Assembly (NCBI GenBank): GCA_049678285.1
Contig: JBAUDW010000071.1
Span: forward strand, 294-64,293
Direction: 5' to 3'
Length of the DNA stretch: 64,000 nucleotides
DNA from: Phycisphaerae bacterium
GTDB lineage: Bacteria; Planctomycetota; Phycisphaerae; FEN-1346
Positions 1 to 64,000 of this stretch are shown here, one piece after another. Every line of letters starts with the position of its first letter. Position 1 is the first letter of the stretch. The notes beneath the pieces were generated by a model that worked only from the letters and a program-made list of their open reading frames with translations, did no database searches and was not told the DNA's origin. The position numbers were made by a program, and so were the translations under genes.

Positions 1-846
1 GAAGCGGAATCGTCCGAGAAGCCACGAAAGTTTTGCGGCCGTCCGGCACAAGTTTACGCGGTGCCGCCAGCAGGTCAGGCGGCCCATCGGCAGGACAGGC
101 TGGTCAGGATCAAGTTCCCACGGATGGAGGTAGAGAATGCCAGGCTGGTTTGCGCGCTGGGCTCGGCGCAGCGCCGCTGCCACCACGCGAACCGGCAGCA
201 GGCGCAGGTATCCGCCGCCGCCGACGGGCCAGTTGACCGACACCAGGCGCATCGTCAGGAGAGGGACCTCCAGCAGGCTGCCGCCGGCGGGCCCGCGGGC
301 CCGGTGGACCCACCGCGGCGCGTCGGGCACTCCGTAACGGTCGTGATGGATGGGAAAAACGGAGGAGTCGTACTGGAACCCCGCGCCGGCGAGCACGTCG
401 ATCGCCCAGGCCGTCCGGTGCGTGATGGAAAACGTGGGTGCGCGATACCCGACGACCGGCCGACCAACAATGTCCTCCAGCAGGGCGCGGCTTTCCAGGA
501 CATCCTGCCGGAAACCGTCCGCACCAAGACGCCCCACCATTTGGTGTCGCATCCCGTGCGAAGCGATTTCGTGTCCCGCGTCTGCGATCCGGCGCACCAG
601 GCCGCGATGGCGCTGAGCGACCCATCCGAGCACGAAGAAAGTAGCCGAGGCGCCGCCATCGGACAGCATCGCCAGAATACGGTCCGTGACGGGTTCCAGG
701 CGGCTGGGAATGGATTCCCACTGCTCCTGCTTGACACAGCGGGAAGCCGCTTCGACCTGGAAGTACTCCTCCACGTCGAAACTGAGCATGTGGACCGTGC
801 CGCCCGCGGCGCGCCAGTCGCCCTCCTCGTGGGCGGGACGGGTCAT
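1..846 (-). CDS. polysaccharide deacetylase family protein, PEP-CTERM/exosortase-locus subfamily (partial, 3' end beyond window start)
   Basis: Manual minus-strand translation of 846..1 gives 282 uninterrupted codons (MTRPAHEEGDWRAAGGTVHMLSFDVEEYFQVEAASRCVKQEQWES..ATFFVLGWVAQRH..GHEIASHGMRH..YRAPTFSI..). The DVE(E/D)YFQ N-terminus and NodB-like blocks are typical of exosortase-linked deacetylases. Its ATG overlaps the TPR gene stop as ATGA. It is absent from the supplied ORF track because there is no in-window stop. The true start may instead be the internal Met at 789. Confidence 0.75.
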   Translation of the reverse strand, partial: MTRPAHEEGDWRAAGGTVHMLSFDVEEYFQVEAASRCVKQEQWESIPSRLEPVTDRILAMLSDGGASATFFVLGWVAQRHRGLVRRIADAGHEIASHGMRHQMVGRLGADGFRQDVLESRALLEDIVGRPVVGYRAPTFSITHRTAWAIDVLAGAGFQYDSSVFPIHHDRYGVPDAPRWVHRARGPAGGSLLEVPLLTMRLVSVNWPVGGGGYLRLLPVRVVAAALRRAQRANQPGILYLHPWELDPDQPVLPMGRLTCWRHRVNLCRTAAKLSWLLGRFRF

Positions 847-3800
847 GGTTTGGACCGTTCCATAGCGGCGAGGGCCTGGCGGGCTCCCTCGGCCGCCGCC
901 AGGGTACTCGCCGAGAGGGTCGCGCCGTCGGCCCTGAGTTTGTCAGACAGGGCAACGGCGGCCTGCAAGTGCCAGCGGGCGAAGTCCGCCTGCTTGGCTG
1001 CCATCTCCGCCTGGCCGAGGTGAAAATGCACCTCGGGCGAGGCGGGCAGTCCCTTGACGGCCCGGTACAGCGATTGGATCGCCTCGTCGTTACGGCCCTG
1101 CAAGTGGGCAATCCAACCCAGCGTGTCACGGAAACCCGGCATGTCCGGCGCCGCCTTGACGGCCGCTTCCGCCCACTGCCTCGCCTCGGCCAATTTCGCC
1201 GTATCTTTGGGATACAGGCACGACACAATATAGGCCGAGTTGTTGGCGGCAATGGGGTTCTGGGTGGCATCCCAGACCTGGCGGTACAGGGGCAGGGCAT
1301 CGGCGGGATGGCCGGCCTGTTCCAGGGCCAGGGCCAAGCCAAGCATGGAGTCGGTGTTGTCCTTCTCTGCTTGCACGACCGACTGCCAGATTTCAACGGC
1401 CCTGGCGTAGTCTTTCTGTTCGATGGCCAGCGTTGCCTGCGCGGCGCGTGCCAGCAGGCAATCGGCGGGTTGGAGGACCTTGAGCAGTTCTTGCGAGGCA
1501 GCGGCATCGGGCCTGGTCTGGAGGGCGATTGCGGCGGCCCACTGGCAGGTGGGTCGTGCACTAAGTATCTGCATAGCCCATGCGCGGGCCAGCAGGGGCA
1601 TGCCGAACTCGGCGGCTAGCGACGCCTTGAGCAGGGCGGCGGCCTCATCGGGCGACTTGGGGTTGCGTTTGGCCGAGGCCGTCAGTTCGTCTGACACCTG
1701 ACGCCCGATGTTGCCGGCGCCCCTGACAGTGGCGGACCCGGCCGTGGCCTCGTCCATGGCGCCGGCCACCAGTGCCGCCAGGATCCTGTGAGACGGATTG
1801 AGCGACTGCGGCGGCTTCATCTGCGACAAGGTCTGCTGGATGCGGTCCAGGCGGTCCTTCCAGGGCGCCACGGGTTGCCCCGTCTGTGCGGTGACGAGGA
1901 GACCCAGAAGTGCCTCGTAAGGCGCGGCGGCGCCGACCTCGGGCAGCAGGGGCTTGGCGGAGTCGGGCTTCTGGGCCAGGGCAAGCAGGATGGCCGCCCG
2001 CCGCCACCGCGGGTCGGTGGACACCTGAGCGGACTGAGCGGCCAGGTCGGCGGCGGCGGGCAGGTCGCCCGTCGCGAGCATGGCTTGGAGCGCCATGCCG
2101 CGGACCTCATCGGGCATGAGGCTGCCCGGCGACCGTCGGGCCGAGAATTCGCCGAAAACCTTGAGGGCGTCCGCCGGCCGGTTCGCCCGCAGCAGGATAT
2201 CCATCTGCTGAACGGCAAGGGCCGAAGAGTCGGGCTTGACTTTCTGCGCCTGAAGCAGGACGGCGAGTTTGGCATCGTCCGTGTCTTCCAGGTTTGCCGC
2301 CACCTGCTGTGCGGCGACGTACTGCGGCGCATATTCGGCAATGGAGCCGAGCGCCTTGCGGGCGCGGTCTTTGCGTCCGAGGACCGCAAAGGCCTGACCG
2401 AGCGCCAATTGCAGTCGCGGATCGGTACCGCGGCCCAACTCGGCCAATTGCTCAAACGTATCCGCGGCCTGGGCCGCCAAGCCCCACTGCGCCAGCATCG
2501 TGCCGCGCTCCGACAAGGCCCCCAGCCGGCCGGTCTCGCCGAGGCCTTCCAGCAGTTTCAGCGTGGCCATGGCCTCCTGGGGGTTGCCTGCTGCATCGAG
2601 GATTCGCGCCAGGGCGGCGTACGCCCGCAGGTTCCCGGGCTGCCGCTCGATGGCCTGGCGGTAGCAGTCGATCGCTTCGGCCAGTCTGCCCGCGGCGGTC
2701 AGGATGTCGGCCCGGACCAGGCAGGGCCGGGCGTCGTTGGGCAAGAGTTTGCCCATCTCATCGCACACGGCCATGGCCTTGTCGGTCTGCGGCATGCGTG
2801 CGTAGAGAGCGGCTATGCGTTCGAGGGTGGCGGCGTCGGCGTCTTTGACCGCCTGGCGGACCATGTCGGCGAGAATGGCATCGGCTTCCTTGACGCGGCC
2901 AGCGGCGGTGAGCAGCGTTGCCTTGTAGTAGAGGGCCCGCGACCGGCTGGTGGGGGTGCCGGTCACCTGGTCCAGTTCGATTGTCGCCTGGTCCAGATGC
3001 CCTGCGCGTGCCAGCGACTGGGCGCGGAAGAGGCGGGCGAGGTTGCGCGCGTCCTCCGAGGTGTCCTGCCGGCTGGCCACGCGACCGTACGCTTCGGCTG
3101 CCGCCTCATATTGCCCGCGGCTATCGTACAGCCACCCTACCGCCAGGTTGATCTGGTCGCGTTTGGCGCCGGGGATGGCCGCCAAGGCGGTTTCCACGGC
3201 GTCGGGCTTCAGGGTCCGGCCCATGATGTTGGCTAATTGGAAATAGATCGGTAGCTTGTCCGGCATCTGCTTGAGCACCGCCGTCCACTGCTCGATGCAC
3301 TTGTCGTCCTGCCCCAGCATCTTGTAGGCCTGGCCCAGCAGAAGGCGGGCGTCGGCGTCGGTCGGCCGCTCCTTAAGTTGCTCCAGGCAGACATCGACGC
3401 ACTTTTCAGGCTGGCCGCTGCCGAGCATGGCCTGGGCCATGGCAAGGCCGGCGGGCGCGCCTGGGCCGGCCTGCGGCAGCATCTCCTGGCCGCGCGCCAG
3501 CCGAATGAGGTTGGTCAGTCGCAGCGCAGCGGCGTTGGCCGGATTGCGGTCGAGGATGGCCTGGCACTCGGCCAGGCAGTCGTCGGGCAGCCCGGCCTCG
3601 TACAAGGCGGCGGCAAGGGCTTCCCGCGAGGCCAGGTTGCGGTCGTCAAGGCGAATGGCGGCGCGGTACTGCTCAACGGCTTGAAGCGGCCGGCCCGTCA
3701 GGACAAAGAACCGGCCCAGTTCCATGGGAACGCGTGCGTCCTTGGGGCTTCGCGCCCGTTCTTCCGTCAGCATCCGCTCGGCCTCCGACACCCGCCCCAG

Positions 3801-5432
3801 CATGGCTTTGGCGCGGGCCACGGCCAGCCGTCCGGCGACCGTGGGGGGGGTGCATGCGGCGGCCTTTTCCAGCGTGGCCTTGGCGGCATCGGGGTTCTCA
3901 CCCAGCAGCCGGTACCCCTCGTGAACGGCCAGGAGAACTTCGGGTCTCGCGGCATCGTCCTTCACGGCGGTTTTCAGGGCCGTCCTTGCCAGGTTGACCT
4001 GGTTCGTGGCCTTCGCGGTGTGGACATAGAGCGTCAGGGCCGTCACACGGCTCGGCGCCCCTGCATCGGGGTCGGCTCGGACGGCGTTATAATAGGCCCT
4101 GGCTTCGGAGAAAGCCTCGGGCGCGAAGCCGTCGGACAGGAGCGATTCCGCCAGGTACCGGTGGGCCTCGGCGTAGAAGGGATCGGACCTCGCGGACTGT
4201 CTTTCGATTTCCGTCACCGCCCGCATGGCCTCGCGCGCGGGCTCCTGCTTTCCCGTCTCATGGGCCGCTAAACCGTAATAGTACTGAACGGCGGGCCAGC
4301 GGGGGACCGCCGTCCTCAACGAATACAGTTCCCGCTCGGCTTCGGCCCACTTGTTTTGGAACGACAGGACGCGGGCCCGCATGAACCGCGCGCTGACTCG
4401 CTGGTCGGCGTCGGGCTTTGAGTCAAGGACCTGGGTGCAGAGTTCCATGGCCCGGTCGATGTCACCGGCTCGCACGGCAACCTCGGCCCGGGCGAGTTTG
4501 GCGTCGGCGTCGGCGGGGTGTTTTTCGAGGATGGCGTCTAGCCTTACGATGGCCGACTGGAGGCGGCGGGCCTCCTCGGCAGGGTCGGCGGACTCGTCCA
4601 CGCCGCGGAACTCGGCCCGGATGAGCCTGACGGCGGCGGCCGGCGGCGGATCCTCCAGGGCCAGGATCGCCTCGCGGGCGGCCGCCAGGGCCGTCCGGTC
4701 GCCGCGATCCACACACAGGTCGACCAGCGCCCGGGCCGCCTGGGCGCGATTCGGGTCCTTCTTGACAACGGGCAGCAGGGTGTCGGTCGCCTGGCGGAGC
4801 AGCCGGTCGGCCTCGACCCGCGCTTCCTCGGCCGCCTTGTGCTTGGCGGCCTTGGCGGCGGCGTCGCCCGCCGTCGCAGCCACCTGGGACTCTTTCTCCA
4901 GCCGGTCGCAAAGCAGTTGCTGGGCGGCGCCCATCTGCATCAGATTGAGGCCGATCGCCTGTTGCACATCGAGCGCACTCGTCTCGTCCGGCGCGCGAAC
5001 CCCGGCCAGGTAGTCGTTGGCCTGCCTCAACCCCGCGACAGCCCCGACGAGGACCGAGGTCTGGCGGATCTCGTCTTCCGACACCAGGGCCCTGCGGGCC
5101 GGCATGGCGTAAGTCTCAGCCACGGCCAGCGGGACCGTTACGCCCGGCGGGTTATGTCTAGCGGCCTCTGCCAGCGCGTCGCGGGCCTCGGCGTACTGGC
5201 CTTTACCGCTCAGAGCCATGGCCTTGGCGTAGTAGGAGCGCCAGTTCATCTCTTCCTTGGCCACCGCGGACTCGGCCAATTCCAAGGCCCGGTTGTATTC
5301 CTTGGCGCGCATCGCCAGTTCCGACCGGGCGAGCAACTTCTCGACCGTATTGCGATGCAGGTACCACAGGGTGCCCCCCGTCACGGCCCCGAGGAAGCCC
5401 ACGATGATGAGGACCAGCACGACGCGCCGCAT
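843..5432 (-). CDS. large TPR-repeat protein with one N-terminal transmembrane helix (PrsT-like EPS/exosortase-locus TPR protein)
   Basis: The 1541-aa ORF has repeated A/L/E/R-rich TPR-like helical repeats throughout. The Met at 5432 is preceded by AAGGAGGG and followed by the hydrophobic segment RRVVLVLIIVGFLGAVTGG. It sits between the exosortase and deacetylase genes, as in PEP-CTERM loci. Confidence 0.8.
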   Translation of the reverse strand: MRRVVLVLIIVGFLGAVTGGTLWYLHRNTVEKLLARSELAMRAKEYNRALELAESAVAKEEMNWRSYYAKAMALSGKGQYAEARDALAEAARHNPPGVTVPLAVAETYAMPARRALVSEDEIRQTSVLVGAVAGLRQANDYLAGVRAPDETSALDVQQAIGLNLMQMGAAQQLLCDRLEKESQVAATAGDAAAKAAKHKAAEEARVEADRLLRQATDTLLPVVKKDPNRAQAARALVDLCVDRGDRTALAAAREAILALEDPPPAAAVRLIRAEFRGVDESADPAEEARRLQSAIVRLDAILEKHPADADAKLARAEVAVRAGDIDRAMELCTQVLDSKPDADQRVSARFMRARVLSFQNKWAEAERELYSLRTAVPRWPAVQYYYGLAAHETGKQEPAREAMRAVTEIERQSARSDPFYAEAHRYLAESLLSDGFAPEAFSEARAYYNAVRADPDAGAPSRVTALTLYVHTAKATNQVNLARTALKTAVKDDAARPEVLLAVHEGYRLLGENPDAAKATLEKAAACTPPTVAGRLAVARAKAMLGRVSEAERMLTEERARSPKDARVPMELGRFFVLTGRPLQAVEQYRAAIRLDDRNLASREALAAALYEAGLPDDCLAECQAILDRNPANAAALRLTNLIRLARGQEMLPQAGPGAPAGLAMAQAMLGSGQPEKCVDVCLEQLKERPTDADARLLLGQAYKMLGQDDKCIEQWTAVLKQMPDKLPIYFQLANIMGRTLKPDAVETALAAIPGAKRDQINLAVGWLYDSRGQYEAAAEAYGRVASRQDTSEDARNLARLFRAQSLARAGHLDQATIELDQVTGTPTSRSRALYYKATLLTAAGRVKEADAILADMVRQAVKDADAATLERIAALYARMPQTDKAMAVCDEMGKLLPNDARPCLVRADILTAAGRLAEAIDCYRQAIERQPGNLRAYAALARILDAAGNPQEAMATLKLLEGLGETGRLGALSERGTMLAQWGLAAQAADTFEQLAELGRGTDPRLQLALGQAFAVLGRKDRARKALGSIAEYAPQYVAAQQVAANLEDTDDAKLAVLLQAQKVKPDSSALAVQQMDILLRANRPADALKVFGEFSARRSPGSLMPDEVRGMALQAMLATGDLPAAADLAAQSAQVSTDPRWRRAAILLALAQKPDSAKPLLPEVGAAAPYEALLGLLVTAQTGQPVAPWKDRLDRIQQTLSQMKPPQSLNPSHRILAALVAGAMDEATAGSATVRGAGNIGRQVSDELTASAKRNPKSPDEAAALLKASLAAEFGMPLLARAWAMQILSARPTCQWAAAIALQTRPDAAASQELLKVLQPADCLLARAAQATLAIEQKDYARAVEIWQSVVQAEKDNTDSMLGLALALEQAGHPADALPLYRQVWDATQNPIAANNSAYIVSCLYPKDTAKLAEARQWAEAAVKAAPDMPGFRDTLGWIAHLQGRNDEAIQSLYRAVKGLPASPEVHFHLGQAEMAAKQADFARWHLQAAVALSDKLRADGATLSASTLAAAEGARQALAAMERSKP

Positions 5433-5451
5433 GGGTATTCCCTCCTTCAGT

Positions 5452-7140
5452 CTACCGTAATGCCGCATCCAGGTACGGAATGGCGGCGGCCATCATCGCC
5501 GCGCACCGCCGGCGGGCCGCCTCCTCATCCGCATCGTCGCCCACGGCCGTGGACACCCGAATAAGGGCGCCGCTGGCGTTGCGGCCCAAGAGGCCGTTGG
5601 CGAAGATGACGAGTTGCTGCTTCCAGAAACTGGGCGTGTAATCGTCGCCGCACTTGTATACATACAGATGATACTCGCGGCGCCGGTCCGACGTGGTCAG
5701 CAGCAGCCGGCCGGGCACGTCGCCCCGGCCGGGCACGTCGCGGACCACCACGCCACGGCTCTCAACAACGCTTTCGCCAAAGCACACCTCCGGCGGGTGC
5801 GTGCCCTTGCGGTTGTCCTTGCTGAAGATGACGCAGAAGTCAATCGGCGTGGCGCCTGCCGCCTGGTACCGGCGGTACAGGTAGTCGGTCGTCTCCAGGA
5901 TGGTCAGCGTGTTGTCATCCAGGGCCAGGTCGAAGCCGTAAAGGCGGCGGCCGTCCACTTCGATCGTCCTGGGCAGCGACTTGCCGGCCATGTCCTGGTT
6001 CCAGACGGACACGACGCGGACGTTGAGGGCCCATGCCGCGCCGGCGCCGGCCAAGACCACTATCACCGCCACCCAGCCAGCCCGGCAGCCCACGGCGCGG
6101 GTCAGGCGCGGCCACTGGTCTTCGTCCTCGGGGTCTCGGAGCACGCCGTGGAACAAGGGCAACACGACCGCGGGCCGGCCGGCCAGCCGACGGGCCGCCA
6201 ACACCAGCCGCTCGATGCTGAACATCAGCCAGAAGGCCAGCACGTAGATCAAGAGGCCCGAAAGGTCGTGGTACCAGCCCGCGGCCGTCTTCTCGTCCCA
6301 GACGTCGGCCACCACGATCAGGCTGACGATCCGGATCGAGTTGCTGACCACCGCCACCGGGACGCTCATGGCAAAGAGCCCCAGCCGCCACGCGCCCCGC
6401 AGTTTGCTGACGTAGGCGTAGATGGCCCCGAACGCCAGCAGGCTGACGATCGTCCGCAGGCCGTTGCACACGTTGGCGATCACCAGCGTCTTGTCGCCCT
6501 GGAGCAGGACCTCGTTGGGCCGGTCCCTGGCGCGTTCGACCACGACGCCGATGAGGTTGGCCCCGGCCACGCCGATGTCGGCCGCCCGCATCTTCAGCCA
6601 CAGATTCAGGTTGGCTATCATCACCTCCGGCAACGGCACCATGAAAGCGAGCAACACCAGCGGGAACCACAGCCTCCTCAGGGCGGTGGCTCCCCACAGC
6701 AGCAGCACCAGGCCCGCCAGCACGCCGATCAGGCTGAACCCGCTGACAAAATTCACCCGTGCAAAACACGCCGCCAGGTGCACCAACAGGCTGCCCGCCA
6801 GCACGACCGTGCCCGCGACGCGCTTCGGCTCCAGCGGAATCCGCGTGTGACGCACCAGCAGGACCATCATGATCAGGCTGACCACGGGCACGAGCGGGCC
6901 GTGGGTATAATAACTCTCGCCTCCCACAAGCCGGTCGTACAGGCCCAGGTTGGCGTGGCGCCACGCCGGGAACCACCGGATCCACATCTCGGCAAAGGTG
7001 TTGGCGTAGGCCGCGACCAGCCCGGCGGCCAGCAGAAGCCACGCGGCTGCCAGGAATCGCGTCGGGCGGTTCGTCGGGCTATTAGTCGTGGGGTCGCTTC
7101 TCATAAAATGGCTCGGGCCCTGATGGATGCGCGGCAGCAT
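5452..7140 (-). CDS. exosortase (XrtA-like) fused to a C-terminal EpsI-family domain
   Basis: The N-terminal half is polytopic and carries exosortase-like signatures (VIANVCNGLRTIVSL with Cys, SNSIRIV with Arg). The C-terminal ~200 aa is soluble and EpsI-like (TDYLYRRYQ, PPEVCFGE). It is flanked by PEP-CTERM-locus genes, and two PEP-CTERM proteins lie downstream. Confidence 0.85.
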   Translation of the reverse strand: MLPRIHQGPSHFMRSDPTTNSPTNRPTRFLAAAWLLLAAGLVAAYANTFAEMWIRWFPAWRHANLGLYDRLVGGESYYTHGPLVPVVSLIMMVLLVRHTRIPLEPKRVAGTVVLAGSLLVHLAACFARVNFVSGFSLIGVLAGLVLLLWGATALRRLWFPLVLLAFMVPLPEVMIANLNLWLKMRAADIGVAGANLIGVVVERARDRPNEVLLQGDKTLVIANVCNGLRTIVSLLAFGAIYAYVSKLRGAWRLGLFAMSVPVAVVSNSIRIVSLIVVADVWDEKTAAGWYHDLSGLLIYVLAFWLMFSIERLVLAARRLAGRPAVVLPLFHGVLRDPEDEDQWPRLTRAVGCRAGWVAVIVVLAGAGAAWALNVRVVSVWNQDMAGKSLPRTIEVDGRRLYGFDLALDDNTLTILETTDYLYRRYQAAGATPIDFCVIFSKDNRKGTHPPEVCFGESVVESRGVVVRDVPGRGDVPGRLLLTTSDRRREYHLYVYKCGDDYTPSFWKQQLVIFANGLLGRNASGALIRVSTAVGDDADEEAARRRCAAMMAAAIPYLDAALR

Positions 7141-7347
7141 TGTAGCATCAAGCCCGTCCTCTGTCCACGGGTTGCAGCGTCACGCCGCGTGAAGTTGCGT
7201 TGCGGCACTATCCCAGTATCGGCACTTTCCCAATGCGGATTGACCGGGACTGGCTGTTCTTTCAATTGCTTGGCCGGCGCCTGCGGCACGGCCGCTCTGG
7301 ATGTGGGCTGCCTTAGCGCGGGCGGACTCTGAACCCCTCCCCATTGT

Positions 7348-8331
7348 CTAGACCAAAATCCGGGCCGTTTTAGGTGGACTCATCGCCCCGCTGAGGGCGG
7401 CTGGACCTCCGGGAGCCCGGAGGGCGACCGGAGGTCCAGCCGCCACGCCCGCCGCCTCCCTGCCGACCAGTCCCACCGCCTCGTTCGCTGCGGCCGCCAG
7501 CCCGTACACCTCCGCCGGTGTCCGGTACGATAGCGACTGGTGCGGCCGCTCGTGGTTGTAGAATCCGAAGTACCGCCCGAGGCCCAGCCGCCCCTCCGCC
7601 GGCGTCTGGTAGTCCTTCAGGTACACGTCCTCGTACTTGACCGTCCGCCACAGACGCTCGACGAAGATGTTGTCGAACGCCCGGCCCCGACCGTCCATGC
7701 TGACGGCAATCCCCGACGCCTCCACGAGGCCCGTCCAGGCCTCGCTCGTGAACTGGCTCCCCTGGTCGGTGTTGATGATGCTGGGCCGACGCCCCGTCCG
7801 GAGCGCCGCCTCCAACGCCGCCACACAGAACGCCGCCTCCAACGTCACCGACATCTCCCACGCCACCACGTACCGTGAATACCAGTCCAGGATCGCCACC
7901 AGGTACGCCCAGCCCTGATACAGCGGCAGGTACGTAATGTCCGCCGCCCAGACCTGGTCCGGTCGCACGACCGCCACGTCCCGCAACAGGTACGGATAGG
8001 TCTTGGCGCCCTCCTGGGGCACGCTCAGGCCCCGTTTGCGCCTCGGATAGATCGCCTCCAGGCCCATCCTCCGCAAGAGGCGCCGCACCCGCTTGGGGTT
8101 GACGCGGTGGCCCTCGCGTCGCAGCCACTCGGTCATCTTGGCCACTCCGTAAAACGGCGTCCGCGTGTACTGCTCGTCCAGCAGCCGCATCAGGTGCGCG
8201 TTGGCGACGTCCTCGCCCTGCGGCCGGTAGTAGAGGCTGCTGCGGGCCAGGCCCAGCAGGTCGCACTGCCGGCGGACGGAAATCGCGGGATGTCCCGGCT
8301 CGATGGCCATCCGCTTCGCCTCAACCCCCAA
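7348..8331 (-). CDS. IS3-family transposase OrfB (integrase core, DDE)
   Basis: Motifs [20 protein letters not shown] and [23 protein letters not shown] are classic rve/IS3 OrfB features. Confidence 0.9.
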   Translation of the reverse strand: MGVEAKRMAIEPGHPAISVRRQCDLLGLARSSLYYRPQGEDVANAHLMRLLDEQYTRTPFYGVAKMTEWLRREGHRVNPKRVRRLLRRMGLEAIYPRRKRGLSVPQEGAKTYPYLLRDVAVVRPDQVWAADITYLPLYQGWAYLVAILDWYSRYVVAWEMSVTLEAAFCVAALEAALRTGRRPSIINTDQGSQFTSEAWTGLVEASGIAVSMDGRGRAFDNIFVERLWRTVKYEDVYLKDYQTPAEGRLGLGRYFGFYNHERPHQSLSYRTPAEVYGLAAAANEAVGLVGREAAGVAAGPPVALRAPGGPAALSGAMSPPKTARILV

Positions 8332-8611
8332 GGCCTGATTTTTTTTTCACCCAGTCCAACTCGACCTTCAACTGCCCGATCTGGCGGTACAGTTCCGCCA
8401 CCAGGATCTCCTGCTCCTCGGACCGGCGGTCCCGCCGCCGCGCAAAGACCTCCGGCAACGCCGCCAGGAGCTGCCGCTTCCACTGCGTGATCTGGCTCGG
8501 ATGGACCTGGTACTGACTCGCCAGTTCGGCCAGCGTCCGGTCCCCCTTCGCCGCCTCCAGGGCCACCCGCGCCTTCAGGTCCGCCCCGAACGTCCGCCTC
8601 GCTCGTCCCAT
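8321..8611 (-). CDS. IS3-family transposase OrfA (HTH)
   Basis: 96-aa product with DLKARVALEAAKGDRTLAELASQYQVHPSQITQWKRQ, ending in KKK encoded by the A9 slippery site. Confidence 0.85.
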   Translation of the reverse strand: MGRARRTFGADLKARVALEAAKGDRTLAELASQYQVHPSQITQWKRQLLAALPEVFARRRDRRSEEQEILVAELYRQIGQLKVELDWVKKKSGLGG

Positions 8612-8756
8612 CGATTCGCCTCCCGGCCTTCTCTTCGGCCAGGCGACGAACCCACCTTAACCGCGCGCCCAGTTTTTGGGGAGCATCATACTCTTCGGAA
8701 TTCCGTCCGGCAAGCCCCCGCCGAACAAGAACATGCTTCACTGAATACACGTGTAG

Positions 8757-8962
8757 TATATAATCTGGCCTTTCGCAGGTTTTCATGGCTTTGCGGAACG
8801 CAAGGGAGCCGGAAATGCCCTTTTCCCGCGGTTTTCCCCGGCTTCTTGCCATCGGGCTAATTTTGCGTTCTCCCCCTTGCGCCCATGGCTCAGGGCAAAA
8901 TTAGAATCACCCCGATCCCCCGCAAAATAAGCGTATTTCGTGTTCCAGAATCTGCGAAAGGC
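8757..8962. repeat. nested inverted repeats in an AT-rich intergenic island (outer 16-bp perfect IR ATCTGGCCTTTCGCAG/CTGCGAAAGGCCAGAT, each abutting a TATAAT box; inner 10-bp IR CTAATTTTGC/GCAAAATTAG)
   Basis: Read directly: outer arms at 8763-8778 and 8942-8957, inner arms at 8857-8866 and 8895-8904. GC in this island is far below the window average. Confidence 0.6.
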
Positions 8963-9120
8963 CAGATATAATCCGTCCGGCAGGATCATAAAAAAGGCCG
9001 CCAGAGCAAAGGGCTTACGATGAGATGCTCCGTGGCAGCGTCCGATGGTAAGATAGGGGGGATACGACGATGAGGTATGTTCTATTGCAGCAGGCGCCGC
9101 AAATTTTTGGAGGAATCCAC

Positions 9121-9149
9121 TTGACAACCCCGTAATTATGGAGTATGCT
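9121..9149 (+). promoter_or_regulatory. sigma70-like promoter (TTGACA-N17-TATGCT) upstream of the sugar transferase operon
   Basis: TTGACA at 9121-9126, a 17-nt spacer, TATGCT at 9144-9149. It lies in an AT-rich region about 200 nt upstream of the first gene of the plus-strand operon. Confidence 0.5.
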
Positions 9150-9172
9150 TCTTTTTGGAAGTTTGTAAAAGG

Positions 9173-9346
9173 GGGTGGATCAGCAGGTTTCCTTGGTCGG
9201 GGCGTGCTGATCCACCCGGGACGACGCGCGAGCGAAACGTTTCGCACGCGCCTTATAGCATTATCATAGGCGCGCGTCGTCTCCGGAATCAAGTAAAAAT
9301 CTGGGCGGGCCGTGCAAGCAGCACGGTCCAAGCGGGAGACGACGCG
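9173..9346 (+). promoter_or_regulatory. highly structured 5' leader: three hairpins and a triplicated GACGACGCG element overlapping the SD/start codon (putative riboregulator/attenuator)
   Basis: Hairpin 1 has a 12-13 bp perfect stem (GGGTGGATCAGCA 9173-9185 / TGCTGATCCACCC 9205-9217). Hairpin 2 has arms GGGACGACGCGCG (9218-9230) and CGCGCGTCGTCTCC (9271-9284), with inner palindromes CGAAACGTTTCG between them. A third copy GGGAGACGACGCG at 9333-9345 contains the likely SD and abuts the ATG at 9347. It could pair alternatively with the 9271-9284 arm. Confidence 0.5.
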
Positions 9347-10003
9347 ATGCCGGAACCGGTCACTATCATAGGCTTCGGGGCGGGGTTCCTCGCCTTGACG
9401 AGCCATCTGGCCCGTCGCTACTTTGACGTCGCCAAGGAAGTCGCCGACATCGTCCTCGGATTCCTCGCCCTTGTGCTGAGCCTCCCCGTGTTGATCGTTT
9501 GCGCCGCCATTATCAAACTGTCGCGTTCCGGCCCCGTCCTTTACCGGCAGCAGCGCGTCGGGAAAAACGGTCGGCTGTTCAAGATGTACAAGTTGCGGAC
9601 GATGTACGCCAATGCCGAGTCGGCCACCGGCGCCGTGTGGGCGGCCCGCGGCGACCCGCGCGTCCTGCCGGCCTGCCGCTGGATGCGCCGTAGCCACGTC
9701 GACGAACTCCCGCAACTCATCAACGTGATCCGCGGCGACATGTCGCTGGTGGGGCCCAGGCCGGAACGGCCGGAAATCCTCAGCCAACTCGAAAAAACTT
9801 ACCCCGGCGTCCGCAAGCGGCTGGCGGTCCGGCCCGGCATCACGGGCTTGGCGCAAGTCCGCAACGGCTACGATACGAGCGTCGAGGCCTTCCGCGCCAA
9901 ACTGGAGGCTGACCTCGAATACATCGAGCAGCGGAACTGGAGCACCGAACTCCGGATCCTGGCAGCCACCATGGGCAAACTGCACGACCGCACGGCCCGT
10001 TAG
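9347..10003 (+). CDS. polyprenyl-phosphate sugar phosphotransferase (small bacterial sugar transferase, PglC/WbaP-C-terminal type), initiating EPS transferase
   Basis: One N-terminal TM segment (IVLGFLALVLSLPVLIVCAAII), then KLRTMYANAE, RRSHVDELPQLINVIRGDMSLVGPRPERPE and RPGITGLAQV, the hallmark sugar-transferase motifs. The start is chosen at the Met after the structured leader; the ORF track's 9155 start is read-through of the leader. Confidence 0.85.
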   Translation: MPEPVTIIGFGAGFLALTSHLARRYFDVAKEVADIVLGFLALVLSLPVLIVCAAIIKLSRSGPVLYRQQRVGKNGRLFKMYKLRTMYANAESATGAVWAARGDPRVLPACRWMRRSHVDELPQLINVIRGDMSLVGPRPERPEILSQLEKTYPGVRKRLAVRPGITGLAQVRNGYDTSVEAFRAKLEADLEYIEQRNWSTELRILAATMGKLHDRTAR

Positions 10004-10132
10004 CCGCACGGCCGCTTGAACAAAGGTGCTGCAACAGAAACTACACAGGATCGGAATGAACGCCACAACGAGGGCAGTACTCGGCCTTGTGGACCTGGCC
10101 ATTATCTTCATCCTCTAAGGAGGGAGAGTATT

Positions 10133-11278
10133 ATGATGTGCCGACAGGGAATTATCCTGGTAATCGCGGTGACCTTCCTGGCCAGCCTGGCCGGGACGGG
10201 GCAGGCCGTGACGGTCCCCCTGACGGACCCCACTTACATCCCGCACGATGATGTGCTGGCCTGGAACTGGCAGATCCTCGAGTTGAGCGGCGCCCTTGCA
10301 GCCGTACCGCACAGTCCCAGCGGCAACACCGTATGGCTGCGGATGTTCACGGGCGGCAATACCAACGCCACACCCAACGCCTCCCCCGTCTTTACGCCGG
10401 TGAAACTGGGCAACACCGATCTGAACCCGACGCAGAGCGCCCAGTACTGGTTCGGCCTGCATTATGACAACCAGGATGTCGTCGATAATGTTCTGACTGC
10501 CGGCCAGGTGCTAGGCGTGATCCAGGGGCTGGACGGCCCGACCGCCGTGTGTCCGGTGTTCCTCTTCGACCAGAACCAGTCCGGGGGCGCTTTCGGCAAC
10601 CCCATCCCGGAGGGATGGCCGACCGACCCCACGGCCCCCAACTACCCCAAGGACGACGCCATCTGGCTGCGGGGCCGCGTGATCCTGGTTCCGCCGAGCG
10701 CGATTCCCGGCGGCCTCGGCGCCCTGAATGGCTTGACGGCGACCCAGGTGAACGCACTGATCGACCCCCTGGTCCAGCCGGCGGTGCCCGGCATTCCCAA
10801 CCCGCCCGGCCCGTACGACTACATGCCCTCCGTCGACCCGGTTTCAGGCGTCGTCACGTTCTATTACCGGGATACGGTGTTCAGCGATTTCCCGGATGCC
10901 GCCGGCAACGCTTCGCATCCCACCTGGACGAACAACTGGGCCTACGCGCCAGGACTGTACGATCCGACGCTCTTTCTGCCGCTGCCTCCGGACTATTTTT
11001 CTCCAGAGGCGCTGTTAGAGTTGCCGGTCGACAACAACGGGCAGGGCGCGTTCGCCGACTGGGGCGGCTACTTCCCCCGGTTGGACCTGAGCCTGTATTC
11101 GGATTACGCCTTCTTCGTTGAACTCCAGTCGCGCTACAACAACGACGGGTTCGAAGAGTTGTACATCGTGGGCGGCCTGCCCCGGCGGCAGCCCATTCCC
11201 GAGCCGGTGACGATGGCCGGCCTTCTGCTCGGTATCGGCGGGCTGGTGACGTACGTGCGGAAGCGCCGGACAGCCTGA
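10133..11278 (+). CDS. PEP-CTERM sorting-domain protein (exosortase substrate) 1
   Basis: Signal peptide MMCRQGIILVIAVTFLASLAGTGQA. The C-terminus is IPEPVTMAGLLLGIGGLVTYVRKRRTA, i.e. PEP motif, TM helix and basic tail. AAGGAGGG lies upstream of the ATG. Confidence 0.85.
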   Translation: MMCRQGIILVIAVTFLASLAGTGQAVTVPLTDPTYIPHDDVLAWNWQILELSGALAAVPHSPSGNTVWLRMFTGGNTNATPNASPVFTPVKLGNTDLNPTQSAQYWFGLHYDNQDVVDNVLTAGQVLGVIQGLDGPTAVCPVFLFDQNQSGGAFGNPIPEGWPTDPTAPNYPKDDAIWLRGRVILVPPSAIPGGLGALNGLTATQVNALIDPLVQPAVPGIPNPPGPYDYMPSVDPVSGVVTFYYRDTVFSDFPDAAGNASHPTWTNNWAYAPGLYDPTLFLPLPPDYFSPEALLELPVDNNGQGAFADWGGYFPRLDLSLYSDYAFFVELQSRYNNDGFEELYIVGGLPRRQPIPEPVTMAGLLLGIGGLVTYVRKRRTA

Positions 11279-11464
11279 CTGGCGCTCAGCAGCAAGAAAA
11301 GGAGGTGGGTTGAACAGAAGAGCGCCAAACACTACGACGCCTGTCCAGGTCAGATGACGGCTGCCGACTGATCAGGACAGGGGGAAGGATTGGGACCTGT
11401 GCGGTGGCCGAAAAGCGGTTTCCGAGGGGTAAGTCGGATCCGAAACTATTTAGGAGATCGAATC

Positions 11465-12436
11465 ATGAGGTACTGCAAATTGCTTTTGATGTGCGGCATG
11501 GTGCTCGCCTTGAGCAGCCCGGTGTGGGCGCTTTCCACAACCATTCCGTTCCAGACGGCCTACGTCGGGCCGGTATCATGGCACTTCTCCGACTGGGATG
11601 AGGGGCGCGTGTACACGGGGTTGCTCGCGGACAACCAAACGCCGGTTACGGTAGGCCAAGTCTATGCGCCGGGCGACCTTCAGTCTATTGCTCCCAAAGG
11701 GCCTGCAGGGGTCGGGGATGCCTGGGGTATCATGCGCGTTGAAACCATTTACAACGCGACGTTGACCGGTCCCAACTCCATGACCATCGGCAGCACGCTA
11801 CTGTATGGTTATGGCGACAGTGGGACAGAACTCGCGGGCATTTTCTACGGCCGGCAAGATGACCAGATCATCTTCAACGCGGATGGGTCGCAGACCATCT
11901 ACTCGGACCCATTGGGTTACTTCGGTGACCGAGTCGACCTGTACATTCAGCCGGTCGGAACGGCGGCTAACTGGGATACGGGTATGGCTGGTCCGGGCGC
12001 GTCTGGAGCGGTGGGCGTATACCCCGGTATCGGTGACGATCCTGATTCCACGTTGGTTCTGACCGGTTACATCACGCCGGGCTTCTTGAATGGCGGTCTT
12101 GACGGCGTGTTTTCGAACTTCACGCCGGCTGGCAATACGGGCGAAGGCACATACGGACTCTACCTCACATGGGATGGCGGAACGGATCTGAATCGGTTCG
12201 GCTCCCCGGCCTGGCCGGGCATTTTCCCGTTCTTTGGCGGGCCGGGTGCTCCATTCGATGCCGATGCTCGTCTCAAGGGCACGATCTCGCCCACCATTTA
12301 CCCGTTAGCCGACCCGTGGCTGGTGAACACGTCCGATCCGGCGTTCATGTATGTCGCCGTTCCCGAGCCTGTGACGATGGCCGGCATGCTCCTGGGTATC
12401 GGTTGCCTGGGCAGTTACCTCCGCAAGCGTCGTTAA
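11465..12436 (+). CDS. PEP-CTERM sorting-domain protein (exosortase substrate) 2
   Basis: Signal peptide MRYCKLLLMCGMVLALSSPVWA. C-terminal VPEPVTMAGMLLGIGCLGSYLRKRR. Its passenger region is unrelated to that of protein 1. Confidence 0.85.
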   Translation: MRYCKLLLMCGMVLALSSPVWALSTTIPFQTAYVGPVSWHFSDWDEGRVYTGLLADNQTPVTVGQVYAPGDLQSIAPKGPAGVGDAWGIMRVETIYNATLTGPNSMTIGSTLLYGYGDSGTELAGIFYGRQDDQIIFNADGSQTIYSDPLGYFGDRVDLYIQPVGTAANWDTGMAGPGASGAVGVYPGIGDDPDSTLVLTGYITPGFLNGGLDGVFSNFTPAGNTGEGTYGLYLTWDGGTDLNRFGSPAWPGIFPFFGGPGAPFDADARLKGTISPTIYPLADPWLVNTSDPAFMYVAVPEPVTMAGMLLGIGCLGSYLRKRR

Positions 12437-12488
12437 CCGCTTGCCTGAAGGGCCGTACCGCTGTATTCGGTTGTGCATAAAGGGCTGC

Positions 12489-12538
12489 TCGGGGCGTCCT
12501 GCGGCCGAAAGGCCGGGGAGTGCGCCCTCAGTCTTTTT
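12489..12538 (+). terminator. putative intrinsic terminator after the PEP-CTERM gene pair
   Basis: GC-rich imperfect hairpin GGGCGTCCTGCGGCC-GAAA-GGCCGGGGAGTGCGCCC with a GAAA tetraloop, followed by TCAGTCTTTTTG. Confidence 0.45.
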
Positions 12539-12726
12539 GCAGGGGGGCTGCCGCTGAGGCGGGGCAGGACCGTCGCTTCTCCTTCGGGACAGGAGGGGGT
12601 GCCGGCGCACGAGCGGCTCGGCACCCCATCTGGGGCGAAGCACCAGATCGTCTCTCCTGCCCCTGTGGTTCGGTATCCTCGTGGGAACGGGGGGCTCCCT
12701 TCGATCTCGCGGATCTGGCAAAGGGG

Positions 12727-12755
12727 TTACTACCGGGGCCTTTCCATGGTATGAT
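12727..12755 (+). promoter_or_regulatory. possible extended -10 promoter (TGGTATGAT) giving a near-leaderless transcript for the SDR gene
   Basis: TGgTATGAT at 12747-12755, 8 nt before the ATG at 12764, with a weak -35-like TTACTA 17 nt upstream. No SD is evident. Confidence 0.3.
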
Positions 12756-12763
12756 AGCACACG

Positions 12764-13636
12764 ATGAAAACCGCTTTAGTAACGGGCGCAAGTTCGGGCA
12801 TCGGAGCCGCCTGTGCTGTTGCGTTGGCGGACAAGGGATTCCGGGTGTGCCTGACCGCCAGGAGGGGGGATCGCCTTGAAAGGCTCGCCGCACAGATCAA
12901 CGCTCACCACGGACCTGACCGGGCGATGTACGTCGCCGGCGACGTGACCGACGAGGATGCTCGAAAAGAGACGTTGGGTTCCCTGCTGTCCCGATGGGGC
13001 CGCATCGATGTTCTCGTGAATAACGCAGGCATAGTCGTAGGTGGCGCGGTCGAAGAGTTGCCTCTCCCCTCCGTACGGAGGCAGTTCGAAGTGAATACCA
13101 TTGCCTGCCTCGCGTGGATGCAGAGCGTGGGCCCGATCATGCGCCAACAACGGTCAGGCCGGATCATCAACATGAGTTCAATATCGGGGTGTATCGCCTT
13201 CCCCTGTTCAGGGGCTTACGCGGCTGCCAAGTTTGCGCTCGAAGCCCTGAGCGATGCCGCTCGAGTCGAGTACAAGCCCTGGGGGGTGGATATCATCGTC
13301 ATTGAGCCTGGCTCGGTGGTGACGGAGATCTGGGAAAGGGGCCAGGTGCTGGCAGAGTCCTCTCTTCCGAATTGGGAATCGAGCCCCTTTAGAGGTCTCT
13401 ATGCAGCCGAGCGTGAACATGCTCGGCAAATGATGGAGGGCAGGGGCCCAGGTCCCGAGATCGTGGCACGCGTGGTATGCCGTGCAGCCACGACAAAGCG
13501 GCCCAAGGCCCGCTACCGAGTTTCGAGAGAGGCTTGGCTCTTGAGTATCCTGGCAATTATGCCAACGCATCTGAGGGACTGGGTCATCCGGCGTCTCTAT
13601 GGAGTTGGGCGCGATACCCGCGCAGAGGGCCCGTGA
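12764..13636 (+). CDS. SDR-family short-chain dehydrogenase/reductase
   Basis: TGASSGIGAA Rossmann motif, NNAG, and the S..YAAAK catalytic triad. Confidence 0.85.
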   Translation: MKTALVTGASSGIGAACAVALADKGFRVCLTARRGDRLERLAAQINAHHGPDRAMYVAGDVTDEDARKETLGSLLSRWGRIDVLVNNAGIVVGGAVEELPLPSVRRQFEVNTIACLAWMQSVGPIMRQQRSGRIINMSSISGCIAFPCSGAYAAAKFALEALSDAARVEYKPWGVDIIVIEPGSVVTEIWERGQVLAESSLPNWESSPFRGLYAAEREHARQMMEGRGPGPEIVARVVCRAATTKRPKARYRVSREAWLLSILAIMPTHLRDWVIRRLYGVGRDTRAEGP

Positions 13637-13655
13637 GGCAAGGTGTTCAGTCCCA

Positions 13656-14980
13656 CGAGATCACCCATTTTGAGATGGGGCCAAAGGAAAGACCTCCCAA
13701 GTGCCGAGTTTGCAGGTGGTTAGATGCACCAGGCACGGAAGGGAGGTCGTCATGCGAAAGCAAAGTCTTCTGATGAAAGTGTCGGCCCGTTTGGAGACGT
13801 TTCTGAAGCCAATTTTGGCGGAGGTGGACAAGGTTCGCCGGCGGTTCGTTCGGCAGGCTGTCACGGGGATTCTGACCAGCCGGTCGCTGGTGGTGACCGA
13901 GATGGCCCGCCGGATCCACGACGGCACCGCGGCGCTCGATTACACCGCCAAACGCCTCTGCCGCGAACTGGTGGCCGAGACGTGGCACCTGCCGACGCTC
14001 CAACAGCGCCACCTTGACGCGGTCGCCTCCTGGGTCGGCGAGGAGACACCCATCGCCGTGGACCTGACGGACCTGGCCAAGCCGCGTGGGCGGCAGTTCG
14101 AGTACCTGGCCCTCGTACGCGACGGCGACCAGGATCGACTGCAGCCCGGCTACTGGTGTCTGGAAGCCTACACGGCCGATGGCGAGGAACCGCTGCCGCT
14201 TGTTCTGCAGCCGTTCAGCGTCCAGGACCCGCGGACGCCGAGTCAGAACCTCGTCATCTTGGCGGCCCTGGAGCAGTTGCGTCAGACGTTTGCCAACCGC
14301 GGACTGTACCTCTTTGACCGCGGCTTCGATGCCGGAGAGATCCTCAACGCCTTGCTGGATAAAGGGATGCGCTTCCTGGTGCGGCTCCGCGGCGACCGCC
14401 ATCTGGTCCTGGACCATGGCGTCCGGTTGCCCGCTCGCGACATCGCCGATCGGCTGGCGACGGCGAACGTGGCATGGCGTTGGCGACCGGCCTCTTGCCG
14501 GCTCGATGCGCACTGGATCGGGTACCTGCCGGCCCGCCTGCCCGGACGCCCGGAGCCGCTGACGCTGGTCGTCGCCCTCTTCCCTGGACCGGACGGGGGG
14601 ATGATGATGCTCCTGACGAATCGGGCGGTCGCGTCCGCCCCACAGGCCGAGCACACGCTCCGGCTCTATGCCCACCGGTGGAAGGCCGAGGAGGGCATCC
14701 GGGTCCTGAAGCAGGAGGTCGGCCTGGAGGGGTTCCGCATCCGATGCCTGGAAGCCATCCGGCGTCTGGTCTTCCTCGCCCTTCTGGCGATCGCGTTCCT
14801 GGTGTCGATCAGCGAAAAGACCCTCAGCCTCGCCGAGCAGATCATCCGACGCGGTCAGCCGCTCCGCCGCGCCCGCGGCATGATCCTCTACCGCCTCGCT
14901 CGCGGCATACGCTATCTCTTCACACACCTATCCCCACCCAACCTCGCCGCACTCAGGAGATTCCAAAATGGGTGATCTCG
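13656..14980 (+). mobile_element. IS4-superfamily (IS701/IS4-like) insertion sequence with perfect 17-bp terminal inverted repeats
   Basis: CGAGATCACCCATTTTG at 13656-13672 is the exact reverse complement of CAAAATGGGTGATCTCG at 14964-14980. One transposase ORF lies between them, ending inside the right IR. No clean target-site duplication was recognised. Confidence 0.8.
13752..14975 (+). CDS. IS4-family DDE transposase
   Basis: GGGAGG SD, then ATG at 13752. It carries DLTDLAKP, FDRGFDAGE and LYAHRWKAEEGIRVLKQ (the Y-R-E-K signature of IS4-superfamily DDE transposases). Confidence 0.8.
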   Translation: MRKQSLLMKVSARLETFLKPILAEVDKVRRRFVRQAVTGILTSRSLVVTEMARRIHDGTAALDYTAKRLCRELVAETWHLPTLQQRHLDAVASWVGEETPIAVDLTDLAKPRGRQFEYLALVRDGDQDRLQPGYWCLEAYTADGEEPLPLVLQPFSVQDPRTPSQNLVILAALEQLRQTFANRGLYLFDRGFDAGEILNALLDKGMRFLVRLRGDRHLVLDHGVRLPARDIADRLATANVAWRWRPASCRLDAHWIGYLPARLPGRPEPLTLVVALFPGPDGGMMMLLTNRAVASAPQAEHTLRLYAHRWKAEEGIRVLKQEVGLEGFRIRCLEAIRRLVFLALLAIAFLVSISEKTLSLAEQIIRRGQPLRRARGMILYRLARGIRYLFTHLSPPNLAALRRFQNG

Positions 14981-15307
14981 AGGTTTAGTCCCCCCTGTTG
15001 CTCTTGGCGCGGAACCCCGTTGGGTTGTGTTTCTCTGAGGCGAGCGGACACAGGCATCAGGGAAAATCGCCCTTTTTCAGGGGGTGTTCTCGCTGGCCCC
15101 GCAATATGGTGGAAGGAGTCGCCTTGGTGTCGAACCACGGCCAGCCACGCCTATAACACGTTGTCACCAAATGGTTTACATCGAGTGTACCCCGCATCTG
15201 GTTGCCCACATCAGGAGACGGAGGATTTGACAAGGAGGGCAGTATGCGTAGTCTTAAGTTCAGCAAGAAGGCCTGTGGGGGGTTGCGGAGTACAAAGGAG
15301 GATTGCG

Positions 15308-16267
15308 ATGGTGTCACCCGTTCGATGTGGGACCGTATTGGATCGGCCTCGTGGTGTGGAAGTTGTCACCAAAGGGGGCGAGCAATCGCAACAGAAGGCC
15401 CGGGAAAGTCGACGCATGGCACTGCTCAAACGGATGGGCCTATTTGGCACGGACACCAAGGGGGCTGTCATTCGGCGAGCCATTTCAGTGGAAGACCTTG
15501 CCGCGGCCTATCGCTTGGTTCATGACGCTTTTGTCGAGAAGGGGTACATCCAACCTCAACCTGCAGGCCTGCGACTCCGCGTGACCGAAGCCCTGCCGCA
15601 GACCGCGACCTTCATCGCCGAGGCTGGCCCAAGGGTAGTGGGCGTTCAAAGTATCGCGGTGGACTCAGACGAGTTTGGCCTTCCTTCGGACGGGGCATTT
15701 CGCAGCGAGATCGATGCCCTTCGGATCGGCGGAAGAAGGGTATGTGAAGCCACGAATCAGGCGGTCGCAGCGGATTACAGGAAGACGGCCGTGCCGACCG
15801 AACTGATGCGCTGCATGTTCGCGCATGCCCTGGCCATCGGCTGCGATGAACTGATCACTGCGGTTAGCCCTGGGCACGCGCGGTTCTTCGGGCTCCTTGG
15901 GTTTGAACAGATAAGTTCCGTGCGCAGTTACTCCACCGAACTCGACGACCCCGTTGTGGTCATGCGCGTCAATGTTTACGATCTGGTCAAGTGGGCTGCG
16001 AGGGCACAGGAAGACCAGGACGACGGGGCGCTTTTCGTCAGGTCCCGGTGCTTGGAGGACAATCCGTACTGCCGGCAGGTAAAAAACTGGGCAGCGGAAG
16101 CGGCAAAAACTTTCGCCGATCCTGCGGCCCTGCACAGACTCTTCGTGGCTCAGGGCAATCTCCTGAGGAATTGCTCGGCGGAAGAGCTCGCGGCCATCTG
16201 CCGACAGTGGGGTTTTGAGGTCTTTGACCAGGTATGCGGCGCCGAGCAGGTGCTCGCGACCGTATAA
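15308..16267 (+). CDS. GNAT-fold acyltransferase, N-acyl amino acid synthase / autoinducer-synthase-like (exosortase-associated acyltransferase-like), paralog 1
   Basis: AAGGAGG SD, then ATG at 15308; the longer track ORF from 14474 is read-through across the IS. Conserved blocks are shared with paralog 2 (AAYRLVHDAFVEKGYIQP, RVCEATNQAVAADYRKTAVPTELMRCMFAHAL, ELITAVSPGHARFFGLLGFE). Confidence 0.55.
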   Translation: MVSPVRCGTVLDRPRGVEVVTKGGEQSQQKARESRRMALLKRMGLFGTDTKGAVIRRAISVEDLAAAYRLVHDAFVEKGYIQPQPAGLRLRVTEALPQTATFIAEAGPRVVGVQSIAVDSDEFGLPSDGAFRSEIDALRIGGRRVCEATNQAVAADYRKTAVPTELMRCMFAHALAIGCDELITAVSPGHARFFGLLGFEQISSVRSYSTELDDPVVVMRVNVYDLVKWAARAQEDQDDGALFVRSRCLEDNPYCRQVKNWAAEAAKTFADPAALHRLFVAQGNLLRNCSAEELAAICRQWGFEVFDQVCGAEQVLATV

Positions 16268-16391
16268 GACCTCTCCTGGACCCAGGTCTGTGGAGACATG
16301 GGAGGAGATTCTGCGGAACAGGTGATGGATCTGGCGCTCGCTTGAGTGCTGTGTCCACGGCTGCCGCACGAGAAGAGGGGAGGTCGTGAGA

Positions 16392-17366
16392 ATGGATCGG
16401 GGTGCGATTGTCAATCGGGGGGAGCGGCGAAGGCTGGCCGCCGACGAGGGCCCGGTTTCCCCCGCGGCCGAAAAGCGAGAGAAGCGCTTGGCGCTTCTGA
16501 TGCGGCTTGGCTTTTTTGGGTCCGATACCCGGTCCGCCGTCATCACGCGGGCCGTGACCGTGGACGAACTCGAGGCCGCCTATCGGCTCGCGCACGACTG
16601 CTTCGTGGAGCGAGGCTGTATCGAGCCGGCGCCGAGCGGCCTGCGGATGCGCTTGTGGGAGGCCCTTCCGGAGATGGCCACCTTTGTGGCCACGGTCGAC
16701 GGCCAGGTCGTCGGTGTGCAGAGCCTCGTGACGAACAGCCCCGGACTCGGCCTGCCCTCGGACGTGGCCTTCCGCGACGAGATCGATGTGCTGAGGATGG
16801 GTCCGTGGCCCACGCGCTCCGGCAGCGGTCGCATCATCTGCGAGGCCACCAACCAGGCCATTGCGCCGGCCTACCGCCACAGTGCCGTCGCCACCGAGTT
16901 GATGCGGTGCCTGTTCGCACACGCCCTGATGGTTGGGTGCGGCGAACTCATCACGGCCGTCAGTCCCGGCCACAGCAGGTTCTACGAGTTGCTCGGGTTC
17001 GAGACGATCAGCACCGTCTGCAGTGGCTCGGTCCACAGCGACGCGCCCGCCGTGCTCATGCGGGCGAACGTCACCGACCTGGTCGATCGCGCGTCCGAGG
17101 CCGACGACAATAGCGACGGCGCCACCCTCTTCATCAAGTGCCGGTGCCTTGCCAGCAATCCCTACCGCGAGAAGGTCCGTCAGTGGGATGCCGAGGCCCA
17201 GGCCGTCTTCGCCGACCCGGAGGGGCTCCGCCGTCTCTTCGTGGAGGCGGGCGGCTTGCTGAGCCGGTGCAGCGAGGAGGAGCGCGAGGCGGTCTGCCAG
17301 TCCTGGGGCGCCGACGTTTTCGCGGCGGTGTGCTGGGCTGGCGCGGCCGAAGTCGGCCGCGCGTAG
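16392..17366 (+). CDS. GNAT-fold acyltransferase, N-acyl amino acid synthase-like, paralog 2 (tandem duplicate, ~55% identical to paralog 1)
   Basis: GGGGAGG SD, then ATG at 16392. It is colinear with paralog 1 over the whole length (AAYRLAHDCFVERGCIEP, IICEATNQAIAPAYRHSAVATELMRCLFAHAL, ELITAVSPGHSRFYELLGFE). Confidence 0.55.
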   Translation: MDRGAIVNRGERRRLAADEGPVSPAAEKREKRLALLMRLGFFGSDTRSAVITRAVTVDELEAAYRLAHDCFVERGCIEPAPSGLRMRLWEALPEMATFVATVDGQVVGVQSLVTNSPGLGLPSDVAFRDEIDVLRMGPWPTRSGSGRIICEATNQAIAPAYRHSAVATELMRCLFAHALMVGCGELITAVSPGHSRFYELLGFETISTVCSGSVHSDAPAVLMRANVTDLVDRASEADDNSDGATLFIKCRCLASNPYREKVRQWDAEAQAVFADPEGLRRLFVEAGGLLSRCSEEEREAVCQSWGADVFAAVCWAGAAEVGRA

Positions 17367-17384
17367 AAGCCTGTTGCGGCAACG

Positions 17385-18923
17385 CTACTCCGCTGCTTCG
17401 GGCCTGGCCGAAGAACCGCGGGCCTCGTATTGCCGCGCTTCATCCAGGTACGCAAACTTCCGCTCATAGTCCGGGCTCATGCCGCTGCGGAAATCCTCGT
17501 AGGGCTCGCACCTGACCTCGACCGGCGCACCCGTGTAGCGGGCAAGAGCCTCGGCATATCGGTCGGCCAGAGAGGGCGCCGAGCGGATTCCCGGCACCAG
17601 TTGAACCCGCAGCAGGGCCCGTTGCGGCCCGGGCCGCAGTCGGAAGTTCCCCGTGGCTTGCCGCGCTAATTCTGGATCGGCGTACAGGGCTTCCTTGACT
17701 TCCTCGGGATACACGCGCCGGTCGCCCGCCTGGGCGCACTGGCCACGGCCGCAGACCATCAGGGTCGGGGTGGCGTCGAGTTCGCTGGCCGTCAGGCCGG
17801 CCCGGCGGGCCGCCTCTCGGAGGCCGTCGCTCGACTCCAGCCGCCGAACCTCATCGCCCGTCACGTAGCGGATGAGTGGAACCCGCCGCGCGCCGTCGAG
17901 CGTCGAGACCACGAGCTGGCTGTTGTCCAGCACCTCCACGAAGATCCACTCCGGATCGTAGGCGAAGATCATGGGTACGCAACGGGTCCCCGCCCCCAGG
18001 ATGGCCTCGCGCAGAGGCGCATCGCGGTGCAGCACGCGCCTCAGGGCGATCAGCGGACCCGTCTCCCAGAAGAGGTTCAGCCCCAGTTCTGCCACGCCCA
18101 TGCTCGAGAGGATCCGCCCGGTCTCAGGTCGGGCGAAGTTGATGCCCAGGAGGCCCTCCAGGTAGATTCGCGCGTTCTCGGCCAGCGGCTCCTCGCCCAC
18201 CACCACGTGGACCAGCCGCCGCTGCCAGTCCACCTTCTGGCGCTCGCCCAGTTCCACGAGGCACTTGATGAAGGCCGTCTCGCCGACGAGGACGATCTGC
18301 TCGTAATCCTCGCCGAAGGCCTTGACCAGGGCCACGACCATGTCCTCGCGGACGCTCGTCTCGGCCAGGGTGCAGGCCTGCGTATACACCTTCACCCCCA
18401 TGGGCAGGCAGTTGATGAGGAGGGTCGACTTGCTGCGGACGCCCAGGAAGAAGTCCAGCGCGTCGTCCACGCGGCGGACGGCCTCATCGGCGTTCTCCGC
18501 ATCATACATGCCGAACGCAAACTGGCCCGAGTGGCCCGACGACGTGAGGACCCAGGCGGGCTTGCCCAGGCGGCCGCCCCGGCACAGCGCTGCCAGCGGA
18601 AAACGTCCGAACGTGCCAGCCTTGTCCACCAGCGGCACGTACTGTCGGAACGCGTCGATGCTTGTGATCTTGGCTGGGTCCACGCCCGCCTCCGCCAAGA
18701 TGTCGCGATAGGCCGGGACCTCGCGCGCGGTCCGTTGGAAAGCGGCGATGATGGGGGGAACCGCGCTCGCGCCTAGCCCCAGGAGCCGCGGTTCGCTCTG
18801 CCGGCGGAGTTCATCGGCCGAGACCTCGCGCAAAGCCTCATCGGGTCTGACCGACGGCTGATGCTCCGCCGACGCCGGCGTTTTCTTTTCTGGTTTGATT
18901 CGCGGCATGTTGCGCCCTCGCAC
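17385..18923 (-). CDS. adenylate-forming enzyme of the PaaK / coenzyme F390 synthetase-like family (acyl-AMP/CoA ligase)
   Basis: The N-terminal block ..VPAYRDILAEAGVDPAKITSIDAFRQYVPLVDK.. is typical of the PaaK-like N-terminal domain, and the ~500-aa length fits. It is encoded convergently beside the N-acyl-amino-acid-synthase-like pair. Confidence 0.5.
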   Translation of the reverse strand: MRGRNMPRIKPEKKTPASAEHQPSVRPDEALREVSADELRRQSEPRLLGLGASAVPPIIAAFQRTAREVPAYRDILAEAGVDPAKITSIDAFRQYVPLVDKAGTFGRFPLAALCRGGRLGKPAWVLTSSGHSGQFAFGMYDAENADEAVRRVDDALDFFLGVRSKSTLLINCLPMGVKVYTQACTLAETSVREDMVVALVKAFGEDYEQIVLVGETAFIKCLVELGERQKVDWQRRLVHVVVGEEPLAENARIYLEGLLGINFARPETGRILSSMGVAELGLNLFWETGPLIALRRVLHRDAPLREAILGAGTRCVPMIFAYDPEWIFVEVLDNSQLVVSTLDGARRVPLIRYVTGDEVRRLESSDGLREAARRAGLTASELDATPTLMVCGRGQCAQAGDRRVYPEEVKEALYADPELARQATGNFRLRPGPQRALLRVQLVPGIRSAPSLADRYAEALARYTGAPVEVRCEPYEDFRSGMSPDYERKFAYLDEARQYEARGSSARPEAAE

Positions 18924-19105
18924 CTTAGGGGAAGGTGCTTGCCGCAGGTGCGCATGCTTAGGGGTGTTGAAACTCTGCCTCTGGTTGTGGAATCGGTAGT
19001 GCTCCGTTGGCTACTTCGTCATCGCCTGGCACTTGACTCCAGCAATTCAGCCGGGATTCCCCAGATGACCTCCGCCCGGCCCACTGCCGGGCGATCTGAC
19101 ACGCA

Positions 19106-20698
19106 TTATACTGCCCCCTGGGCTGAAGCGCCGCTCGCGGCGGTCGGCCGCGGATCGTGCTTCCGCCTCTCCCGGACGACGTGGGTCGTAATTACCTCCG
19201 ACGCCGCGGGGTCCGACGCGGGGCAATCCAGGACCATGAGCAGGGCCTGCGCCAGTTCCGCGATGCTCAGAGGGAAGGTCAGGTAGGCGGCAAGACCCAG
19301 TTCGCGGCATCGGGCGACGTCGCCTCGCCGGCCCGCGTGGGTCACGAGGACGATCGCGGGCCGGCCGTAATCGGGTTTGCCCGTGATCGTCGCCGCAAGG
19401 TCGAAGACGTTGCCGCCGGGCGTCGTCGCGTCGAGGAGCACGAACCGCCGCGGCCGCCCATCGGCCCGCGCCTGCTGCAGCGCCGCAAAGGCGGCTCCGG
19501 CATCCGCCACCGCCACGCTCTCCATTCTAAGGCGTCCGAGCATCGTGACAAGCGATTCTCGGATGTCGCTCTGGCCGTTCACCACAAGGGCACGCAGGCG
19601 CGAGAGCCGCGACAGGTCGCACGGCGCAAGCGGGGCCTCCGCCTCCTGCCGCAAACCAAGCCGGATGGTGAAGTGGAACGTGCTCCCCCGGCCGGACTCG
19701 CTTTCGACCGTGATGCGGCCGCCCATGAGTGCCACTAGTTGCGATGCGATGGCCAATCCGATGCCGCAGCCCCCGTGGGTCCGCGTGGCCGAGCCGTCCA
19801 CCTGCCGGAACGCCTCGAAGACCTTGGCTTGGGCCTCCTTCGGTATCCCGATGCCCGTGTCGGTGACCGTGAACTGCACCTCGGCCTTCGCGGCATCCTC
19901 GGACACCAGGGCGGCATGCACCCGGACCTCGCCCGTCTCGGTGAACTTGATGGCGTTGCTCAGGAGCGTGCCGAGCACCTGCCGCAAGCGGCCGGGGTCG
20001 CCTACGACCTCGTCCGGCACATCGGGGTCCGCGTCGCACCGCAGGGTCAGTTGCTTGCGGTCGGCCTGGGGCCGGAAGCGGACGGTGACGTCGCCGATGC
20101 AGTCCCGCAGGCGGAAGCCCTGCGGGTCGAGGCTCAGGCGCCGCGCGTGAATCCGCGACAGGTCGAGCAGGTCGTTGAGAAGGTCCAGAAGCGAATGGCC
20201 GGCGGCCCGGACCTTCTCGAGGTACCGCCGCTGCTTCGGCGCCGGGTCCGTCTCCAGGAGAAGGTCGGTCATGCCCAGGATCGTGTTCATGGGCGTGCGG
20301 ACCTCGTGGCTGATGTTCGACAGGAACTCGTTCCGCAGGGCCTTGGCGCTGTGGGCCATGACGGCCAGTTCCCGCGCCCGCTTGCGGGCGCTTTTAAGGT
20401 CCTGGGTGATAACGGCCAGGCGGGAGCGGGCCTCATCCGCCTCGGCGCGGGTCCGCTTCAGGCGCCGGCGAAGCCACAGGGCCAGCCCGATGGCTGCCGC
20501 CAGGAGAATCAGGCAGGTGGGTACGAGCCAACTCGGCCCCACACCAGGGCCGGCGTCCAGGGCGAGCCGCAGGCCCGCCGGGTCCTCGCTGACGCGCGCA
20601 GACAACGACGCCCCGCCCGCCGCCCCCAGCGGCCAGGGGCGGGCTCGTCCCGACGCGATCATCGGAAGTGGCGACATCCTGGGGAGCTCCTTTGGCAT
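19106..20698 (-). CDS. hybrid sensor histidine kinase with a C-terminal receiver-like domain
   Basis: One TM segment (SWLVPTCLILLAAAIGLALWL). HisKA H-box FLSNISHEVRTPMNTILGMTDLL. HATPase_c blocks (LRQVLGTLLSNAIKFT, DTGIGIP, GGCGIGLAIASQLVALMGG). A C-terminal ~120-aa REC-like domain. Confidence 0.8.
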   Translation of the reverse strand: MPKELPRMSPLPMIASGRARPWPLGAAGGASLSARVSEDPAGLRLALDAGPGVGPSWLVPTCLILLAAAIGLALWLRRRLKRTRAEADEARSRLAVITQDLKSARKRARELAVMAHSAKALRNEFLSNISHEVRTPMNTILGMTDLLLETDPAPKQRRYLEKVRAAGHSLLDLLNDLLDLSRIHARRLSLDPQGFRLRDCIGDVTVRFRPQADRKQLTLRCDADPDVPDEVVGDPGRLRQVLGTLLSNAIKFTETGEVRVHAALVSEDAAKAEVQFTVTDTGIGIPKEAQAKVFEAFRQVDGSATRTHGGCGIGLAIASQLVALMGGRITVESESGRGSTFHFTIRLGLRQEAEAPLAPCDLSRLSRLRALVVNGQSDIRESLVTMLGRLRMESVAVADAGAAFAALQQARADGRPRRFVLLDATTPGGNVFDLAATITGKPDYGRPAIVLVTHAGRRGDVARCRELGLAAYLTFPLSIAELAQALLMVLDCPASDPAASEVITTHVVRERRKHDPRPTAASGASAQGAV

Positions 20699-20710
20699 GA
20701 CATTATCGCC

Positions 20711-20729
20711 CCCCCACCCGTCGTGTCAG
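20711..20729 (+). repeat. 19-bp direct repeat CCCCCACCCGTCGTGTCAG, copy 1, in the divergent promoter region
   Basis: An exact copy recurs at 20886-20904. Both lie in the 790-bp intergenic region between the divergent kinase and Wza-like genes. Confidence 0.6.
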
Positions 20730-20885
20730 CGATTCGCCCCGACAAGCATGGTGGCCGGGTGGGCATGGCGCCGGGCAGTGTCGGCATTTGCCTTACCCCT
20801 TCGCCAGCCTGGTCATCCTTGGGTGTTATCGACGCCCGGGGCCGGGCGACTTGAGTCGGCAGAATCCGCTGGCCCTCCCCCACCC

Positions 20886-20904
20886 GTCGTGTCAGTTACG
20901 AGAG
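20886..20904 (+). repeat. 19-bp direct repeat CCCCCACCCGTCGTGTCAG, copy 2
   Basis: Exact copy of 20711-20729. Confidence 0.6.
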
Positions 20905-21489
20905 GAGTGCGGCAGAGATCGCTGCAGCCTACTCGCCGAAGTGCGGGGGAGCGGCGGCAGACCCCGGTCGGGACTGGGGGACAGAGATCACCGGCCGCTC
21001 CCGTGGCCGGCTCATGCCTCTGTTACAGGCGCATTACCTCGTCGCCCGCTATTTTTGCTGGACATGCCGCGGCGAGGCACCGATATTCCGGGGGCAGGGC
21101 GCGAGTTCGGAGTACTACCAGGCGAAGGTTGCCGAGGATCGGCTGCGCGGCACAGGCCCGCAACTGGCGTTCGCGTTTGAAAGCGTGGACGGCAACAACC
21201 AGATGGTCGAACGGCTTTTAGACAAGGGGAAGACCGCAGCCTTGTTCTATGTCGAAACCAGTGCGACCGCCTACGGGTACTTCATTGCCACAACCCATCG
21301 GTTCCGAAAACCGTTGCCAATTTCGTGTTCAAGGCCCGCAATCTTGCCGATATAGGGCACTAGGCTGTCTCCCTGCGTAGGAGAGGGTTGCATCCTGGCG
21401 ATTTTAGGCTATACTATTCGATGTCACGGACCGTAAGAACGGCCCCAGGTCGCATTCCGCGATCAGCGGCTCTTGTTGGAGGGCGTAGA

Positions 21490-22455
21490 ATGACAACAGC
21501 CAACCGTTGCCTGGGTGTTCTGATCGGCTGCTTGCTGGGGGCCGCGGCTATGGGCTGCGGCGGCAACAACGAGCGTCTGAAGGCGTTCCTCCAGGAACCG
21601 CGTTCGCCCGTTTCGGGGAGCGAATACCGCGTCCTTCCGCCGGATGTCATCCTCATTAACTCCATCTATGTGTCGGACATCAACAACTTCAAGGTGGAAG
21701 TGCGTCCGGACGGGAAGATCAACCTGCCCTTGCTCGGGGAGGTCACCGTAGCCGGCAACACGCCGCGGGAGATCGAGGCGGTCCTCAAGGCCAGGTCACG
21801 CGAATTTTACGAGGAAGTCGATGCGACGGTCCAAGTCACCGAGTTCCGGTCCCAGAAGATTTACGTGTTCGGCCAAGTGGCTCGCCCGGGCCCCCTGCCT
21901 TGGACCGGCACCGACACGGTCATTGACGTCCTGGCCCAGGTGCAGCCCACGCCGCTGGCCTGGCCGGAGCGGATCCGGGTGATTCGCGGGAAACCTCCGA
22001 TCCGGGGAGGGTACTTGCGGCCCTCCAAGGAAGACCAGGAAGACCAGGCCGAGAAGAGCGATCCTGAGGAAGACGCGCCGGCGCCGTCGACCGAGGAGTT
22101 CCCCGTGGCCAAGGAGGGCGAGGACAAGCAGGAGAAGCCCTTGACGGTCGAGGAAGCCACGAAGATGGCGGCAGAGGCCGCCAGGGCAGCGGAGGCCGGC
22201 GACGGGTCGGATGCCCACATGATGAAGGTTAACATGATGAACATGGTTGAGAAGGGGGATTTCTCACAGAATGTGCTCCTGAAGGCCGGCGACGTCGTTT
22301 ATGTCCCGCCGAACCCGCTGGCGGCCTTCGGACTGGCCATGCAGCAGGTGTTGTTGGGGATTCAGCCGGCGGCATCGACGATTCAAGCGCCGGCCAGCGC
22401 GGCATATAGCGTGAAGTCGGTTCAGAACTTTGGTAGCTCGAAGCAGATACCTTAG
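21490..22455 (+). CDS. polysaccharide export outer-membrane lipoprotein (Wza/EpsE-like, Poly_export + SLBB)
   Basis: Lipobox LGAAAMGC after a signal peptide. PPDVILINSIYVSD, GKINLPLLGEVTVAGNT and TVIDVLAQV blocks are typical of Wza-family exporters. An acidic low-complexity insert is present. Confidence 0.75.
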   Translation: MTTANRCLGVLIGCLLGAAAMGCGGNNERLKAFLQEPRSPVSGSEYRVLPPDVILINSIYVSDINNFKVEVRPDGKINLPLLGEVTVAGNTPREIEAVLKARSREFYEEVDATVQVTEFRSQKIYVFGQVARPGPLPWTGTDTVIDVLAQVQPTPLAWPERIRVIRGKPPIRGGYLRPSKEDQEDQAEKSDPEEDAPAPSTEEFPVAKEGEDKQEKPLTVEEATKMAAEAARAAEAGDGSDAHMMKVNMMNMVEKGDFSQNVLLKAGDVVYVPPNPLAAFGLAMQQVLLGIQPAASTIQAPASAAYSVKSVQNFGSSKQIP

Positions 22456-22595
22456 CGGGAGGCGTTCGATAGCCGAAATGACCGTGCAAGCAACTCCGCG
22501 AGGCTTCCCGCGGTAGTCCTCCGGCGCCGGAGACCGTCAGCACGCCGGCTGGTGGCACACACGAAATCCCCGGTGAGCAGCCGCTAGCGAGAAAA

Positions 22596-24401
22596 ATGAT
22601 GGCCGAAGAGACACAGAAAAAGACACCGCGGGACCTCCTGAGGGCGGTTTTTCGCCACCGCCTGCTCTTTATGTCGAGCGCGGCGCTGTTTGCGTTTGCC
22701 ATCCTCGTAGGCGCCTGCTGGTGGCCGCTGAAGTATACGGCCATCGCCAAGCTCGCGCGCCGGTCCGACCCGGCGTCCGAGGACCTCGTTCGCGGCAGGA
22801 GCGAATCGTTCGATGCCCTGAAGATGACCCTTCAGCACGAACTTGTCGGCACTAATGCCGTCGAGGCCGCCGCGGAGGAACTGGAGAAAAAGCGGCTCCT
22901 TCCGGCGCTGCCGCGCGGCCAGGACGGCAAACTGACGACCGAGGGCAGGATGTTGCGCCAGGAAGTCGTGCGCAATCTCTCCGCCGACCTGAAGGTCATC
23001 TTTGAGGTGCGATCCAAGGAAGTGGACCTGGTCTCCGTTTCCTTCACGGACCCGGACCCGCGACTGGCGCAGGAACTGCCGAACACACTGATCACCAACT
23101 ACATCGACCGCATCAGCGAACAGATCGTCACCAACCTGACGTCCAGCCGCGACTTCCTCCAGACCAAGGTCGACGAGGCCAACACGCGTCTCGCGGAACT
23201 CACGCGGAAGCGGATCGACTTCGAAACCAAGTATGCGGGCATGTTGCCGGACAACCCGGGGGCGCTCCAGCAGGAAATTCAGCGCATCGCGACCGACACG
23301 GACACCGTCCGGCGCCAGCAGGCGCTGGCCAAGCAGAAACTGGACCAGATCAGGGTCATCCTGGGGCGCTCCGCGGCCCCCGAGGACGACGGGTCCGCTG
23401 CGGCGCCCGAGGGCGTCGGGTCCGCTACGGAGTCCGCCCTGTCCGCCGAGCGAGAATACAAAGACGCAACGCAGGATTTGGCCCGCCTCCAGGACCAGCA
23501 GCAGCAATACCAGCGGTCGCTCGACGAGTCGCGGACGCTGCTGCACATGACGGAAAAGCACCCGCGCGTCGTGGCGCTGCGGAAGCAGATCGACGCCCTC
23601 GACAAGCGGATCACGGAATTCAAGGTCCTCCGGTTGCCCGACCTCGAGAAGCGCCTGCGCGAAAGTCGGGCCCGCTTGCGGGCCGCGTACGGCGATTCCA
23701 TCCTCGACCCCTCCCGTCAGCGCAACCAGGAAATGCTTCAGGCCAATCTTACGATCCAGGAAACGACAGCCCAGTCCGAGTATCAGATGGCGACCAACGA
23801 ACTGGAACGCCTCCAGGCCCGCCAAGTCGCCCTCCAGAACATCATGAACAACTACGGTCCCGTGCGGCAGGAGTACCTGGGAATGATCAAGGAGGTGACC
23901 GACCAGCAGGCCGAGGTCGACAGGTGGCAGAAGCGGCGGACGGAAGTGCAGATGGCCCTGGCCGCCGAGGCCGCCAAGCACCGGACCCACCTGACCCAGG
24001 TGGAGTTGGCGCAGGAGCAGTTCAAGCCGTCGTCGCCCAAACTTCTTTACGTGCTGGCACTGGCCATCGTGGGCGGGCTGGCGTTCGGCGGGGGTCTGGT
24101 GTTCTTGACCAACACGGTGGACCGGTCCATCACGACCACCGAGGAGGCGACGGCCCATTTCGGCCTGCCGGTGCTGGGCAGCATAGGCGAGATTATGACC
24201 GCCCCGCAGAGGGCGCGCCGGAAGATGATCCGCTGGGGGCTGGGTCCCGTGGCGGCGGTGGTGGTGGCGCTGGCGATAGGGGCGGCGGCCCTGAACATCG
24301 CCCTGTGGCTGAACAGCCGCGAGCAGTACAGCCAGTGGCGGGCCTCACCCGTGCGGTTCGTGGTGTCCAAGATCGGCGACTCGCTGGCCGGCAAGATCTG
24401 A
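22596..24401 (+). CDS. polysaccharide chain-length determinant protein (Wzz/GumC/EpsF-like, PCP family)
   Basis: N-terminal TM (LLFMSSAALFAFAILVGACWW), a long coiled-coil periplasmic region, and a second C-terminal TM (LLYVLALAIVGGLAFGGGLVFL). Confidence 0.8.
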   Translation: MMAEETQKKTPRDLLRAVFRHRLLFMSSAALFAFAILVGACWWPLKYTAIAKLARRSDPASEDLVRGRSESFDALKMTLQHELVGTNAVEAAAEELEKKRLLPALPRGQDGKLTTEGRMLRQEVVRNLSADLKVIFEVRSKEVDLVSVSFTDPDPRLAQELPNTLITNYIDRISEQIVTNLTSSRDFLQTKVDEANTRLAELTRKRIDFETKYAGMLPDNPGALQQEIQRIATDTDTVRRQQALAKQKLDQIRVILGRSAAPEDDGSAAAPEGVGSATESALSAEREYKDATQDLARLQDQQQQYQRSLDESRTLLHMTEKHPRVVALRKQIDALDKRITEFKVLRLPDLEKRLRESRARLRAAYGDSILDPSRQRNQEMLQANLTIQETTAQSEYQMATNELERLQARQVALQNIMNNYGPVRQEYLGMIKEVTDQQAEVDRWQKRRTEVQMALAAEAAKHRTHLTQVELAQEQFKPSSPKLLYVLALAIVGGLAFGGGLVFLTNTVDRSITTTEEATAHFGLPVLGSIGEIMTAPQRARRKMIRWGLGPVAAVVVALAIGAAALNIALWLNSREQYSQWRASPVRFVVSKIGDSLAGKI

Positions 24402-24409
24402 GATGAATT

Positions 24410-25276
24410 ATGTATCTTGATTTCTACAATTTGCGTGAGTTCCCGTTCGCCATCACGTGCGACGACCGCTTCTTCTACGAAAGCACCGTCCACGCCGAGA
24501 CCCTGGCCAACATGATGTACACCGTCCAGCAGCGCAAGGGCATGGTCCTGGTGACCGGCGAGGTGGGGGCGGGAAAGACCTTCGTCGGCAACATGCTCGG
24601 TTCGCGCCTGGGCGTCGGATGCCAGACCGTCCTGATCAGCAATCCGCCGCAATCCAGCAAGCAACTCCTCAGCACCCTGGCACGGCGCCTGGGCATGAAC
24701 GTGCGCGCCAGCACCGACAAGGCGAGCCTCGTGGAAGAACTGGAGCGGTACCTGGTGGGCCTTAACAGCCGCGGCCGTCTTGTGGCGCTTATCTTCGACG
24801 AGGCCCAGGACCTGTCGCCGGCCAGCCTCGAGGAACTCCGCCTGCTGTGGAACTGGGAGCAGGGGGGCCGGCGCCTCATCCAGATTGTCCTCATCGGCCA
24901 GCCGGAACTGAGGCAGCGGTTGCTGGAACCGAAGTGGGAGGCGCTGCGCCAGCGTGTTGTTCTAAGTTACCACCTTCAGCATCTTTCGCCAGCGGACACC
25001 CCTTCCTATATCGCTCACCGCCTCCGCGTGGCCGGCGGCGACGCGTGTTCGGCCCAGTTCACGGCTTCGGCCTTGACCGACATCCATGCCGCCACCGACG
25101 GCATTCCCAGGCTGATCAACATTCTCTGCGACAATGCCCTGCTGGTGGGCTACGCCAAGGAGGTCCACTGCATCGACAGTCCGATCATCGCCGAGGTTGT
25201 CCGTGACATGACTTGTTGGGGCCTTCGCACGCCGTCCCCGGTACCGCAAGCCGCGCCCGCCAGCGGGCAGGAGTAG
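24410..25276 (+). CDS. ExeA/GspA-like AAA ATPase (PEP-CTERM-locus putative secretion ATPase)
   Basis: MYLDFYNLREFPF N-terminus, Walker A GEVGAGKT, Walker B LIFDEAQ. Confidence 0.8.
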   Translation: MYLDFYNLREFPFAITCDDRFFYESTVHAETLANMMYTVQQRKGMVLVTGEVGAGKTFVGNMLGSRLGVGCQTVLISNPPQSSKQLLSTLARRLGMNVRASTDKASLVEELERYLVGLNSRGRLVALIFDEAQDLSPASLEELRLLWNWEQGGRRLIQIVLIGQPELRQRLLEPKWEALRQRVVLSYHLQHLSPADTPSYIAHRLRVAGGDACSAQFTASALTDIHAATDGIPRLINILCDNALLVGYAKEVHCIDSPIIAEVVRDMTCWGLRTPSPVPQAAPASGQE

Positions 25277-25279
25277 ACT

Positions 25280-26128
25280 GTGGCCAACGTGTGGGATGCG
25301 ATGAAGAAGCACCAAGCCGAGCAGGCGGCAGCAGCGCCGCTGGCGACCGCCACGTCGCCGCAGGACGCGCCGGGTACGGCCGCGCCGGCGCAGGAGACGG
25401 TGCCGGCCACCGCGGCCGCAACGCAGGTGCCCGCGCCGGTCGGCGGCCCCGCGACTCTCGACGGCTATGCCCCGGAACTGTGCGCCCACTACGAGCGCGG
25501 CGGGGCGATAGCCGAAGACTTCCGCGGACTTCGCACCAGCCTGCTGGCCCGGTACTCCGACGAACGGTTCTGCGTTCTCGTCACGTCGGCCGAGAAGGGT
25601 GAAGGCAAAACGGTGGCCTGCCTCAACCTGGCGTTGGTGCTGGCCGAACGCCAGGAACGCCGCACCGTGGTCGTCGATTGCGACCTCCGCGCCCGCCGCG
25701 TGGCCAAACTGATGCGCATAGCCAACGCCCCCGGCGTTGCCGACCTGCTACGCGGCGCGGCCCGCGTCGAGGACGTCCTGCGCAAGACAGCCTACCCAAA
25801 CCTGTTTGTGATCCCCGCGGGCGAGGCCGGCAAGGGCGAGGTGGGCGACCTGCTGCACCGCCCGGAACTGCAAGAGACTTTCAACGCCCTGCGTCGGCAG
25901 TACGACTACGTGCTCCTCGACACGCCGCCCGTGGTCGTCGCCCCCGACGCCTGCATGCTGGGCCCCGCCGTGACCGACGCACTCGTAATTGTTCGTATGT
26001 ACAAGACACGCCGCGAGACGGTCGATAGCGCCATCAGCCTCCTGCACGGGGCCAACATCAAGCCGGTGGGCGTGGTGCTGACGCATCGCCGATACTACAT
26101 ACCCAAGGTGCTCTACTACCACACGTAG
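25280..26128 (+). CDS. BY-kinase-type tyrosine autokinase ATPase domain protein (EpsG/CapB/Wzc C-terminal-domain-like)
   Basis: P-loop SAEKGEGKT, Walker B VVDCDLR, DYVLLDTPPV, and a C-terminal tyrosine cluster RRYYIPKVLYYHT. Confidence 0.8.
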   Translation: MANVWDAMKKHQAEQAAAAPLATATSPQDAPGTAAPAQETVPATAAATQVPAPVGGPATLDGYAPELCAHYERGGAIAEDFRGLRTSLLARYSDERFCVLVTSAEKGEGKTVACLNLALVLAERQERRTVVVDCDLRARRVAKLMRIANAPGVADLLRGAARVEDVLRKTAYPNLFVIPAGEAGKGEVGDLLHRPELQETFNALRRQYDYVLLDTPPVVVAPDACMLGPAVTDALVIVRMYKTRRETVDSAISLLHGANIKPVGVVLTHRRYYIPKVLYYHT

Positions 26129-26275
26129 GCGACTTCCGCTCGGCGCGTCCCCGGGGCCAAGAGCCTATCCGAATAACCGGGTTGTGACGAGGTCTTCGCA
26201 GTCGGCCGCAGTAGACACGGTTGTTCGGATAGGCTCTAAGGCCGGACTTAAGGCGTGCAGACCATCACCGCATCT

Positions 26276-28681
26276 TCACGTGCCCTGCCAGTCTCCACTG
26301 CCGGTGCTGGAAGGCCTGGAACCCTTGATGAATGTGGTCACAAACGGGTCGTACAGAAAGGCCCCGCCGATGCCGCTGACAATCGGAATGAGCACCGAGG
26401 CCATGTCTGCCCCGCGACTGTGAAGAAACAGTTGGCCTGCCTCCAACCCGATCGCAATCGCTGCCGTAACCGATGCGGCCAATGCAATCGCAAGGCGTCG
26501 GCCTGCCAGTCCCCCTGCCAGGCTCTTCAGGAGCATGCCGATTACAACAAAAACAATAAACTCGCGGGCCACAGTGGCCGCGGCACTGACCTCCGTCTGG
26601 TGGTAGAGGTACGTCAGCGGGGCACGAATGGCATGCTGGAGGTGTGCTCCCAACCCCCCCGGCGGCCATTCAAACCCAAACGGGCGCCACTTGTACCATA
26701 CACAGGCCCCCAGCCAGGCACTGAGCGCCGTTGCTTTGATCCACCAGCCGTGCCGCGTCCAGAATGCGGTCTCCGTGAGGCCCGGCCGCGCCTCCGGGCC
26801 GAAATGGCGGCCCGCCCAGGCGCCCGCGGCCACACCGACGGTCCCCAGGACGACATCCGTTGCACTGGCAAAGCGAGAGGCGATGAAGATCTGCAGGAAC
26901 TCGATTCCTGTCGCAAACAGGACCCCGTAGCCAACGACCAGCCATGGACGGCGTCTCGTGGCCGAAAACAGGAGGGCCAACAAGTAGCCGATGGGCATCA
27001 TCATCGCTACTGTCGACAGGATTGCGTACAGATCAAGCCCATGAAGATCGGCAAACGGCACGAAGTGGATCTGGCCGTTCTTGAGCCTGTGGTAGATCTC
27101 CTCCGGCCGGATGATGATATCCATGGGAAGCAACTGGTACAGGAAGAGTCCCACGGCGTAGCCCGCGAGGATCTTGACCGCGCGCCTGCCCTGTACGTGC
27201 TCCTGCCACAGGCTGTGGCCCCAGCAAGTCACCACGCTCCCGGCCAGGAACCACACCGCGATGCCGATGGCGTTGCCGATGCACTGGGCGAGGATGTCGC
27301 TGAACGCCGTGGTTCGCACCAGGCAGAAGAGCTGCGAGAACTCAACGCCCGCGCTCAAGAGCCCGCCGCCTATCATCAGGCCGACGGCCGCCAGCCATCG
27401 GGCGCGGCGCATGTTTTCCCGCGTCAGGACACCCATGCCGAAAAAGCCAAGCGGCACACCGATGAGCACGTTGGCGGCGAAGTCCGTCCGGGAAAAGTGA
27501 ATCAGGGTCGAGGGCCAGCGGCTCAGGAAATCGGCCCAGGCGTCCCCGAGAGTCCTGCTCCTGAATTCCAGGGGTACAAGACTCCCGTAGATCAGAAAAG
27601 CCGCATAGAAGAGGAGCAGGAGACGGTACCCTCGCCCGGACACCTTGTACGGACACACCCTACTCACGCCGCGGGGTTCCGCCGCGCCCGCCAGGAGAGG
27701 CCGCTGTCCGGCCGCGACTACCGCGCGGCGGAACGGTTGAAGCATCAGGGCCACGAGCTGGCCGTAAGCGAGGGTGAACACGGCCGCTACGTAGACCAGC
27801 GTCCATCGAAGAAGGAATGCGGCCTTGGGAAGGTTCGTTTGCCGCTCCGGCCCCAGAAGGAACCGCACCGCCGGAAAAGTAATGCCGTACTTCGTCAACT
27901 GCGGTACCAATGCCGCGTCCAGCAGCAACCAGCCGAGGAAGGCCAGGATCGGTGTGGCAACCAAGGCGAGGAGACAGGAGCCGGCCCTTGGGCTCCGCCA
28001 CGTATGGGCGACGACCGAGGCGTTCAGCCCGAGGAGGAGCACCAACACCATGAGGAACGCATCTCCGGGATAGGGATCATCCCGAATCAGCTCCGTCAGG
28101 TTGTCCGTGCAGGCCCACTCGATGACCACGAAATGCACCAGCAGCAGCAAGGGAAGGTTGGTGAAGAGCAGCCCCAGGCCTGTCTGAATGCCTGCGTACG
28201 TCCCTGACCGGGACGCTGTGCCGACAGCGGCACTTGCGGCGATCAGGATGATCGCGGAGCCGCCGTACTGGGCCAGGAAACGGCATATATACTCCCAGTC
28301 CCAGCCCCATCGCAGCACCGGCGATCCGAGGATATCGTCGATGCTTTCGGTCGTGACCGACAGCCGGAGGAGCACCCACGCGACGAGCGCGACCATCGCT
28401 GCCCAGACGGGGGTTCCAAGCGACCACCGGGGGTTCTTCAGGAACAGTCCCGCCACCCACGCAGGCGCAAATCCGCCGAACAGGAGAAGGGCAGCAAAGA
28501 GGACTGCCGATACGTCGGCGTGCCCGGGAGGGAAGAGTTCGCGAACGTTGTAAGGAACCCCCGGAATGCGGACGAGCACCCAACTGGCGATGGAGAGGGC
28601 CGCCAGGCCGATCAGTGCCAGGATAACCGCCGGTTTCCGGCTAAAACGATCAGGCGCTCCGGCCATCTGCTCACGGTCCAT
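26276..28681 (-). CDS. 801-aa polytopic membrane protein with two VanZ-like domains
   Basis: About 20 predicted TM helices. Two segments carry VanZ-family-like motifs (..HFSRTDFAANVLIGVPLGFFGM.. and ..AFSDILAQCIGNAIGIAVWFLAG..ATDVVLGTVGVAAGAWAG). It has its own start MDREQ. The plus-strand ORF 26255..28207 is antisense noise. Confidence 0.6.
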   Translation of the reverse strand: MDREQMAGAPDRFSRKPAVILALIGLAALSIASWVLVRIPGVPYNVRELFPPGHADVSAVLFAALLLFGGFAPAWVAGLFLKNPRWSLGTPVWAAMVALVAWVLLRLSVTTESIDDILGSPVLRWGWDWEYICRFLAQYGGSAIILIAASAAVGTASRSGTYAGIQTGLGLLFTNLPLLLLVHFVVIEWACTDNLTELIRDDPYPGDAFLMVLVLLLGLNASVVAHTWRSPRAGSCLLALVATPILAFLGWLLLDAALVPQLTKYGITFPAVRFLLGPERQTNLPKAAFLLRWTLVYVAAVFTLAYGQLVALMLQPFRRAVVAAGQRPLLAGAAEPRGVSRVCPYKVSGRGYRLLLLFYAAFLIYGSLVPLEFRSRTLGDAWADFLSRWPSTLIHFSRTDFAANVLIGVPLGFFGMGVLTRENMRRARWLAAVGLMIGGGLLSAGVEFSQLFCLVRTTAFSDILAQCIGNAIGIAVWFLAGSVVTCWGHSLWQEHVQGRRAVKILAGYAVGLFLYQLLPMDIIIRPEEIYHRLKNGQIHFVPFADLHGLDLYAILSTVAMMMPIGYLLALLFSATRRRPWLVVGYGVLFATGIEFLQIFIASRFASATDVVLGTVGVAAGAWAGRHFGPEARPGLTETAFWTRHGWWIKATALSAWLGACVWYKWRPFGFEWPPGGLGAHLQHAIRAPLTYLYHQTEVSAAATVAREFIVFVVIGMLLKSLAGGLAGRRLAIALAASVTAAIAIGLEAGQLFLHSRGADMASVLIPIVSGIGGAFLYDPFVTTFIKGSRPSSTGSGDWQGT

Positions 28682-29298
28682 TGTGTTTTCGATCCAGGCG
28701 GCAAACGAAGCGGCCGCATCGAACGGCCGCGAGTACAGGCGTCAACTCAAAGTACCTCATCGGCCGGCCGGATTCAAGGTGCGACGGCCGCTCTGCCGAG
28801 AAAATCGTCCGGATCTTGGCCAGCGGGGCCGATGCCTGAGGACGGCGAAGGGTGCCGGTAGCCGGAGCCAAGGTCGTGCATTGGAGGTGCACGTTGACAG
28901 TTCCGGGCAAGGCGGGCACGCCGGAGAGGACCAAGGCCCGGCGCATGCTGTCAGCATGAAGTCACATACCGCTGGATGGGCCCTCTACCGTGTGGGTTCA
29001 ACAGGTTGTGTACCTGGTTGGCACCGAGGGCATGCCGACGCGGGCAATGGGGTATCGAAGCCAGATATCTGCTTGGCCCAGCGCATAAGGGGGCCAAACT
29101 CCGACGCATCGCGCCGGAGTAACCATCCAAGGCCTTCGCCGAATCCGGGTGCAGGCCCCTTTCATAAAATGACGATAAGCAACAGCGGTCGCGTTGCTCT
29201 TTGGCATCTGAGCGTGTCCCCAAAAGCTGGGCGCGGGTTTAAGGTGGAATCGTCTCCGGGTAGAATAGGGCGGCACGAGCAGCCGAGGAGACGATCGG

Positions 29299-29598
29299 AT
29301 GGCAGGGAAACGCAGACGGTTTTCGGCGGAGTTCAAGGCCCGGGTCGTTCGAGCGGCGCTCCGGGAAGACAAGACGCTGGCGGAGTTGGCTGGCGCGTTC
29401 GAGGTGCATCCGAACCAGATCACCGAGTGGAAGCGTCAGGTGCTGGAGGCCATGCCGGATCTGTTTGGTCGTCGCAAGCAGGCCGACGCGAAGTCGGCCG
29501 AGGAGCACGAGGCTCGGCTGTACCAGCAGGTCGGTCAGCTCCAGGTGGAACTGGAGTGGCTGAAAAAAAAAGCTCGGCAGCTTGGCATGGACGTCTGA
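29299..29598 (+). CDS. IS3-family transposase OrfA (HTH)
   Basis: [36 protein letters not shown]; ends [10 protein letters not shown] at the A9 run. Confidence 0.85.
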
Positions 29599-30673
29599 GG
29601 CGAAGCGAATGATGGTCGAACGCGACAATCCGAACATCCCTGTCGTCCGGCAGTGCGAGTTGCTGACGCTGTCGCGCAGCAGCCTGTACTACCGCCCCGC
29701 TCGCGACGAGGAGGCCGAGGCCTTCGAGTGTCGGGTCTTGAACGCCATCGACGAGTTGTACACGGCCCGTCCGCACCTGGGGCGGTACGGCATGACCGAC
29801 GCCCTGGCCCAGGAGCGACAACTCGAGGTGAACCCCAAGCGGGTGCGTCGGCTGATGAAGATGCTGGGGTTGGAAGCGGTCTATCCTCGGCCGCGGCGGA
29901 ACACGTCGCAGGCCAGTGCCGAGCACCCGAAGTACCCATACCTGCTGCGGAACGTGGAGGTTAGCGCCGTGGATCAGGTCTGGTGCGCGGACCTCACGTA
30001 CATCCGGCTTCATCGAGGCTTTGCCTACCTGGTGGCGGTGATGGACTGGTTCAGCCGCTGCGTGCTGGCGTGGGAGTTGAGTAACACGCTGGACGCGAAC
30101 TTCTGCGTGGAGGCCTTGGCGCGGGCCTTGGCTTCGGGCCGGCGGCCGGCGATCTTCAACACCGACCAGGGCAGCCAGTTTACGAGCGAGGCCTTCACGA
30201 CGGTGCTGATGGAGGCGGGGATCGCCATCAGTATGGACGGGGTGGGCCGGGCGTTCGACAACATCATGGTCGAGCGGCTGTGGCGGACGGTGAAGTACGA
30301 GGAGGTGTACCTGCGGGACTACGAGACGCCGGCGGAGGCCCGCTTGGGGCTGGGTCGGTACTTCAGGTACTACAACCATCAGCGGCGACACAGGAGCCTG
30401 GATCGGCGGACCCCGGCCAGCGTGTATGGCTTGGCCGAGCCGGCCACGGTCCAGCGGGCTCTTGTGCGGCTGGTGAGAAGCGATAGAATCGAGACACCTG
30501 CCTTCGCCAAGGCTTCGGCGGGCAGGGGCGGCGGGCGTTCCGTCGCCGCGAATGCTGCTGTCGCTCCGGTCGCCCTCCGGGCTCCCTCCGCGACAGCAGC
30601 GGGAACGTTACCCATGGCGACGGTTCCACCTTATTCCAGGCTGGAAACTGTCCAGCGCATGGGGACAAGCTAA
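29582..30673 (+). CDS. IS3-family transposase OrfB (DDE integrase core)
   Basis: [43 protein letters not shown]. It has a low-complexity C-terminal tail running into the right end. Confidence 0.9.
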
Positions 30674-31021
30674 ATCCTCGGCGGATTCGCCGGTTTGCAT
30701 TGGGGGGGATTATGAGTTATACTACCGCGTGCTTGCGGCGGTTTTCGCTCGCATATGCTCCCTACGCCATGCGGCAGGGCCGGTGCGTGGGAGTCTGGGT
30801 TTGCACCCATGCGTTGCGGCGTTGTCGCTGTCCATCACGCAACCGAGCCATAGGGCTCCGAGGCACCGTAACTCGCGTTCTTCAAGTGGGGCAGCTTGGA
30901 TGAGGCAGGAAAGCCCGACCGCCGCGATGGGGGTGTCTATATGCGCTGGTGCTGGCGTGCGGCACCGCCAGGGCGCCTTGCTGGGCCGGGAATGGCTGAA
31001 TGCGGGCGATATCTGTTACCG

Positions 31022-32305
31022 ATGAAACGATTGCTGTTCATCGCCCATCGCGTGCCGTATCCTCCCGACAAAGGGGAGCGTGTACGCGCATTTCATGAAA
31101 TTGTTGCGCTCGCGGAGCACTTCAGCATTACGCTAGCCGCTTTGGCGCATTCTGACGGTAATGTCGCCGCTGCATCGGAGCTTGGCCGCTGGTGCGAGAA
31201 GGTCCTGACGGGCCGCGCTGGGGGGCGCATGGGCATCATGCGCGGCGCGCTCTCTGTGGCGGCCGGCAAGAGCGCCACGGAGGGCTTCTTCAAGAACAAC
31301 CGGCTGTTGCGCACACTGGTGGAGGAGGCCGACAAGCAGCCGTTCGACATTGTCTTTGGTAACTCCTCAAGCACCTTGCCCTATGTGCTGGCCGTCCCGG
31401 CGAAAGCGCGGGTGATAGACTTGGTCGATGTCGATAGTGCCAAGTGGAATTTCTATGCCCATGCCGCCTGGTGGCCCAAGAGCGTCCTGTACCGGATGGA
31501 GGCCCGCGGCGTCGGCGCCCTCGAGCGGCGGGCCGTCGAGACGTGCGATGCGGTGCTCCTCGTAAGCGAAGCCGAGGTCGCAGCGCTCAGCCTCACGAGT
31601 GACAAGGTCACGGCTATTGGCAACGGCGTGGACACGGACTTCTTCAAACCGGATGGCACTGTGCCGCAACAGGCCACTGCTCTCGTGTTCACGGGAACCA
31701 TGGATTACCGGCCAAACGTGGAAGGCGTCTGCTGGTTCGTACGGGAAGTCTGGCCGGAGTTGAAACGCCGCGCGCCCGAACTGACCTTCACCATCGTGGG
31801 GCGCGACCCGTCGCGGGCCGTTCGCAAACTCTCGGAGGTGCCTGGCGTGCGCGTTACGGGCGCGGTTCGCGACGTGCGGCCGTACCTAACCGCAGCCACG
31901 GCCGCCGTCGTGCCGCTTCGCATCGCGCGGGGCGTCCAGAACAAGATTCTCGAGGCGATGGCCATGGGCCGCGCGGTCGTCGCATCCCCTCAGGCGATTG
32001 AGGGCCTTGACGTGAATGTCGGCGAGGAGGTTCTTTGTGCCGAATCGCCGGATGAGTGGGTCGCTGTCGTCCTGGGCCTGCTTTCGGCCGGCGGTCGCCG
32101 CGAACGTCTGGGCCAAGCCGCTCGTAAGCGCGTCGTCTCTGATTACAGTTGGGCCTCGCGGATGATGCCACTGGTGTCGCTCTGCACCGACCTGGCGGGC
32201 GCAAGCGAACCCGCGCAGGGAGCACCGCGGCAAACGGACCGTGATGCCGCAAGGTTGCGACATGTGGGCGGCCTCGCCGAGCCGCTCCAGGGGGCGACGC
32301 CATGA
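31022..32305 (+). CDS. GT4-family glycosyltransferase of the PEP-CTERM/EpsH1-associated sugar transferase type
   Basis: N-terminus MKRLLFIAHRVPYPPDKGERVRAFHEI is characteristic of the exosortase-locus-associated GT4 subfamily. C-terminal GT4 blocks (EGxxxxxLEAMAMGRAVVAS). Confidence 0.75.
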   Translation: MKRLLFIAHRVPYPPDKGERVRAFHEIVALAEHFSITLAALAHSDGNVAAASELGRWCEKVLTGRAGGRMGIMRGALSVAAGKSATEGFFKNNRLLRTLVEEADKQPFDIVFGNSSSTLPYVLAVPAKARVIDLVDVDSAKWNFYAHAAWWPKSVLYRMEARGVGALERRAVETCDAVLLVSEAEVAALSLTSDKVTAIGNGVDTDFFKPDGTVPQQATALVFTGTMDYRPNVEGVCWFVREVWPELKRRAPELTFTIVGRDPSRAVRKLSEVPGVRVTGAVRDVRPYLTAATAAVVPLRIARGVQNKILEAMAMGRAVVASPQAIEGLDVNVGEEVLCAESPDEWVAVVLGLLSAGGRRERLGQAARKRVVSDYSWASRMMPLVSLCTDLAGASEPAQGAPRQTDRDAARLRHVGGLAEPLQGATP

Positions 32306-32751
32306 CGCCCCGCGTGAACAAAGCAGCCTGGATCGTGACCGCGATTTACACAGCCCTTCTGACAACGGCAAGCCTCTTGCCATCGGGTCAAGGCCCGCTC
32401 GGCGGCTGGGACGCGTCCATTTCGCCCGACTTGCAGGACGCCCTGCACCTTCTAGCCTACGCCGGGCTTGTGGTCTTATGGACCCTCTTCTATTCCACAC
32501 GGTCTCCCCTGAGCACCCGCTCGATCCTTGCCGTCACTTGTGCGTGCGTGGCCTTCGGCGCCGCAATGGAACTGGCCCAATCCGTCATCCCCGGCCGGAC
32601 GTGTTCGCTGAACGACGGCCTGGTGAACCTTGTCGGCGTCATCCTGGGTTACCTTGCACTCGTTGCGTGGCGGCGTTTCCGTCCGGTCGGGCCGGCTGTG
32701 TGTCAAAGCGGACCGGCGGCACAGGAGTCGGCGAGGTGTGCGGAGCAATGA
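32302..32751 (+). CDS. VanZ-family small membrane protein
   Basis: 149 aa, 4 TM helices, AMELAQSVIPGRTCSLNDGLVNLVGVILGY (VanZ-like E..Q..GR..D..N..G pattern). ATGA overlaps with both neighbours. Confidence 0.65.
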   Translation: MTPRVNKAAWIVTAIYTALLTTASLLPSGQGPLGGWDASISPDLQDALHLLAYAGLVVLWTLFYSTRSPLSTRSILAVTCACVAFGAAMELAQSVIPGRTCSLNDGLVNLVGVILGYLALVAWRRFRPVGPAVCQSGPAAQESARCAEQ

Positions 32752-33917
32752 TCGAAGGCCGGACCATCCTGTGTTTCGCCAGCGGCTACGACGCGCCGCC
32801 GACCAGCAAGCACCACGTGATGCACTTGCTGGCCGAGCGGAACACCGTGCTCTGGGTCAACTACCACGCCTCCCGTGCGCCCACGGCCAGTGCATCGGAC
32901 CTTCGTTACATGGCCCGGAAGGTAGGCCAGATCCTCCGGGGCATCACGAACCCGCGCAAGAACCTGTACGTGCTGACGCCACCTGTCCTGCCGCTGCCGG
33001 GTAGTGCGATAGCCAAACGCATCAACCGTCGCCTGCTCATCGCAAGGATTCGGTCGGCGCTGAGGCGCGTGGGGCACGGCCCCGTGCAGGTCTGGTCGTT
33101 CACGCCTGACATCTCGTACCTCCTGGGCCATTTCGGCGAAGAGAAGGTCGTCTATTACTGTGTCGACGATCACGCCTCGTTCTCGGGATACGATGCGGAG
33201 CAGGTAAGGCGCGACGAGGCCGATCTGTGCCGGAAGGCCAACTTGGTGGTGACGACTTCGCACGCCCTCCAGGAGGCCAAGGCCCCGTTGAATCCCAACA
33301 CGATCCTGGTGACCCACGGCGTCGATTACGAACATTTCTCGAAGGCCGTGACCGAGGACCTGGCCGTGCCGGAGGACATTAAGGACATACCGCACCCGAT
33401 TCTGGGCTTCTTCGGCCTCATCCGCGACTGGGTGGACCTGGACCTCCTTGCCGAGGTCTGCCGCCTGCGGCCGGACTGGCATGTCGTTCTCATCGGCGAC
33501 TCGACGGTGAACCTGGCGCCGTACCGGGGCATCCCGAACATGCATTTCCTCGGCCGCCGGCCGTACGCGGACCTGCCGGCCTACTGCAAGGCATTCGACG
33601 TTGGCCTGATCCCGTTCAGGATGAATGAGTTGACCAAGGCCGTCAACCCCATCAAACTGAAAGAATACCTGGCGGCGGGGCTGCCGGTGGTCTCGACGCC
33701 CCTGCCCGAGGTGCGGCTTTACGATCATCTGGTCGAAGTGGTGGAGGATGCCCGGGCTTTCGCCGCCTCGGTCGAGTCATGCCTGGCGCGGGGCGCGGAT
33801 GTCCGGAGCGAACGCTCACGCTCCATGGCGTCCGAGACTTGGGCCGAGAAGGTGAGTTTCATCTGCTCGCATCTTCAGCGCGCGGCCGTGGCCGGCCTCG
33901 CGAGAGGAACGCCATGA
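32748..33917 (+). CDS. GT4-family glycosyltransferase
   Basis: Start ATG overlaps the VanZ stop (ATGA). GT4 C-terminal domain blocks (VLIGDS.., DVGLIPF, EYLAAGLPVVSTP). Confidence 0.75.
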   Translation: MIEGRTILCFASGYDAPPTSKHHVMHLLAERNTVLWVNYHASRAPTASASDLRYMARKVGQILRGITNPRKNLYVLTPPVLPLPGSAIAKRINRRLLIARIRSALRRVGHGPVQVWSFTPDISYLLGHFGEEKVVYYCVDDHASFSGYDAEQVRRDEADLCRKANLVVTTSHALQEAKAPLNPNTILVTHGVDYEHFSKAVTEDLAVPEDIKDIPHPILGFFGLIRDWVDLDLLAEVCRLRPDWHVVLIGDSTVNLAPYRGIPNMHFLGRRPYADLPAYCKAFDVGLIPFRMNELTKAVNPIKLKEYLAAGLPVVSTPLPEVRLYDHLVEVVEDARAFAASVESCLARGADVRSERSRSMASETWAEKVSFICSHLQRAAVAGLARGTP

Positions 33918-35461
33918 GCAGCGCGCGAGTCCACGCCCGCAATCTGCTCGCCAACTGGACGGCTCACGGCGCCAACCTGGTGGTGCTGTTCTTCCTCTCG
34001 CCGTTCATCGTTCACACGCTCGGCAAGACGGAGTACGGCATATGGAGCCTGCTGACGGTCCTGACGGGGTACCTGGGCGTCTTCGACCTGGGCGTCCGCG
34101 CCAGCACAGGGCGCTACGTCATCCTGTACCTTGGGCAAGGCGACCACGAGAAGCTCGACCAGACGGTCCGGACGGGTCTGGGCTTCTTCAGCGTCGCGGG
34201 GCTGCTGATCATCCTGGCGAGCGTCGTCGTCGGCATCGGGTTCCCCACGTTCTTCCCGTCGTCACCGGCGGAGTACCATGCCCAAGTCGGGGTGCTCCTG
34301 CCCATCCTGGCCGTCAACATCTGGCTCTCCGTCGTCGGCGCCATTTTCGGGAGCGTCCTGATGGCCCACGACCGGTTCGATCTGATGCGGACTGTGGACC
34401 TCACTGTCCTTGCCGTCCGCACCGGCGGCACGGTGGCGGCCCTGCTCCTGGGGTACGGCATCGTGGGGCTGGCCCTGGCGACGGTGGCCTGCGGCGTGCT
34501 GGCGGTAGCGGGGAACTACATCCTGGCGCGGCGGATCTATCCGCGCCTCCGCGTCTGGCCCCTGACGCTCGTCCGGGCGCGGCTGCGCGAACTGTTCGGC
34601 TACGGCATTGCGGCCTTCATCTCGAACGTGGCCGTCAAGATCATCGGCCAGACGGACCTGATCATTGTCGGCGCGCTCATCAGCGTGGGGGCCGTGACGG
34701 TCTACTCCGTCGGAGCCATGCTGGTCTACTATTCCTGGACTTTTCTGGGCCACATCGGTTCGACTCTCTTCCCTCCTGTGCAGCGTGCGGCAAGCACGGG
34801 GGACTACGAGTCGGTCCGATGGTACTACCTTCGCCAAGTCCGCTTGGGGTTCGTTTTCGGCGTGCCCGCCTACATCGGGTTCATCATGTTCGGGGAACCG
34901 TTTATCCGGCTCTGGATGGAAGACGCCACGTTCCCTGCAACTGCGGTCCACCAAGCCGCCGTCGTTATGACCATTCTGAGCCTGTCGAAACTGTTCTCCC
35001 TATCGTCCATCGGGGCCACGACGCTACTCGCGGCCACCGGCCATATCCGCTACAGCGCCACCGTCAAGGTCTTAGAGGCGGTGCTGAACCTGGGGCTTTC
35101 CGTCTTCTTCGTGCTTGTGAGTGATTGGGGCCTGGCCGGCGTCGCGGCCGGCACGTTGGTCGCCCGCGTGTTGGTCAGCGCCGTTCTCCTTCCCTGGCGG
35201 GCGAACCGCGCGGTCAAGACCCGGGCAATGAGATTCCTGGGGGTCCTCGGCCTGGGGCTGGTGGCAGGGGGGGGGTTCGCCGGATGGTGCTTCCTGATGC
35301 GGTCTGTGATTCCGGGCGGGTCGTGGGCGATGTTCTGGGTCCAGGTGGCCCTGGCCCTGCTGGGCTACATGCCGATGGCGTTTTCCCTATTGGTGCCGCC
35401 GGCGGATAGAAACCGCTTCCTCCGCCTCCTCAAAGTTGTCCGCACCCGGCGTACGGAGTGA
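33914..35461 (+). CDS. Wzx-like oligosaccharide flippase (polysaccharide biosynthesis protein, MOP/PST superfamily)
   Basis: 515 aa with ~12-14 TM helices and an N-terminus typical of PST-family flippases (LLANWTAHGANLVVLFFLSPFIVHTLGKTEYGIW). ATGA overlap with the upstream glycosyltransferase. Confidence 0.75.
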   Translation: MSSARVHARNLLANWTAHGANLVVLFFLSPFIVHTLGKTEYGIWSLLTVLTGYLGVFDLGVRASTGRYVILYLGQGDHEKLDQTVRTGLGFFSVAGLLIILASVVVGIGFPTFFPSSPAEYHAQVGVLLPILAVNIWLSVVGAIFGSVLMAHDRFDLMRTVDLTVLAVRTGGTVAALLLGYGIVGLALATVACGVLAVAGNYILARRIYPRLRVWPLTLVRARLRELFGYGIAAFISNVAVKIIGQTDLIIVGALISVGAVTVYSVGAMLVYYSWTFLGHIGSTLFPPVQRAASTGDYESVRWYYLRQVRLGFVFGVPAYIGFIMFGEPFIRLWMEDATFPATAVHQAAVVMTILSLSKLFSLSSIGATTLLAATGHIRYSATVKVLEAVLNLGLSVFFVLVSDWGLAGVAAGTLVARVLVSAVLLPWRANRAVKTRAMRFLGVLGLGLVAGGGFAGWCFLMRSVIPGGSWAMFWVQVALALLGYMPMAFSLLVPPADRNRFLRLLKVVRTRRTE

Positions 35462-35624
35462 TGCCGTGGCCCGTGAGGCAGAAGTCTCTGAAGACGGGAG
35501 CCGACCATGAAGATCGCGGGTTGCTTCGCGCAGAAAGGTATCGGCTGCCCGGCAAAGACGGGTGCTGTGACTCCTGCATTCTTCTAGGGGTTTGGAGTAG
35601 GCTTCCGGCACAAGGATCCGCCCG

Positions 35625-37163
35625 ATGAGCACGTTCCAGCGTCTCCACCGCAAGGGCCAATTCATGCTGGGCCCACCGTCGTTCTCCAGCGCACACGGGT
35701 GGAACACCCTTCAGATCGATGCCGACCTGCTGCTGGCGGCGCATCCCGACGTTCCCCTCTCCCACACCAAGAAAGGCCACACGTCTTTGACATGCCTCGG
35801 GAATCTCTTGGACCCGAGGGCTCCGGAAAACACCAACAGCGATATCCTGAACCGCCTCTGCGACCAGGTATCGCAAAGCGGGCAGCTTGATGATCTTCTT
35901 CGACTGACCGACGGCCTCTTCGGGCGATGGGCGATCATTGCCGCATGCGGCTCGGACGCCATCCTGATGCACGATGCCGCGGGGCAACGGCAAGTCCACT
36001 ACGTGCGCCACGAGGGGAAAATGTATTGCGCCTCGCAGGCGGGCGCGATCGCGGAACGTCTGGGTTTTGCGCCCGACCCGGAGGCGATCCGATGGCGGGA
36101 GCATATGCGGGACCATCTCGGCGAGGTGTTCCACCACCAGTTCTGGTGGCCGGGGAACCGGAGCATGTTCGCGGAAGTCCGGCGGTTGCTTCCCAACCAC
36201 GTCCTCAGGCTGCGCACAGGGGAGGCGTGCCGCTTCTTCGGCCAGGGAAGCCTTGAACGCCGATCGCTGGACGAGGCGGTCCGGGTGGGGGCCGAGCTGA
36301 TGCAGGGCGCCCTCCAGAGTGCGCGACACCGCGGTCCCCTGGCAATTTCGTGTTCGGCCGGCTGGGACTCGCGAGCGATGATGGCCGCTTCGCTGCCGCT
36401 CCGCAACGACGTCCTGTACTTCTCGCGGCGGTTCTACTATCGGAGTCTCCGCCATCGGGACCTCGCAATCCCAAGGAGGCTCCTTGCCAGGGCCGATATC
36501 CGGCATCGCATCCTGAACATGCCACCGGCCGTCACCGACGAATTCGCCTCCATCTACCGGGCCAGCGTCGACGCGCCGCACGAGGACTGGGCCCTGATGG
36601 CCGAGGGCCTCGCCCGAATCCTTCCCGCCGACACGCTGATCGTCGTGGGCAACGTGTCGGAAACGTGCCGGCACCAATACCGGCACGGCGGCCCAGTGAC
36701 GCACGTGACGCCGGAGGTGCTGGCCCAAAGGACGGGCATGCAGCCCGATCCGTTCGCCCTGGAGGCCTTCGGGGACTGGCTGGATGCGGCGCGTTTTGGG
36801 GAGTCCTTCCATCCGTTCGATATGTGCCAATGGGAGCAACGCTCGGGCAGCTGGGCGGCCGAGATGAACGGCGAGGTCGCGATCGCGCATGAACAGATCT
36901 CCGCCTACAATTGCCGCGAGCTGCTCGCGACGCTGCTGTCGGTCGACGAACTGTATCGCCGCGGCCCGGACCACGAACTGTATCAGCGGCTCATCACACA
37001 CATGTGGCCGGACGGCCTGTCGGAGCCCATCAATCCTCCCATGGCGCCGCCTTCGTTCCTCGAGAGGGGGCTGGACAGGGCAAAATCGCTCGTTCGCCGA
37101 GTGCTCCCCGGGCACGCCGCAGGGCTGGCCAAAAGGTTCCTAAGGCGTTCCCGCGGCGTCTGA
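35625..37163 (+). CDS. asparagine synthetase (AsnB)-like amidotransferase paralog 1, N-terminal glutaminase domain degenerate (no Cys-2)
   Basis: PP-loop-like ISCSAGWDSRAMMAA (SGGxDS-type) and AsnB-like N-domain blocks (DGLFGRWAIIA..), but no N-terminal nucleophile Cys. Confidence 0.6.
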   Translation: MSTFQRLHRKGQFMLGPPSFSSAHGWNTLQIDADLLLAAHPDVPLSHTKKGHTSLTCLGNLLDPRAPENTNSDILNRLCDQVSQSGQLDDLLRLTDGLFGRWAIIAACGSDAILMHDAAGQRQVHYVRHEGKMYCASQAGAIAERLGFAPDPEAIRWREHMRDHLGEVFHHQFWWPGNRSMFAEVRRLLPNHVLRLRTGEACRFFGQGSLERRSLDEAVRVGAELMQGALQSARHRGPLAISCSAGWDSRAMMAASLPLRNDVLYFSRRFYYRSLRHRDLAIPRRLLARADIRHRILNMPPAVTDEFASIYRASVDAPHEDWALMAEGLARILPADTLIVVGNVSETCRHQYRHGGPVTHVTPEVLAQRTGMQPDPFALEAFGDWLDAARFGESFHPFDMCQWEQRSGSWAAEMNGEVAIAHEQISAYNCRELLATLLSVDELYRRGPDHELYQRLITHMWPDGLSEPINPPMAPPSFLERGLDRAKSLVRRVLPGHAAGLAKRFLRRSRGV

Positions 37164-37199
37164 CGACGAGGCACGACTTCTGCACCCGAAAGGGCGGAA

Positions 37200-39059
37200 A
37201 TGAAGATTGCGGTTTGTTTCGCACGCCAGAGCATCGACGGTGAAGACGCCGTCCGCCGCATGACGGAAGCCATGCGCCTCAGCGACGAACAGGCGTGCCA
37301 GACATTCAAAGTCGCCGGTGGGGCGCTGGGGTGCGTGACGACCTCCGATGCCCGCGGCGCGGTGCCGCTGATGCGCCGCAGCGCCAGCGGAAACCTGTTG
37401 CTCATCGCGGGCGTGCCTGTGGACCTGGAGGGGTCGCTCGACGAGCGCCTGGAGACCGTCGTCAAGGGAGACCACGCGCGGGCGGTGGCCAATCTGACGG
37501 CGCTGGACGGGGCCTTCGCCGCCCTCTTTTGGGACGCGTCCAACGAGCGGTTGGTGGCCGTGACGGATCCGATGGGTATGCAACCTCTGTACATGTTCCG
37601 TAGCAACGGGATGCTCCTTCTTGCGACGGAACTGAAGGCCTTTCCTGCGAGCAACCACGTCGCGGTTGAGATGGACCCGGTAGGATGGGGCGCCTTTATT
37701 TCGTTGGGGTTCGCCGTCGGCCCGGCGACGCAACTGGCGGGCGTGGTCCGGGTCGAGCCAGCCAACATCATGACCTACAGCGTGCCCGAGGACCGCCTGG
37801 AGACACAGGCATACTGGCGCTGGCCGCCCCCTCGTCCCGAAACGAACCTGGAGGATGTGGATACCGGTCATCTGCTGAATCTGCTGCAGCAGGAACTCCG
37901 GGCGTATGCCTCGCATTCGAGCCGCGGCACGGTGCTGCTCAGCGGCGGGTTCGATTCGCGGCTTCTCCTGGCGCTGTTACGGAAAACCGGCATGAACCCC
38001 GGCGCCTTGATCGTGAGGCACCCCGGGGAGCTTGGCGGAGCGGACGGACAGTACGCTCGGCGGGTGGCCAAGCGGCTCAACTTGGGGGACTTTGTCGTCG
38101 CACATCCGCCCAAACGCTTCTACACATCCCCCGGCTACGTGAAATATCTTGTCATGAGCGAAGTGGCGACGCCGAGCCTTCGCCTGTTCATCGCCCAGGT
38201 GCCGCAATTTCTGAGCCCCGGCATGGGAGCCATCTGGGAAGGCGTTGCGCCGGGGTTCGTCTTCGCGCCAGCCGTCCCGTTCCCCGGAGGCTTCGACACC
38301 TATTGCAGGATTCGGTGTCGTTTGGGGGGTTCCGACCAATGGCGCGTGGCAGGTCGAGTCTTCGCCCGCAAGGACCTGTACGAAGCCTTTGAGGCCGCAC
38401 TGCGCGAGGAAACGGGCCGATATCGCGACGACGAGTTCGGCGTAGCCGAATTCCAGGCGAAGAACCAGATGCGCCGTCGACTGGCCGTCAACCCGCTCGT
38501 CGCGTGCGCCAACATCGTCCTCCCTTTCACGCCCGGGCTGAGCCGCGCGCTATGGGAAGAGGTTGTGGGGCTGCCGTTTCACGTCAGGGACCACAAGCGG
38601 CTTTACCTCCGCGTCTTCCGGGAACACTTCCCGGAAGCTCTCCGCGTGCCGATCTGCTCGGGGGCAAGCCTGTACAGCGAGCGCACTTTCACGCCGGGCC
38701 TGTGGGCGCGGCGGACGTTCGACTGGCTCGGGCGACGCTGCGCGTACTACAGCCGGCGACTGGGGCGGGTGCCCGGCATCGGGCCGGTATTTCGGACCCT
38801 GGACTGGGCGCCGCAAACCAACGAACTGGTCACAGGCGTCGTCCGGTCGATCGACCTCGACCATTCAGACCTCAACGCCGACGTTGTGCGGACCGTCCAG
38901 ACGAGCCATCCGCCCTATGACTGGGATGTGAGGCTCGCCCGCTCCTTGCTCTTCTACTGGCAGACGTGGCGGTGGATCATGCAAGGCCGGCTCACCACGT
39001 GGAATGCAGAAACCTTCTTGCACGAACAGGTGCAGAGCGCCCAGAGGGACAAGGCGTGA
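37200..39059 (+). CDS. asparagine synthetase (AsnB)-like amidotransferase paralog 2
   Basis: DGAFAALFWDASNERLVAVTDPMGMQPLYM (AsnB N-domain) and VLLSGGFDSRLLLALL (PP-loop). The N-terminus MKIAVCFAR lacks the canonical MCG start. Confidence 0.75.
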   Translation: MKIAVCFARQSIDGEDAVRRMTEAMRLSDEQACQTFKVAGGALGCVTTSDARGAVPLMRRSASGNLLLIAGVPVDLEGSLDERLETVVKGDHARAVANLTALDGAFAALFWDASNERLVAVTDPMGMQPLYMFRSNGMLLLATELKAFPASNHVAVEMDPVGWGAFISLGFAVGPATQLAGVVRVEPANIMTYSVPEDRLETQAYWRWPPPRPETNLEDVDTGHLLNLLQQELRAYASHSSRGTVLLSGGFDSRLLLALLRKTGMNPGALIVRHPGELGGADGQYARRVAKRLNLGDFVVAHPPKRFYTSPGYVKYLVMSEVATPSLRLFIAQVPQFLSPGMGAIWEGVAPGFVFAPAVPFPGGFDTYCRIRCRLGGSDQWRVAGRVFARKDLYEAFEAALREETGRYRDDEFGVAEFQAKNQMRRRLAVNPLVACANIVLPFTPGLSRALWEEVVGLPFHVRDHKRLYLRVFREHFPEALRVPICSGASLYSERTFTPGLWARRTFDWLGRRCAYYSRRLGRVPGIGPVFRTLDWAPQTNELVTGVVRSIDLDHSDLNADVVRTVQTSHPPYDWDVRLARSLLFYWQTWRWIMQGRLTTWNAETFLHEQVQSAQRDKA

Positions 39060-40540
39060 AACTTGATCCGCAACCCGTTCCGGCTTGGCCGAAACTGGCC
39101 TGGGTGGCCACGTTGCGACCCGGTGCCGATAAGATTACCATCTACCACGGGCCCTGTGTTGAAACCAGCCGCGACTGGTGCGCGGAGGCCGTCTGGGCGG
39201 GGGAATACGCGCGCGGCGACTTCGACCGGACGGACCTGGTTTTCGGGAGCGGCCTGAGGCGCCGCGAACACAGGGTGGTCTTTGTCAGCGCCGGCACGAC
39301 CCTCGACCGCTTGTGGTACCATCGCGGAACCGATGCCTGGCATGTAGCCAACTCGCTGCCTGCGCTCCTGGCGGTGGCCGGAACTTCCCTCGCCGGGATC
39401 CCCGCGGACTATGCCCGCGACGTGGACACCATCGGGCAGGGACTGACCGGCTACAAGCGGCGACTGCCCGCGGCGACCGGCGAACTGTACGTCCAGTACT
39501 TCCACAATCTCGTCTGGGACGGCCAAAGCCTGGGCGAGGCGGAGAAACCCGACACCGCTCCGCGCTTCGACACTTTCGAAACCTACGCTGCTTATCTGAG
39601 AGACACCGCCGAGCAGTTGGCAACCAACATGAACAATCGCGCCCGAGCGCACGCCGTGACGCCGCTGGTCACCGTCTCCCAGGGATATGATTCCTCCGCG
39701 GCAGCCGTCGTGGCTCGCCTCGCGGGTTGCCGGCAGTCGGTCACCATCCGGCAGTCGACGAGTCTGTGGCGGGGATCGGACTCCGGCGAGGAGGTGGCAC
39801 ACCACCTGGGCCTGGATTGCGCGACGTACGACCGGACCGCCCGCCAGTACCCGCTTGAGGAGGCAATCTGGGCGGTGGCAGGACGGGCCAGCATCCTCAA
39901 TTGGACGCTCTTCGACTACCCCCAGCCGCTGTGCTTGTTTTTCACGGGCTCGTACGGTGACAAGATGTGGAGCCGCAAGCGCCGGGAATACCGCGACCCG
40001 TTCCAGGGGACAAGCCTCTCGCACGGCGGTATCGGAGAGTTTCGCCTCGTTCGGGGCGTCTTCCACTGCCCGGTGCCGTTCTGGGGTATGCGGCACATAC
40101 ACGAGTTACAGGAAACCTCCTTCTCCGAGGTCATGCAGCCTTGGTCGGTGGGCGGCAACTACGACCGCCCGATAGCCCGGCGGCTGGTCGAAGAGGCTGG
40201 TGTGCCCCGCACGGCGTTCGGACAGCGCAAGAAGAACACCTCGCACGACGCGGCGCTGCTCTGGCCATATACGCCCGAAACCGCGGCGTCCTTTCGCCAT
40301 TTCTTGGCCGCGCGCGGCCTGCCGGCACCAGGGCCGACCCGTGTGTGGCTGCGACGGCGTACGAACTCGCTTGCTCACCTGGTCGAAGCAAACGTATTGC
40401 GGCCATTCACCGCAGCATTGCGCCACCGGCAGGAACAAGCCACGTATGCGGCTGCGGACGTACTATTCCACTGGGCGAATGCCGAACTGACGAAGCGATA
40501 CAAGGCAGGCCTCCGGGACATCGAGCAGCCACTGCCATGA
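39056..40540 (+). CDS. AsnB-related PP-loop ATP-pyrophosphatase-like protein (paralog 3; no recognisable glutaminase domain)
   Basis: GTG start at 39056 overlapping the upstream stop (GTGA). Degenerate PP-loop VTVSQGYDSSAAAVVA. The C-terminal half is AsnB-synthetase-domain-like. Confidence 0.5.
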   Translation: MKLDPQPVPAWPKLAWVATLRPGADKITIYHGPCVETSRDWCAEAVWAGEYARGDFDRTDLVFGSGLRRREHRVVFVSAGTTLDRLWYHRGTDAWHVANSLPALLAVAGTSLAGIPADYARDVDTIGQGLTGYKRRLPAATGELYVQYFHNLVWDGQSLGEAEKPDTAPRFDTFETYAAYLRDTAEQLATNMNNRARAHAVTPLVTVSQGYDSSAAAVVARLAGCRQSVTIRQSTSLWRGSDSGEEVAHHLGLDCATYDRTARQYPLEEAIWAVAGRASILNWTLFDYPQPLCLFFTGSYGDKMWSRKRREYRDPFQGTSLSHGGIGEFRLVRGVFHCPVPFWGMRHIHELQETSFSEVMQPWSVGGNYDRPIARRLVEEAGVPRTAFGQRKKNTSHDAALLWPYTPETAASFRHFLAARGLPAPGPTRVWLRRRTNSLAHLVEANVLRPFTAALRHRQEQATYAAADVLFHWANAELTKRYKAGLRDIEQPLP

Positions 40541-42312
40541 CCAAGATCTGCGGACTGGTGTCGGAAGACCCCGACCTTCGCGTGCCGAAGGTCCTGGACC
40601 GGATGTACGACGCGTCCTGGCACTCGGGCTACGTGCGCCGGGAGGTCTGGTCGGAGGGGCCGGTCGGGCTGGGCCACTTCAGCCTGGGCGCCGTCAACAC
40701 CGAGCCGCAGCCGCTCCACGACGAGGCCCTCGGCGCGGCGATTGTTTACTGCGGCAAGATTTTCGACTACGACCGCCACAGGGCCCGACTGCGGAAGTCC
40801 GGCGTCCGATTCGCACTCCCCGACAACGACGCCGAATTCTTCCTGCACCTCCTCGCCGCCTCGGGGACCGAGCACCTTGCGGAACTGAACGGCATCTTCT
40901 CGCTGGCCCTGTGGAACGCGGCCGACCGATCGGTCACGCTGATCAACGACCGGTACGGGTTTCGCCCGCTCTACTACTATCACGATGCGGCGCGAGGCGT
41001 GTTGGCCTTCGCTTCGGACCTCAGGGCCATCCTGGCGACAGGCCTGCCGCCGCTGCGGGTGAACTGGCCGGCCGTCAACACGTTCCGCCACTACGGCCAC
41101 CTGCTGGGCGAGGAGACGCTGTTCGAGGGCATCCGTCGCCTGCCGTCGGCGGGCGTTCTGACCTTCGAGGACAATCAGGTCCGCCTCGAGCGCTACTGGT
41201 GGCTCCGGGACCTCCCGGTGCGCGAGGGCATGTCGCTCGACGAGGCCGTGGACGGCTGCGTGACGCTTTTCCAGCAGGCCATCCGCCGGCGCCTGAACGC
41301 CACGCCGGCCCGGCACATCGTGACGCTGAGCGGCGGGCAGGACTCGCGGCACATTGCGGCCGAACTGAAACGGCAGCAGGTCGAGTTCACGGCCTACACC
41401 ACCACGGGGTTCAAGCCGATGCTGGCGGACAAGGTGCTCGCCGCCGCCGCGGCAGACGCCCTGGGCGTGCCGCACGTGTATGTGCCGCTGCCCAGGCAGG
41501 GCGTCCTGACGCACTACTGGCCTCGTGCCCACGCCCTCATGGACTACGAGGTCGACCTGCACCAGGCGATCCTGCCGCTCGTGGACGCCCTGCCCGCCGA
41601 GCCCCACGTCAACTTCGACGGCATTGTGGGCGACGTCTGTCTGGCCAGCCTGTTCCTAAACGAGCACGACTACCGGTTGGCCCGGGAGGGCCGCCTGGAC
41701 GAGTTGACTCGCCAGGCGCTCGAGGCGGGGCGGAGTCCGCCGATCTTCCACCCGTCGATCGCGCGGCACCTGGACGAGGGGCTCCTTTACGACATCATTC
41801 TGGCCCAGTTCCAGGTGTTCGAGGGCCACCCGAACCTGATTACGTTTACGTACATGTCCGGGCGCACGACGCGCGCCATTCCGCTCTTCGCCTTCAAACT
41901 CGTGGCCGAGAAGGCCGAGACTTTCTACCCGTACGCCGACAACGATTTTCTCGAGTTCGCCATGAGCATCCCGCCGGAACACAAACTGGACCGCCGGCTG
42001 CACCGGCGCATTCTGGACCGGGCGTATCCCGAGTTGCGCGGGGTGCCGACGACCAAGGAGATCGACCCCAGGAACTACGTGCGCGACGAGATCAACTATC
42101 ACGGGCAGCGATGCCGGTTCCTGCGCCAGGGTCTGTGGCAGATGCTGCGGGGCCGGCCGTGGGTCTATGACCGCCGGCGGGCACTGCCCCGGCTCCTGCT
42201 GGACGTGGCCGTTTCGTCGCTAGGGCGAGTCCGACAGTCCTTCCTCTGCAACTACGCCAACATGGTCCTGGTCCAGTGGTTCATGCGGTACTTCCCCGAT
42301 GGCGTTGACTGA
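40537..42312 (+). CDS. asparagine synthetase (glutamine-hydrolysing)-like amidotransferase paralog 4 (Cys at position 5, possible short propeptide)
   Basis: ATG overlaps the upstream stop (ATGA). MTKICGLV..., HFSLGAVN, NGIFSLALWN..DRYGFRPLYY, IVTLSGGQDSRHIAAEL: a full AsnB architecture. Confidence 0.8.
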   Translation: MTKICGLVSEDPDLRVPKVLDRMYDASWHSGYVRREVWSEGPVGLGHFSLGAVNTEPQPLHDEALGAAIVYCGKIFDYDRHRARLRKSGVRFALPDNDAEFFLHLLAASGTEHLAELNGIFSLALWNAADRSVTLINDRYGFRPLYYYHDAARGVLAFASDLRAILATGLPPLRVNWPAVNTFRHYGHLLGEETLFEGIRRLPSAGVLTFEDNQVRLERYWWLRDLPVREGMSLDEAVDGCVTLFQQAIRRRLNATPARHIVTLSGGQDSRHIAAELKRQQVEFTAYTTTGFKPMLADKVLAAAAADALGVPHVYVPLPRQGVLTHYWPRAHALMDYEVDLHQAILPLVDALPAEPHVNFDGIVGDVCLASLFLNEHDYRLAREGRLDELTRQALEAGRSPPIFHPSIARHLDEGLLYDIILAQFQVFEGHPNLITFTYMSGRTTRAIPLFAFKLVAEKAETFYPYADNDFLEFAMSIPPEHKLDRRLHRRILDRAYPELRGVPTTKEIDPRNYVRDEINYHGQRCRFLRQGLWQMLRGRPWVYDRRRALPRLLLDVAVSSLGRVRQSFLCNYANMVLVQWFMRYFPDGVD

Positions 42313-42354
42313 TCGGGCAACCGCACCGCCGCGGCGGGGGGCCGGCGCCTCTGG

Positions 42355-43362
42355 TCACGGGCGAACTTTGCGCAGCAACGTGCGCAGGCGGTCGAGCCGC
42401 GCCCCGAAGCTCGAAATCACGCGGCTGCCGGCGGGTTGGGCGACGACGGTGGACCCGAACTGGCTCTTGAACCGGAAGAGGCCGGTTTCGTCGGCCCTTG
42501 CCCCGCCCAGGCTCAAGGTACGGATGCCCTGGCTCTTGTACCACTGGATCTGCGTCCAGACCTGCTGCACGGGCGCAAAGCACTTGTAGCCCGCCTCCGA
42601 GGAGCCGGCGACCAGGCCGGAGGCCCAATTGTTGAACCATCCGCACAGGATGGCGCTGACGGGGGCGCCGTCCAGGTAGGTGACGAACACGTCGGCCCGC
42701 CCGCTCTCGAGCAGTTGCCGCTGAGCCAACCGGAACCGTTCGAGCCGGGCCGCCGTCTGCGCCCCGCGGCGGGTCATCGACTCCTCGTGAAACTCGAAGA
42801 CCCGCTGGACGGCGTCTTCCGTGTTTTCGCGCCGGGTGACGGCCCCCCGGTCCTCCGCCCGGCGGCACGCGCGGCGGCGGGCACTGAGAAACCCCGACCA
42901 GATCTCCTCCAGCCCTCGCGTCAGGTCGACGTAAAACTCCGACCGTTCCAGCAGACCGTATCCGAGGGCCCCCAGGGCGGCGGCGCTGTGAGGCGAGCCG
43001 TACGACGCCGTGGTGACGTGGAAGACGCCCCGCCGCCGCAACTCGCCCTCGATCCGCCCCAGGGCCGCCTCCTCGGCCGCCGCATCCCCCCCTGCCATCG
43101 CCGGCAGCGACGGAAACTCCGCACGCTTGCAGTACCGACTGAAGGGCCACAACCTGGAGCACGACAGCGCGCCGGCGGCCACTCCGATGCACCCCCCCGC
43201 CTCGTCCAGCACCTTGATGAACAAGGGCAGGCTGTCGCTGCGGGTTGCGGCGAACATAGCGTGGGCGTGGCAATGGAAATAGGTGCCCCCCGCGCGCGTG
43301 GCCAGGTCGTCCCATGTCTCCGGCTCGACCTGGTCCAGGAACTCGACCGAGTGCACGTTCAT
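42355..43362 (-). CDS. FemAB-like (GNAT-fold) acyl/aminoacyl-transferase, PEP-CTERM-system-associated type
   Basis: 335 aa. The two-lobed FemAB-like organisation (..YFHCHAHAMFA.. and ..FRFKSQFGSTVV..) resembles the FemAB-related proteins found in exosortase loci. Confidence 0.6.
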   Translation of the reverse strand: MNVHSVEFLDQVEPETWDDLATRAGGTYFHCHAHAMFAATRSDSLPLFIKVLDEAGGCIGVAAGALSCSRLWPFSRYCKRAEFPSLPAMAGGDAAAEEAALGRIEGELRRRGVFHVTTASYGSPHSAAALGALGYGLLERSEFYVDLTRGLEEIWSGFLSARRRACRRAEDRGAVTRRENTEDAVQRVFEFHEESMTRRGAQTAARLERFRLAQRQLLESGRADVFVTYLDGAPVSAILCGWFNNWASGLVAGSSEAGYKCFAPVQQVWTQIQWYKSQGIRTLSLGGARADETGLFRFKSQFGSTVVAQPAGSRVISSFGARLDRLRTLLRKVRP

Positions 43363-43409
43363 TCAGAGGTCCCTCGCCGTACGGGGCGGGCCTTTGGGCC
43401 GCCACGAAC

Positions 43410-44135
43410 CTACAGTTTTGAGACGTCATTCGCAACGCGGACCTTCGACCAGCGAAGGTCACCCGCCAGACGCGTCCGCACGTAACACTTGCCGAACCAC
43501 CGCACGAGGCGCACGCGCCCGCGATCTTCGTATCCCAGTTTCTGGTGCAGCCCAAGGGACGCGACGTTGTCGGTCAGCACGAGCGACCAGATGCGCCGGC
43601 GGCCCGCCTTCCACGCGGCCTGTTCGGCAAAGCGCATGCCCCGCGTCGCCAGCCCGCGCCGTCGGCACCGCTCGGGCACCTCGACGCGGCGGATGCTGAC
43701 GTCGTCCGGCCCCACCCGGTCGCCCAGCGCCCGGAGGTCCAGCCCGTCGTGCGAGAGCCACGCGGAAAACATCAGGCCCGGCTCGGCGCCGGCCGAGACG
43801 CCGACGACGGTGATGTCCCTTCCCTGAAATTGCTCTTTGAGGAGCCGTTCGGCCTGCGCGTCCGTCAGGTGGTCTATCTGGCGCGAAATCCACGGAATGT
43901 CTTCGGGGCCGGCCACGCGAAATTCAACGTCCACCTGTAGGGCGCCGGCGACCTCCTCGCCCAGGACCTTGCGGAAGACCACATACTCCCATCGCCGCCA
44001 AGCCAGACTCCGGACACGCCGGAGGACGGCCGCGGGTCCCTCCTGGGCCAGCAGCCGCCAGGCCTTGGCCAACAATGTGAGCGGGTTGCGCATTCGAGAG
44101 CACTCACGCTTCCCGGTGGGCGGCACGGGCGCCAT
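43410..44135 (-). CDS. GNAT-family N-acetyltransferase
   Basis: C-terminal acetyl-CoA-binding block RRRGLATRGMRFAEQAAWKAGRRRIWSLVLTDNVASLGLHQKLGY. The start may be the internal Met at 44093. Confidence 0.6.
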   Translation of the reverse strand: MAPVPPTGKRECSRMRNPLTLLAKAWRLLAQEGPAAVLRRVRSLAWRRWEYVVFRKVLGEEVAGALQVDVEFRVAGPEDIPWISRQIDHLTDAQAERLLKEQFQGRDITVVGVSAGAEPGLMFSAWLSHDGLDLRALGDRVGPDDVSIRRVEVPERCRRRGLATRGMRFAEQAAWKAGRRRIWSLVLTDNVASLGLHQKLGYEDRGRVRLVRWFGKCYVRTRLAGDLRWSKVRVANDVSKL

Positions 44136-44295
44136 CTCCTGCCTGCAGTAACATCGGCCGCGTGGCGACGGCGCTTGCGGCCAATATCCCCCCGATGATA
44201 CAATTCGTGGGAAAGCCGTGCAAGGATAGCCGATAAAGCGATGGCAATCGTGTCTCTACCGGCCGTCCCTGGGGGCCCTCGCACCGTGACCCCCG

Positions 44296-45960
44296 GTGTC
44301 CCGGGGCTTTGCATCGGGCGCCTGCGCCATGGTCAATGGATCCAGTTCTTTTCACGCTCTGTGTATCGGTTTGGCCTCTGCCGATCCGTCCTGGCGCTCC
44401 CTGTTGGACAGCGAAGGCCTGCCTTGGCAGGTTGTTGCCGACAAGTCGACGGGCCCACTTCCCGAGGTGATTATTGTGCCCTGGGGCGCCGACGCGGCGA
44501 CGCGGCGGTTCTGCGGCCGTCTGGCGGCGCAGGGAAGCGCGATCGTCACGGAGCAGCGGAGGCCCGAAGGGGTTCCCGCGGCGGGTCCACAGCGCCGGTC
44601 CTTTCCGTACCACCGCGACGACTTCTCGGGCCTGCGGAGTCCCGACCTCCCGGGGGCGGTGCAGGTCGAGCACGGCCGCTGCGGGGCAGGGCAGTATTAC
44701 CTTCTGCCATTCCGTCTTGGCGAGGTGTGGCCGTCGCGCCGGACCGGCAAGAAATACATCGTCGTCGACCCCGGGCGGGAGGTTCGCCTCTGGCACCGCC
44801 AGGCGTGGGTCGTCAAGAAGAACGTCCGCCGAGTGGTCGTGGAGGTGGTCCGGAGCGCGTTCTTCGGCCGCGGCCTGCCGGTCGTCCACCAATGGTACTG
44901 GCCCGGGGAGAGCCGGTCGGTGTTCTGCATGCGCGCCGACCTGGACGGCGGGCCGCGCGAGAACCTCGCCCGTTACCTCGATGCCATCAAGCCATATGCC
45001 CGGTCGGCTTCGGTCTTCGTTTGCGCCCTCCGCTGCCTGCACGAGACGGACCTCGTCCGGCAAGCGGCCCGGGATGGCGTGGAACTGGGCAACCATACGT
45101 ATTCGCACATGGTGTTTCCCGACGCGGTGACGAACCGGGTTGACCTGGCTCGCGCCGACCGGTATCTTGCGACGCTGGGCGTCGCCCCCCAGGGGCTGGC
45201 GGCACCGGCCTATTTCTGGCATCGCTCAATGTACCCGCCTCTTACGGCACGCGGGTACCGGTACGCGTGTTGCTTCGGCCTGGATCACGACAACCTTCCG
45301 TACTACCCGGTGGTGCGCGGCCGCGTCGGGCCCATCCTGGAGATCCCTTTCCACTGCCTCGGCGACTTCTTTCCGAAGTTCGATATTCCCCTGGACGGCG
45401 AGGCGAGCCGACGCTTCTTTGCCGGGCTGATCGCCAAGAAGCACGCGGCCGGAGAAGCAATCAACCTGTACGGACACGCGGATATGGACGGCCGGTTGGG
45501 CTCGGCCCCAGGCCTGACGCGCTTTCTGTGCGAGCAGGCGCTGGGGTTGCCTAACGTCTGGACCGGTCACCTGGCGGACCTGGCTGCGTGGTGGCGGAGG
45601 CGACAGGAATCCGAGTTGGACCCCTGGTTTGACACGGACCGGGAGCGGCTTGTATGTCACACACGTCCCGGGGGAAGCGCCGGCCGAGGCGACCCCATGC
45701 TGAGCGTTCATCTTCCGGACGGGTCGTGGCGGCTGATTGGTCCTGATGCGTGTCGTGAGCCCGGAGTTGACGTGCGAGCAGTTCGCGCCCTCGCTCCATT
45801 GCGTCAGCCGGAGCCCGCGGACGTGGGCGAGGTGGTTCGGGTCGAGGAATCATTGACGCTGGCCGGCCGCTTGCGCAATCGTCGGGTGGCGCTGAAGCGT
45901 TTGGCCAGGGCTTACGCGAACGTCTACTGCCGCCGGGCAGTAACCGAGGATGGCCCATGA
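44296..45960 (+). CDS. polysaccharide deacetylase (NodB/CE4-homology) with an N-terminal extra domain
   Basis: CMRADLDGG (Asp-Asp motif) and LGNHTYSH (H-x-x-x-H-like zinc motif). 554 aa. Confidence 0.65.
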   Translation: MSRGFASGACAMVNGSSSFHALCIGLASADPSWRSLLDSEGLPWQVVADKSTGPLPEVIIVPWGADAATRRFCGRLAAQGSAIVTEQRRPEGVPAAGPQRRSFPYHRDDFSGLRSPDLPGAVQVEHGRCGAGQYYLLPFRLGEVWPSRRTGKKYIVVDPGREVRLWHRQAWVVKKNVRRVVVEVVRSAFFGRGLPVVHQWYWPGESRSVFCMRADLDGGPRENLARYLDAIKPYARSASVFVCALRCLHETDLVRQAARDGVELGNHTYSHMVFPDAVTNRVDLARADRYLATLGVAPQGLAAPAYFWHRSMYPPLTARGYRYACCFGLDHDNLPYYPVVRGRVGPILEIPFHCLGDFFPKFDIPLDGEASRRFFAGLIAKKHAAGEAINLYGHADMDGRLGSAPGLTRFLCEQALGLPNVWTGHLADLAAWWRRRQESELDPWFDTDRERLVCHTRPGGSAGRGDPMLSVHLPDGSWRLIGPDACREPGVDVRAVRALAPLRQPEPADVGEVVRVEESLTLAGRLRNRRVALKRLARAYANVYCRRAVTEDGP

Positions 45961-47336
45961 ACATGCTGCACGTGTCTGCGCTGCCCGTCTGGTCGATGGG
46001 GGGCAAGGGAGGCATGCCCTCGCTCCACGAGACGATCCGCGGCCACGTCGCGAGCGGCCACGGAATCACCCTCCTGCTGCCCCGCTACAACCTGATGTCG
46101 GACGACCTGGAGCCGGTCCAGGTGCCGCTTGGCATCGGCGCCGAGGTCCACGTCGTGCCGTGTCTGTGGCTGCCGGCCCTTAAGCGGGCCAGGGCCGCAG
46201 GCCGATATCTGGGGAAGGGAGGCGAGTTGCCGTACCCCCTCCGCTGGCTGCTCAACCTGGCAACCATGTTCCTGCTGACGGCCAGCTTGGTCTGGGCGGC
46301 CCTCAGGCTGAGGCATCGGGCAAGAAGGCGCTTCGACCTCGTGTACGCGCACAACCAGTATGCGGCGATGGCCGGATGGCTGATCGCCTGCATCCTGAAG
46401 GTGCCCAACGTGACCCGTCTCTACGGAACGTTCCTGGCAGATCTCATGAGAAGGCCACTGGTGTGGTTGCGCTACCCCGTGGCCGCGGCCGGCTACCTTG
46501 TCCCCCACGACTTGCTGATCTGCGCGAACGACGGAACGCGCGGCGACGAGGTCGCGCGGCAGCTGGGCATCGACCTCAAGCGTTTCCGATTCTGGCAGAA
46601 CGGCGTCGACAGGCCCGTTTCCCTTCCCGGGGACAGCCGCCATGCCCTTACGGACAAGGCCCCGGTCAATCTGCGGTGCGACAGCAGGTGGATCATCAGT
46701 TGCTCCCGACTGGCAAACTGGAAGCGGGTCGATCGTATCATCCGCGCGCTGCGGATCTGCCGATGTAAGGGCTGTGACGCGCAACTGCTGATCGTGGGGG
46801 ACGGTCCCGAGGCGGACAGGCTGAAATCCCTGGCCGCGGAGCAGGGAGTGGCCCGCGACGTCGTGTGGTTCGGGACCGTGGCGCACCGGGAGGTGTGGTG
46901 CCTCATGGGACTGTCCGACGTCTTCGTGATCGCCAACGACGTGACGAACCGCTGCAACCCTCTTTACGAGGCCATCTGCATGGGCTTGCCGGTCGTGTCC
47001 GTGTTCGACCCCAGTACGCAGGACCTGCTCAAGGATGGCGAGAACGCCTTGCTGGCGGACCGCGAAGACGAAGCCCGACTTGGCGAGCAGATGTACAGGG
47101 CCTGCACAGACGCCGACCGCGCGGCGCGAATGAGAGAGGCGCAGCGCCAGCGCGCCGATACGTTCTGGACCTGGGAAGCGCGCATGGAGGCGGAGGCCGC
47201 GGAACTCGCGAGGCTCGTTCGCCGCCGCCACGCCGCCTCTGGAAGCAAAAGCCCCGGCCGCGACACAAGGCAGCCCGCGCGCGGGGGGCAGGAACAAGGC
47301 TCCCGCTGGCCGGGGTACCGCAACCATGCCAGTTAA
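45957..47336 (+). CDS. GT4-family glycosyltransferase
   Basis: ATGA overlap with the deacetylase. C-terminal GT4 blocks (LLIVGDGPE.., NPLYEAICMGLPVVSV). Confidence 0.7.
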   Translation: MNMLHVSALPVWSMGGKGGMPSLHETIRGHVASGHGITLLLPRYNLMSDDLEPVQVPLGIGAEVHVVPCLWLPALKRARAAGRYLGKGGELPYPLRWLLNLATMFLLTASLVWAALRLRHRARRRFDLVYAHNQYAAMAGWLIACILKVPNVTRLYGTFLADLMRRPLVWLRYPVAAAGYLVPHDLLICANDGTRGDEVARQLGIDLKRFRFWQNGVDRPVSLPGDSRHALTDKAPVNLRCDSRWIISCSRLANWKRVDRIIRALRICRCKGCDAQLLIVGDGPEADRLKSLAAEQGVARDVVWFGTVAHREVWCLMGLSDVFVIANDVTNRCNPLYEAICMGLPVVSVFDPSTQDLLKDGENALLADREDEARLGEQMYRACTDADRAARMREAQRQRADTFWTWEARMEAEAAELARLVRRRHAASGSKSPGRDTRQPARGGQEQGSRWPGYRNHAS

Positions 47337-49947
47337 GACTCTCCTGTTTCTGGGAGGCTTCGCCGCTGTCGCCGTCGCGACGTTCTTCCACCCCCTGATC
47401 GGCGTCCTCGGTTACGCGGCAAACTACTGCATCGGCCCGGAGCGGCAATGGTGGGCGGCCGCCGTCAAGGACTGGGGCCTCCGGTACTCATTCACCCTGG
47501 CGGCCCTGACTGCGGTAAGCGCGCTCATCCACCGGCGAAAGTTGAACTACGGCAAGGTCCTGCTGGTGCGACACGAGAAACTCCTGCTCCTGTTCCTCGG
47601 AGCTGTGTGGCTGGCCTACCTGCTGGCGGCGCCCACCGAGGGACGATACAGCACCGTCGACCCTCCCGCCGTCAAGATGGTCAAGGTGATGATCTTTGTC
47701 CTCATGCTGACCCACATCGTCACGACCAGACAGAGGCTGGATGCATTCCTTTGGGCGTTGGTCGTTGGCGCGATGGTCCTGGGAATCCAGGCCTGGACGA
47801 CGCCCCGGTCCCAGTTCCTCCAAGGGCGACTTCAGGGCATCGGCGGCCCGGACTTCACGGACGCGAACTTCCTTGCGGCGTACCTGGCGGCCATGTTGCC
47901 GCTGATCGGGGTGATATTCCTTCGCACGACGTGGCCCGGGAAGGTCCTGTGCCTGGGGTCAGGTGTCTTCGTCACCAACGCCATCATCCTCACCCGCAGT
48001 CGCGGCGCGCTGGTCGGGCTCGCCGGAGGCCTGCTGACGGCCGTGCTCCTCGCGCCCAGGAAGTACCGTGCCAAGATCCTCATTGGCCTGGTGGTGGCCG
48101 GCATCGGCGGCTACGCGCTCACGGATCCGCAGTTCATCCAACGCGCCGCCACCATCACGCGCGACAGCGAGGAACGCGACCGTGCCTCGCAGAGCCGGCT
48201 GGAGATCTGGGAGGGCGGCGTGGCAATGTTCCAGGATCATCCGATGGGCGTCGGCCCTGGAAATTTCTACCAGAACATCGGCCGCTACTCCCCCGTCAAC
48301 GCCGGCAAGGACGCCCACAACACGTTCGTCCGCTGTTTCACCGAGTTGGGGTTCCTCGGCATCGCCATTTTCCTCGCCCTGCTGGGTAACGCGGCAATTA
48401 CCCTTATACGCATGATAAGACGCTCAAGGAGGCTTCCCGCGGAGGAGGGAAGGTACCTCCTGCTGGCAGCCTATGCGATCGCCGTCAGCCTCGCCACTTT
48501 CGTCACGAGCGGCCTGACGGTGAGTTTCGTATACACGGAGGCCACCTGGTGGCTGCTGGCCCTGCCCGTCTGTCTGGAGCGTGCCGTCGCGAACCTCGAG
48601 GCCGAGGTCGTGCCCGTCTTGCCGGGCCGGAGGGGCCCTGCCCGCGCGCGAGTCGCCGCCTCCGCAGGAAGCCGCCCTTCGACCGGCCGAGGCCGGCCGA
48701 GGGCCCGCGGCCAGTCCACGGGACCCTACATGAGCCGAACCGAACCCCTGGGGGCATCCGCGCCACGTGCCGCGACGCCGGCCGACACCGCCCGGCACGA
48801 GCCGGCGCCTGACGCTCGCCGTGTGGCGATCCTCACCTCTGAACTGGGCGCCGGCGGCGCCGAGGCGGTCATTGTCCACCTGGCCGCGGGCCTGAAGACG
48901 CAGGGCGTCGAAGCGGTCGTCTGTTGCCTCCAAAGCAAGGGCGTCCGGGCAGCCGAGTTGGAGTCGCGCGGCGTGCCTGTCCATGCCCTCGAGAGCGCCC
49001 GGGGGTACGACCTCGGTGCCCTGATAGGTCTCCGGCGCTTCCTGAACACGTTCAGGCCCGATGTCGTGAGTGTTCATGACCGGTGGAGCCTGCCCTACGC
49101 CGCCCTGGTCTCTCTCGCCGGATGCCGGTGGCCGATTGTTTTCACGTCGCACGGCCTCATGTTTGGCGAACCCGAACGAGGCCGATGGCGGTACCGACTG
49201 GCGGCCCGACGTGTCTCGGCCGTGACCGCGGTGTCTCGCGAAGTGGCCGACCGTCATACCCGCTACTTCGGCTGGTCTGTCGAGCCCGAGATCGTGCCAA
49301 ACGGAGTGCCGCCCCAGAGGCGCTGCCCGGACCAGCGCCGCAGAATACGCGGTGAACTCGGGATCGCCAACGGGACCTTCGTGTTCCTGGCGGCCGGAAA
49401 CGCCCGACCCGAGAAGGCGTTCGAGGACCTGCTCCGTGCCGCGGCGGACCTGGGCGGCTCAGGCGCCCCGCGGGACTGGGCGGTCCTGGTGGCCGGGCGG
49501 ATCGCCGAGACCGACTACTGCCGGAACCTTCTCGCTCTTCACCAGCGTCTCGGCCTGACGCGGGTCGTCCGGTTCCTGGGTTTCCGGGACGACCTTGGGG
49601 CCCTGTACTCGGCCGCCGACGCCTTCGTGCTGTCCAGCCGGAGCGAGGGACTCCCCCTGGTCGTGCTCGAAGCCATGATGGCAGGTCTGCCGGTGATTGC
49701 CACTCGCGTCGGCGGCGTACCTCATGCGGTACAGGATGGCGGGGAACTGGTCGACCCGGCCCGCCCCGATCAACTCGGCCAGGCCATGCGCCGCCTCCTT
49801 GAGACGCCTCACCGGGCGGAAGCGATGGGCCTCCGGGCAAGCCAGAGGGCCATGAGCGAGTACAGTCTGGACCGGATGGTCACGCGCTACCGGGCGGTCT
49901 TTGACCGCGTCGTCTCATGCCACGGGCACAAGCGAAGGCACGGCTAG
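47326..49947 (+). CDS. Wzy/O-antigen-ligase-like polymerase domain fused (or directly followed in frame) by a GT4 glycosyltransferase domain
   Basis: The N-terminal ~430 aa are polytopic with the Wzy_C-like loop ..LTRSRGALVGLAGGLL... After a ~60-aa Arg/Ala/Pro-rich linker comes a complete GT4 domain (RVAILTSELGAGGAEAVIV..EGLPLVVLEAMMAGLPVIATRVGG). An in-frame ATG at 48730 would allow a separate second gene. Confidence 0.55.
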   Translation: MPVKTLLFLGGFAAVAVATFFHPLIGVLGYAANYCIGPERQWWAAAVKDWGLRYSFTLAALTAVSALIHRRKLNYGKVLLVRHEKLLLLFLGAVWLAYLLAAPTEGRYSTVDPPAVKMVKVMIFVLMLTHIVTTRQRLDAFLWALVVGAMVLGIQAWTTPRSQFLQGRLQGIGGPDFTDANFLAAYLAAMLPLIGVIFLRTTWPGKVLCLGSGVFVTNAIILTRSRGALVGLAGGLLTAVLLAPRKYRAKILIGLVVAGIGGYALTDPQFIQRAATITRDSEERDRASQSRLEIWEGGVAMFQDHPMGVGPGNFYQNIGRYSPVNAGKDAHNTFVRCFTELGFLGIAIFLALLGNAAITLIRMIRRSRRLPAEEGRYLLLAAYAIAVSLATFVTSGLTVSFVYTEATWWLLALPVCLERAVANLEAEVVPVLPGRRGPARARVAASAGSRPSTGRGRPRARGQSTGPYMSRTEPLGASAPRAATPADTARHEPAPDARRVAILTSELGAGGAEAVIVHLAAGLKTQGVEAVVCCLQSKGVRAAELESRGVPVHALESARGYDLGALIGLRRFLNTFRPDVVSVHDRWSLPYAALVSLAGCRWPIVFTSHGLMFGEPERGRWRYRLAARRVSAVTAVSREVADRHTRYFGWSVEPEIVPNGVPPQRRCPDQRRRIRGELGIANGTFVFLAAGNARPEKAFEDLLRAAADLGGSGAPRDWAVLVAGRIAETDYCRNLLALHQRLGLTRVVRFLGFRDDLGALYSAADAFVLSSRSEGLPLVVLEAMMAGLPVIATRVGGVPHAVQDGGELVDPARPDQLGQAMRRLLETPHRAEAMGLRASQRAMSEYSLDRMVTRYRAVFDRVVSCHGHKRRHG

Positions 49948-49956
49948 AAGCGTCGC

Positions 49957-51111
49957 ATGCACATTCTGTCCTTCTCATATTGCTTTCCGCGACACCAGGA
50001 CCCGACCTGGGGGGTGTTTGTCCTCCAGCGGCTGGCGGCCCTGGCGCGCCTGGTCGACCTCGAGGTCGCCAGTCCCGTGCCGGTGTTCCCGCTCCTGAGT
50101 CGCCTGCGCGGCCGCCTGCCCGCGCCCACCGAGGAGCACGCGGGCCTTCCTGTCCATTATCCGCGGTTCCTCTACGTCCCGGGCATCCTCAAGTCCATGG
50201 ACACCCGCCTGTACGCGCGCGGCCTGCGCGGGTGGCTGCGGGAGTATCTGCGGAAGCGGCCGGTCGACCTGCTGGACGCGCATTTTATCTGGCCCGACGG
50301 CGTGGGGGTTTCGCGCCTTGCCTGGCAGGCGGGGCTTCCCTACACGATTACCCTCCGGGGCAAGATCTACCCGTGCCTTGAAGACCGCCGCATGAAGCGG
50401 CAGTGCGCGGAGGCCCTACGACACGCGGCCGCCGTCATCAGCGTCAGCACGCCGATGGCGTTTGTTGCGGCCGACCTCGGCGCCCCGCCGGAGCGGATCC
50501 ACGTGATCCCGAATGGAGTGGACACAGAGGTCTTCTCGCCGAAGGACAAGGCCTGGGCGCGCGGCGAACTCGGGCTGCCGCTCGAAGGCCGGCTCCTCGT
50601 GACCGTTGGCCACCTGAAACCAAGCAAAGGCCACGGCGAGGTGGTTCAGGCCCTGGCCGGACTGCCGCGCGACATTCGCCTGGTGATCGTCGGCGGGGAA
50701 GCCCAGAGCGGCTATCGGCGCGAGTTGATGGCTCTGGCCAGCCGCCTGGGAGTGGCAGACCGCGTCTTGCTCACCGGGAAACAGCCCTACGAGCGGATCC
50801 CGCTCTACTTCAGCGCCGCGGACCTGAGTGTCCTGGCATCCTACCGCGAAGGATGCCCGAACGTGGTACTCGAAAGCCTCGCGTGCGGGACGCCCGTTGT
50901 CGCCACGCGGGTAGGGGCCGTCCCGGACCTCTTGACACCGGGCCGGAATGGTGCCATCGTACCTGTCGGCGACGCGGAGGCCTTGGCAGGGGCCCTCAGG
51001 GACACCCTTGCGGGGGTATGGCCGCCCGACGCGGTCAGCCGATCCCCGGCGGTCCGTTCGTGGGACGAGGTGGCCGAGCGCGTCCGCCGGGTCTTCGCCG
51101 CGGTCGTGTGA
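49957..51111 (+). CDS. GT4-family glycosyltransferase
   Basis: MHILSFSYCFP N-terminus and EGCPNVVLESLACGTPVVATRVG C-terminal block. Confidence 0.75.
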   Translation: MHILSFSYCFPRHQDPTWGVFVLQRLAALARLVDLEVASPVPVFPLLSRLRGRLPAPTEEHAGLPVHYPRFLYVPGILKSMDTRLYARGLRGWLREYLRKRPVDLLDAHFIWPDGVGVSRLAWQAGLPYTITLRGKIYPCLEDRRMKRQCAEALRHAAAVISVSTPMAFVAADLGAPPERIHVIPNGVDTEVFSPKDKAWARGELGLPLEGRLLVTVGHLKPSKGHGEVVQALAGLPRDIRLVIVGGEAQSGYRRELMALASRLGVADRVLLTGKQPYERIPLYFSAADLSVLASYREGCPNVVLESLACGTPVVATRVGAVPDLLTPGRNGAIVPVGDAEALAGALRDTLAGVWPPDAVSRSPAVRSWDEVAERVRRVFAAVV

Positions 51112-51131
51112 CGCCACCCAAAGGGGCTTGC

Positions 51132-52382
51132 ATGCTCAAGGCCGTCGCGAAGCGTCTTGTCGGGGCTCGGCTGTGGCGCGCGGCCCGGCTGGGTCGTGAG
51201 ACGCTCCGCTGCTACCGGAAGTACCTGTTCGGCAACGGCGCCGCCGACCCGCCGCGCCGCCTCGCCTATGAGGTCACCTATTCGTGCAACGCCCGGTGCC
51301 TCATGTGTCCCCTGTACGGCGAGCACCGCGACGGGCAGCGCCGGGCCGACGAGACGCCCGAGGCGCGCGAACTGACGACCGAGGAAGCCAGACATCTGCT
51401 GGAGGAATGCCGCGACCTCGGCGTCAGGCACGTCACGTTTACGGGGGGCGAGCCCTTCCTCCGTAGAGACCTGGCCGAACTGGTGACCGCCGCCGCTGCA
51501 CTCGGCATTGAGACCGGGGTGATTACCAACGGCAGCCTGTTGAACGCGCAGCGGGCCTCGGAAATCGTCGCCGCGGGCCTCCACCAACTGCACATTTCGG
51601 TCGACGGCCCCGCGGAGGTCCACGACGGCATTCGGCGCGTCCCCGGCATGTTCGCGCGCATCGACCGGAACATCGGTTCCCTTCGCGCGGCCCAGAAGGA
51701 ACTCAAACGGCGCAACCCGCAGGTCACCATCGGGTGCACCGTGTCGGCCCTGAACCAGGACCGGCTGGACGAGATCGTCGATGCAGCGGCCCGATGGCAG
51801 ACGCCCCTGAGCCTCCTGCCGATCTTCTACTCGACGCCCGCCCAGGACGACGCGACGCGCCGGATGGTCCGAATGGCCGAGGGCAAGCCGGAAGACTGGC
51901 ACCTCCCTTCCCGCGTCCGCGAGGTGGACGTCGAGGCGCTGGCGGCGTCGCTGGCCCGCACCCGCCGGGCCGCCCGGCAGCGCGGCGTCGAAGTGGAGTT
52001 GGGCATCGAGACCCGCGATGACATCCGCCGCCGCTACTACCGCCCGTGGTACGCCGACAACAACAAGTGCCTCTATCCCTGGCACACGGTTCGACTAAGC
52101 CCTGACGGCGAGGTCTACCCCTGCTCGATCATGGTGCCGATGGGCAACGTGCGAAGCCGATCGCTGGCCGCCATCTGGAATGGCGAGACCTATAAGGCCT
52201 TTCGGCGCCGGCTCCGGGGCGTAGGCCTCTTCCCCAAGTGCGCCAAGTGCTGCGCCCTGAACAAACATGACCTGATCTGCGGGTGGCTGCCCCGTTTTGT
52301 GTGGGGGGCGCCGCCGGGCTTCCGCGGACGTCCGGCAGCCGGGCGAGGTCGGGACCCGTCGGGCATCGGGGGCCCGTTTTGA
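51132..52382 (+). CDS. radical SAM enzyme with C-terminal SPASM/twitch domain
   Basis: CNARCLMCP (CxxxCxxC) near the N-terminus, a GGEPFL SAM-binding block, and a C-terminal Cys cluster (..YPCSIMVP.., FPKCAKCCALN). The start is chosen at the ATG at 51132; the longer track ORF from 50403 is read-through of the upstream gene. Confidence 0.8.
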   Translation: MLKAVAKRLVGARLWRAARLGRETLRCYRKYLFGNGAADPPRRLAYEVTYSCNARCLMCPLYGEHRDGQRRADETPEARELTTEEARHLLEECRDLGVRHVTFTGGEPFLRRDLAELVTAAAALGIETGVITNGSLLNAQRASEIVAAGLHQLHISVDGPAEVHDGIRRVPGMFARIDRNIGSLRAAQKELKRRNPQVTIGCTVSALNQDRLDEIVDAAARWQTPLSLLPIFYSTPAQDDATRRMVRMAEGKPEDWHLPSRVREVDVEALAASLARTRRAARQRGVEVELGIETRDDIRRRYYRPWYADNNKCLYPWHTVRLSPDGEVYPCSIMVPMGNVRSRSLAAIWNGETYKAFRRRLRGVGLFPKCAKCCALNKHDLICGWLPRFVWGAPPGFRGRPAAGRGRDPSGIGGPF

Positions 52383-53650
52383 GGTCGATCAAGCCGCAAC
52401 TGAAAGGGCCGACGCGCGGCGAGCCGCCATCGCGCCGCGTCCTGGCCATCGTCGGCGACTCACAGGTCGGCCTGTGGGTGGTGCGGAGCCTCGGGCGCCG
52501 CGGCCTAGCGGCGCCGGCCGTTTGTCACAGCGAGCGCGGCCTGTCGGCGCACAGCCGCTACGGGTGCGGCGCGTGGCAGATCGAGTCGCGGCCGGGCGAC
52601 GCGGGCTTCGCCGACGAGATCGAAGGGCTCGTCCGCCAGACCGGGGCCGGGTCGATCCTGGCCATCGCCGAGTCGTATCACCGGGCCCTCATCGCCTGCC
52701 GCGACCGGTTCGAGCCCGACGTCCACGTCTTCAGTCCGCCGGCTGATTGCTTTGCAAAGGCCTGCGACAAGGAGTATATGTACGACCAGGCGCGGCGGCT
52801 CGGCATCCCCGTCGCGCGCGGCACGACACTCATCAGGTTGATGACCGACCCGGCTGGCGAATCGCTGCAGTACCCCCTGGTCCTGCGCACGCGCAACCAG
52901 AACGCCGACGCGGGCGTCGCGCCCTGGAAGGCCGCCTACGCCGAGGACGCCGCGCAACTTCGCGAACTCCACGAGGCCATCCGCCCCAGCGCCGCAAACG
53001 TCCTCGTCCAGGAGTACCGTCCGGGCGTTGAGGACCACGTGCAGATCCTCATGCACCGGGGCGAGCCGTTCATGGTCGGCGAGTACATCGGCGAGCATCA
53101 CATGCCTCTGGCGGGCGGCGTGACGGTCCAGCGCATCACTTGCCGGCACAAGGACCTCATCCGCGACGCCGTGCGGCTGCTTCAGGCCATCGGCTGGGAG
53201 GGCATCGCGGGCGTCCAGTTCCACTACGACCCCCAGACGGGCAAGTACATCTTCCTGGAGATCAACCCGCGGTTCATCGGCGGCCTCCCCACCGTTATCA
53301 TGGCGGGTTTCGACGCGCCCTTCCTCCTCTGGCAGAGCCACTTCGAGCCCCAAGAGATGAAGCCGACCCCGTACCGGCTGGGGCTGCGGACCCGAATCCT
53401 GGGCGGCGACGCCAACTGGATGCTTGCGATGATCCGGGGCGACCCCCTTCCACCGGGCCAGAAGCGATTGAGCAAGGCCTCCGCTGTCGCCCGGTTCCTC
53501 TGGAACTGCGGCCCGTGGACGCGCGACGACACCTTCTGGTGGCGCGACCCCAAGCCGTTCTGGGTGGACCTGCGGTCGATGGCCCGGAAACTTCGCGAGC
53601 GGTCGGTCGACCTCATCGGGAACCCCGAGGCCCGGGAGCCCCAGCGATGA
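52379..53650 (+). CDS. ATP-grasp-fold ligase (carboxylate-amine ligase-like)
   Basis: RRVLAIVGDSQVGLWVVRSLG pre-ATP-grasp region and a core with ..YPLVLRTRNQ.., ..VLVQEYRPG.., ..GIAGVQFHYDPQTGKYIFLEINPRF... A probable TTG start overlaps the upstream stop; the start is uncertain. Confidence 0.65.
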   Translation: MRSIKPQLKGPTRGEPPSRRVLAIVGDSQVGLWVVRSLGRRGLAAPAVCHSERGLSAHSRYGCGAWQIESRPGDAGFADEIEGLVRQTGAGSILAIAESYHRALIACRDRFEPDVHVFSPPADCFAKACDKEYMYDQARRLGIPVARGTTLIRLMTDPAGESLQYPLVLRTRNQNADAGVAPWKAAYAEDAAQLRELHEAIRPSAANVLVQEYRPGVEDHVQILMHRGEPFMVGEYIGEHHMPLAGGVTVQRITCRHKDLIRDAVRLLQAIGWEGIAGVQFHYDPQTGKYIFLEINPRFIGGLPTVIMAGFDAPFLLWQSHFEPQEMKPTPYRLGLRTRILGGDANWMLAMIRGDPLPPGQKRLSKASAVARFLWNCGPWTRDDTFWWRDPKPFWVDLRSMARKLRERSVDLIGNPEAREPQR

Positions 53651-54651
53651 AGCCGGGAGTCTACCTCACCGTCGACGTCGAATGCAGCATGGGCGGTGCG
53701 TGGGCAAATCCGGCGCTGCGGCCGGTGCCCCCCAGCCGCGCCATGATGGGCGAGTACGGCCAGCGGCGGCTCGGCGTGCCGCTCATCACCGAGATCCTGA
53801 ACCGCTGCGGCCTGGCGGCCACGTTCTTCGTCGAGGCGTTCGCAGAAGAGCAGGGCTACCCGGGCCAGACGGAGCCCGTCTGCCAGTACCTGGTGGACCG
53901 CGGCCAGGACGTGCAACTGCACATCCATCCCAATCACAAGCATTACGGGCAGAAGCAGAAGGGCCTGCCGTACGTGTTTACCGACGACTTCTCCGCCGTC
54001 AGCCCCCAGGAGCAGCTGGACCTGCTCGTAGAAGGGGTCGCGCGGCTGGCCCGCTGGACCGGCCGGCCGCCAGTGGCCTTCCGGGCCGGGAACATGGCTG
54101 CCTCGGAGGAGACGCTCAAACTGCTCCCCCAGGTGGGCATCCGGATCGATTCGAGTTACGCCTTCCCGTTCGCCGGAGGCCAGTGCCGCTTCAGCCCCGC
54201 CGACCCGTACAACGGGTCCCGATGGTACGGCGGAGTTCTGGAGCTGGCGCTCTCGGGGTTCCGCCTGCCGCGCCTGCCGGGCGAGGGCTGCGCCAAGCCG
54301 CTGGACATCGTGGGCGTCTCGTTCGAGGAGTGCCGCGAGGCCATCCGCCTTATCTGCAGCGCGGGGGCCGATGCGGTCCTCATCCTGCACAGTTTCAGCC
54401 TGTTCAAGGTTCGCAACGTGCAGTACGACAGCGGGCGGATGAACTGGATCGTGGCGCGGCGCCTGCGGCGGCTCTGCGAGTGGCTGGCGGCCTACGCCAA
54501 GGAGTTCCCGACGTATACCTTCTCACGGTTGAGCCGTGCGATTGCCGATAATCAGCACGAGACCAGGGCCGTCCCCCCGCCGCGGCTGTCGGGGGCGCGG
54601 GCCCTCGTGCGCAAGGCCATCCAAGTATACAACACTCTGTATTGGACTTGA
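53647..54651 (+). CDS. divergent polysaccharide deacetylase/CE4-like hydrolase
   Basis: ATGA overlap with the ATP-grasp gene. VYLTVDVECS (DVE block as in exosortase-locus deacetylases), ATFFVEAF, LHIHPNH (His pair). Confidence 0.5.
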   Translation: MKPGVYLTVDVECSMGGAWANPALRPVPPSRAMMGEYGQRRLGVPLITEILNRCGLAATFFVEAFAEEQGYPGQTEPVCQYLVDRGQDVQLHIHPNHKHYGQKQKGLPYVFTDDFSAVSPQEQLDLLVEGVARLARWTGRPPVAFRAGNMAASEETLKLLPQVGIRIDSSYAFPFAGGQCRFSPADPYNGSRWYGGVLELALSGFRLPRLPGEGCAKPLDIVGVSFEECREAIRLICSAGADAVLILHSFSLFKVRNVQYDSGRMNWIVARRLRRLCEWLAAYAKEFPTYTFSRLSRAIADNQHETRAVPPPRLSGARALVRKAIQVYNTLYWT

Positions 54652-54692
54652 ACCTCAGCAGGCGGCGCTACGAGGCGCCGGGGGGTGGATGC

Positions 54693-56072
54693 ATGCTGCC
54701 AGTCGTTGCCCGAACGTTCGCCAGGATTCAGGAGCGGCTCCTGGGTCGGCGGACCTTCGCCATCCTCAAGGAACTCGAGGAGAGCCAGTGGTGGCCGCGC
54801 GACCGGATCGCGGCGCTGCAGCTGGATCGTCTACGGGACCTTGCGGCGTCGGCCTACGAGCACACGCCGTACTGGCGCGCGCTGATGAATGAGCGGGGGA
54901 TTTCGCCGGGCGACCTGCAGACGCTGGACGACCTGCGGCGGTTTCCGCTGCTGGAGAAGTCAACGCTCCGCGACCAGCGTGAGAACATGGTCTGGCGCAA
55001 GGAGGGCCGCCGGGTCAAACTCGTCCGCACCAGCGGCTCGACGAACGAGGCCCTCCAGTTCTATACGAGTTCCAGCCGCGAGGCCGCGATCAATGCGGCC
55101 CGCATCCGCGGCCACCGCTGGATCGGCATCAACAAGGGAGACAAGGAAGTGTACTTCTGGGGCTCGCCCGTCGAACTCCACGCCCAAGACCGCATCAAGC
55201 GCCTGCGCGACTGGCTCGTGAACGAGCCGCTCAGCGACGGCTTCGAGATCACCGAGGAGCGGGCCGTACGGTACATCGAAGACTGGAAATGCTGGCGCCC
55301 GAAGTGCATTTTCGGCTACCCGAACACTTTCCTGCTGACCGTCCAGATGGCCGAGAAGGTCGGCATCGACCTGAAGGAGGTCGGGCGTCGCGGCACGCGG
55401 CTCCTGTGCACCACGTCGGAAATGCTGGGCGAGGTGAACCGGCGGATCATCGGCGAGGCCTTCGGCCTGCCGGTCTACGACTCGTTCGGCCTGCGCGAGG
55501 CCGCCCTGGTGGGCCACGAGTGCGACCGCTTCACCATGCACACCACCGACGAGCACGTCATCCTAGAGACGATCGACCCGCAGACGCTGGAGCCGACCGG
55601 CGGCGAGGGGGAACTCGTCGTCACGAGTCTCATCAGCCGCGTGATGCCCATCATCCGCTACCGCACCGGGGACATCGTGACGCTGTCGAATGAACCGTGT
55701 GCGTGCGGCCGGTCGCTGAGGAGCCTGGTCGTGAGCGGCGGGCGGATCGCCGACTTCGTGGTCACCCGCCAGGGCAAGTGGGTGGCTGGGTACTTCCTCA
55801 TCTATATTTGCCGGAGCGTACCGGGGATCGTCAAGTTCCAGGCGGTCCAGGACCGCGTGGGCGAGGTCCGCGTCTCGCTGGTGACCGACGCGCAGTTCCC
55901 GGCCGATGGCGTGGAGCGGGTCAAGGCGGCCGTGCAGGCGCGCCTGGCGAGCGACGACGAGATCTTTGTTGAATGCGTCGACGACATCTGGCCCGCGCCG
56001 TCCGGCAAGTACCGGCCCGTCATCGGCAACCTAGCCGAGGCGTTGCGCAAGCGCGGCCGGTACGAGCCTTGA
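54693..56072 (+). CDS. CapK-like / PaaK-family adenylate-forming enzyme (phenylacetate-CoA-ligase-like)
   Basis: WWPRDRIAALQLDRLRDLAASAYEHTPYWRALM..LDDLRRFPLLEKSTLR (PaaK N-domain) and TSGSTNEALQF (adenylation P-loop-like motif). Confidence 0.75.
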   Translation: MLPVVARTFARIQERLLGRRTFAILKELEESQWWPRDRIAALQLDRLRDLAASAYEHTPYWRALMNERGISPGDLQTLDDLRRFPLLEKSTLRDQRENMVWRKEGRRVKLVRTSGSTNEALQFYTSSSREAAINAARIRGHRWIGINKGDKEVYFWGSPVELHAQDRIKRLRDWLVNEPLSDGFEITEERAVRYIEDWKCWRPKCIFGYPNTFLLTVQMAEKVGIDLKEVGRRGTRLLCTTSEMLGEVNRRIIGEAFGLPVYDSFGLREAALVGHECDRFTMHTTDEHVILETIDPQTLEPTGGEGELVVTSLISRVMPIIRYRTGDIVTLSNEPCACGRSLRSLVVSGGRIADFVVTRQGKWVAGYFLIYICRSVPGIVKFQAVQDRVGEVRVSLVTDAQFPADGVERVKAAVQARLASDDEIFVECVDDIWPAPSGKYRPVIGNLAEALRKRGRYEP

Positions 56073-56141
56073 GGTAGCGGCGAGCTCGCCAGTTTCGCGG
56101 TTCCATTACTCCTGGGGAATGCGGCTCGCGCGCGATGCCGA

Positions 56142-57206
56142 TCACGCCTGAGCGCTGTGCAGATAGCCCCTCAGGCCGCCCCGAATTGGCCGCGCCGCCC
56201 GGTTCAACAGCCATGCCACAGCAAGCACGCACGCAAGCGAGGCAAGGTAATCCAGGGAGCGGTAGCCCGTCACGCGCAGGTAGAGGTAAGGGTGCAGGAA
56301 GTAGATCTCGATGACAATGCCGGAGACCCATTGCAGCGGATTGAGCACCCGGATGGGCAGCCTGGCATCCTTCAACGACAACACCGCGCACACCGAGATG
56401 GCGATGATGAGACACGGGTTGAGCACGCCCACATCGAAGGCCATGTTCAGCCCAAGCATCACGGCCGCCAACAACCCCGCCGCAATAGCACCGAGGACAG
56501 GGCGGACGCGCACGCCCGTCCGCTGCACGAAGACGCCGAAGACGAAACTCCATGCCGTAAGCCACAGGGCATGCCCCATGGTCGCGTAGCGGTTCAGCAA
56601 AAGGGCGACCATAAGGGCCGCACCCGCCGTGATGCCAAGCGCCGCGCGCGACCGGCCCACACGCCTCAGAATAGGGTACGCGCAGTAGAACAGCAGCAGC
56701 AGCGTGAAGAACCACAGCCCGCGGCCAAAGGGGCTCGGGTTGCCAAGCCCGAACCAGTTGAGGAAGCCATTCAGCCCCAGCACATTGACAAGCGTCTGCC
56801 AGGTCCAGATGCCCGGCCTCTGCTGCACGATGAAGAGCACCAGCAGAAAGGCGTTGATGACAAGCAGGTCAGGCACCAGCCGGTGCAGTTTCCTCTCCCA
56901 GAACGGTCCAAACCTGAAACTGTCGTGGTACTTAGCCGACGTGAAATAGGCTGACGAAAAACCGAAAACAAAGAGCCCTATCGAGACCGCGACCCAGAAG
57001 AAACCGATGCCGGTCCCAAAGTGGCCCGTGAAGACAAGAAGGATGGCAACCGCCTTGGCGAGCTCAAAGTTGCGGCTCGTGTTCTTGTCGATCGCGTCTG
57101 GCACTAACACCCCAAGCCGTCTGGCGGGATGATCCCTCGCCCTCGCTTGCCGCAAGCATACAGCGGCGGCACGGTCCCGCAAGCCGGCGGATCGCTGACG
57201 CGCCAT
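56142..57206 (-). CDS. acyltransferase family 3 (OafA-like) membrane O-acyltransferase
   Basis: About 10 TM helices. ..ELAKAVAILLVFTGHFG.. and an Arg/His-containing first loop are typical of AT3 proteins. The start is uncertain (57206 Met or 57110 Val), but the ORF-track start at 57440 would overlap the next gene. Confidence 0.65.
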   Translation of the reverse strand: MARQRSAGLRDRAAAVCLRQARARDHPARRLGVLVPDAIDKNTSRNFELAKAVAILLVFTGHFGTGIGFFWVAVSIGLFVFGFSSAYFTSAKYHDSFRFGPFWERKLHRLVPDLLVINAFLLVLFIVQQRPGIWTWQTLVNVLGLNGFLNWFGLGNPSPFGRGLWFFTLLLLFYCAYPILRRVGRSRAALGITAGAALMVALLLNRYATMGHALWLTAWSFVFGVFVQRTGVRVRPVLGAIAAGLLAAVMLGLNMAFDVGVLNPCLIIAISVCAVLSLKDARLPIRVLNPLQWVSGIVIEIYFLHPYLYLRVTGYRSLDYLASLACVLAVAWLLNRAARPIRGGLRGYLHSAQA

Positions 57207-57307
57207 GCCAAGGCGCCCGAGCCGCGCGGGTCGGCCTTCCGCCCGAGACAGCGCCGTGGGTGCCGTGCAGCGGCCACGATCGGCCCGCGCCCTCCGGCAC
57301 GCGTCGG

Positions 57308-58417
57308 CTACTCGGCCTTCTTGGCATGGCCCAGGCCGGCCAGAAACTTCCAGACCTTGCGGGGGCTCAGCCGCTTGAGGTTCGACCATCTCAGGTGCGC
57401 GAGCGCCGGCCGCAGGGTCTTCACCCGGAAGTACTCCCACCGGTAGCGGCGCAGCGTGACGCCCCGGGCCAGGGCCCGGTTGACGCGGGCGATCCGACGG
57501 TCGCCGAAGCCGCTGGTGTCCGGCCCCACGCGCACACCGTCGTCGTAGGTCGCGATCTGCCCGACGCCCTGTGCGCCATCCGGCCCCAGGTCAACACGTA
57601 ACACGCAGCCGGTCCGCTCCGTGCGGTTCCACGTCAGCCGGTCGCCGTTGCTGTAGGAGATGTCGCACGCGACGAAGTTGCCCAGCGAGTAGATGATAGG
57701 GACACCGCGGTAGACCTCCAAGCCCTGGAGGACGTGCGGATGGTGGCCCAGAACGAGCGACGCCCCCGCTTCGGCCAAGGCGTGGGCCTGCACAATCTGA
57801 GAGGGCGACGGAATGGACAGCCGCTCCTCGCCCCAGTGGAGCGAAACGACCACATGGTCCACCTCGGCCCGCAGGCGGCGGATGCGCTCGACGAGATTGG
57901 CCGTCTCCAGCGGCGCAGCGCCTGGCACACTGGGCCCCGCGAAGCCGCTCGGTCCGGTCCGAGGATCGGCAGCCCCCAGAAACCCCACTCGTACGCCGCG
58001 CACTTGCACGATGGCTGGCTCGGCTGCTTCCCGCAGATTGTCACCAGCGCCGAAGTAGGTGATGCCCAACTCATCGAGCAGCCAGCGGAGCCGGTGGAAC
58101 CCCTCGGCCAGGCAGTCGAACATGTGGTTGTTGGCCAGCGAGACGGTCGTGATGCCCGCCGTAGCGACACCCCGCACGAGGTCTTCCGTCGCGACCACGC
58201 GCGGCTCTGTGGGCACCGTGGCTCCGCTGGCGGGCAGCGTGCACTCGAGATTGCCCACGATCAGGTCGGCCTCCTGAAACAGAGGCCGCACCTCTGCGAA
58301 GATCGCAGCATTCTCGCGCGGAGGGTCTGTGCCCGCAGGGCCGGCCGCAAGTAGCAGATCGCCCACAGCCGCCAGGCGGACACCTTTGTTCTCGACACCC
58401 GTAGTCGCTGGCCGCAT
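57308..58417 (-). CDS. CapA-like metallophosphoesterase (PGA_cap family capsule-synthesis protein)
   Basis: LAAVGDLLLA, LIVGNLECTL, VSLANNHMFD, VVVSLHWGEE and LVLGHHPHVLQG: the conserved metal-binding blocks of CapA-family proteins. Confidence 0.7.
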   Translation of the reverse strand: MRPATTGVENKGVRLAAVGDLLLAAGPAGTDPPRENAAIFAEVRPLFQEADLIVGNLECTLPASGATVPTEPRVVATEDLVRGVATAGITTVSLANNHMFDCLAEGFHRLRWLLDELGITYFGAGDNLREAAEPAIVQVRGVRVGFLGAADPRTGPSGFAGPSVPGAAPLETANLVERIRRLRAEVDHVVVSLHWGEERLSIPSPSQIVQAHALAEAGASLVLGHHPHVLQGLEVYRGVPIIYSLGNFVACDISYSNGDRLTWNRTERTGCVLRVDLGPDGAQGVGQIATYDDGVRVGPDTSGFGDRRIARVNRALARGVTLRRYRWEYFRVKTLRPALAHLRWSNLKRLSPRKVWKFLAGLGHAKKAE

Positions 58418-58757
58418 TCTCCCCGATTCCGTTACGCTCGGCATTGCGATGGGACACAGAATAGGCCATCGCCCCAAGTAGCAGGGCGTGGGCGACTCCG
58501 CGGCGGGCTACAGCAATGCCTGATGCGAGCCCCCATGCCGTGACGATATCATACAGCGGGCCGGCCGAAAGTGGAAGCACCGTACCGCCAGGAGCCTGAT
58601 CGTTCCATGCTGACCCGGCGGCGTGCCTCCCAGACCAGACGCGAGGATCTTGCAGTGACCGCAGGTTCGAGACGATGGTTCACAAGGCGCTGCGGTATGG
58701 CGCCAGAACCGGCCGCGGTCACCAACCATGAGCTGACAGCAAAGGGCGAGGAAGTCA

Positions 58758-59810
58758 ATGGCTGACGAGCGTACAGGCGCAAGAGACTGTTCCGTCGCCG
58801 TCTCGACGGAGCCGCCCGATTGGTCGGATTACCTTGCCGCAAGCGCCCAGGCTACCATCTACCACGACCCGCGCTGGGGCCAGATCATGGCCTCGGCGTA
58901 CGGCAATCGCCCCTACTTCCTGACGGCGCGCTACGAGGGTCGGGTCGTCGGCATTCTGCAACTCGTGGCCCAGAAAGGCCTCCCTTTCGGGCTGCACCTG
59001 TGCAGCCTGCCCTACTTTGACGCCGCGGGGGTTGTGGCTGACGACGAAGGGGCGCGGCGTGCGCTCCTGGGTGAGACTCGGGCACTCATGGAACGCTTGG
59101 GCGCGGAGTGGACTGAACTGAGGCACCTTTCCTGCTGCGACCCTTACCTTCCGAACCGCACGGACAAAGTGACCATGTGGCTGGAACTTCCTTCCAGCGC
59201 CGAAGGCGCTTGGAACAGCCTCACCACCAAGATGCGGACCAAGGTCCGCAAGGCTCAGAAGGCGGCCGTGAACCTGGAACAGGGGCACAGCGAACTGGTG
59301 GGCGATTTCTACACCATCTACGCTCGAACCATGCGTGACTTGGGCAGCCCCCCGCACGGCCAACGGTTCTTCCGGCTGGTGTGCGACACGTTCGGACCCG
59401 CTGTTCGGCTCTTCGTCGTCCGCTCGGAGGGGCAGCCCATTGCATCGGCATTGACCCTCATGGACCGGCAGGGGTTTCACGTCCCGTGGTCGGGCAGCGA
59501 CCACCGTGCGGCCGGTGGCTCGGCGAACAGGTTCCTCTTCTGGTCCATGATCGCCTACTCCAGCGACGCCGGAGCCGCTAAGTTCGACTTCGGCCGTAGC
59601 ACTCGGGGCTCGGGAACGCACGAGTTCAAGAAGGAGTGGGGGACCCAGGAGATTCCGCTCTGCTGGGAGTACCTCTTGCCGCTGGGCGGCACCGTTCCCG
59701 ACCAACGCCCGGATAGTCCCAAGTACCGGTTACTGAGTGCGATGTGGCGGCGGCTGCCGCTAAGCCTCGCCTGCCTGATCGGTCCGCGAATCATCGCGAG
59801 GTTGTCATAG
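58758..59810 (+). CDS. FemAB-like (GNAT-fold) acyl/aminoacyl-transferase, second copy
   Basis: Same architecture and conserved blocks as the 42355-43362 gene (..IYHDPRWGQIMASAYG.., ..TLMDRQGFHVPWSGSD.., ..FKKEWGTQEIPLCWEYL..). Confidence 0.6.
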   Translation: MADERTGARDCSVAVSTEPPDWSDYLAASAQATIYHDPRWGQIMASAYGNRPYFLTARYEGRVVGILQLVAQKGLPFGLHLCSLPYFDAAGVVADDEGARRALLGETRALMERLGAEWTELRHLSCCDPYLPNRTDKVTMWLELPSSAEGAWNSLTTKMRTKVRKAQKAAVNLEQGHSELVGDFYTIYARTMRDLGSPPHGQRFFRLVCDTFGPAVRLFVVRSEGQPIASALTLMDRQGFHVPWSGSDHRAAGGSANRFLFWSMIAYSSDAGAAKFDFGRSTRGSGTHEFKKEWGTQEIPLCWEYLLPLGGTVPDQRPDSPKYRLLSAMWRRLPLSLACLIGPRIIARLS

Positions 59811-60040
59811 TGCAGAAAATATTGCACTGACCGACCCCAAGCAGAAGTAGTTCGCCCAGCCATCCAGGAGCCGGTTCAATTCCGTCACCTTCTGCCGGAC
59901 CGTCTTGCGGGCCTCCCCGCGACCGGTCATCGCCCGGATCACCGTTACCAGCCGCGCGATCGGTTTCTCGGCCCGGCACCCCGACGAGATCGTTGCAAGA
60001 CGAATCGGTTCGGAGGCCGGGCCGTGAAGCACTACACACT
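59805..60040 (-). pseudogene. remnant of a group II intron reverse-transcriptase/maturase gene (C-terminal domain-X fragment only)
   Basis: The minus-strand reading ends ..KPIARLVTVIRAMTGRGEARKTVRQKVTELNRLLDGWANYFCLGSVSAIFSAL*. The L..GWANYF motif is the hallmark of the group II intron maturase (GIIM) domain, but no RT domain precedes it. Confidence 0.45.
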
Positions 60041-60257
60041 TTCTCACGTGACGTCGGTCGAATATGCCTGCAAGGTGCGAAGCCCGGCGAGGCCCACCTT
60101 GCCCGTCCGACGGGGGGCTCGCTTTTTTCGGGGCGTCTCTCCGCATCTTTGGTATACTGCCGTCATGAACGGGGCGAAGAAGCCGGGGAACCCGAGCCGA
60201 TATTCCAGTTGAACGGGGCCTCGGCTCGCGTTCCGAAACACATTGTGGACGGTCCAA

Positions 60258-61232
60258 ATGGCAGACACCTGGCTGGTGACCGGCGGCGGGGGGTTCATCG
60301 GGTCGAACCTCGTCCGGGCGCTGCTCGAAGAGGGCCGAAGCGTCCGCGTCCTCGACAACTTCTCCACCGGCTTCCGCGAAAATCTCCAAGAGGTCGCGGG
60401 CGACGTTGACCTGGTTGAGGGCGACATCCGCGACGCCGACGCGTGCCGCAGGGCGTCCGCCGGCGCCGAGGTCGTCTGCCACCAGGCGGCCATCCCGAGC
60501 GTTCCGCGGAGCATGGCGGACCCGCAGGGCTGCTTTGACGTCAACATCGTCAGCACGCACAACATGCTCATGGCCGCACGCGACGCGGGCGTCCGGCGGT
60601 TCGTCTTTGCGGCCAGTTCCAGCGCCTACGGGGCGGGCGAAGAACTGCCGAAGCGCGAGACGATGCCCGTCCTCCCCCTCAGCCCCTATGCCGCCGCGAA
60701 GGCCGCGGGCGAACTGCTCGTCGCCACGTGGCACCGGGCGTTCGGCCTCGAGACGGTCAGCCTCCGGTACTTCAACATCTTCGGCCCGCGGCAGGATCCT
60801 GCCAATCAGTACGCGGGCGTCATCGCGGCCTTCGCGTCGCGGATGCTTCGCGGCCAGCCGCCGATTATTTACGGTGACGGGACGCAGTCCCGTGACTTTA
60901 CGTTCGTGGAAAACGTCGTCCGCGCCAATCTCCTCGCGGCCGAGGCCCCGGAGGTCCACGGCGAGGTGGTCAACATCGGCTGCGGCGAGGCGACCGACCT
61001 GAATCAGATGGTGCGGGACTTTAACAACCTGTTGGGGACCGACCTGGATCCGATCTACGAGGCCCCCCGCCCGGGCGACGTGAAGCACTCGCTGGCCGAT
61101 GTCTCGGCCGCCCGCGACCTGCTGGGCTACGAGCCGACAGTCCGTTTCGCCGAGGGGCTTCGGCGGACCATCGACTGGTATCGGTGGGCGCTGGAGACGG
61201 GCTACGGCGGCTGGGCGGCCGCGGGGCGATGA
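60258..61232 (+). CDS. NAD-dependent nucleotide-sugar epimerase/dehydratase (GalE/WbpP-like extended SDR)
   Basis: VTGGGGFIGSNL, the S..YAAAK catalytic dyad, and NIFGPRQDP. Confidence 0.85.
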   Translation: MADTWLVTGGGGFIGSNLVRALLEEGRSVRVLDNFSTGFRENLQEVAGDVDLVEGDIRDADACRRASAGAEVVCHQAAIPSVPRSMADPQGCFDVNIVSTHNMLMAARDAGVRRFVFAASSSAYGAGEELPKRETMPVLPLSPYAAAKAAGELLVATWHRAFGLETVSLRYFNIFGPRQDPANQYAGVIAAFASRMLRGQPPIIYGDGTQSRDFTFVENVVRANLLAAEAPEVHGEVVNIGCGEATDLNQMVRDFNNLLGTDLDPIYEAPRPGDVKHSLADVSAARDLLGYEPTVRFAEGLRRTIDWYRWALETGYGGWAAAGR

Positions 61233-61253
61233 GTCCGGACGCCTCCCCGCAAA

Positions 61254-62903
61254 TCAGCGTCGGCCGGCGGACCGCACCTCTTCCTTGATCCGCTGGATGT
61301 GTCCGCGGCCGAGCGCTTTGATCTCGCAGCCGAGTTCGAAGTAGCGGCGGATCTTCTCGTCCGGCAGGATCCCGAAGCAGTCCACGACGGCCAGCGGGCC
61401 ACCCGCCCAGCCGACCACCTCGTCCGGATCGAGGTCCATGTAGGGGGCGTGCCGGACGGCCAGGACGAGTGCCTCGACGCCCTTGAGCGCCTCCTTGAGG
61501 TCCTTCTCGACGCGGATGTCGGCCAGTCCCTCCTGGTTCCGGAAGAACCGCGAGAGGGAGTGCCCCGGCGCGGGATACTCCTCCTGCCGCTCGAGTTCGT
61601 ACCAGTGGTCGACGTAGGGGTCGTGGACGCGGATCTCGGCGCCCATCTCGGCGAGTTTCCGGACGACCAGTTCCGAGCCGCTGTAGCGGGTGTCGCCGAC
61701 GTCCTCGCGGTAACTGGCCCCGGCGATGCAGACGAGGGACCCGGCGATGTATCGGCCCATGTTGCGGAGGGCGTCGCGCGCCAGTTCCGCCGCGTGGAGC
61801 GAACGCGTGTCGTTCGTGTCGATGGCCTCGGGCGTGATGCGGAAGACCTCGTCGCCATCCTCGAATCCCAGGATGTGCTTGTAGGCCCAGTAGCCCAGGC
61901 CGCCATCCTTCGGCAGGCAGTACCCGCCGATGCCGGGCCCGGGGAAGATGATGTTCGAGTGCGTCGGGCGGACCTTGATCGCCTGGACCACCTTGATAAG
62001 GTCCACGCCGTTGCGTTCGGCAAAGAGGCTCCACTCGTTCAGGAATGCCAGGATCGTCGCCCGGTACGAGTTCTCGACGACCTTCGTCGTCTCGGACTCG
62101 ATCGGCCGGTCCATGACCGTCAGGGGATAGTCCTCGGTGTTCAGGACCTCGTGGAGGAACCGGACGACGCGCTGGCGCGCCTCGGGGTTGCAGCCCGAGC
62201 AGACCCGCCAGAAGTCGCGAATCGAGGAGACGTACTCGCGGCCGGGCATGACCCGCTCGAAACTGTGCGCCAGAAGCGGCGGCGACCCGATGCCGCGCGA
62301 CTGGAAAGCCTTCCGCATGATCGGATAGGCCACGAACTCGGTCGTTCCCGGGGCGACCGTCGTCTCGATGAGGACGAGGCACTCGGGACGCACCTTCTCG
62401 CCGATCGTGCGCATCGTCGCCTCGAGGGCCGACATTTCGGCCTCGCCCGACCGCATGTGCCCGAGGTCGTGCTTCGTGTAGTCGCACTGCACGTCCACGA
62501 CCACGCAGTCCGCCAGCGACAGGCACTCGCTCGTGTAGGTCGCCGTGAGCGTCTTCTTCTCGAGGACGCACCGGGCGATCATCGGATCGACCTGGGGGTC
62601 CTCCGCCTTGACGGGCGACTCGCCGCGGTTCAGCAGCGGGATCTTCCAGTAACTCCGGGTGCTCGGCCGCTGGCACCCGATGACGAACTTCGCGGGCTTG
62701 CCGGTCTTTTTGTCGACGGTGTCGGCAATGATGGCCGCCATGACAGCCCCCACAAAGCCGACGCCCATGACGACGACGACCTCCTTGCCCTCTTGGCGCG
62801 CTGCGTCGGCCAGGCCGCGAATCCGCTTGAACTCGGCCTCGTACTCGTCGCGTTTCGGAATCGCAAACCGTTCACCCGCCGGGCTGACTGAATAGTCCGA
62901 CAT
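61254..62903 (-). CDS. UDP-glucose/GDP-mannose dehydrogenase-family nucleotide-sugar dehydrogenase (long form)
   Basis: VVVMGVGFVGAVMAAII (NAD-binding GxGxxG), GPGIGGYCLPKD (catalytic Cys block), and a C-terminal UDPG_MGDP_dh_C-like domain. Confidence 0.8.
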   Translation of the reverse strand: MSDYSVSPAGERFAIPKRDEYEAEFKRIRGLADAARQEGKEVVVVMGVGFVGAVMAAIIADTVDKKTGKPAKFVIGCQRPSTRSYWKIPLLNRGESPVKAEDPQVDPMIARCVLEKKTLTATYTSECLSLADCVVVDVQCDYTKHDLGHMRSGEAEMSALEATMRTIGEKVRPECLVLIETTVAPGTTEFVAYPIMRKAFQSRGIGSPPLLAHSFERVMPGREYVSSIRDFWRVCSGCNPEARQRVVRFLHEVLNTEDYPLTVMDRPIESETTKVVENSYRATILAFLNEWSLFAERNGVDLIKVVQAIKVRPTHSNIIFPGPGIGGYCLPKDGGLGYWAYKHILGFEDGDEVFRITPEAIDTNDTRSLHAAELARDALRNMGRYIAGSLVCIAGASYREDVGDTRYSGSELVVRKLAEMGAEIRVHDPYVDHWYELERQEEYPAPGHSLSRFFRNQEGLADIRVEKDLKEALKGVEALVLAVRHAPYMDLDPDEVVGWAGGPLAVVDCFGILPDEKIRRYFELGCEIKALGRGHIQRIKEEVRSAGRR

Positions 62904-62907
62904 GCCG

Positions 62908-64000
62908 TCACCTCCGTGTCTTGTGCCATTCCTCGGCTGAACCGCGCCCCGGCGCCGGGCCGTCGCCCGACAAGCCTACCGAAAAGCGCCCTGGAATACC
63001 ACCCTTCACCGGGCGACTGTCGGTGCTGTCAACGCAAAGTAGAAATGTCCGCTTTTTTTTGAAGGGTCGGCGCCAGGGGTGATCCTCCGAGGGACGATAA
63101 GGCGTGGGGGCCGGAGGGCCGGGGGGTGGCCCGGAGGCCCCCACGCCCGGCCGCGGCGGCCGCGGCGCCTGGTCCGGCGGCACCTCGTGGAATCGCAGAT
63201 ACCGTCCCCGGAACCGCAGCCGCATCGACCCGTCCAGTCGTTCCTCCACGATCACCTTGGATCCTCGCAGGCCGCCCGCAATGGACCGCCGTTCGATCTG
63301 ATACCGATGCCCCCCGTGCCGCACCGTGTAATCATTGGCCACTGTGCGGACGGTCTGAATGCTCAGGATGGCCGCCAGAGGATAGCCCTTCGCCGAGCGG
63401 TGGGCGTCCACCGAGGAAGCCGGTCGGACCGTGAACCGTTCGTTGAGCATCGGCTCGTACTCGGTCTCCAGGTAGGCGTTGGCTCCGGGGATGTCCGCGA
63501 TGCCCCGCAGCCGCAGTTCCTTCACGAGCCGGTCCTGGTCGGTCTGGAAGGACCGCTCCACGCGACCCTTGGCCTGAGGCGAACCCGCCGGGATGTACTC
63601 AATCCCCAGGTCCCGCAACGCCCGCCCGAACTGGGTCACGGCCTGACGGCCTTGGAGGGCCTCCTCGGCCGAGGGAGGCCGGTTGACCTTGAAAATGCTA
63701 TCCCGGTCGGCGTAAATCGCCCCTGGCCGCCCATGACGCCGCAGCCACAGGCCCAGCATCTGGAGGTTCGCTTCCGTCGTGTCGGACGCGAAGAACCGCT
63801 TCACCTGCCGCCCCGTCGCGTCATCGATCATCGACACCAGGACCGGCTCGGCTTGGCCGCGGCCCTCGAACCAGGCGTGCTCGCTGGTGTCCATCTGCAC
63901 GAGTTCCCCGAACGACGGCCGCCGTGGACGCCACAGGTGCACCTCCCGGCGGGGCCGCCGGGGCTTCCAGATCCCCTCGGCGATCATCCACCCCCGCAGC
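62908..64000 (-). CDS. DDE (rve superfamily) transposase, partial (N-terminus beyond window end)
   Basis: ..ELVQMDTSEHAWFEG.. (first Asp region), ..YADRDSIFK.., ..GSPQAKGRVERSFQT.. (E + K/R of the DDE triad). No N-terminal HTH region is present in-window, so the gene must continue past 64000. Confidence 0.6.
   Translation of the reverse strand, partial: LRGWMIAEGIWKPRRPRREVHLWRPRRPSFGELVQMDTSEHAWFEGRGQAEPVLVSMIDDATGRQVKRFFASDTTEANLQMLGLWLRRHGRPGAIYADRDSIFKVNRPPSAEEALQGRQAVTQFGRALRDLGIEYIPAGSPQAKGRVERSFQTDQDRLVKELRLRGIADIPGANAYLETEYEPMLNERFTVRPASSVDAHRSAKGYPLAAILSIQTVRTVANDYTVRHGGHRYQIERRSIAGGLRGSKVIVEERLDGSMRLRFRGRYLRFHEVPPDQAPRPPRPGVGASGPPPGPPAPTPYRPSEDHPWRRPFKKKRTFLLCVDSTDSRPVKGGIPGRFSVGLSGDGPAPGRGSAEEWHKTRR

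Follow-up and report, generated by a model that had tools for sequence, protein, structure and literature searches.

Bacterial MITEs, such as the Correia elements of Neisseria, are short, non-coding elements that carry terminal inverted repeats and are flanked by a target-site duplication. They are found in many copies, show presence/absence polymorphism between close lineages, are frequently inserted in promoters or beside them and have a strong potential for hairpin formation if they are transcribed. In the window (the whole 64-kb stretch of DNA that we analysed), positions 8765-8965 are very probably a 201-bp MITE, an internally deleted relative of a 1,425-bp IS family of Planctomycetota. 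The likeness between the window element and Correia-type MITEs is in the structure and in the pattern of copies. Correia elements duplicate TA, whereas the family of the window element duplicates 7-9 bp, and the transposon family, the termini and the host phylum are also different.

The element lies between divergently transcribed genes, in the control region of an exosortase/PEP-CTERM polysaccharide locus from an uncultured Phycisphaerae/Planctomycetota lineage. The coordinates of the element, its parts and the neighboring genes are listed in Table 1. The IS3-family element next to it is flanked by ACTC on both sides (7326-7329 and 8690-8693) and is absent from the orthologous loci L011 and L101. 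There is a diverged second IS3 copy near 29400-30700, which is about 76% identical over 421 nt. A further direct repeat of 76 nt, at 11193-11268 and 12357-12432 (78% identity), is coding sequence and specifies the PEP-CTERM sorting tails of two secreted proteins encoded one after the other. The window and contig L003 differ by 15 mismatches in all, which are clustered in 11917-12124, inside the second PEP-CTERM gene.

Table 1. Features of the control region and related sequences, in window positions.
Feature	Position	Strand	Remark
TPR protein	843-5468	-	
Exosortase-EpsI fusion	5452-7140	-	
IS3-family element, 1,360 bp	7330-8689	-	orfA 8321-8611, orfB 7348-8331
Promoter-like target TTCACT-16-TATAAT	8737-8764	+	10/12 matches; the -10-like hexamer is the insertion site
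Left target-site duplication ATATAAT	8758-8764	+	Single copy in L011
MITE, CTGGCC...GGCCAG	8765-8965	.	Absent from L011 and L101; full-length relatives at other loci
Left terminal inverted repeat CTGGCCTTTCGCAG	8765-8778	+	The same 14-mer ends every family member
Inner 10-nt inverted repeat	8857-8904	.	Collinear with the IS hairpin AATTTCGCG...CGCGAAAAT
Right terminal inverted repeat, CTGCGAAAGGCCAG on the + strand	8952-8965	-	
Right target-site duplication ATATAAT	8966-8972	+	
Small polyprenyl-phosphate sugar transferase	9347-10003	+	The next genes encode proteins with PEP-CTERM tails
IS-family 5' leader remnant, 68 nt	59969-60036	+	83-85% identity to IS copies; no terminus, no transposase

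The initial annotation of this region described a perfect 16-bp inverted repeat with ATATAAT adjoining each arm on the same strand, and both features are present. The repeat consists of ATCTGGCCTTTCGCAG at 8763-8778 and its reverse complement at 8952-8967, and 18 of 19 positions match when the arms are extended to 8763-8781 and 8949-8967. The spacing between the 16-nt arms is 173 nt (8779-8951), not the 163 bp given at first. The two ATATAAT copies, one at each outer edge, form a direct repeat, and each of them shares with its neighboring 16-nt arm the outer AT of that arm. First-order Markov simulation of 8500-9400 (1000 runs) gave perfect inverted repeats of at most 13 nt. The observed 16-mer is therefore not a chance repeat and needs a cause. 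When the 64-kb window was searched for further copies of the arms, with the 16-mer and the 14-mer and up to three mismatches, we found none: the two arms were returned together with chance-level matches only. The region had also been called a low-GC island, which is true relative to its flanks (64-74% GC) but not in absolute terms, as the GC content is 50-56% over approximately 8600-9300.

The cause of the repeat is given by the comparison with orthologous loci without the IS, a check that had been proposed with the annotation. Both L011 (sugar transferase 97% identical) and L101 (81% identical), which come from related Phycisphaerae, are without IS3 and without the 201-bp element. L011 aligns to window positions 8692-8765 and then to 8966-9153, with an overlap of 8 nt in L011 coordinates. 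It reads ...GTGTAGTATATAATCCGTCCGGC..., in which one ATATAAT is directly followed by CCGTCC, and its empty site is GTAGTATATAATCCGTCC with the single ATATAAT. L101 aligns to 8692-8762 and 8971-9108 with nothing between. It has TACATACGGCAT where TATATAAT is expected, so that L101 attests the absence of the element and not the precise sequence before the insertion. Since both loci align straight across the site, window positions 8765-8965 are a 201-bp insertion. The two TATAAT boxes, one noted beside each arm, are a single pre-existing site duplicated by this insertion rather than promoter elements belonging to the respective arms. In the window's own lineage, ten contigs reach the site and all have the terminal repeat; contigs long enough to include the entire element have it at both ends. 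L001-L010, whose sugar transferases are identical, represent one strain (at least 99.86% identity) and are uninformative on conservation.

The same alignments show two further features of the control region. A perfect 11-nt direct repeat, TCCGTCCGGCA, is located after IS3 (8702-8712) and again after the right target duplication (8972-8982). These repeats are older than the MITE, because L011 has both of them (TCCGGCCGGCG and TCCGTCCGGCG) 71 nt apart, where they bracket the promoter-like site. We estimate that such a repeat is expected by chance in about one of ten regions of this size. It could be a regulator site. At 9153|9158, the window is without about 294 bp that are found in L011 (4551-4844) between the promoter-like site TTGACA-17-TATGCT and a conserved leader. 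The L011 segment has homologous sequence in L012 (76%) and L014 (66%), which identifies the difference as a deletion in the window lineage.

The terminal inverted repeats of the inserted element are perfect over 14 of 14 positions and match at 17 of 19 with extension, and the similarity on the left continues imperfectly to about 8783. The bases flanking the 14-mer vary among the family copies. The AT of the 16-mer is thus part of the target duplication rather than of the terminal repeat, and the 16-mer is composed of the 14-bp terminal repeat and the self-complementary AT of the duplicated target. With C8765 as the first base of the repeat, the target duplication is 7 bp, and a duplication of 8 bp (ATATAATC) is also conceivable. 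The element is too short, at 201 bp, to encode a transposase, and the long open reading frames overlapping it (8783-10111 on the minus strand and 8501-8860 on the plus strand) have no Pfam match. By every structural criterion tested (six of six), the element is a MITE: it is short and without transposase, it has terminal repeats and a duplication, it is polymorphic, its termini are shared, and there are multiple copies. The copies are counted at the family level, at unrelated sites elsewhere, as its own genome was covered by the 64-kb window only. Among the explanations offered with the initial annotation, the ends of a MITE-like element is the one borne out, by the two empty orthologous sites, the target-site duplication, the termini in common with an autonomous IS and the many copies elsewhere.

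The family copies were collected by two scans. We scanned one genome per species with CTGGCCTTTCGCAGRTTYT, a pattern satisfied by both ends, and obtained 54 loci, where about 17 would be expected by chance according to our estimate. The excess was concentrated in Planctomycetota/Phycisphaerae MAGs, several of which had 3-8 matches. In k141 contigs, many matches stand about 120-140 nt short of a contig end, which is typical of repeats in assemblies. The ends of the family form two conserved classes, one at the start of the transposase gene and the other at its 3' end. In the transposase-start class, the N-terminus encoded at L025 is 52% identical to residues 8-72 of the L068 transposase. Four loci (L026, L041, L055, and L061) are solo IS ends with no transposase behind them. 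The second scan searched metagenomes for two termini 150-180 nt apart and gave 30 loci, with elements that are 183-184, 187, and 204-205 bp long. In all, the termini bound dozens of MITEs of 183-205 bp in Planctomycetota MAGs and lake metagenomes.

We pooled the metagenome loci, the paired-terminus elements of the genome scan and the window copy, which resulted in 33 distinct insertion sites. The family copies are at unrelated sites and in both orientations, and they are flanked by duplications, which are perfect at 21 of the 33 sites (eight sites have 7 bp, eleven have 8 bp, and two have 9 bp). The GC content of the duplications is 26%, compared with 55% in the surrounding DNA. The closest relatives found for the window element are only 70-72% identical to it over the full length (L066, L074, L075, L084, L095, L099, and L100). 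These seven copies of 204-205 bp are mutually 93-100% identical. In the literature searched, no MITE of this family was described from Planctomycetes, which does not prove the absence of one. The same IS termini also occur several times in MAGs labelled as Anaerolineales (Chloroflexota), mostly at contig ends; the loci are L019, L033, L039, L050, L058, L059 (MAG ERP119294_co1_415), and L028. These copies reflect either horizontal spread of the IS or mis-binned Planctomycetota contigs.

Complete IS copies with the termini of the MITE are present at L068 (1245-2669) and L027 (3083-4507). Both are 1,425 bp long, and their target duplications are ATCCCTA and CTCTCTAG, respectively (7-8 bp). Their single transposase, of 440 aa, scored 264 bits against NCBIfam NF049999 (IS701 family; IS701_3), for which the cut-off is 170, and it also matches Pfam DDE_5 and DDE_Tnp_1. 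The NCBIfam IS4 models gave 18-49 bits, against cut-offs of 115-250. The transposase motif ...FAQRWTIEQLFSVAK... has the arrangement F-(2)-R-(3)-E-(6)-K, with phenylalanine in place of the YREK tyrosine. Members of the IS701 family are 1,400-1,550 bp long and usually do not have the YREK tyrosine; almost all of them make duplications of exactly 4 bp, and their end signature is ---YACT-Y--YR (De Palmenaer et al., 2008; PMC2266710). The ISPepr1 subgroup of IS4 has 5'-CT ends with the consensus YT-AA-YTT---A, duplications of 7-8 bp, a preference for AT-rich targets, a complete YREK and a length of 1,500-1,600 bp (PMC2266710).

The partner IS is similar to IS701 in its profile score, its length of 1,425 bp and the missing YREK tyrosine. 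However, in contrast to the 4-bp duplications of IS701, those of the partner family are 7-9 bp (21 of 33 sites) and 4 bp at none, and the partner ends CTGGCCTTTCGCAG are different from the IS701 signature. The CTGG... ends, the duplications of 7-9 bp and the targets with 26% GC are similar to ISPepr1, and the partner termini fit six of the eight specified positions in the ISPepr1 end consensus. Compared with ISPepr1, on the other hand, the partner is shorter, has F for the YREK tyrosine, and is far below the cut-offs of the IS4 profiles. We filed the partner as an IS701-type transposase with an atypical duplication length, which is a canonical member of neither group. The IS/MITE family thus mixes a transposase profile of the IS701 type with DNA hallmarks of the ISPepr1 type (CT ends and AT-rich 7-9-bp duplications).

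Within the 64-kb window, a tblastn search with the L068 transposase gave no match, and the only trace of the IS partner is the 68-nt remnant (Table 1). It matches L025, L060, L069, L041, L053, and L026 over a stretch located 66-135 nt inward from their transposase-5' ends. The intergenic region around the remnant (59805-60036), between a GNAT/FemAB-like gene and an NAD-dependent epimerase, contains two adjacent mobile-element fragments. The fragment beside the remnant derives from a group II intron maturase domain, of which it represents the C-terminal part, on the minus strand (approximately 59805-59951). Another insertion sequence is located at 13653-14983, with 20-nt terminal repeats CCACGAGATCACCCATTTTG that are complementary at 19 of 20 positions. 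Its DDE transposase (13701-14975) is below every NCBIfam cut-off for IS4, IS701, and IS1634 (best 72 bits against 150). We rejected this IS4/IS701-like element as the MITE partner because of its different termini and only marginal transposase similarity to L068.

The inner repeat consists of CTAATTTTGC at 8857-8866 and GCAAAATTAG at 8895-8904. It is perfect over 10 nt, as annotated, with a spacer of 28 nt, but the CCATGG described as its center (8883-8888) is inside the spacer about 5 nt off the center. The inner and outer repeats are not concentric, their centers being at about 8880 and 8865. AATTTCGCG...CGCGAAAAT is an inverted repeat of the IS, located 65-115 nt inward of the transposase-3' end. 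In its right-hand part, the interior of the window element is collinear with this transposase-3' segment, with local alignment z of 3.0-4.6 for L022, L028, and L030, and for the L066 cluster against the segment z is 5.7-6.9. For the window element interior against L068, z is 0.2. Strict local alignment of the MITE with L068 recovered the termini only, and interior homology was found only with the other IS copies and the L066 cluster. One compensatory change is present in the inner hairpin, C-G in the IS and the L066 cluster and T-A in the window. This change was read by eye, as MAFFT set the window arm one column out of register. From the collinearity and the compensatory change we infer that the inner repeat descends from the parent IS, in which it is a subterminal hairpin.

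The element was likely mobilized by a transposase of the L068 type supplied in trans. The transposase would bind the terminal repeats and integrate the element through a staggered cut of 7-9 bp. The landing in TATAAT may be explained by AT-rich heptamers, which would be rare in a genome of 65-70% GC and clustered in promoter regions. A preference for AT-rich targets would then make promoter-like sequences frequent targets in a GC-rich genome.

A regulatory side effect of the insertion on the operon is possible, and it would add to the MITE explanation rather than exclude it. The insertion coincides exactly with the -10-like hexamer of TTCACT-16-TATAAT, and the sugar transferase starts 375 nt downstream of it. 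The TTCACT -35 and the left TATAAT are now 208 bp further away from the DNA downstream. The left TATAAT copy has retained its -35 and would read into the MITE. The MITE may act on the expression of the downstream polysaccharide operon in three ways: it may split the upstream promoter, add a hairpin-forming stretch of 208 nt to read-through transcripts, or provide the right TATAAT with a new -35. Read-through is possible, since the prediction returned no terminator-like site for 8500-9500, and the MITE RNA would fold strongly (-88.5 kcal/mol, z = -6.3). The same control region has also received the IS3 insertion and the deletion of about 294 bp relative to its relatives. However, the stronger promoter-like site TTGACA-17-TATGCT (9121-9149) is downstream of the MITE and untouched. 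TTCACT-16-TATAAT is itself a putative promoter: L011 retains the whole site, but the -10 hexamer has not been kept in L101. For the right TATAAT copy, the best -35 available within the MITE, TTCCAG with an 18-nt spacer, is weak and matches at two of six positions. We consider it unlikely that the MITE now acts on the operon. A broader proposal is that the preference for AT-rich 7-9-mers steers insertions to -10 boxes, that the MITE, IS3 and the 294-bp deletion together rewired the exosortase/PEP-CTERM operon, and that the subterminal hairpin is functional. This is a slightly longer shot. If it is true, the subterminal hairpin of the IS/MITE family would be a functional site, for transposase binding or for the blocking of read-through.

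A structured small RNA had also been suggested for this region. Such an RNA, or a cis-regulatory RNA, would have the 16-19-bp repeat as its closing helix. Both strands fold better than shuffled sequences (z = -6.3 and -5.6), the promoter-like site ends at the left arm, and the inner hairpin has one compensatory change between lineages. However, the stability comes mostly from the terminal repeats, which are common to any MITE, and no terminator is predicted. The element is absent from the orthologous loci L011 and L101, and its copies at unrelated sites are in both orientations and flanked by duplications. In Rfam 15, there was no match at the gathering score in the whole window, and over 8500-9450 none on the element even at E = 10. 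One weak match at 9364-9399 (E = 1.6; score 17 bits, gathering score 67.7) is outside the element. We regard the RNA reading as very improbable and a dedicated RNA gene as unlikely, although incidental transcription of the element may occur. The arms had further been proposed as an operator pair at which a dimeric repressor would loop the DNA upstream of the polysaccharide operon. Two perfect palindromic arms separated by about 190 bp, within a divergent control region and beside promoter-like hexamers, would suit this reading. It is practically excluded because the arms are missing from the L011 and L101 control regions with the flanking sequence kept, the same 14-mer pairs bound transposase genes and MITEs at 33 unrelated sites, and the neighboring TATAAT boxes are one duplicated target.

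Apart from the MITE, a structured 5' leader is located at 9168-9346, directly upstream of the sugar-transferase start codon (9347). The leader is kept in ten orthologs with protein identities of 72-97%. Among these are L104 and L106, where no exosortase gene was called in the 1.5 kb examined upstream. In the hairpin 9173-9185/9205-9217, pairing reaches 97.6% and both bases have changed in 6 of 13 pairs; in the hairpin 9226-9236/9241-9251, pairing is 84% and both bases have changed in 5 of 9 pairs. These compensatory changes support the two leader hairpins (9173-9217 and 9226-9251). The segment 9273-9284 has two alternative partners, 9218-9230 and 9335-9346. The second of these adjoins the ATG, and a long-range helix covers the bases immediately 5' of the start codon. 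This pairing arrangement resembles a sequestor/anti-sequestor switch. The leader has no match in Rfam, and it is a candidate for an undescribed cis-regulatory RNA.

The assignment of the element as a MITE removes a false lead, as there is neither an operator pair nor a small-RNA gene at this site. It also gives a caution for sequence scans: an AT-preferring transposon in a GC-rich genome will often mimic an inverted repeat flanked by TATAAT boxes. The element itself matters little beyond annotation, and the leader at 9168-9346 is of more interest than the MITE. For the organism, the polysaccharide control region has been altered three times in one lineage, by IS3, the MITE and the deletion. 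For the family, the copies collected here document an undescribed IS/MITE family in uncultured Phycisphaerae.

Follow-up and report, generated by a model that had tools for sequence, protein, structure and literature searches.

A predicted antisense small RNA gene within the leader of a priming sugar transferase in uncultured Planctomycetota

In the IS10/Tn10 system, the antisense RNA known as RNA-OUT is a stable stem-loop of ~70 nt that is transcribed from its own promoter opposite the 5' end of its target mRNA (RNA-IN) and overlaps the ribosome-binding site (RBS) directly. Antisense RNAs also control plasmid replication, as illustrated by the countertranscripts (ctRNAs) of pT181 and pIP501, RNA I/RNA II of ColE1 and CopA/CopT of R1, with a transcription terminator as the output in pT181 and pIP501. 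Two other pairs, RnaG/icsA of Shigella and sar/ant of phage P22, combine transcriptional interference with RNA-RNA pairing; RnaG changes the structure of the leader and sar blocks the RBS. To our knowledge, the regulatory RNAs of Planctomycetota, most of whose members are uncultured, are almost entirely uncharted, and a literature search for small RNAs or for antisense regulation of EPS genes in Planctomycetes returned nothing. Here we present a previously undescribed small RNA gene of ~95 nt that is predicted to lie antisense within the leader of a priming transferase and to be conserved across many uncultured members of this phylum.

The transferase locus and its plus-strand promoter

The window is the whole stretch of Phycisphaerae DNA that was analysed (64,000 nt), with a G+C content of ~0.60-0.70. 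On its plus strand, the locus is organized as follows.

9121-9149, plus strand: sigma-70-type promoter TTGACA-N17-TATGCT, with a predicted plus-strand start near 9156
9156-9346, plus strand: predicted leader at the 5' end of the transferase mRNA, with a start inferred from the promoter
9347-10003, plus strand: priming sugar (polyprenyl glycosylphosphate) transferase of 218 aa, PF02397

The initial annotation had proposed that a strong promoter and a structured leader place the initiating sugar transferase under RNA-level control, and all of the sequence features on which it drew were found where it had placed them. The identity of the transferase is secure, with a match to Bac_transf (PF02397) at E=1e-60 and 204.5 bits against a cut-off of 27. 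The protein aligns to the C-terminal catalytic half of TIGR03025 (EPS polyprenyl glycosylphosphotransferase), and its gene has an exosortase, a PEP-CTERM-type exporter and a chain-length determinant in the neighbourhood. The promoter is indeed near consensus, combining TTGACA at 9121-9126, a 17-nt spacer and TATGCT at 9144-9149 for 10 of 12 consensus matches. A promoter scan over 4 kb returned six promoter-like sites where 0.7 were expected.

For comparison, ~48 related loci were drawn from Planctomycetota genomes and metagenomes, 44 of which were used for alignment and promoter counts. The module that is common to these distinct loci always lies upstream of, and antisense to, an orthologous transferase. 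Its left neighbour varies and may be on either strand; exosortase, Mfd, GltX, a PLP enzyme, an epimerase and a symporter are all represented. Sequence conservation ends at the U-run that follows hairpin P1 on the minus strand, and no conserved elements were found in the 440-700 nt left of P1 beyond those shared by close relatives. A second copy in L001 was considered as an independent, transferase-free instance of the module and rejected, being a tandem duplication that carries a truncated transferase.

Judged by this comparison, the consensus plus-strand promoter does not count among the conserved elements of the module. As TTGACA/TTGCCA-N17-TATACT/TATATT/TATAAT, it is kept in L082, L147, L081, L084 and L083 and is common to close relatives only. 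It adjoins the leader just in the window and L082, because a ~300-bp deletion in these two has put it 24 nt before P1. In L147, L081, L084 and L083, the promoter is followed by a separate unit of ~165 nt ending in a terminator, and ~300 bp together with this terminator stand between promoter and leader. Among distant loci, no conserved plus-strand promoter was found at a fixed distance left of P1. The minus-strand -35 box of L105 is just 17 nt from the ATG and the mRNA start must therefore be further left. A candidate plus-strand promoter inside the module, suggested by an AT-rich and partly palindromic -10 region (TATCAT, 9262-9267), was discarded for having no -35 box at the right distance and for its absence from the scan list. 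For the window, the promoter at 9121-9149 predicts full overlap of the leader with the small RNA described below, the start site itself being a prediction; outside the close relatives of the window, overlap of the two transcripts is assumed.

The minus-strand transcription unit

The best reading of hairpin 1 and of the inner part of hairpin 2, both described earlier as elements of the leader, is that they belong to a small RNA gene in antisense orientation. The components of the gene are listed below in the order of transcription.

9287-9292, minus strand: -35 box of the small RNA promoter, TTGATT, from the promoter scan
9263-9268, minus strand: -10 box of the small RNA promoter, TATGAT, from the promoter scan
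9163-9256, minus strand: predicted small RNA of ~95 nt, made up of a 5' hairpin, an 8-nt linker (GUCGUCCC), a terminator hairpin and a U-run
9226-9251, minus strand: 5' hairpin of the small RNA, the inner hairpin of hairpin 2
9173-9217, minus strand: hairpin P1 (hairpin 1 of the initial annotation), the predicted intrinsic terminator stem of the small RNA, also within the predicted plus-strand leader
9167-9170, minus strand: U-run after P1 (CCCCCUUUUAC on the minus strand)

The minus-strand promoter, TTGAC-N17/18-TAnAAT (9292-9263 in the window), is among the most conserved features of the module across the ~48 loci. In the 44-sequence alignment, TTGA is found in the -35 box of 40-43 sequences, and 25 have at least five of six matches to TTGACA. 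The -10 columns count T39, A43, n, A35, A41 and T40, with at least five of six matches to TATAAT in 36 of the 44, and the spacer is 17-18 nt without exception (44/44). The window's own version is moderate, with four of six matches at -35, five of six at -10 and an 18-nt spacer. Such a pattern would be expected of a small RNA gene, which should have its own, correctly spaced sigma-70-type promoter conserved across relatives.

The unit appears to end in an intrinsic terminator, with a G+C-rich stem and a U-run on the same strand. The stem had been claimed as a perfect hairpin, and 9173-9185 does pair with 9205-9217 over 13 bp without a mismatch. Across the alignment, the 13 pairs of P1 have 95.4% of cells paired in the minus orientation versus 89.8% in the plus orientation, with compensatory changes in 10 pairs; none of 500 shuffles matched this. 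G.U pairs in P1 number 40 for the minus strand versus 8 for the plus strand (p=3e-6, uncorrected for phylogeny), and the 9 nt that follow it hold on average 5.9 T on the minus strand versus 1.0 on the plus strand over the 44 loci.

Unrelated as their sequences are, each of the 44 predicted RNAs has a hairpin at the 5' end, and its mean z is -3.0 on the minus strand versus -2.2 on the plus strand. This hairpin was judged sequence by sequence and not by column covariation because its length is too variable for sequence alignment; RNAalifold on the MAFFT alignment recovered P1 only. Predicted lengths of the small RNA range from 81 to 109 nt among the 44 loci. For the window, the predicted RNA has a minimum free energy (MFE) of -44.7 kcal/mol (z=-5.98), and it is the sole copy that the covariance model finds there, at 115.5 bits on the minus strand. 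Together, the minus-strand promoter, the variable 5' hairpin, the P1 terminator with its T-run and the G.U bias define a predicted small RNA gene of ~95 nt.

Since attenuators, too, consist of a promoter with a terminator ~95 nt beyond it, the unit might be the leader of the gene to its left and not a small RNA in its own right. In the window clade, L011 and L087, this gene encodes an exosortase and is on the minus strand. Attenuation of the left-hand gene is nonetheless highly improbable and was rejected because the neighbours vary. In at least five loci, a plus-strand housekeeping gene converges on the terminator (Mfd, GltX in three loci, and a Cys/Met PLP enzyme), the DNA between P1 and any left gene amounts to 440-700 nt and is unconserved, and the module stays with the transferase and not with the left gene.

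A second possibility is that the minus-strand promoter acts as DNA, through polymerase collision or promoter occlusion, with the terminator serving only to halt the leftward polymerase before it enters the neighbouring gene or promoter. The geometry is convergent, with ~110 nt between the two promoters and 17 nt between the end of the terminator and the plus-strand -10 box, and the 5' domain of the RNA lacks sequence conservation. What makes this reading quite unlikely is that P1 and its loop (CCAAGG) are far more conserved than termination would require and that the 5' hairpin occurs in each of the 44 RNAs; the conserved distance and structure suggest selection on the RNA product. Interference at the level of DNA can, however, run alongside the antisense mechanism that we prefer.

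The three-arm leader

Upstream of the start codon, the plus strand carries three segments that can pair in alternative ways, and a further hairpin.

9215-9230, plus strand: arm 1 (CCCGGGACGACGCGCG), a pairing partner of arm 2 and the complement of two parts of the small RNA, the linker and the 3' half of the 5' hairpin
9271-9286, plus strand: arm 2 (CGCGCGTCGTCTCCGG), the anti-Shine-Dalgarno (anti-SD) arm, whose bases are also the 18-nt spacer of the minus-strand promoter
9307-9329, plus strand: hairpin P3 (GGGCCGTGC/GCACGGTCC), between arm 2 and arm 3
9334-9349, plus strand: arm 3 (GGGAGACGACGCG) with the Shine-Dalgarno (SD) sequence GGAG, then the ATG at 9347

Arms 1 and 2 (9215-9230 and 9271-9286) are 88% complementary over 16 nt, and arm 2 is also perfectly complementary to arm 3 over 12 bp (9273-9284 and 9335-9346), with arm 3 ending one base before the ATG. 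RNA folding had been recommended as a check on this arrangement, and positions 9156-9370 gave an MFE of -98.4 kcal/mol (z=-5.26) that none of 200 shuffles equalled. The MFE structure pairs arm 2 with arm 3, and the partition function assigns a probability of 0.79 to this helix and of 0.82 to a paired SD. Its competitor is close: the fold with arm 2:arm 3 is at -98.4 kcal/mol, the fold with arm 1:arm 2 is at -97.4 kcal/mol, and the ensemble energies are 1.7 kcal/mol apart. Prefix folding of the leader indicates that arm 1:arm 2 forms first. Among 21 clade loci, the energy difference has a median of +1.0 kcal/mol and is within 3 kcal/mol in 12. Two folds of nearly equal computed free energy are what an SD-sequestering, two-state leader would be expected to have. 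The arms are not part of a wider repeat: the 13-mer GGGAGACGACGCG has nine matches in the window at two or fewer mismatches versus 7.3 expected, and the three copies are therefore a local feature. A dispersed repeat or REP-like element was rejected on these grounds and on the finding of one copy by the covariance model in 64 kb.

Covariation analysis, another recommended check, found that pairing of arm 2 with either arm 1 or the SD/AUG arm is kept in a clade of ~21 loci that includes the window, with arm 2 covarying with both partners at three linked positions. Columns 22/87/169 of alignment A3 (one per arm) co-vary as C-G-C in 10 sequences and T-A-T in 6-7, columns 16/93/163 (again one per arm) read G-T-A or G-C-G, and columns 21/88/168 have changed to G-C-G in L099. 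L127, L101 and L124 retain the three arms with unrelated sequences. When compared with non-cognate pairs, the arm 1:arm 2 duplex beats 95% of them in 17 of the 21 clade loci and the arm 2:RBS duplex does so in 15. G.U pairs favour the plus strand by 32 versus 5 in arm 1:arm 2 and, in a strand-neutral count, by 33 versus 11 in P3, where seven of nine pairs have compensatory change; a fixed-column count on A3 gives 19 G.U versus 20 A.C for arm 1:arm 2, the A.C mostly at helix ends, and the G.U counts in general, like the covariation, reflect a handful of independent events among related sequences. The plus-strand G.U bias of arm 1:arm 2 and P3 suggests that the leader includes arm 1. Within the ~21-locus clade, then, the dual complementarity of a two-state leader appears to be maintained by covariation. 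The three-arm switch was not detected in the other ~23 of the 44 loci, and therefore either the small RNA has a role independent of the switch or the switch differs in form elsewhere.

The initial annotation saw in the leader the topology of a translational riboswitch or RNA thermometer. As a rival model, this would make the region a pure plus-strand element in which hairpins 1 and 2 sense a signal and set the closure of arm 2 over the SD, with the minus-strand look-alikes having no function. The mutually exclusive topology stands, and the covariation and near-isoenergetic folds are real. Moreover, hairpin 2 on the plus strand encloses two small hairpins in a manner that resembles the multi-stem junction of many aptamers, and P1 is slightly stabler on the plus strand in the window's immediate clade, its closest relatives. 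The sensing element is where the proposal fails. The curated covariance models of Rfam 15 gave no match at gathering score in the 64 kb, nothing relevant at E<=10 in 8600-9500 and nothing at E<=1 in five related loci, and the ROSE and fourU thermometer models gave no match in the window searches. Nor was a conserved ligand-binding core found: the invariant nucleotides spell the -35 and -10 boxes (TTGAC-N17/18-TAnAAT) and terminator of the opposite strand and not junction or loop motifs, while the putative 'aptamer' hairpins between them are free to vary in sequence and length. P1 has the G.U bias of the minus strand (40 versus 8) and a T-run on that strand only, and in half of the module-bearing loci the switch was not detected. 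As for a thermometer, its SD helix should be short, imperfect or U-rich, whereas arm 2:arm 3 consists of 12 perfect, mostly G-C pairs with a duplex energy of ~-34 kcal/mol and is too stable for this role. A leader that senses a ligand or temperature is thus very unlikely.

A different alternative accepts the small RNA and lets it act in trans or directly on the RBS. Here, the linker and the 3' half of the 5' hairpin (CGCGCGUCGUCCC) would be a seed that pairs with GGG(AG)ACGACGCG at the SD; arm 1 would resemble arm 3 only as the template of the seed, and the arm 1:arm 2 helix would be a by-product. The linker is unpaired in the predicted RNA, as is usual for seeds. The seed:RBS duplex reaches -27.0 kcal/mol in the window, is above 95% of non-cognate pairs in 10 of the 21 clade loci and contains nine perfect pairs in L134 and L092, and the linked A3 columns 22/87/169 fit it as well as they fit the cis model. 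Its mean energy of -21.9 kcal/mol is, however, consistently weaker than those of arm 2:RBS (-26.4) and arm 1:arm 2 (-28.9). Where arms 1 and 3 differ (the window clade, L011, L087 and L089), the difference is tolerated as G.U in arm 1:arm 2 but makes a C.A mismatch in seed:RBS. Cognate pairs score no better than non-cognate ones when the entire 5' domain is the query, and a direct seed would leave the existence of arm 2 unexplained. We consider such a seed unlikely.

An antisense-driven switch and its relation to known systems

The explanation that we favour, with modest confidence, is that two overlapping and convergent transcription units occupy a 229-bp region and that the antisense RNA drives the leader switch. 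In the rightward unit, the promoter at 9121-9149 would start the transferase mRNA ~190 nt before the ATG. Pairing of arm 2 with arm 1 (9215-9230) would leave the SD free, and pairing of arm 2 with arm 3 (9334-9346) would bury it up to the base before the AUG. The leftward unit would begin at TTGATT-N18-TATGAT (9292-9263) inside the leader, with arm 2 as the promoter spacer, and make the ~95-nt small RNA, for which P1 and the U-run would be the intrinsic terminator. The complementarity of this RNA to the leader would be perfect over about the first 100 nt, arm 1 included. By the most likely mechanism, the RNA would bind the nascent leader and take arm 1 from arm 2; the freed arm 2 would close over the RBS and AUG, and translation of the priming transferase would stop. 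The repression may be strengthened by duplex cleavage and by collisions between the two polymerases. The sequence comparison shows the conserved minus-strand promoter and terminator, the strand bias of the G.U pairs, the covariation of the arms and the similar energies of the folds; we infer that both RNAs are made, at which point the plus-strand transcript begins in the other loci, and that the switch is triggered by the small RNA.

More tentatively, the module could be a self-contained toggle for commitment to EPS synthesis across a Planctomycetota lineage. Its promoters would face one another, with the 17-18-nt spacer of the antisense promoter doubling in the mRNA as the anti-SD arm. The antisense RNA would flip a bistable leader by taking away the competitor arm, transcription of the leader would occlude the antisense promoter, and the resulting mutual inhibition might give rise to on/off heterogeneity in EPS. 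On this view, which we hold to be possible but doubtful, the module would be the first regulatory small RNA family in the phylum and a chromosomal counterpart of the plasmid countertranscripts.

What the analysis offers is a candidate small RNA family with defined, if predicted, ends, a covariance model and ~48 examples. All of it is linked to a single gene, whose enzyme commits a lipid carrier to EPS synthesis and which adjoins an exosortase/PEP-CTERM system. If the antisense-driven switch is true, the logic of plasmid countertranscripts would have been reused for a chromosomal surface-polysaccharide pathway, and one segment of DNA would be both a promoter spacer and an anti-SD arm. Those who scan genomes may also take from it that what looks convincingly like a 'structured leader' can turn out to be an RNA gene of the opposite strand, and that counts of G.U versus A.C in each helix tell the two apart.

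With respect to known systems, the leader is like translational riboswitches and the ROSE and fourU thermometers in that an anti-SD segment has two alternative partners, the SD and a segment upstream, and that the folds are close in energy. It is unlike them in its lack of a conserved aptamer or Rfam match, in its long and G+C-rich SD helix, and in having the upstream partner inside an antisense gene. The locus resembles RnaG/icsA and sar/ant in its predicted cis-antisense RNA, for which a convergent promoter lies within the 5' region of the gene; the sizes (RnaG is ~450 nt) and hosts differ and there is no homology. For neither of these pairs do we know of a description of a promoter spacer used as an anti-SD arm.

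The likeness to RNA-OUT/RNA-IN lies in a stable stem-loop antisense RNA, here a predicted one, with its own promoter inside and opposite the 5' end of the target mRNA, in convergent promoters and in the translational repression proposed here. Unlike RNA-OUT, to which it has no sequence or structure match, the predicted antisense RNA of the window stops ~90 nt short of the SD, on which it would act by way of a relay arm, and its target is a chromosomal EPS gene and not a transposase. More broadly, no match was found to the known antisense families in Rfam (RNA-OUT, CopA, RNAI, Sok, SymR, ctRNA_pT181 and others). The plasmid countertranscripts, from which the locus differs in having no Rfam ctRNA, CopA or RNAI match, provide a further parallel. 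In both cases, a short, highly structured antisense RNA (in the present locus, a predicted one) is encoded in the leader, and its binding to the 5' leader would select one of two exclusive downstream helices; in the Planctomycetota locus, unlike on the plasmids, the output helix would hide the SD and AUG of a chromosomal glycosyltransferase.

The predicted transferase leader in the window

The transferase gene encodes a 218-aa Bac_transf priming sugar transferase and has an exosortase, a PEP-CTERM-type exporter and a chain-length determinant as neighbours. Immediately 3' of it lie ORFs 10016-11278 (420 aa) and 11390-12436 (348 aa), for which searches of Pfam and NCBIfam returned no match. The initial annotation had described a sigma-70 promoter ahead of this gene and a leader with mutually exclusive hairpins, and its elements are recovered here. 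The plus-strand promoter (TTGACA 9121-9126, 17 nt, TATGCT 9144-9149) matches the consensus at 10 of 12 positions, and hairpin 1 (P1) has a perfect 13-bp stem (9173-9185 with 9205-9217). Arm 1 (9215-9230) and the middle arm, arm 2 (9271-9286), are 88% complementary, while arm 2 also forms 12 perfect pairs spanning GGAG with the Shine-Dalgarno (SD) arm, arm 3 (9273-9284 with 9335-9346). This last helix ends one base short of the transferase ATG (9347). Folding of 9156-9370 indicates a structured region (-98.4 kcal/mol, z=-5.26), with the middle arm paired to the SD arm in the minimum free energy fold. Within the window, a dispersed repeat was rejected as the origin of the repeated 13-mer.

A predicted small RNA gene on the minus strand

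Relatives gathered by transferase protein search comprise 80 loci in GTDB genomes, all from uncultured Planctomycetota (chiefly Phycisphaerae-like; amino-acid identity at most 77%), and 80 in metagenomes (up to 96%). Conservation of the stretch upstream of the transferase extends far past the close relatives. It corresponds to a module consisting of a predicted minus-strand promoter, a 5' hairpin and the P1 terminator, which was searched for with two models, a hairpin 1 HMM and a covariance model covering the full module. The module is present in about 48 distinct loci, in constant orientation and 94-155 nt upstream of the ATG; the 64-kb window holds one copy, and no Rfam family matches in the window or in the relatives. 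Locus L001 carries a second copy in tandem (1644-2200, 89.6 bits), behind which come a degenerate spacer and the transferase N-terminus in truncated form; the arrangement amounts to partial duplication of the entire module.

When 44 sequences are aligned, near-invariance outside hairpin 1 is confined to two plus-strand blocks, ATTnTA and GTCAA, separated by a stretch of variable sequence and fixed length. On the minus strand these blocks read TTGAC-N17/18-TAnAAT, with at least five of six matches to TATAAT in 36 of the 44 loci, at least five of six to TTGACA in 25, and a spacer of 17 or 18 nt in all. Hairpin 1 lies about 45 nt downstream and is followed by a T-run, the nine nucleotides past its stem containing on average 5.9 T on the minus strand versus 1.0 on the plus strand. 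On the minus strand, hairpin 1 and its T-run are a predicted canonical intrinsic terminator. The 13 pairs of the stem are formed in 95.4% of alignment cells with compensatory change in 10 pairs, a level attained by none of 500 shuffles. Its non-Watson-Crick pairs are G.U 40 times on the minus strand versus 8 on the plus strand, and a strand-neutral count gives 45 versus 13; there is good support for the stem as minus-strand RNA.

Every locus also has a hairpin between promoter and terminator, in unrelated sequences, its region having a mean z of -3.0 on the minus strand versus -2.2 on the plus strand. The predicted small RNA of the window spans roughly 9256 to 9163 on the minus strand; its fold has two hairpins and an 8-nt linker between them (-44.7 kcal/mol, z=-5.98). 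Comparison across loci shows the minus-strand promoter and terminator framing a putative structured RNA of about 95 nt.

Such a unit could instead be the leader of the left-hand gene, a reading that is ruled out by left neighbours which differ among loci and are often convergent on the terminator. They include Mfd, GltX and a Cys/Met PLP enzyme on the plus strand and an exosortase, a UDP-GlcNAc 2-epimerase and an SNF symporter on the minus strand; a 3-keto-disaccharide hydrolase is also among them. Left genes are unrelated between lineages, and all flanks compared (L002, L009, L109, L115, L124, L011, L087, L007, L005, L107) have 440-700 nt of DNA before P1 that is not conserved and seems to be non-coding. 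Since sequence conservation ends at the T-run after P1 and the left genes vary, the unit is read as a free-standing small RNA gene kept with the transferase.

Alternative pairing at the ribosome-binding site

Promoter spacers are ordinarily unconstrained in sequence. The minus-strand promoter has arm 2 as its spacer, and in about 21 loci, the window included, this arm is complementary to arm 1 and the SD arm alike. Within this clade, the arm 1:arm 2 helix outranks 95% of non-cognate pairings in 17 of 21 loci, and the helix of arm 2 with the ribosome-binding site does so in 15 of 21. In the three-arm alignment, columns 22/87/169, one per arm, read C-G-C in 10 sequences and T-A-T in 6-7, and columns 16/93/163 read G-T-A or G-C-G; L099 has G-C-G at columns 21/88/168. 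Three loci (L127, L101, L124) retain the three arms in quite different sequences. Positions at which arms 1 and 3 differ remain pairable with arm 2 as G.U when read on the plus strand (window clade, L011, L087, L089, L007). Strand-neutral G.U counts, each from few independent events, point to the plus strand both for arm 1:arm 2 (32 versus 5) and for hairpin P3 (9307-9329; 33 versus 11), and a fixed-column count is less clear toward helix ends.

The alternative folds of the window have energies of -98.4 and -97.4 kcal/mol (P(arm 2:arm 3)=0.79), and prefix folding of the leader has arm 1:arm 2 arising first. Over the loci of the clade, the gap between the two folds has a median of +1.0 kcal/mol and stays within 3 kcal/mol in 12 of 21. 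In the other approximately 23 loci, a search for three arms detected none. Sequence comparison argues that the plus-strand switch is real in one clade, and shows an arrangement that could conceal both SD and AUG. Of the two features, the small RNA module is the general one, with the switch added in a single clade. The observation in the initial annotation is therefore confirmed, and its interpretation as a riboswitch or thermometer is partly supported: SD-hiding alternative pairing stands in the one clade, while a known riboswitch (no Rfam match) and a thermometer do not fit.

Plus-strand promoter, proposed mechanism and known systems

The consensus plus-strand promoter appears genuine and is conserved among close relatives. 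Loci L147, L081, L084 and L083 have TTGACA-N17-TATACT (and variants), then a conserved stretch of about 165 nt closing with a hairpin and T-run, and 130 nt more to P1. By comparison, the window and L082 have about 300 bp fewer between 9153 and 9163, and only in these two is the promoter 24 nt upstream of P1. Relative to L082, the window also has two insertions left of this promoter, an IS3-family element (7331-8691) and a MITE-like element of about 200 bp (8766-8965).

Features of the rebuilt intergenic region
7348-8331, minus strand: IS3 orfB, rve/HTH_21 domains
8321-8656, minus strand: IS3 orfA-like ORF
L147 1988-2330: segment of about 300 bp missing from the window and L082, plus-strand unit inside
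L147 2163-2190: hairpin and T-run of the 165-nt unit

In the 165-nt unit, which the consensus promoter would drive, no ORF is convincing and no Rfam family matches, so it may represent another unannotated small RNA, or else an attenuator. The IS3-family element sits between exosortase and transferase with a target duplication of about 3 nt at a site that is empty in L082; a second copy at 29217-30386 is 69% identical. The MITE-like element, single in the window and absent in L082 and L147, carries terminal inverted repeats of 19 nt (8763-8781 and 8949-8967, 95%) together with a duplicated ATATAAT, and its insertion interrupted a promoter-like site, TTCACT-N16-TATAAT. A DDE_Tnp_1 transposase ORF (13701-14975), within the polysaccharide gene cluster a few kb past the transferase, is a further sign of locus reshaping by mobile elements. 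In more distant loci, a search for a conserved plus-strand promoter found none. The ATG of L105 is only 17 nt from the small RNA promoter, so the plus-strand start is not generally right of that promoter.

In the proposed mechanism, leader and small RNA would both be made as overlapping transcripts, with the small RNA perfectly complementary to the first 100 nt or so of the leader, arm 1 included. The small RNA would pull arm 1 off arm 2, and the released arm 2 would shut over the ribosome-binding site. Duplex cleavage and convergent polymerase collision may contribute, which would account for a small RNA role where the switch is absent. The SD could also be bound directly by the small RNA linker, through a duplex that reaches -27.0 kcal/mol in the window and, in 10 of 21 loci, exceeds the non-cognate control; however, this duplex is consistently weaker than both cis helices and yields C.A mismatches at positions where the cis model has G.U.

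With its functional steps predicted, the combination of a cis-antisense small RNA and an SD-sequestering leader is a putative new RNA family; to our knowledge, no regulator of this kind has been described in Planctomycetota. Its layout resembles IS10 RNA-OUT/RNA-IN and phage P22 sar, in which an antisense RNA arises from a convergent promoter within the 5' end of its target. It is also similar to plasmid countertranscripts (pT181/pIP501, ColE1 RNA I, R1 CopA) and to Shigella RnaG, where antisense binding chooses among alternative leader helices. Because no model matches, the module is placed outside these families. Unlike them, it is chromosomal, is linked to an enzyme that primes EPS synthesis, and would use a relay arm that doubles as the antisense promoter spacer.

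Follow-up and report, generated by a model that had tools for sequence, protein, structure and literature searches.

Two tandem genes that look like N-acyl amino acid synthases (NAS) lie beside an adenylating enzyme and a sensor kinase in a 64-kb stretch of Phycisphaerae DNA (the window; 64,000 nucleotides were analysed). The question that this locus raises is what these enzymes make and which of their neighbours belong to the pathway. Our answer, to which we give about even odds (0.5), is a lipoamino-acid pathway in the service of the exosortase system, in which the adenylating enzyme would supply an ATP-dependent second step. The features are collected in Table 1, and the genes 15308..20698 are called A, B, C, and D in order of position.

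Table 1 Features of the locus (positions within the window)
Feature	Position	Strand	Basis and remarks
Exosortase-EpsI fusion, the enzyme that sorts cargo in this locus	5452..7140	-	8TM_EpsH, EpsI_fam
PEP-CTERM protein 1 (cargo)	10016..11278	+	TIGR02595 PEP_CTERM 22.3 bits (cut-off 16), residues 394-418
PEP-CTERM protein 2, cargo family travelling with NAS/C	11390..12436	+	PEP_CTERM tail
SDR oxidoreductase, lineage-specific neighbour	12764..13636	+	adh_short 175 bits
IS701/IS4-family insertion sequence	13653..14983	+	transposase 13701-14975; DDE_Tnp_1; terminal inverted repeats
A, NAS paralog	15308..16267	+	319 aa; FeeM-type GNAT, N-terminal helix and C-terminal helical domain
B, NAS paralog	16386..17366	+	326 aa; PF21926 101.7 bits; insertion of 8 residues ahead of the catalytic strand
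C, PaaK-fold adenylate-forming enzyme of an unmodelled family, conserved NAS partner	17385..18923	-	fold, motifs, and co-occurrence
D, single-TM hybrid histidine kinase with degenerate receiver, putative lineage-specific regulator	19106..20698	-	HisKA, HATPase_c
XrtA-type polysaccharide export and chain-length genes	21388..26128	+	export protein, chain-length determinant, ATPase, Tyr autokinase

A and B are FeeM-type synthase paralogs

Gene A is preceded by the RBS AAAGGAGG, 7 nt 5' of its ATG. The initial annotation had described two tandem, colinear paralogs of about 320 aa, and the alignment agreed: A and B shared 54% identity over 313 colinear residues, and an E value of 3e-119 excludes chance as the source of the likeness. 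Pfam analysis placed both in the FeeM family PF21926 (125.9 bits for A, B as in Table 1, cut-off 27), and in fold they were nearer to FeeM than to other GNATs. The structural neighbours of A were FeeM first and then the CoA-dependent AHL synthases RpaI and BjaI. Only FeeM and generic GNAT models appeared among the Pfam matches, Autoind_synth (LuxI) being absent, so the similarity to LuxI is at the level of the fold. TIGR03694, which is reportedly the NAS family of Craig, Cherry and Brady from 2011, gave no match to A or B at E <= 0.01 (cut-off 111.95 bits). Of the families to which the paralogs had been likened, FeeM was thus matched well above its cut-off, and TIGR03694 and Autoind_synth were not matched. 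By hhalign, A and B are remote homologs of TIGR03694 (73.6% probability, E 2.9e-5, ~18% identity), with the strand glutamate aligned.

The autoinducer-synthase/FeeM-like assignment was also supported at the residue level: E147, H190, and F193 were invariant across 36 homologs and aligned with FeeM. E147 falls on the strand Glu of FeeM and on the Glu of AEISRLAV in TIGR03694, and H190 and F193 are the alignment counterparts of FeeM His145 and Phe148. The role of the FeeM strand Glu is said to go back to Van Wagoner and Clardy in 2006. Equivalents of His145 and Phe148 have been summarised as pantetheine and carrier-protein contacts (PMC11685415). A and B lack the Q/R-x-x-G-x-G/A loop by which GNATs hold the CoA pyrophosphate and keep the FeeM-type His/Phe positions, which favours acyl-ACP from fatty-acid synthesis as the donor. 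We found no ACP gene or ACP motif in the 64-kb window, and no TM segments or signal peptides in A, B, or C, all three of which are predicted to be soluble.

Homologs with the insertion seen in B formed a clade (B, P0035, P0017, P0026) distinct from the A-type clade. The tandem duplication with divergence that had been proposed is, as judged from these sequences, old, with both copies retained, and the long-retained A and B probably prefer different acceptors or chains.

C is a PaaK-fold adenylate-forming enzyme

C is convergent to A and B, with 18 bp between the stop codons of B and C. No Pfam model matched it, and the best NCBIfam match, PaaK TIGR02155, reached ~22 bits against an equivalog cut-off of 646.3. 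The AlphaFold model of C (pLDDT 83) matched PaaK1, BT_0428, AjiA1, and NatL2 in Foldseek at E ~1e-18, and 2y27 at E 2e-18 with a target-normalised TM (TMt) of 0.70, which identifies the PaaK-subtype ANL fold. HCL and ClxA were also close, and together with PaaK1, BT_0428, and NatL2 these are CoA ligases or aryl-acid adenylating enzymes. When the C-family profile was compared with the PDB, BT_0428 was found at E 7e-8, and the P-loop, GEEP, and YxTGD were aligned. The conserved motifs were SSGHSG, GEEP, YxTGD, GRG, and a C-terminal ERKFxY; the P-loop SSGHSGxF deviates from the PaaK consensus SSGTTG(K/N)P, and the candidate catalytic Lys489 sits within the low-confidence tail of the model. The PaaK-like adenylating enzyme that had been called on the strand opposite the paralogs is therefore real in fold, motifs, and orientation. 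Its family is discrete, with ~500-1200 clusters at 50% identity (~527 at E <= 1e-30), and has neither a Pfam nor an NCBIfam model.

NAS and C are paired across phyla

C was present in 38 of the 41 NAS-anchored metagenome loci that were informative, that is, had enough downstream sequence, and in most cases it was convergent, at a distance below 150 bp. Starting from C, and counting species loci with no less than 3 kb of sequence on either side, a NAS lay within 3 kb in 48/57, and the median gap was 59 bp. These counts point to functional coupling of NAS and C, and the pairing is near-obligate across phyla. The type of NAS changes between phyla and C stays constant: in PVC phyla C is paired with a FeeM-type NAS, and Proteobacteria and other phyla have the classical TIGR03694 NAS that is associated with exosortases (150-209 bits in Proteobacteria, above the cut-off of 111.95 in 7/7 tested). 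One C often comes with two to four NAS copies. A NAS-C fusion protein was seen a single time, on one metagenome contig (P0305), and could be a frameshift artefact at the overlap of two ORFs.

The locus is an exosortase/PEP-CTERM EPS locus

The window is an exosortase/PEP-CTERM (XrtA-like) EPS locus. Its exosortase scored 108.9 bits with NCBIfam 8TM_EpsH (cut-off 105.55) and 60.2 bits with EpsI_fam (cut-off 42.8), and the subtype models XrtD, XrtW, and XrtA all scored under their cut-offs. The best NCBIfam matches of the export and chain-length genes (TIGR03027, TIGR03007, TIGR03015, TIGR03018) were all under the curated cut-offs, so these genes are relatives and not certified members; a PrsT-like TPR protein is also in the window. 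Because most XrtA-type equivalog scores fell below cut-off, we regard this as a divergent (Phycisphaerae) version of the locus. The exosortase setting that the initial annotation had proposed for A and B was thus found, with exosortase, cargo proteins, and EPS relatives.

The two cargo proteins behaved differently. PEP-CTERM protein 1 had no homologs beside C in other loci. The core of PEP-CTERM protein 2, searched without its tail, had homologs beside C in 32 loci of several phyla, often at less than 100 bp. This protein has a signal peptide, a short Arg-rich C-terminal tail, and no Pfam domain other than the PEP_CTERM tail. Counting any PEP-CTERM protein, 36/82 loci had one at most 3 kb from C. 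The near-obligate NAS and C pair and the adjacent cargo family had both been missing from the initial annotation.

Between the cargo genes and A lie two further elements. The SDR oxidoreductase had an ortholog (59% identity) in the same position in one related locus only (L002). The insertion element that had been described as an IS4 immediately before the paralogs was confirmed as an IS: its ends, 13653-13672 and 14964-14983, are inverted repeats of 20 nt (95% complementary). The IS701 and IS4 NCBIfam matches of its transposase were all below cut-off (IS701 best, 72 of 150 bits), and we place the element in the IS701/IS4 family; its end is 325 bp upstream of A, where it may affect the expression of A. 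The same four-gene arrangement, IS included, was present in three independent assemblies.

A proposed two-step lipoamino-acid pathway

From the folds, motifs, paralogy, gene pairing, and locus context, we infer the substrates, step order, and final product of the pathway as follows. [quoted passage not shown] C would then adenylate a free carboxylate with ATP for transfer to a further acceptor or for cyclisation; most likely the N-acyl amino acid would provide this carboxylate, and the step would parallel that of the unrelated ThiF-type TyzB/OxzB acting on N-acyl-tyrosine. The resulting lipid would serve the PEP-CTERM/exosortase matrix system together with one PEP-CTERM cargo family, and D, outside the core, may regulate the C operon in a lineage-specific manner. 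NAS genes by themselves give N-acyl amides in E. coli (PMC9762135), and TyzA/TyzB couple a NAS to an ATP-dependent enzyme that activates the carboxylate of what the NAS makes (PMC10404671), which argues for C acting downstream of NAS. In the related locus L002, a ThiF gene and C share an operon, so C is not simply a stand-in for a TyzB-type cyclase.

The usual substrates of PaaK-type enzymes are small aryl or alkyl acids, and their products are often CoA thioesters, habits that fit a donor-supplying role for C equally well. C could then act upstream and convert a carboxylic acid (aryl, branched, hydroxy, or otherwise unusual) into an acyl-AMP or acyl-CoA donor for A and B, giving an unusual N-acyl amino acid. 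This would parallel RpaI and BjaI, LuxI-type synthases that use dedicated CoA esters and come next to FeeM among the neighbours of A, and C has its nearest structural matches among CoA ligases and aryl-acid adenylating enzymes, but the missing CoA-pyrophosphate loop and the retained His/Phe contacts of A and B point to an acyl-ACP donor. The window is without an ACP gene or motif, a single C with two to four NAS copies fits one donor with several acceptors, and TyzA, itself a FeeM-like NAS, takes acyl-CoA (PMC10404671); however, TIGR03694-type NAS form N-acyl amides in E. coli without any C (PMC9762135). We consider an upstream C possible but on the unlikely side, and prefer C as the second step.

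In Planctomycetota and Verrucomicrobiota, a distinct FeeM-type NAS occupies the same locus position, both NAS types are tied to one family of ATP-dependent PaaK-fold enzymes that Pfam and NCBIfam do not model, and one PEP-CTERM cargo family accompanies the pair, so heterologous expression of a NAS alone has probably shown an intermediate of the pathway instead of its final product. The pairing of NAS, C, and cargo defines a minimal three-gene set. In one methanotroph, disruption of a NAS-type gene led to loss of a polysaccharide band (PMC11072679). By analogy with archaeosortase and rhombosortase, where lipid attachment occurs, NAS and C might make a lipoamino acid, activated or carrying an amine, which after export would serve as the exosortase acceptor and anchor the C-terminus of PEP-CTERM cargo, notably of the co-located family. 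We hold this to be quite unlikely, but if true, the lipoamino acid would be the acceptor that has long been sought for exosortase transpeptidation, and the 15-year-old link between NAS and exosortases would be explained.

Kinase D and a possible signalling function

The TM hybrid sensor kinase that had been reported next to C, on the same strand, is present: D lies 182 bp upstream of C and contains HisKA (71.6 bits) and HATPase_c (103.3 bits) in Pfam, with one TM segment (residues 56-78) and ~55 residues N-terminal to it. Its Response_reg score was 26.1 bits, below the 30.2 cut-off. Compared with an approximate CheY reference sequence, the receiver has the Asp and Thr equivalents, NG in place of the acidic pair, and Phe in place of Lys, and the same changes in the acidic pair and Lys were found in the D orthologs of L002 and L085. 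These are the only loci where D orthologs adjoin C, in an apparent operon with it. No ligand-binding domain was recognisable in D.

The initial annotation had read D as the cognate sensor of a diffusible acyl-amino-acid signal, so that A and B would make the signal and D would perceive it at the membrane in a quorum-sensing-like circuit. The LuxI/FeeM fold of A and B and the apparent operon of kinase and C agree with this, and planctomycete N-acyl tyrosines (stieleriacines) change biofilm composition (PMC7293339). A kinase was near C (at most 3 kb) in 9/38 close relatives, and one of another kind precedes the P0305 fusion, but the count dropped to 6/82 among species-level loci, with kinases of different families, so this reading is weak and comes down to a lineage-specific adjacency. 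D has no recognisable domain to bind such a signal and a receiver that lacks the acidic pair and conserved Lys, neither a LuxR-type nor another dedicated receptor is conserved, and the conserved partners C and PEP-CTERM cargo would be left unexplained. We therefore judge the sensor role, as it had been proposed, very unlikely.

Direct N-acylation of the neighbouring PEP-CTERM cargo by A and B, with C giving the activated acyl group, is within reach of GNAT-fold enzymes and would suit the cargo family found so close to the pair, but it is highly improbable, because A, B, and C are predicted to be soluble and not exported, a cargo with a signal peptide would expose only its Arg-rich tail to the cytoplasm, and the closest characterised relatives (FeeM, TyzA, TIGR03694 NAS) use free amino acids.

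Comparison with known systems

LuxI/LuxR AHL quorum sensing differs from this locus, which has no Autoind_synth match, no LuxR-type receptor, and no conserved kinase. The PaaK-like ligases BT_0428, NatL2, AjiA1, ClxA, and HCL share with C the two-domain short-subtype ANL fold, VPxYR, the P-loop, GxEP, and PLIRYxTxD, but the identity is 14-18%, the P-loop of C is altered as described above, and C stands among NAS, kinase, PEP-CTERM, and EPS genes and not in a paa catabolic operon.

The acyl-oxazolone pathways TyzABC and OxzAB (M. tuberculosis, Pseudoalteromonas rubra) also run from a FeeM-like NAS to ATP-dependent carboxylate activation (PMC10404671). The activating enzyme there is of the ThiF/E1 type, whereas here it has the PaaK/ANL fold and sits in an exosortase/EPS locus. 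Among the window ORFs scanned, there was no ThiF or NTR (nitroreductase-type desaturase) domain, so of the Tyz/Oxz set only the NAS is represented. A and B weakly matched the N-terminus of PRK14852, a 989-residue NCBI 'hypothetical protein' model that we take to carry a ThiF-like domain.

Compared with FeeM itself (PDB 2G0B; an N-acyl-tyrosine synthase from soil eDNA; PF21926), A and B are extended by a conserved helix (RRMALLxRxGLFG) at the N-terminus and, at the C-terminus, by an all-helical domain of ~95 residues for which the PDB gave no match; FeeM is partnered by FeeL, whereas A and B have an exosortase locus and no nearby ACP gene. The TIGR03694 NAS resemble A and B in their PEP-CTERM/exosortase loci, their neighbour C, and their frequent tandem duplication, but have different terminal extensions, and the FeeM type takes their place in Planctomycetota and Verrucomicrobiota. 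Stieleria maiorica (Planctomycetota) likewise has several NAS paralogs beside EPS/PEP-CTERM, efflux, and regulator genes, and its stieleriacine cluster has been proposed, in an assignment that is also bioinformatic, to employ a methyltransferase and a desaturase together with a TcdA/ThiF-like enzyme (PMC7293339).

Genomic setting of the four genes

[quoted passage not shown] Besides the features collected in the table, the window encodes an stp1 glycosyltransferase, a flippase, two Asn-synthase-like proteins, a deacetylase, and a Wzy_C/GT4 protein. The exosortase scored under all named subtype cut-offs (XrtD 208/400, XrtW 164/425, and XrtA 116/208 bits) and probably represents an unclassified Phycisphaerae subtype. 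The products of the FemAB-like, ATP-grasp, and PGA_cap genes may decorate the polymer with amino acids or peptides.

Features of the window
Feature	Coordinates	Strand	Remark
PrsT-like TPR protein	843-5468	-	
Exosortase with fused EpsI domain	5452-7140	-	passes general exosortase model
IS3-family transposase gene	7348-8331	-	opposite orientation to the other IS3-family gene
Bac_transf-type sugar transferase	9155-10003		by homology to genes of related loci L001/L002/L004
PEP-CTERM protein	10016-11278		
PEP-CTERM protein	11390-12436		
IS701/IS4-family element	13653-14983		20-nt inverted repeats 13653-13672, 14964-14983
A (NAS)	15308-16267	+	319 aa; strong Shine-Dalgarno 7 nt 5' of ATG
B (NAS)	16386-17366	+	326 aa
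C (adenylate-forming enzyme)	17385-18923	-	convergent to A and B
D (hybrid histidine kinase)	19106-20698	-	convergent to A and B
XrtA-type export, chain-length, ATPase, and Tyr-kinase relatives	21388-26128		best NCBIfam matches, all below curated cut-offs
801-aa protein with VanZ-like domains	26276-28681	-	inside EPS locus
Long ORF without Pfam match	28566-29612	+	fails GC3 filter, weaker gene candidate
IS3-family transposase gene	29582-30673	+	
ORF without Pfam match	35625-37163	+	high GC3
FemAB-like GNAT	42355-43362	-	
ATP-grasp enzyme	52283-53650	+	
ORF without Pfam match	54642-56072	+	high GC3
PGA_cap protein	57308-58477	-	
FemAB-like GNAT	58758-59810	+	
ORF without Pfam match	62908-63987	-	high GC3

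The IS701/IS4-like element lies between an SDR gene and A and ends 325 bp 5' of A. It was fixed in three independent assemblies (L139-L141), and no clear target-site duplication was seen in its flanking sequence. The two IS3-family genes flank about 21 kb that holds the cassette, and a composite transposon was rejected because DNA identity between them was not detectable. The same gene order recurs in GCA_049645985.1 and two independent read-set assemblies, and C is 100% identical to an annotated Phycisphaerae MAG protein. A promoter scan gave one promoter-like site directly 5' of D and nothing decisive, and the count of terminator-like sites was at chance level.

A and B are FeeM-fold N-acyltransferases

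Both A and B matched the Pfam FeeM model (PF21926) well above its cut-off of 27 bits (125.9 and 101.7 bits, respectively), and FeeM 2G0B was the sole sequence match in the PDB (E 4e-8). In the AlphaFold model of A (36 homologs, pLDDT 91), an aminoglycoside acetyltransferase appeared only at rank 51 of the structural matches, with AAC(6') far below FeeM and the AHL synthases, so an aminoglycoside-type or generic acetyltransferase, the identity that would have spoken against the initial annotation, was discarded for A and B. E147, H190, and F193 of A were invariant in the 36-sequence alignment. By alignment, E147 corresponds to the Glu in the FeeM strand LAEVVQF, and H190 and F193 to FeeM His145 and Phe148, the pantetheine and carrier-protein contacts summarised in PMC11685415. 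The canonical GNAT CoA-pyrophosphate loop (Q/R-x-x-G-x-G/A) was not evident in the same alignment, and FeeM likewise has no evident loop of this type. These data establish A and B as FeeM-fold N-acyltransferases. Compared with FeeM, the A/B family adds a conserved N-terminal helix (residues 23-42, RRMALLxRxGLFG) and an all-helical C-terminal domain (residues 223-318); no structural match was found for either part.

When tested against TIGR03694, the NCBIfam model for PEP-CTERM/exosortase system-associated acyltransferases, A and B did not qualify as members. Profile-profile comparison (hhalign probability 73.6%, E 2.9e-5, 18% identity) indicated that the two cores are remotely homologous, with the Glu strand aligned. 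A six-frame motif scan of the window for an acyl carrier protein gene, which is a weak test, found no ACP-like motif.

A and B align over 313 colinear residues with 54% identity (E 3e-119). In a neighbour-joining tree, A clustered with the homologs P0005, P0009, P0010, and P0014, and B with P0035, P0017, and P0026, with which it shares an 8-residue insertion directly before the catalytic strand. A-type and B-type proteins also occur together on other contigs (P0005 with P0035, P0006 with P0037), and 13 of the 53 loci anchored on NAS had tandem NAS copies. The duplication must therefore be old, with retention of both copies; the suggestion that they make products of two specificities is consistent with this history, which does not prove it.

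C belongs to a discrete PaaK-fold family

C had no Pfam match and reached 22 bits against PaaK TIGR02155, whose cut-off is 646. A PDB search with C as a single sequence gave no match, so the fold assignment needed a profile and structure prediction. The structure model of C (32 homologs, pLDDT 83) resembled PaaK1, BT_0428, AjiA1, NatL2, ClxA, and 2-hydroxyisobutyryl-CoA ligase (Foldseek E 1e-18 to 1e-15, target-normalised TM about 0.7). The C family profile matched BT_0428 (E 7e-8), and the alignment paired VPxYR in both, SSGTTG of BT_0428 with SSGHSG of C, GAEP with GEEP, and PLIRYRTRD with PLIRYATGD. The family is also invariant at GRG (392-394) and ERKFxY (487-492), and the latter is a candidate site for the C-terminal catalytic Lys. 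C is thus established as an adenylate-forming enzyme, PaaK-like in fold and chemistry as first proposed, but it is not PaaK itself, which the HMM score and the genomic context rule out. In a full HMMER scan of 1.84 billion representatives, 527 clusters matched at E <= 1e-30, rising to 1826 at E <= 1e-3; the family is discrete and does not make up most of the PaaK superfamily. No paralogs of C were found in the related loci.

NAS and C form a conserved unit, often accompanied by cargo

On each of three long contigs with close A homologs, the NAS gene(s) faced a convergent C homolog, and the EPS locus around them was of the same type. A C-profile scan with one genome per species gave 80 loci. 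FeeM-type NAS genes adjoin C in Planctomycetota, Verrucomicrobiota, and a few other phyla, and a different GNAT adjoins C in Pseudomonadota, Desulfobacterota, Omnitrophota, Acidobacteriota, and some Planctomycetia (37 loci); all seven of the latter proteins that were tested scored above the TIGR03694 cut-off. In 57 loci the sequence extended at least 3 kb to each side of C, and 48 of these had a NAS gene within 3 kb (21 FeeM-type, 27 TIGR03694-type; median gap 59 bp). Scanning metagenome contigs from the FeeM-type NAS gave 53 loci, with C in 38; among the loci with more than 1.5 kb available downstream, only three lacked C. A, B, and C are thus a conserved unit within exosortase loci. In one 740-aa protein (P0305; locus L142, 2744-4966), a TIGR03694 domain (147.8 bits) and a C-family domain are fused; as a singleton from one 6.4-kb contig, it is weak evidence for NAS-C coupling. 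A CHASE8-HAMP kinase is encoded directly 5' of it. Another singleton, P0246, fuses a HisKA_7TM membrane domain (7-TM) to a C domain.

The PEP-CTERM-tailed cargo is the third conserved element. Of 82 loci, 36 had a PEP-CTERM-tailed ORF no more than 3 kb from C. The tail-less core of the 11390-12436 protein, in which no known domain was found, had homologs next to C in 32 loci, among them loci of Alpha- and Betaproteobacteria, Desulfobacterota, and Verrucomicrobiota. Undibacterium pigrum DSM 19792 and Thiocapsa roseopersicina DSM 217 (loci L031 and L078) are examples of organisms with TIGR03694, C, and cargo together.

The kinase was rejected as a core partner on co-occurrence counts. Of the 82 species loci, 6 had a histidine kinase of any kind within 3 kb of C, as did 9 of 38 close relatives, and D orthologs adjoin C only in L002 and L085. 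D contains HisKA and HATPase_c domains; its only TM segment (56-78) follows a stretch of about 55 residues, and no sensor domain could be recognised. Its Response_reg match (26.1 bits) was under the 30.2 cut-off. Compared with a CheY reference sequence, its receiver (residues about 371-486) keeps the phospho-Asp and Thr equivalents but has NG in place of the acidic pair and Phe in place of the conserved Lys. The L002 and L085 orthologs carry the same substitutions, and the domain is possibly a pseudo-receiver. These counts and this architecture weaken the reading of the cassette as a diffusible signal with a cognate sensor.

Other neighbours were also recorded. In L002 (12384-17015, -), a hybrid kinase, Amidohydro_2, C, and ThiF genes with gaps of 10-33 bp form an apparent operon, which adjoins two FeeM-type genes and a 180-aa FeeM remnant. 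FtsX/MacB-type ABC permease, ATPase, HlyD-type, and LolA-like genes stand beside NAS/C in about 16-20 loci (among them L004, L010, L011, L035, L048, L050, L052, and L054), and these genes are absent from the window. Their recurrence suggests export of a lipidic product.

Proposed pathway and relation to known systems

The initial interpretation as a whole is partly supported, and we propose a two-step pathway. A and B would acylate free amino acids with pantetheine-bound acyl chains of primary metabolism, as TIGR03694 enzymes and FeeM do in E. coli without a partner gene (PMC9762135). On this reading C would not be needed for donor supply; more probably it activates the N-acyl amino acid at its carboxylate, ready for a second bond to be formed. 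Less probable, though the main rival, is a role for C in supplying a special acyl-CoA or acyl-AMP donor like those of the CoA-dependent LuxI homologs. Direct lipidation of the cargo is topologically awkward for the cytoplasmic A and B, and there is a low probability that exosortase sorting uses the NAS/C product as its acceptor lipid.

The NAS-exosortase link itself is already known (Craig et al. 2011, as cited in PMC7293339 and PMC11072679) and is also encoded in TIGR03694, and our finding overturns nothing established. Three features appear new: the FeeM-type NAS version that is specific to PVC phyla and carries extra domains; a near-obligate partner family of PaaK fold without a Pfam or NCBIfam model; and the cargo family that accompanies them. 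Our literature search, which did not extend to the text of Craig et al. 2011, found no mention of a PaaK-like gene with PEP-CTERM; a prior notice of the partner gene there is possible.

A NAS followed by an ATP-dependent second step has a documented precedent in TyzA/TyzB and OxzA/OxzB, in which an ATP-dependent enzyme of the ThiF type comes after a FeeM-like NAS and acts on N-acyl-Tyr (PMC10404671). The ThiF gene of L002 recalls the oxazolone cyclases TyzB/OxzB, and the presence of both ThiF and C in that locus argues against C being a simple stand-in for TyzB. A similar combination is seen in the planctomycete stieleriacine cluster, where several NAS genes and a ThiF-like gene occur with efflux genes and PEP-CTERM/EPS neighbours (PMC7293339).
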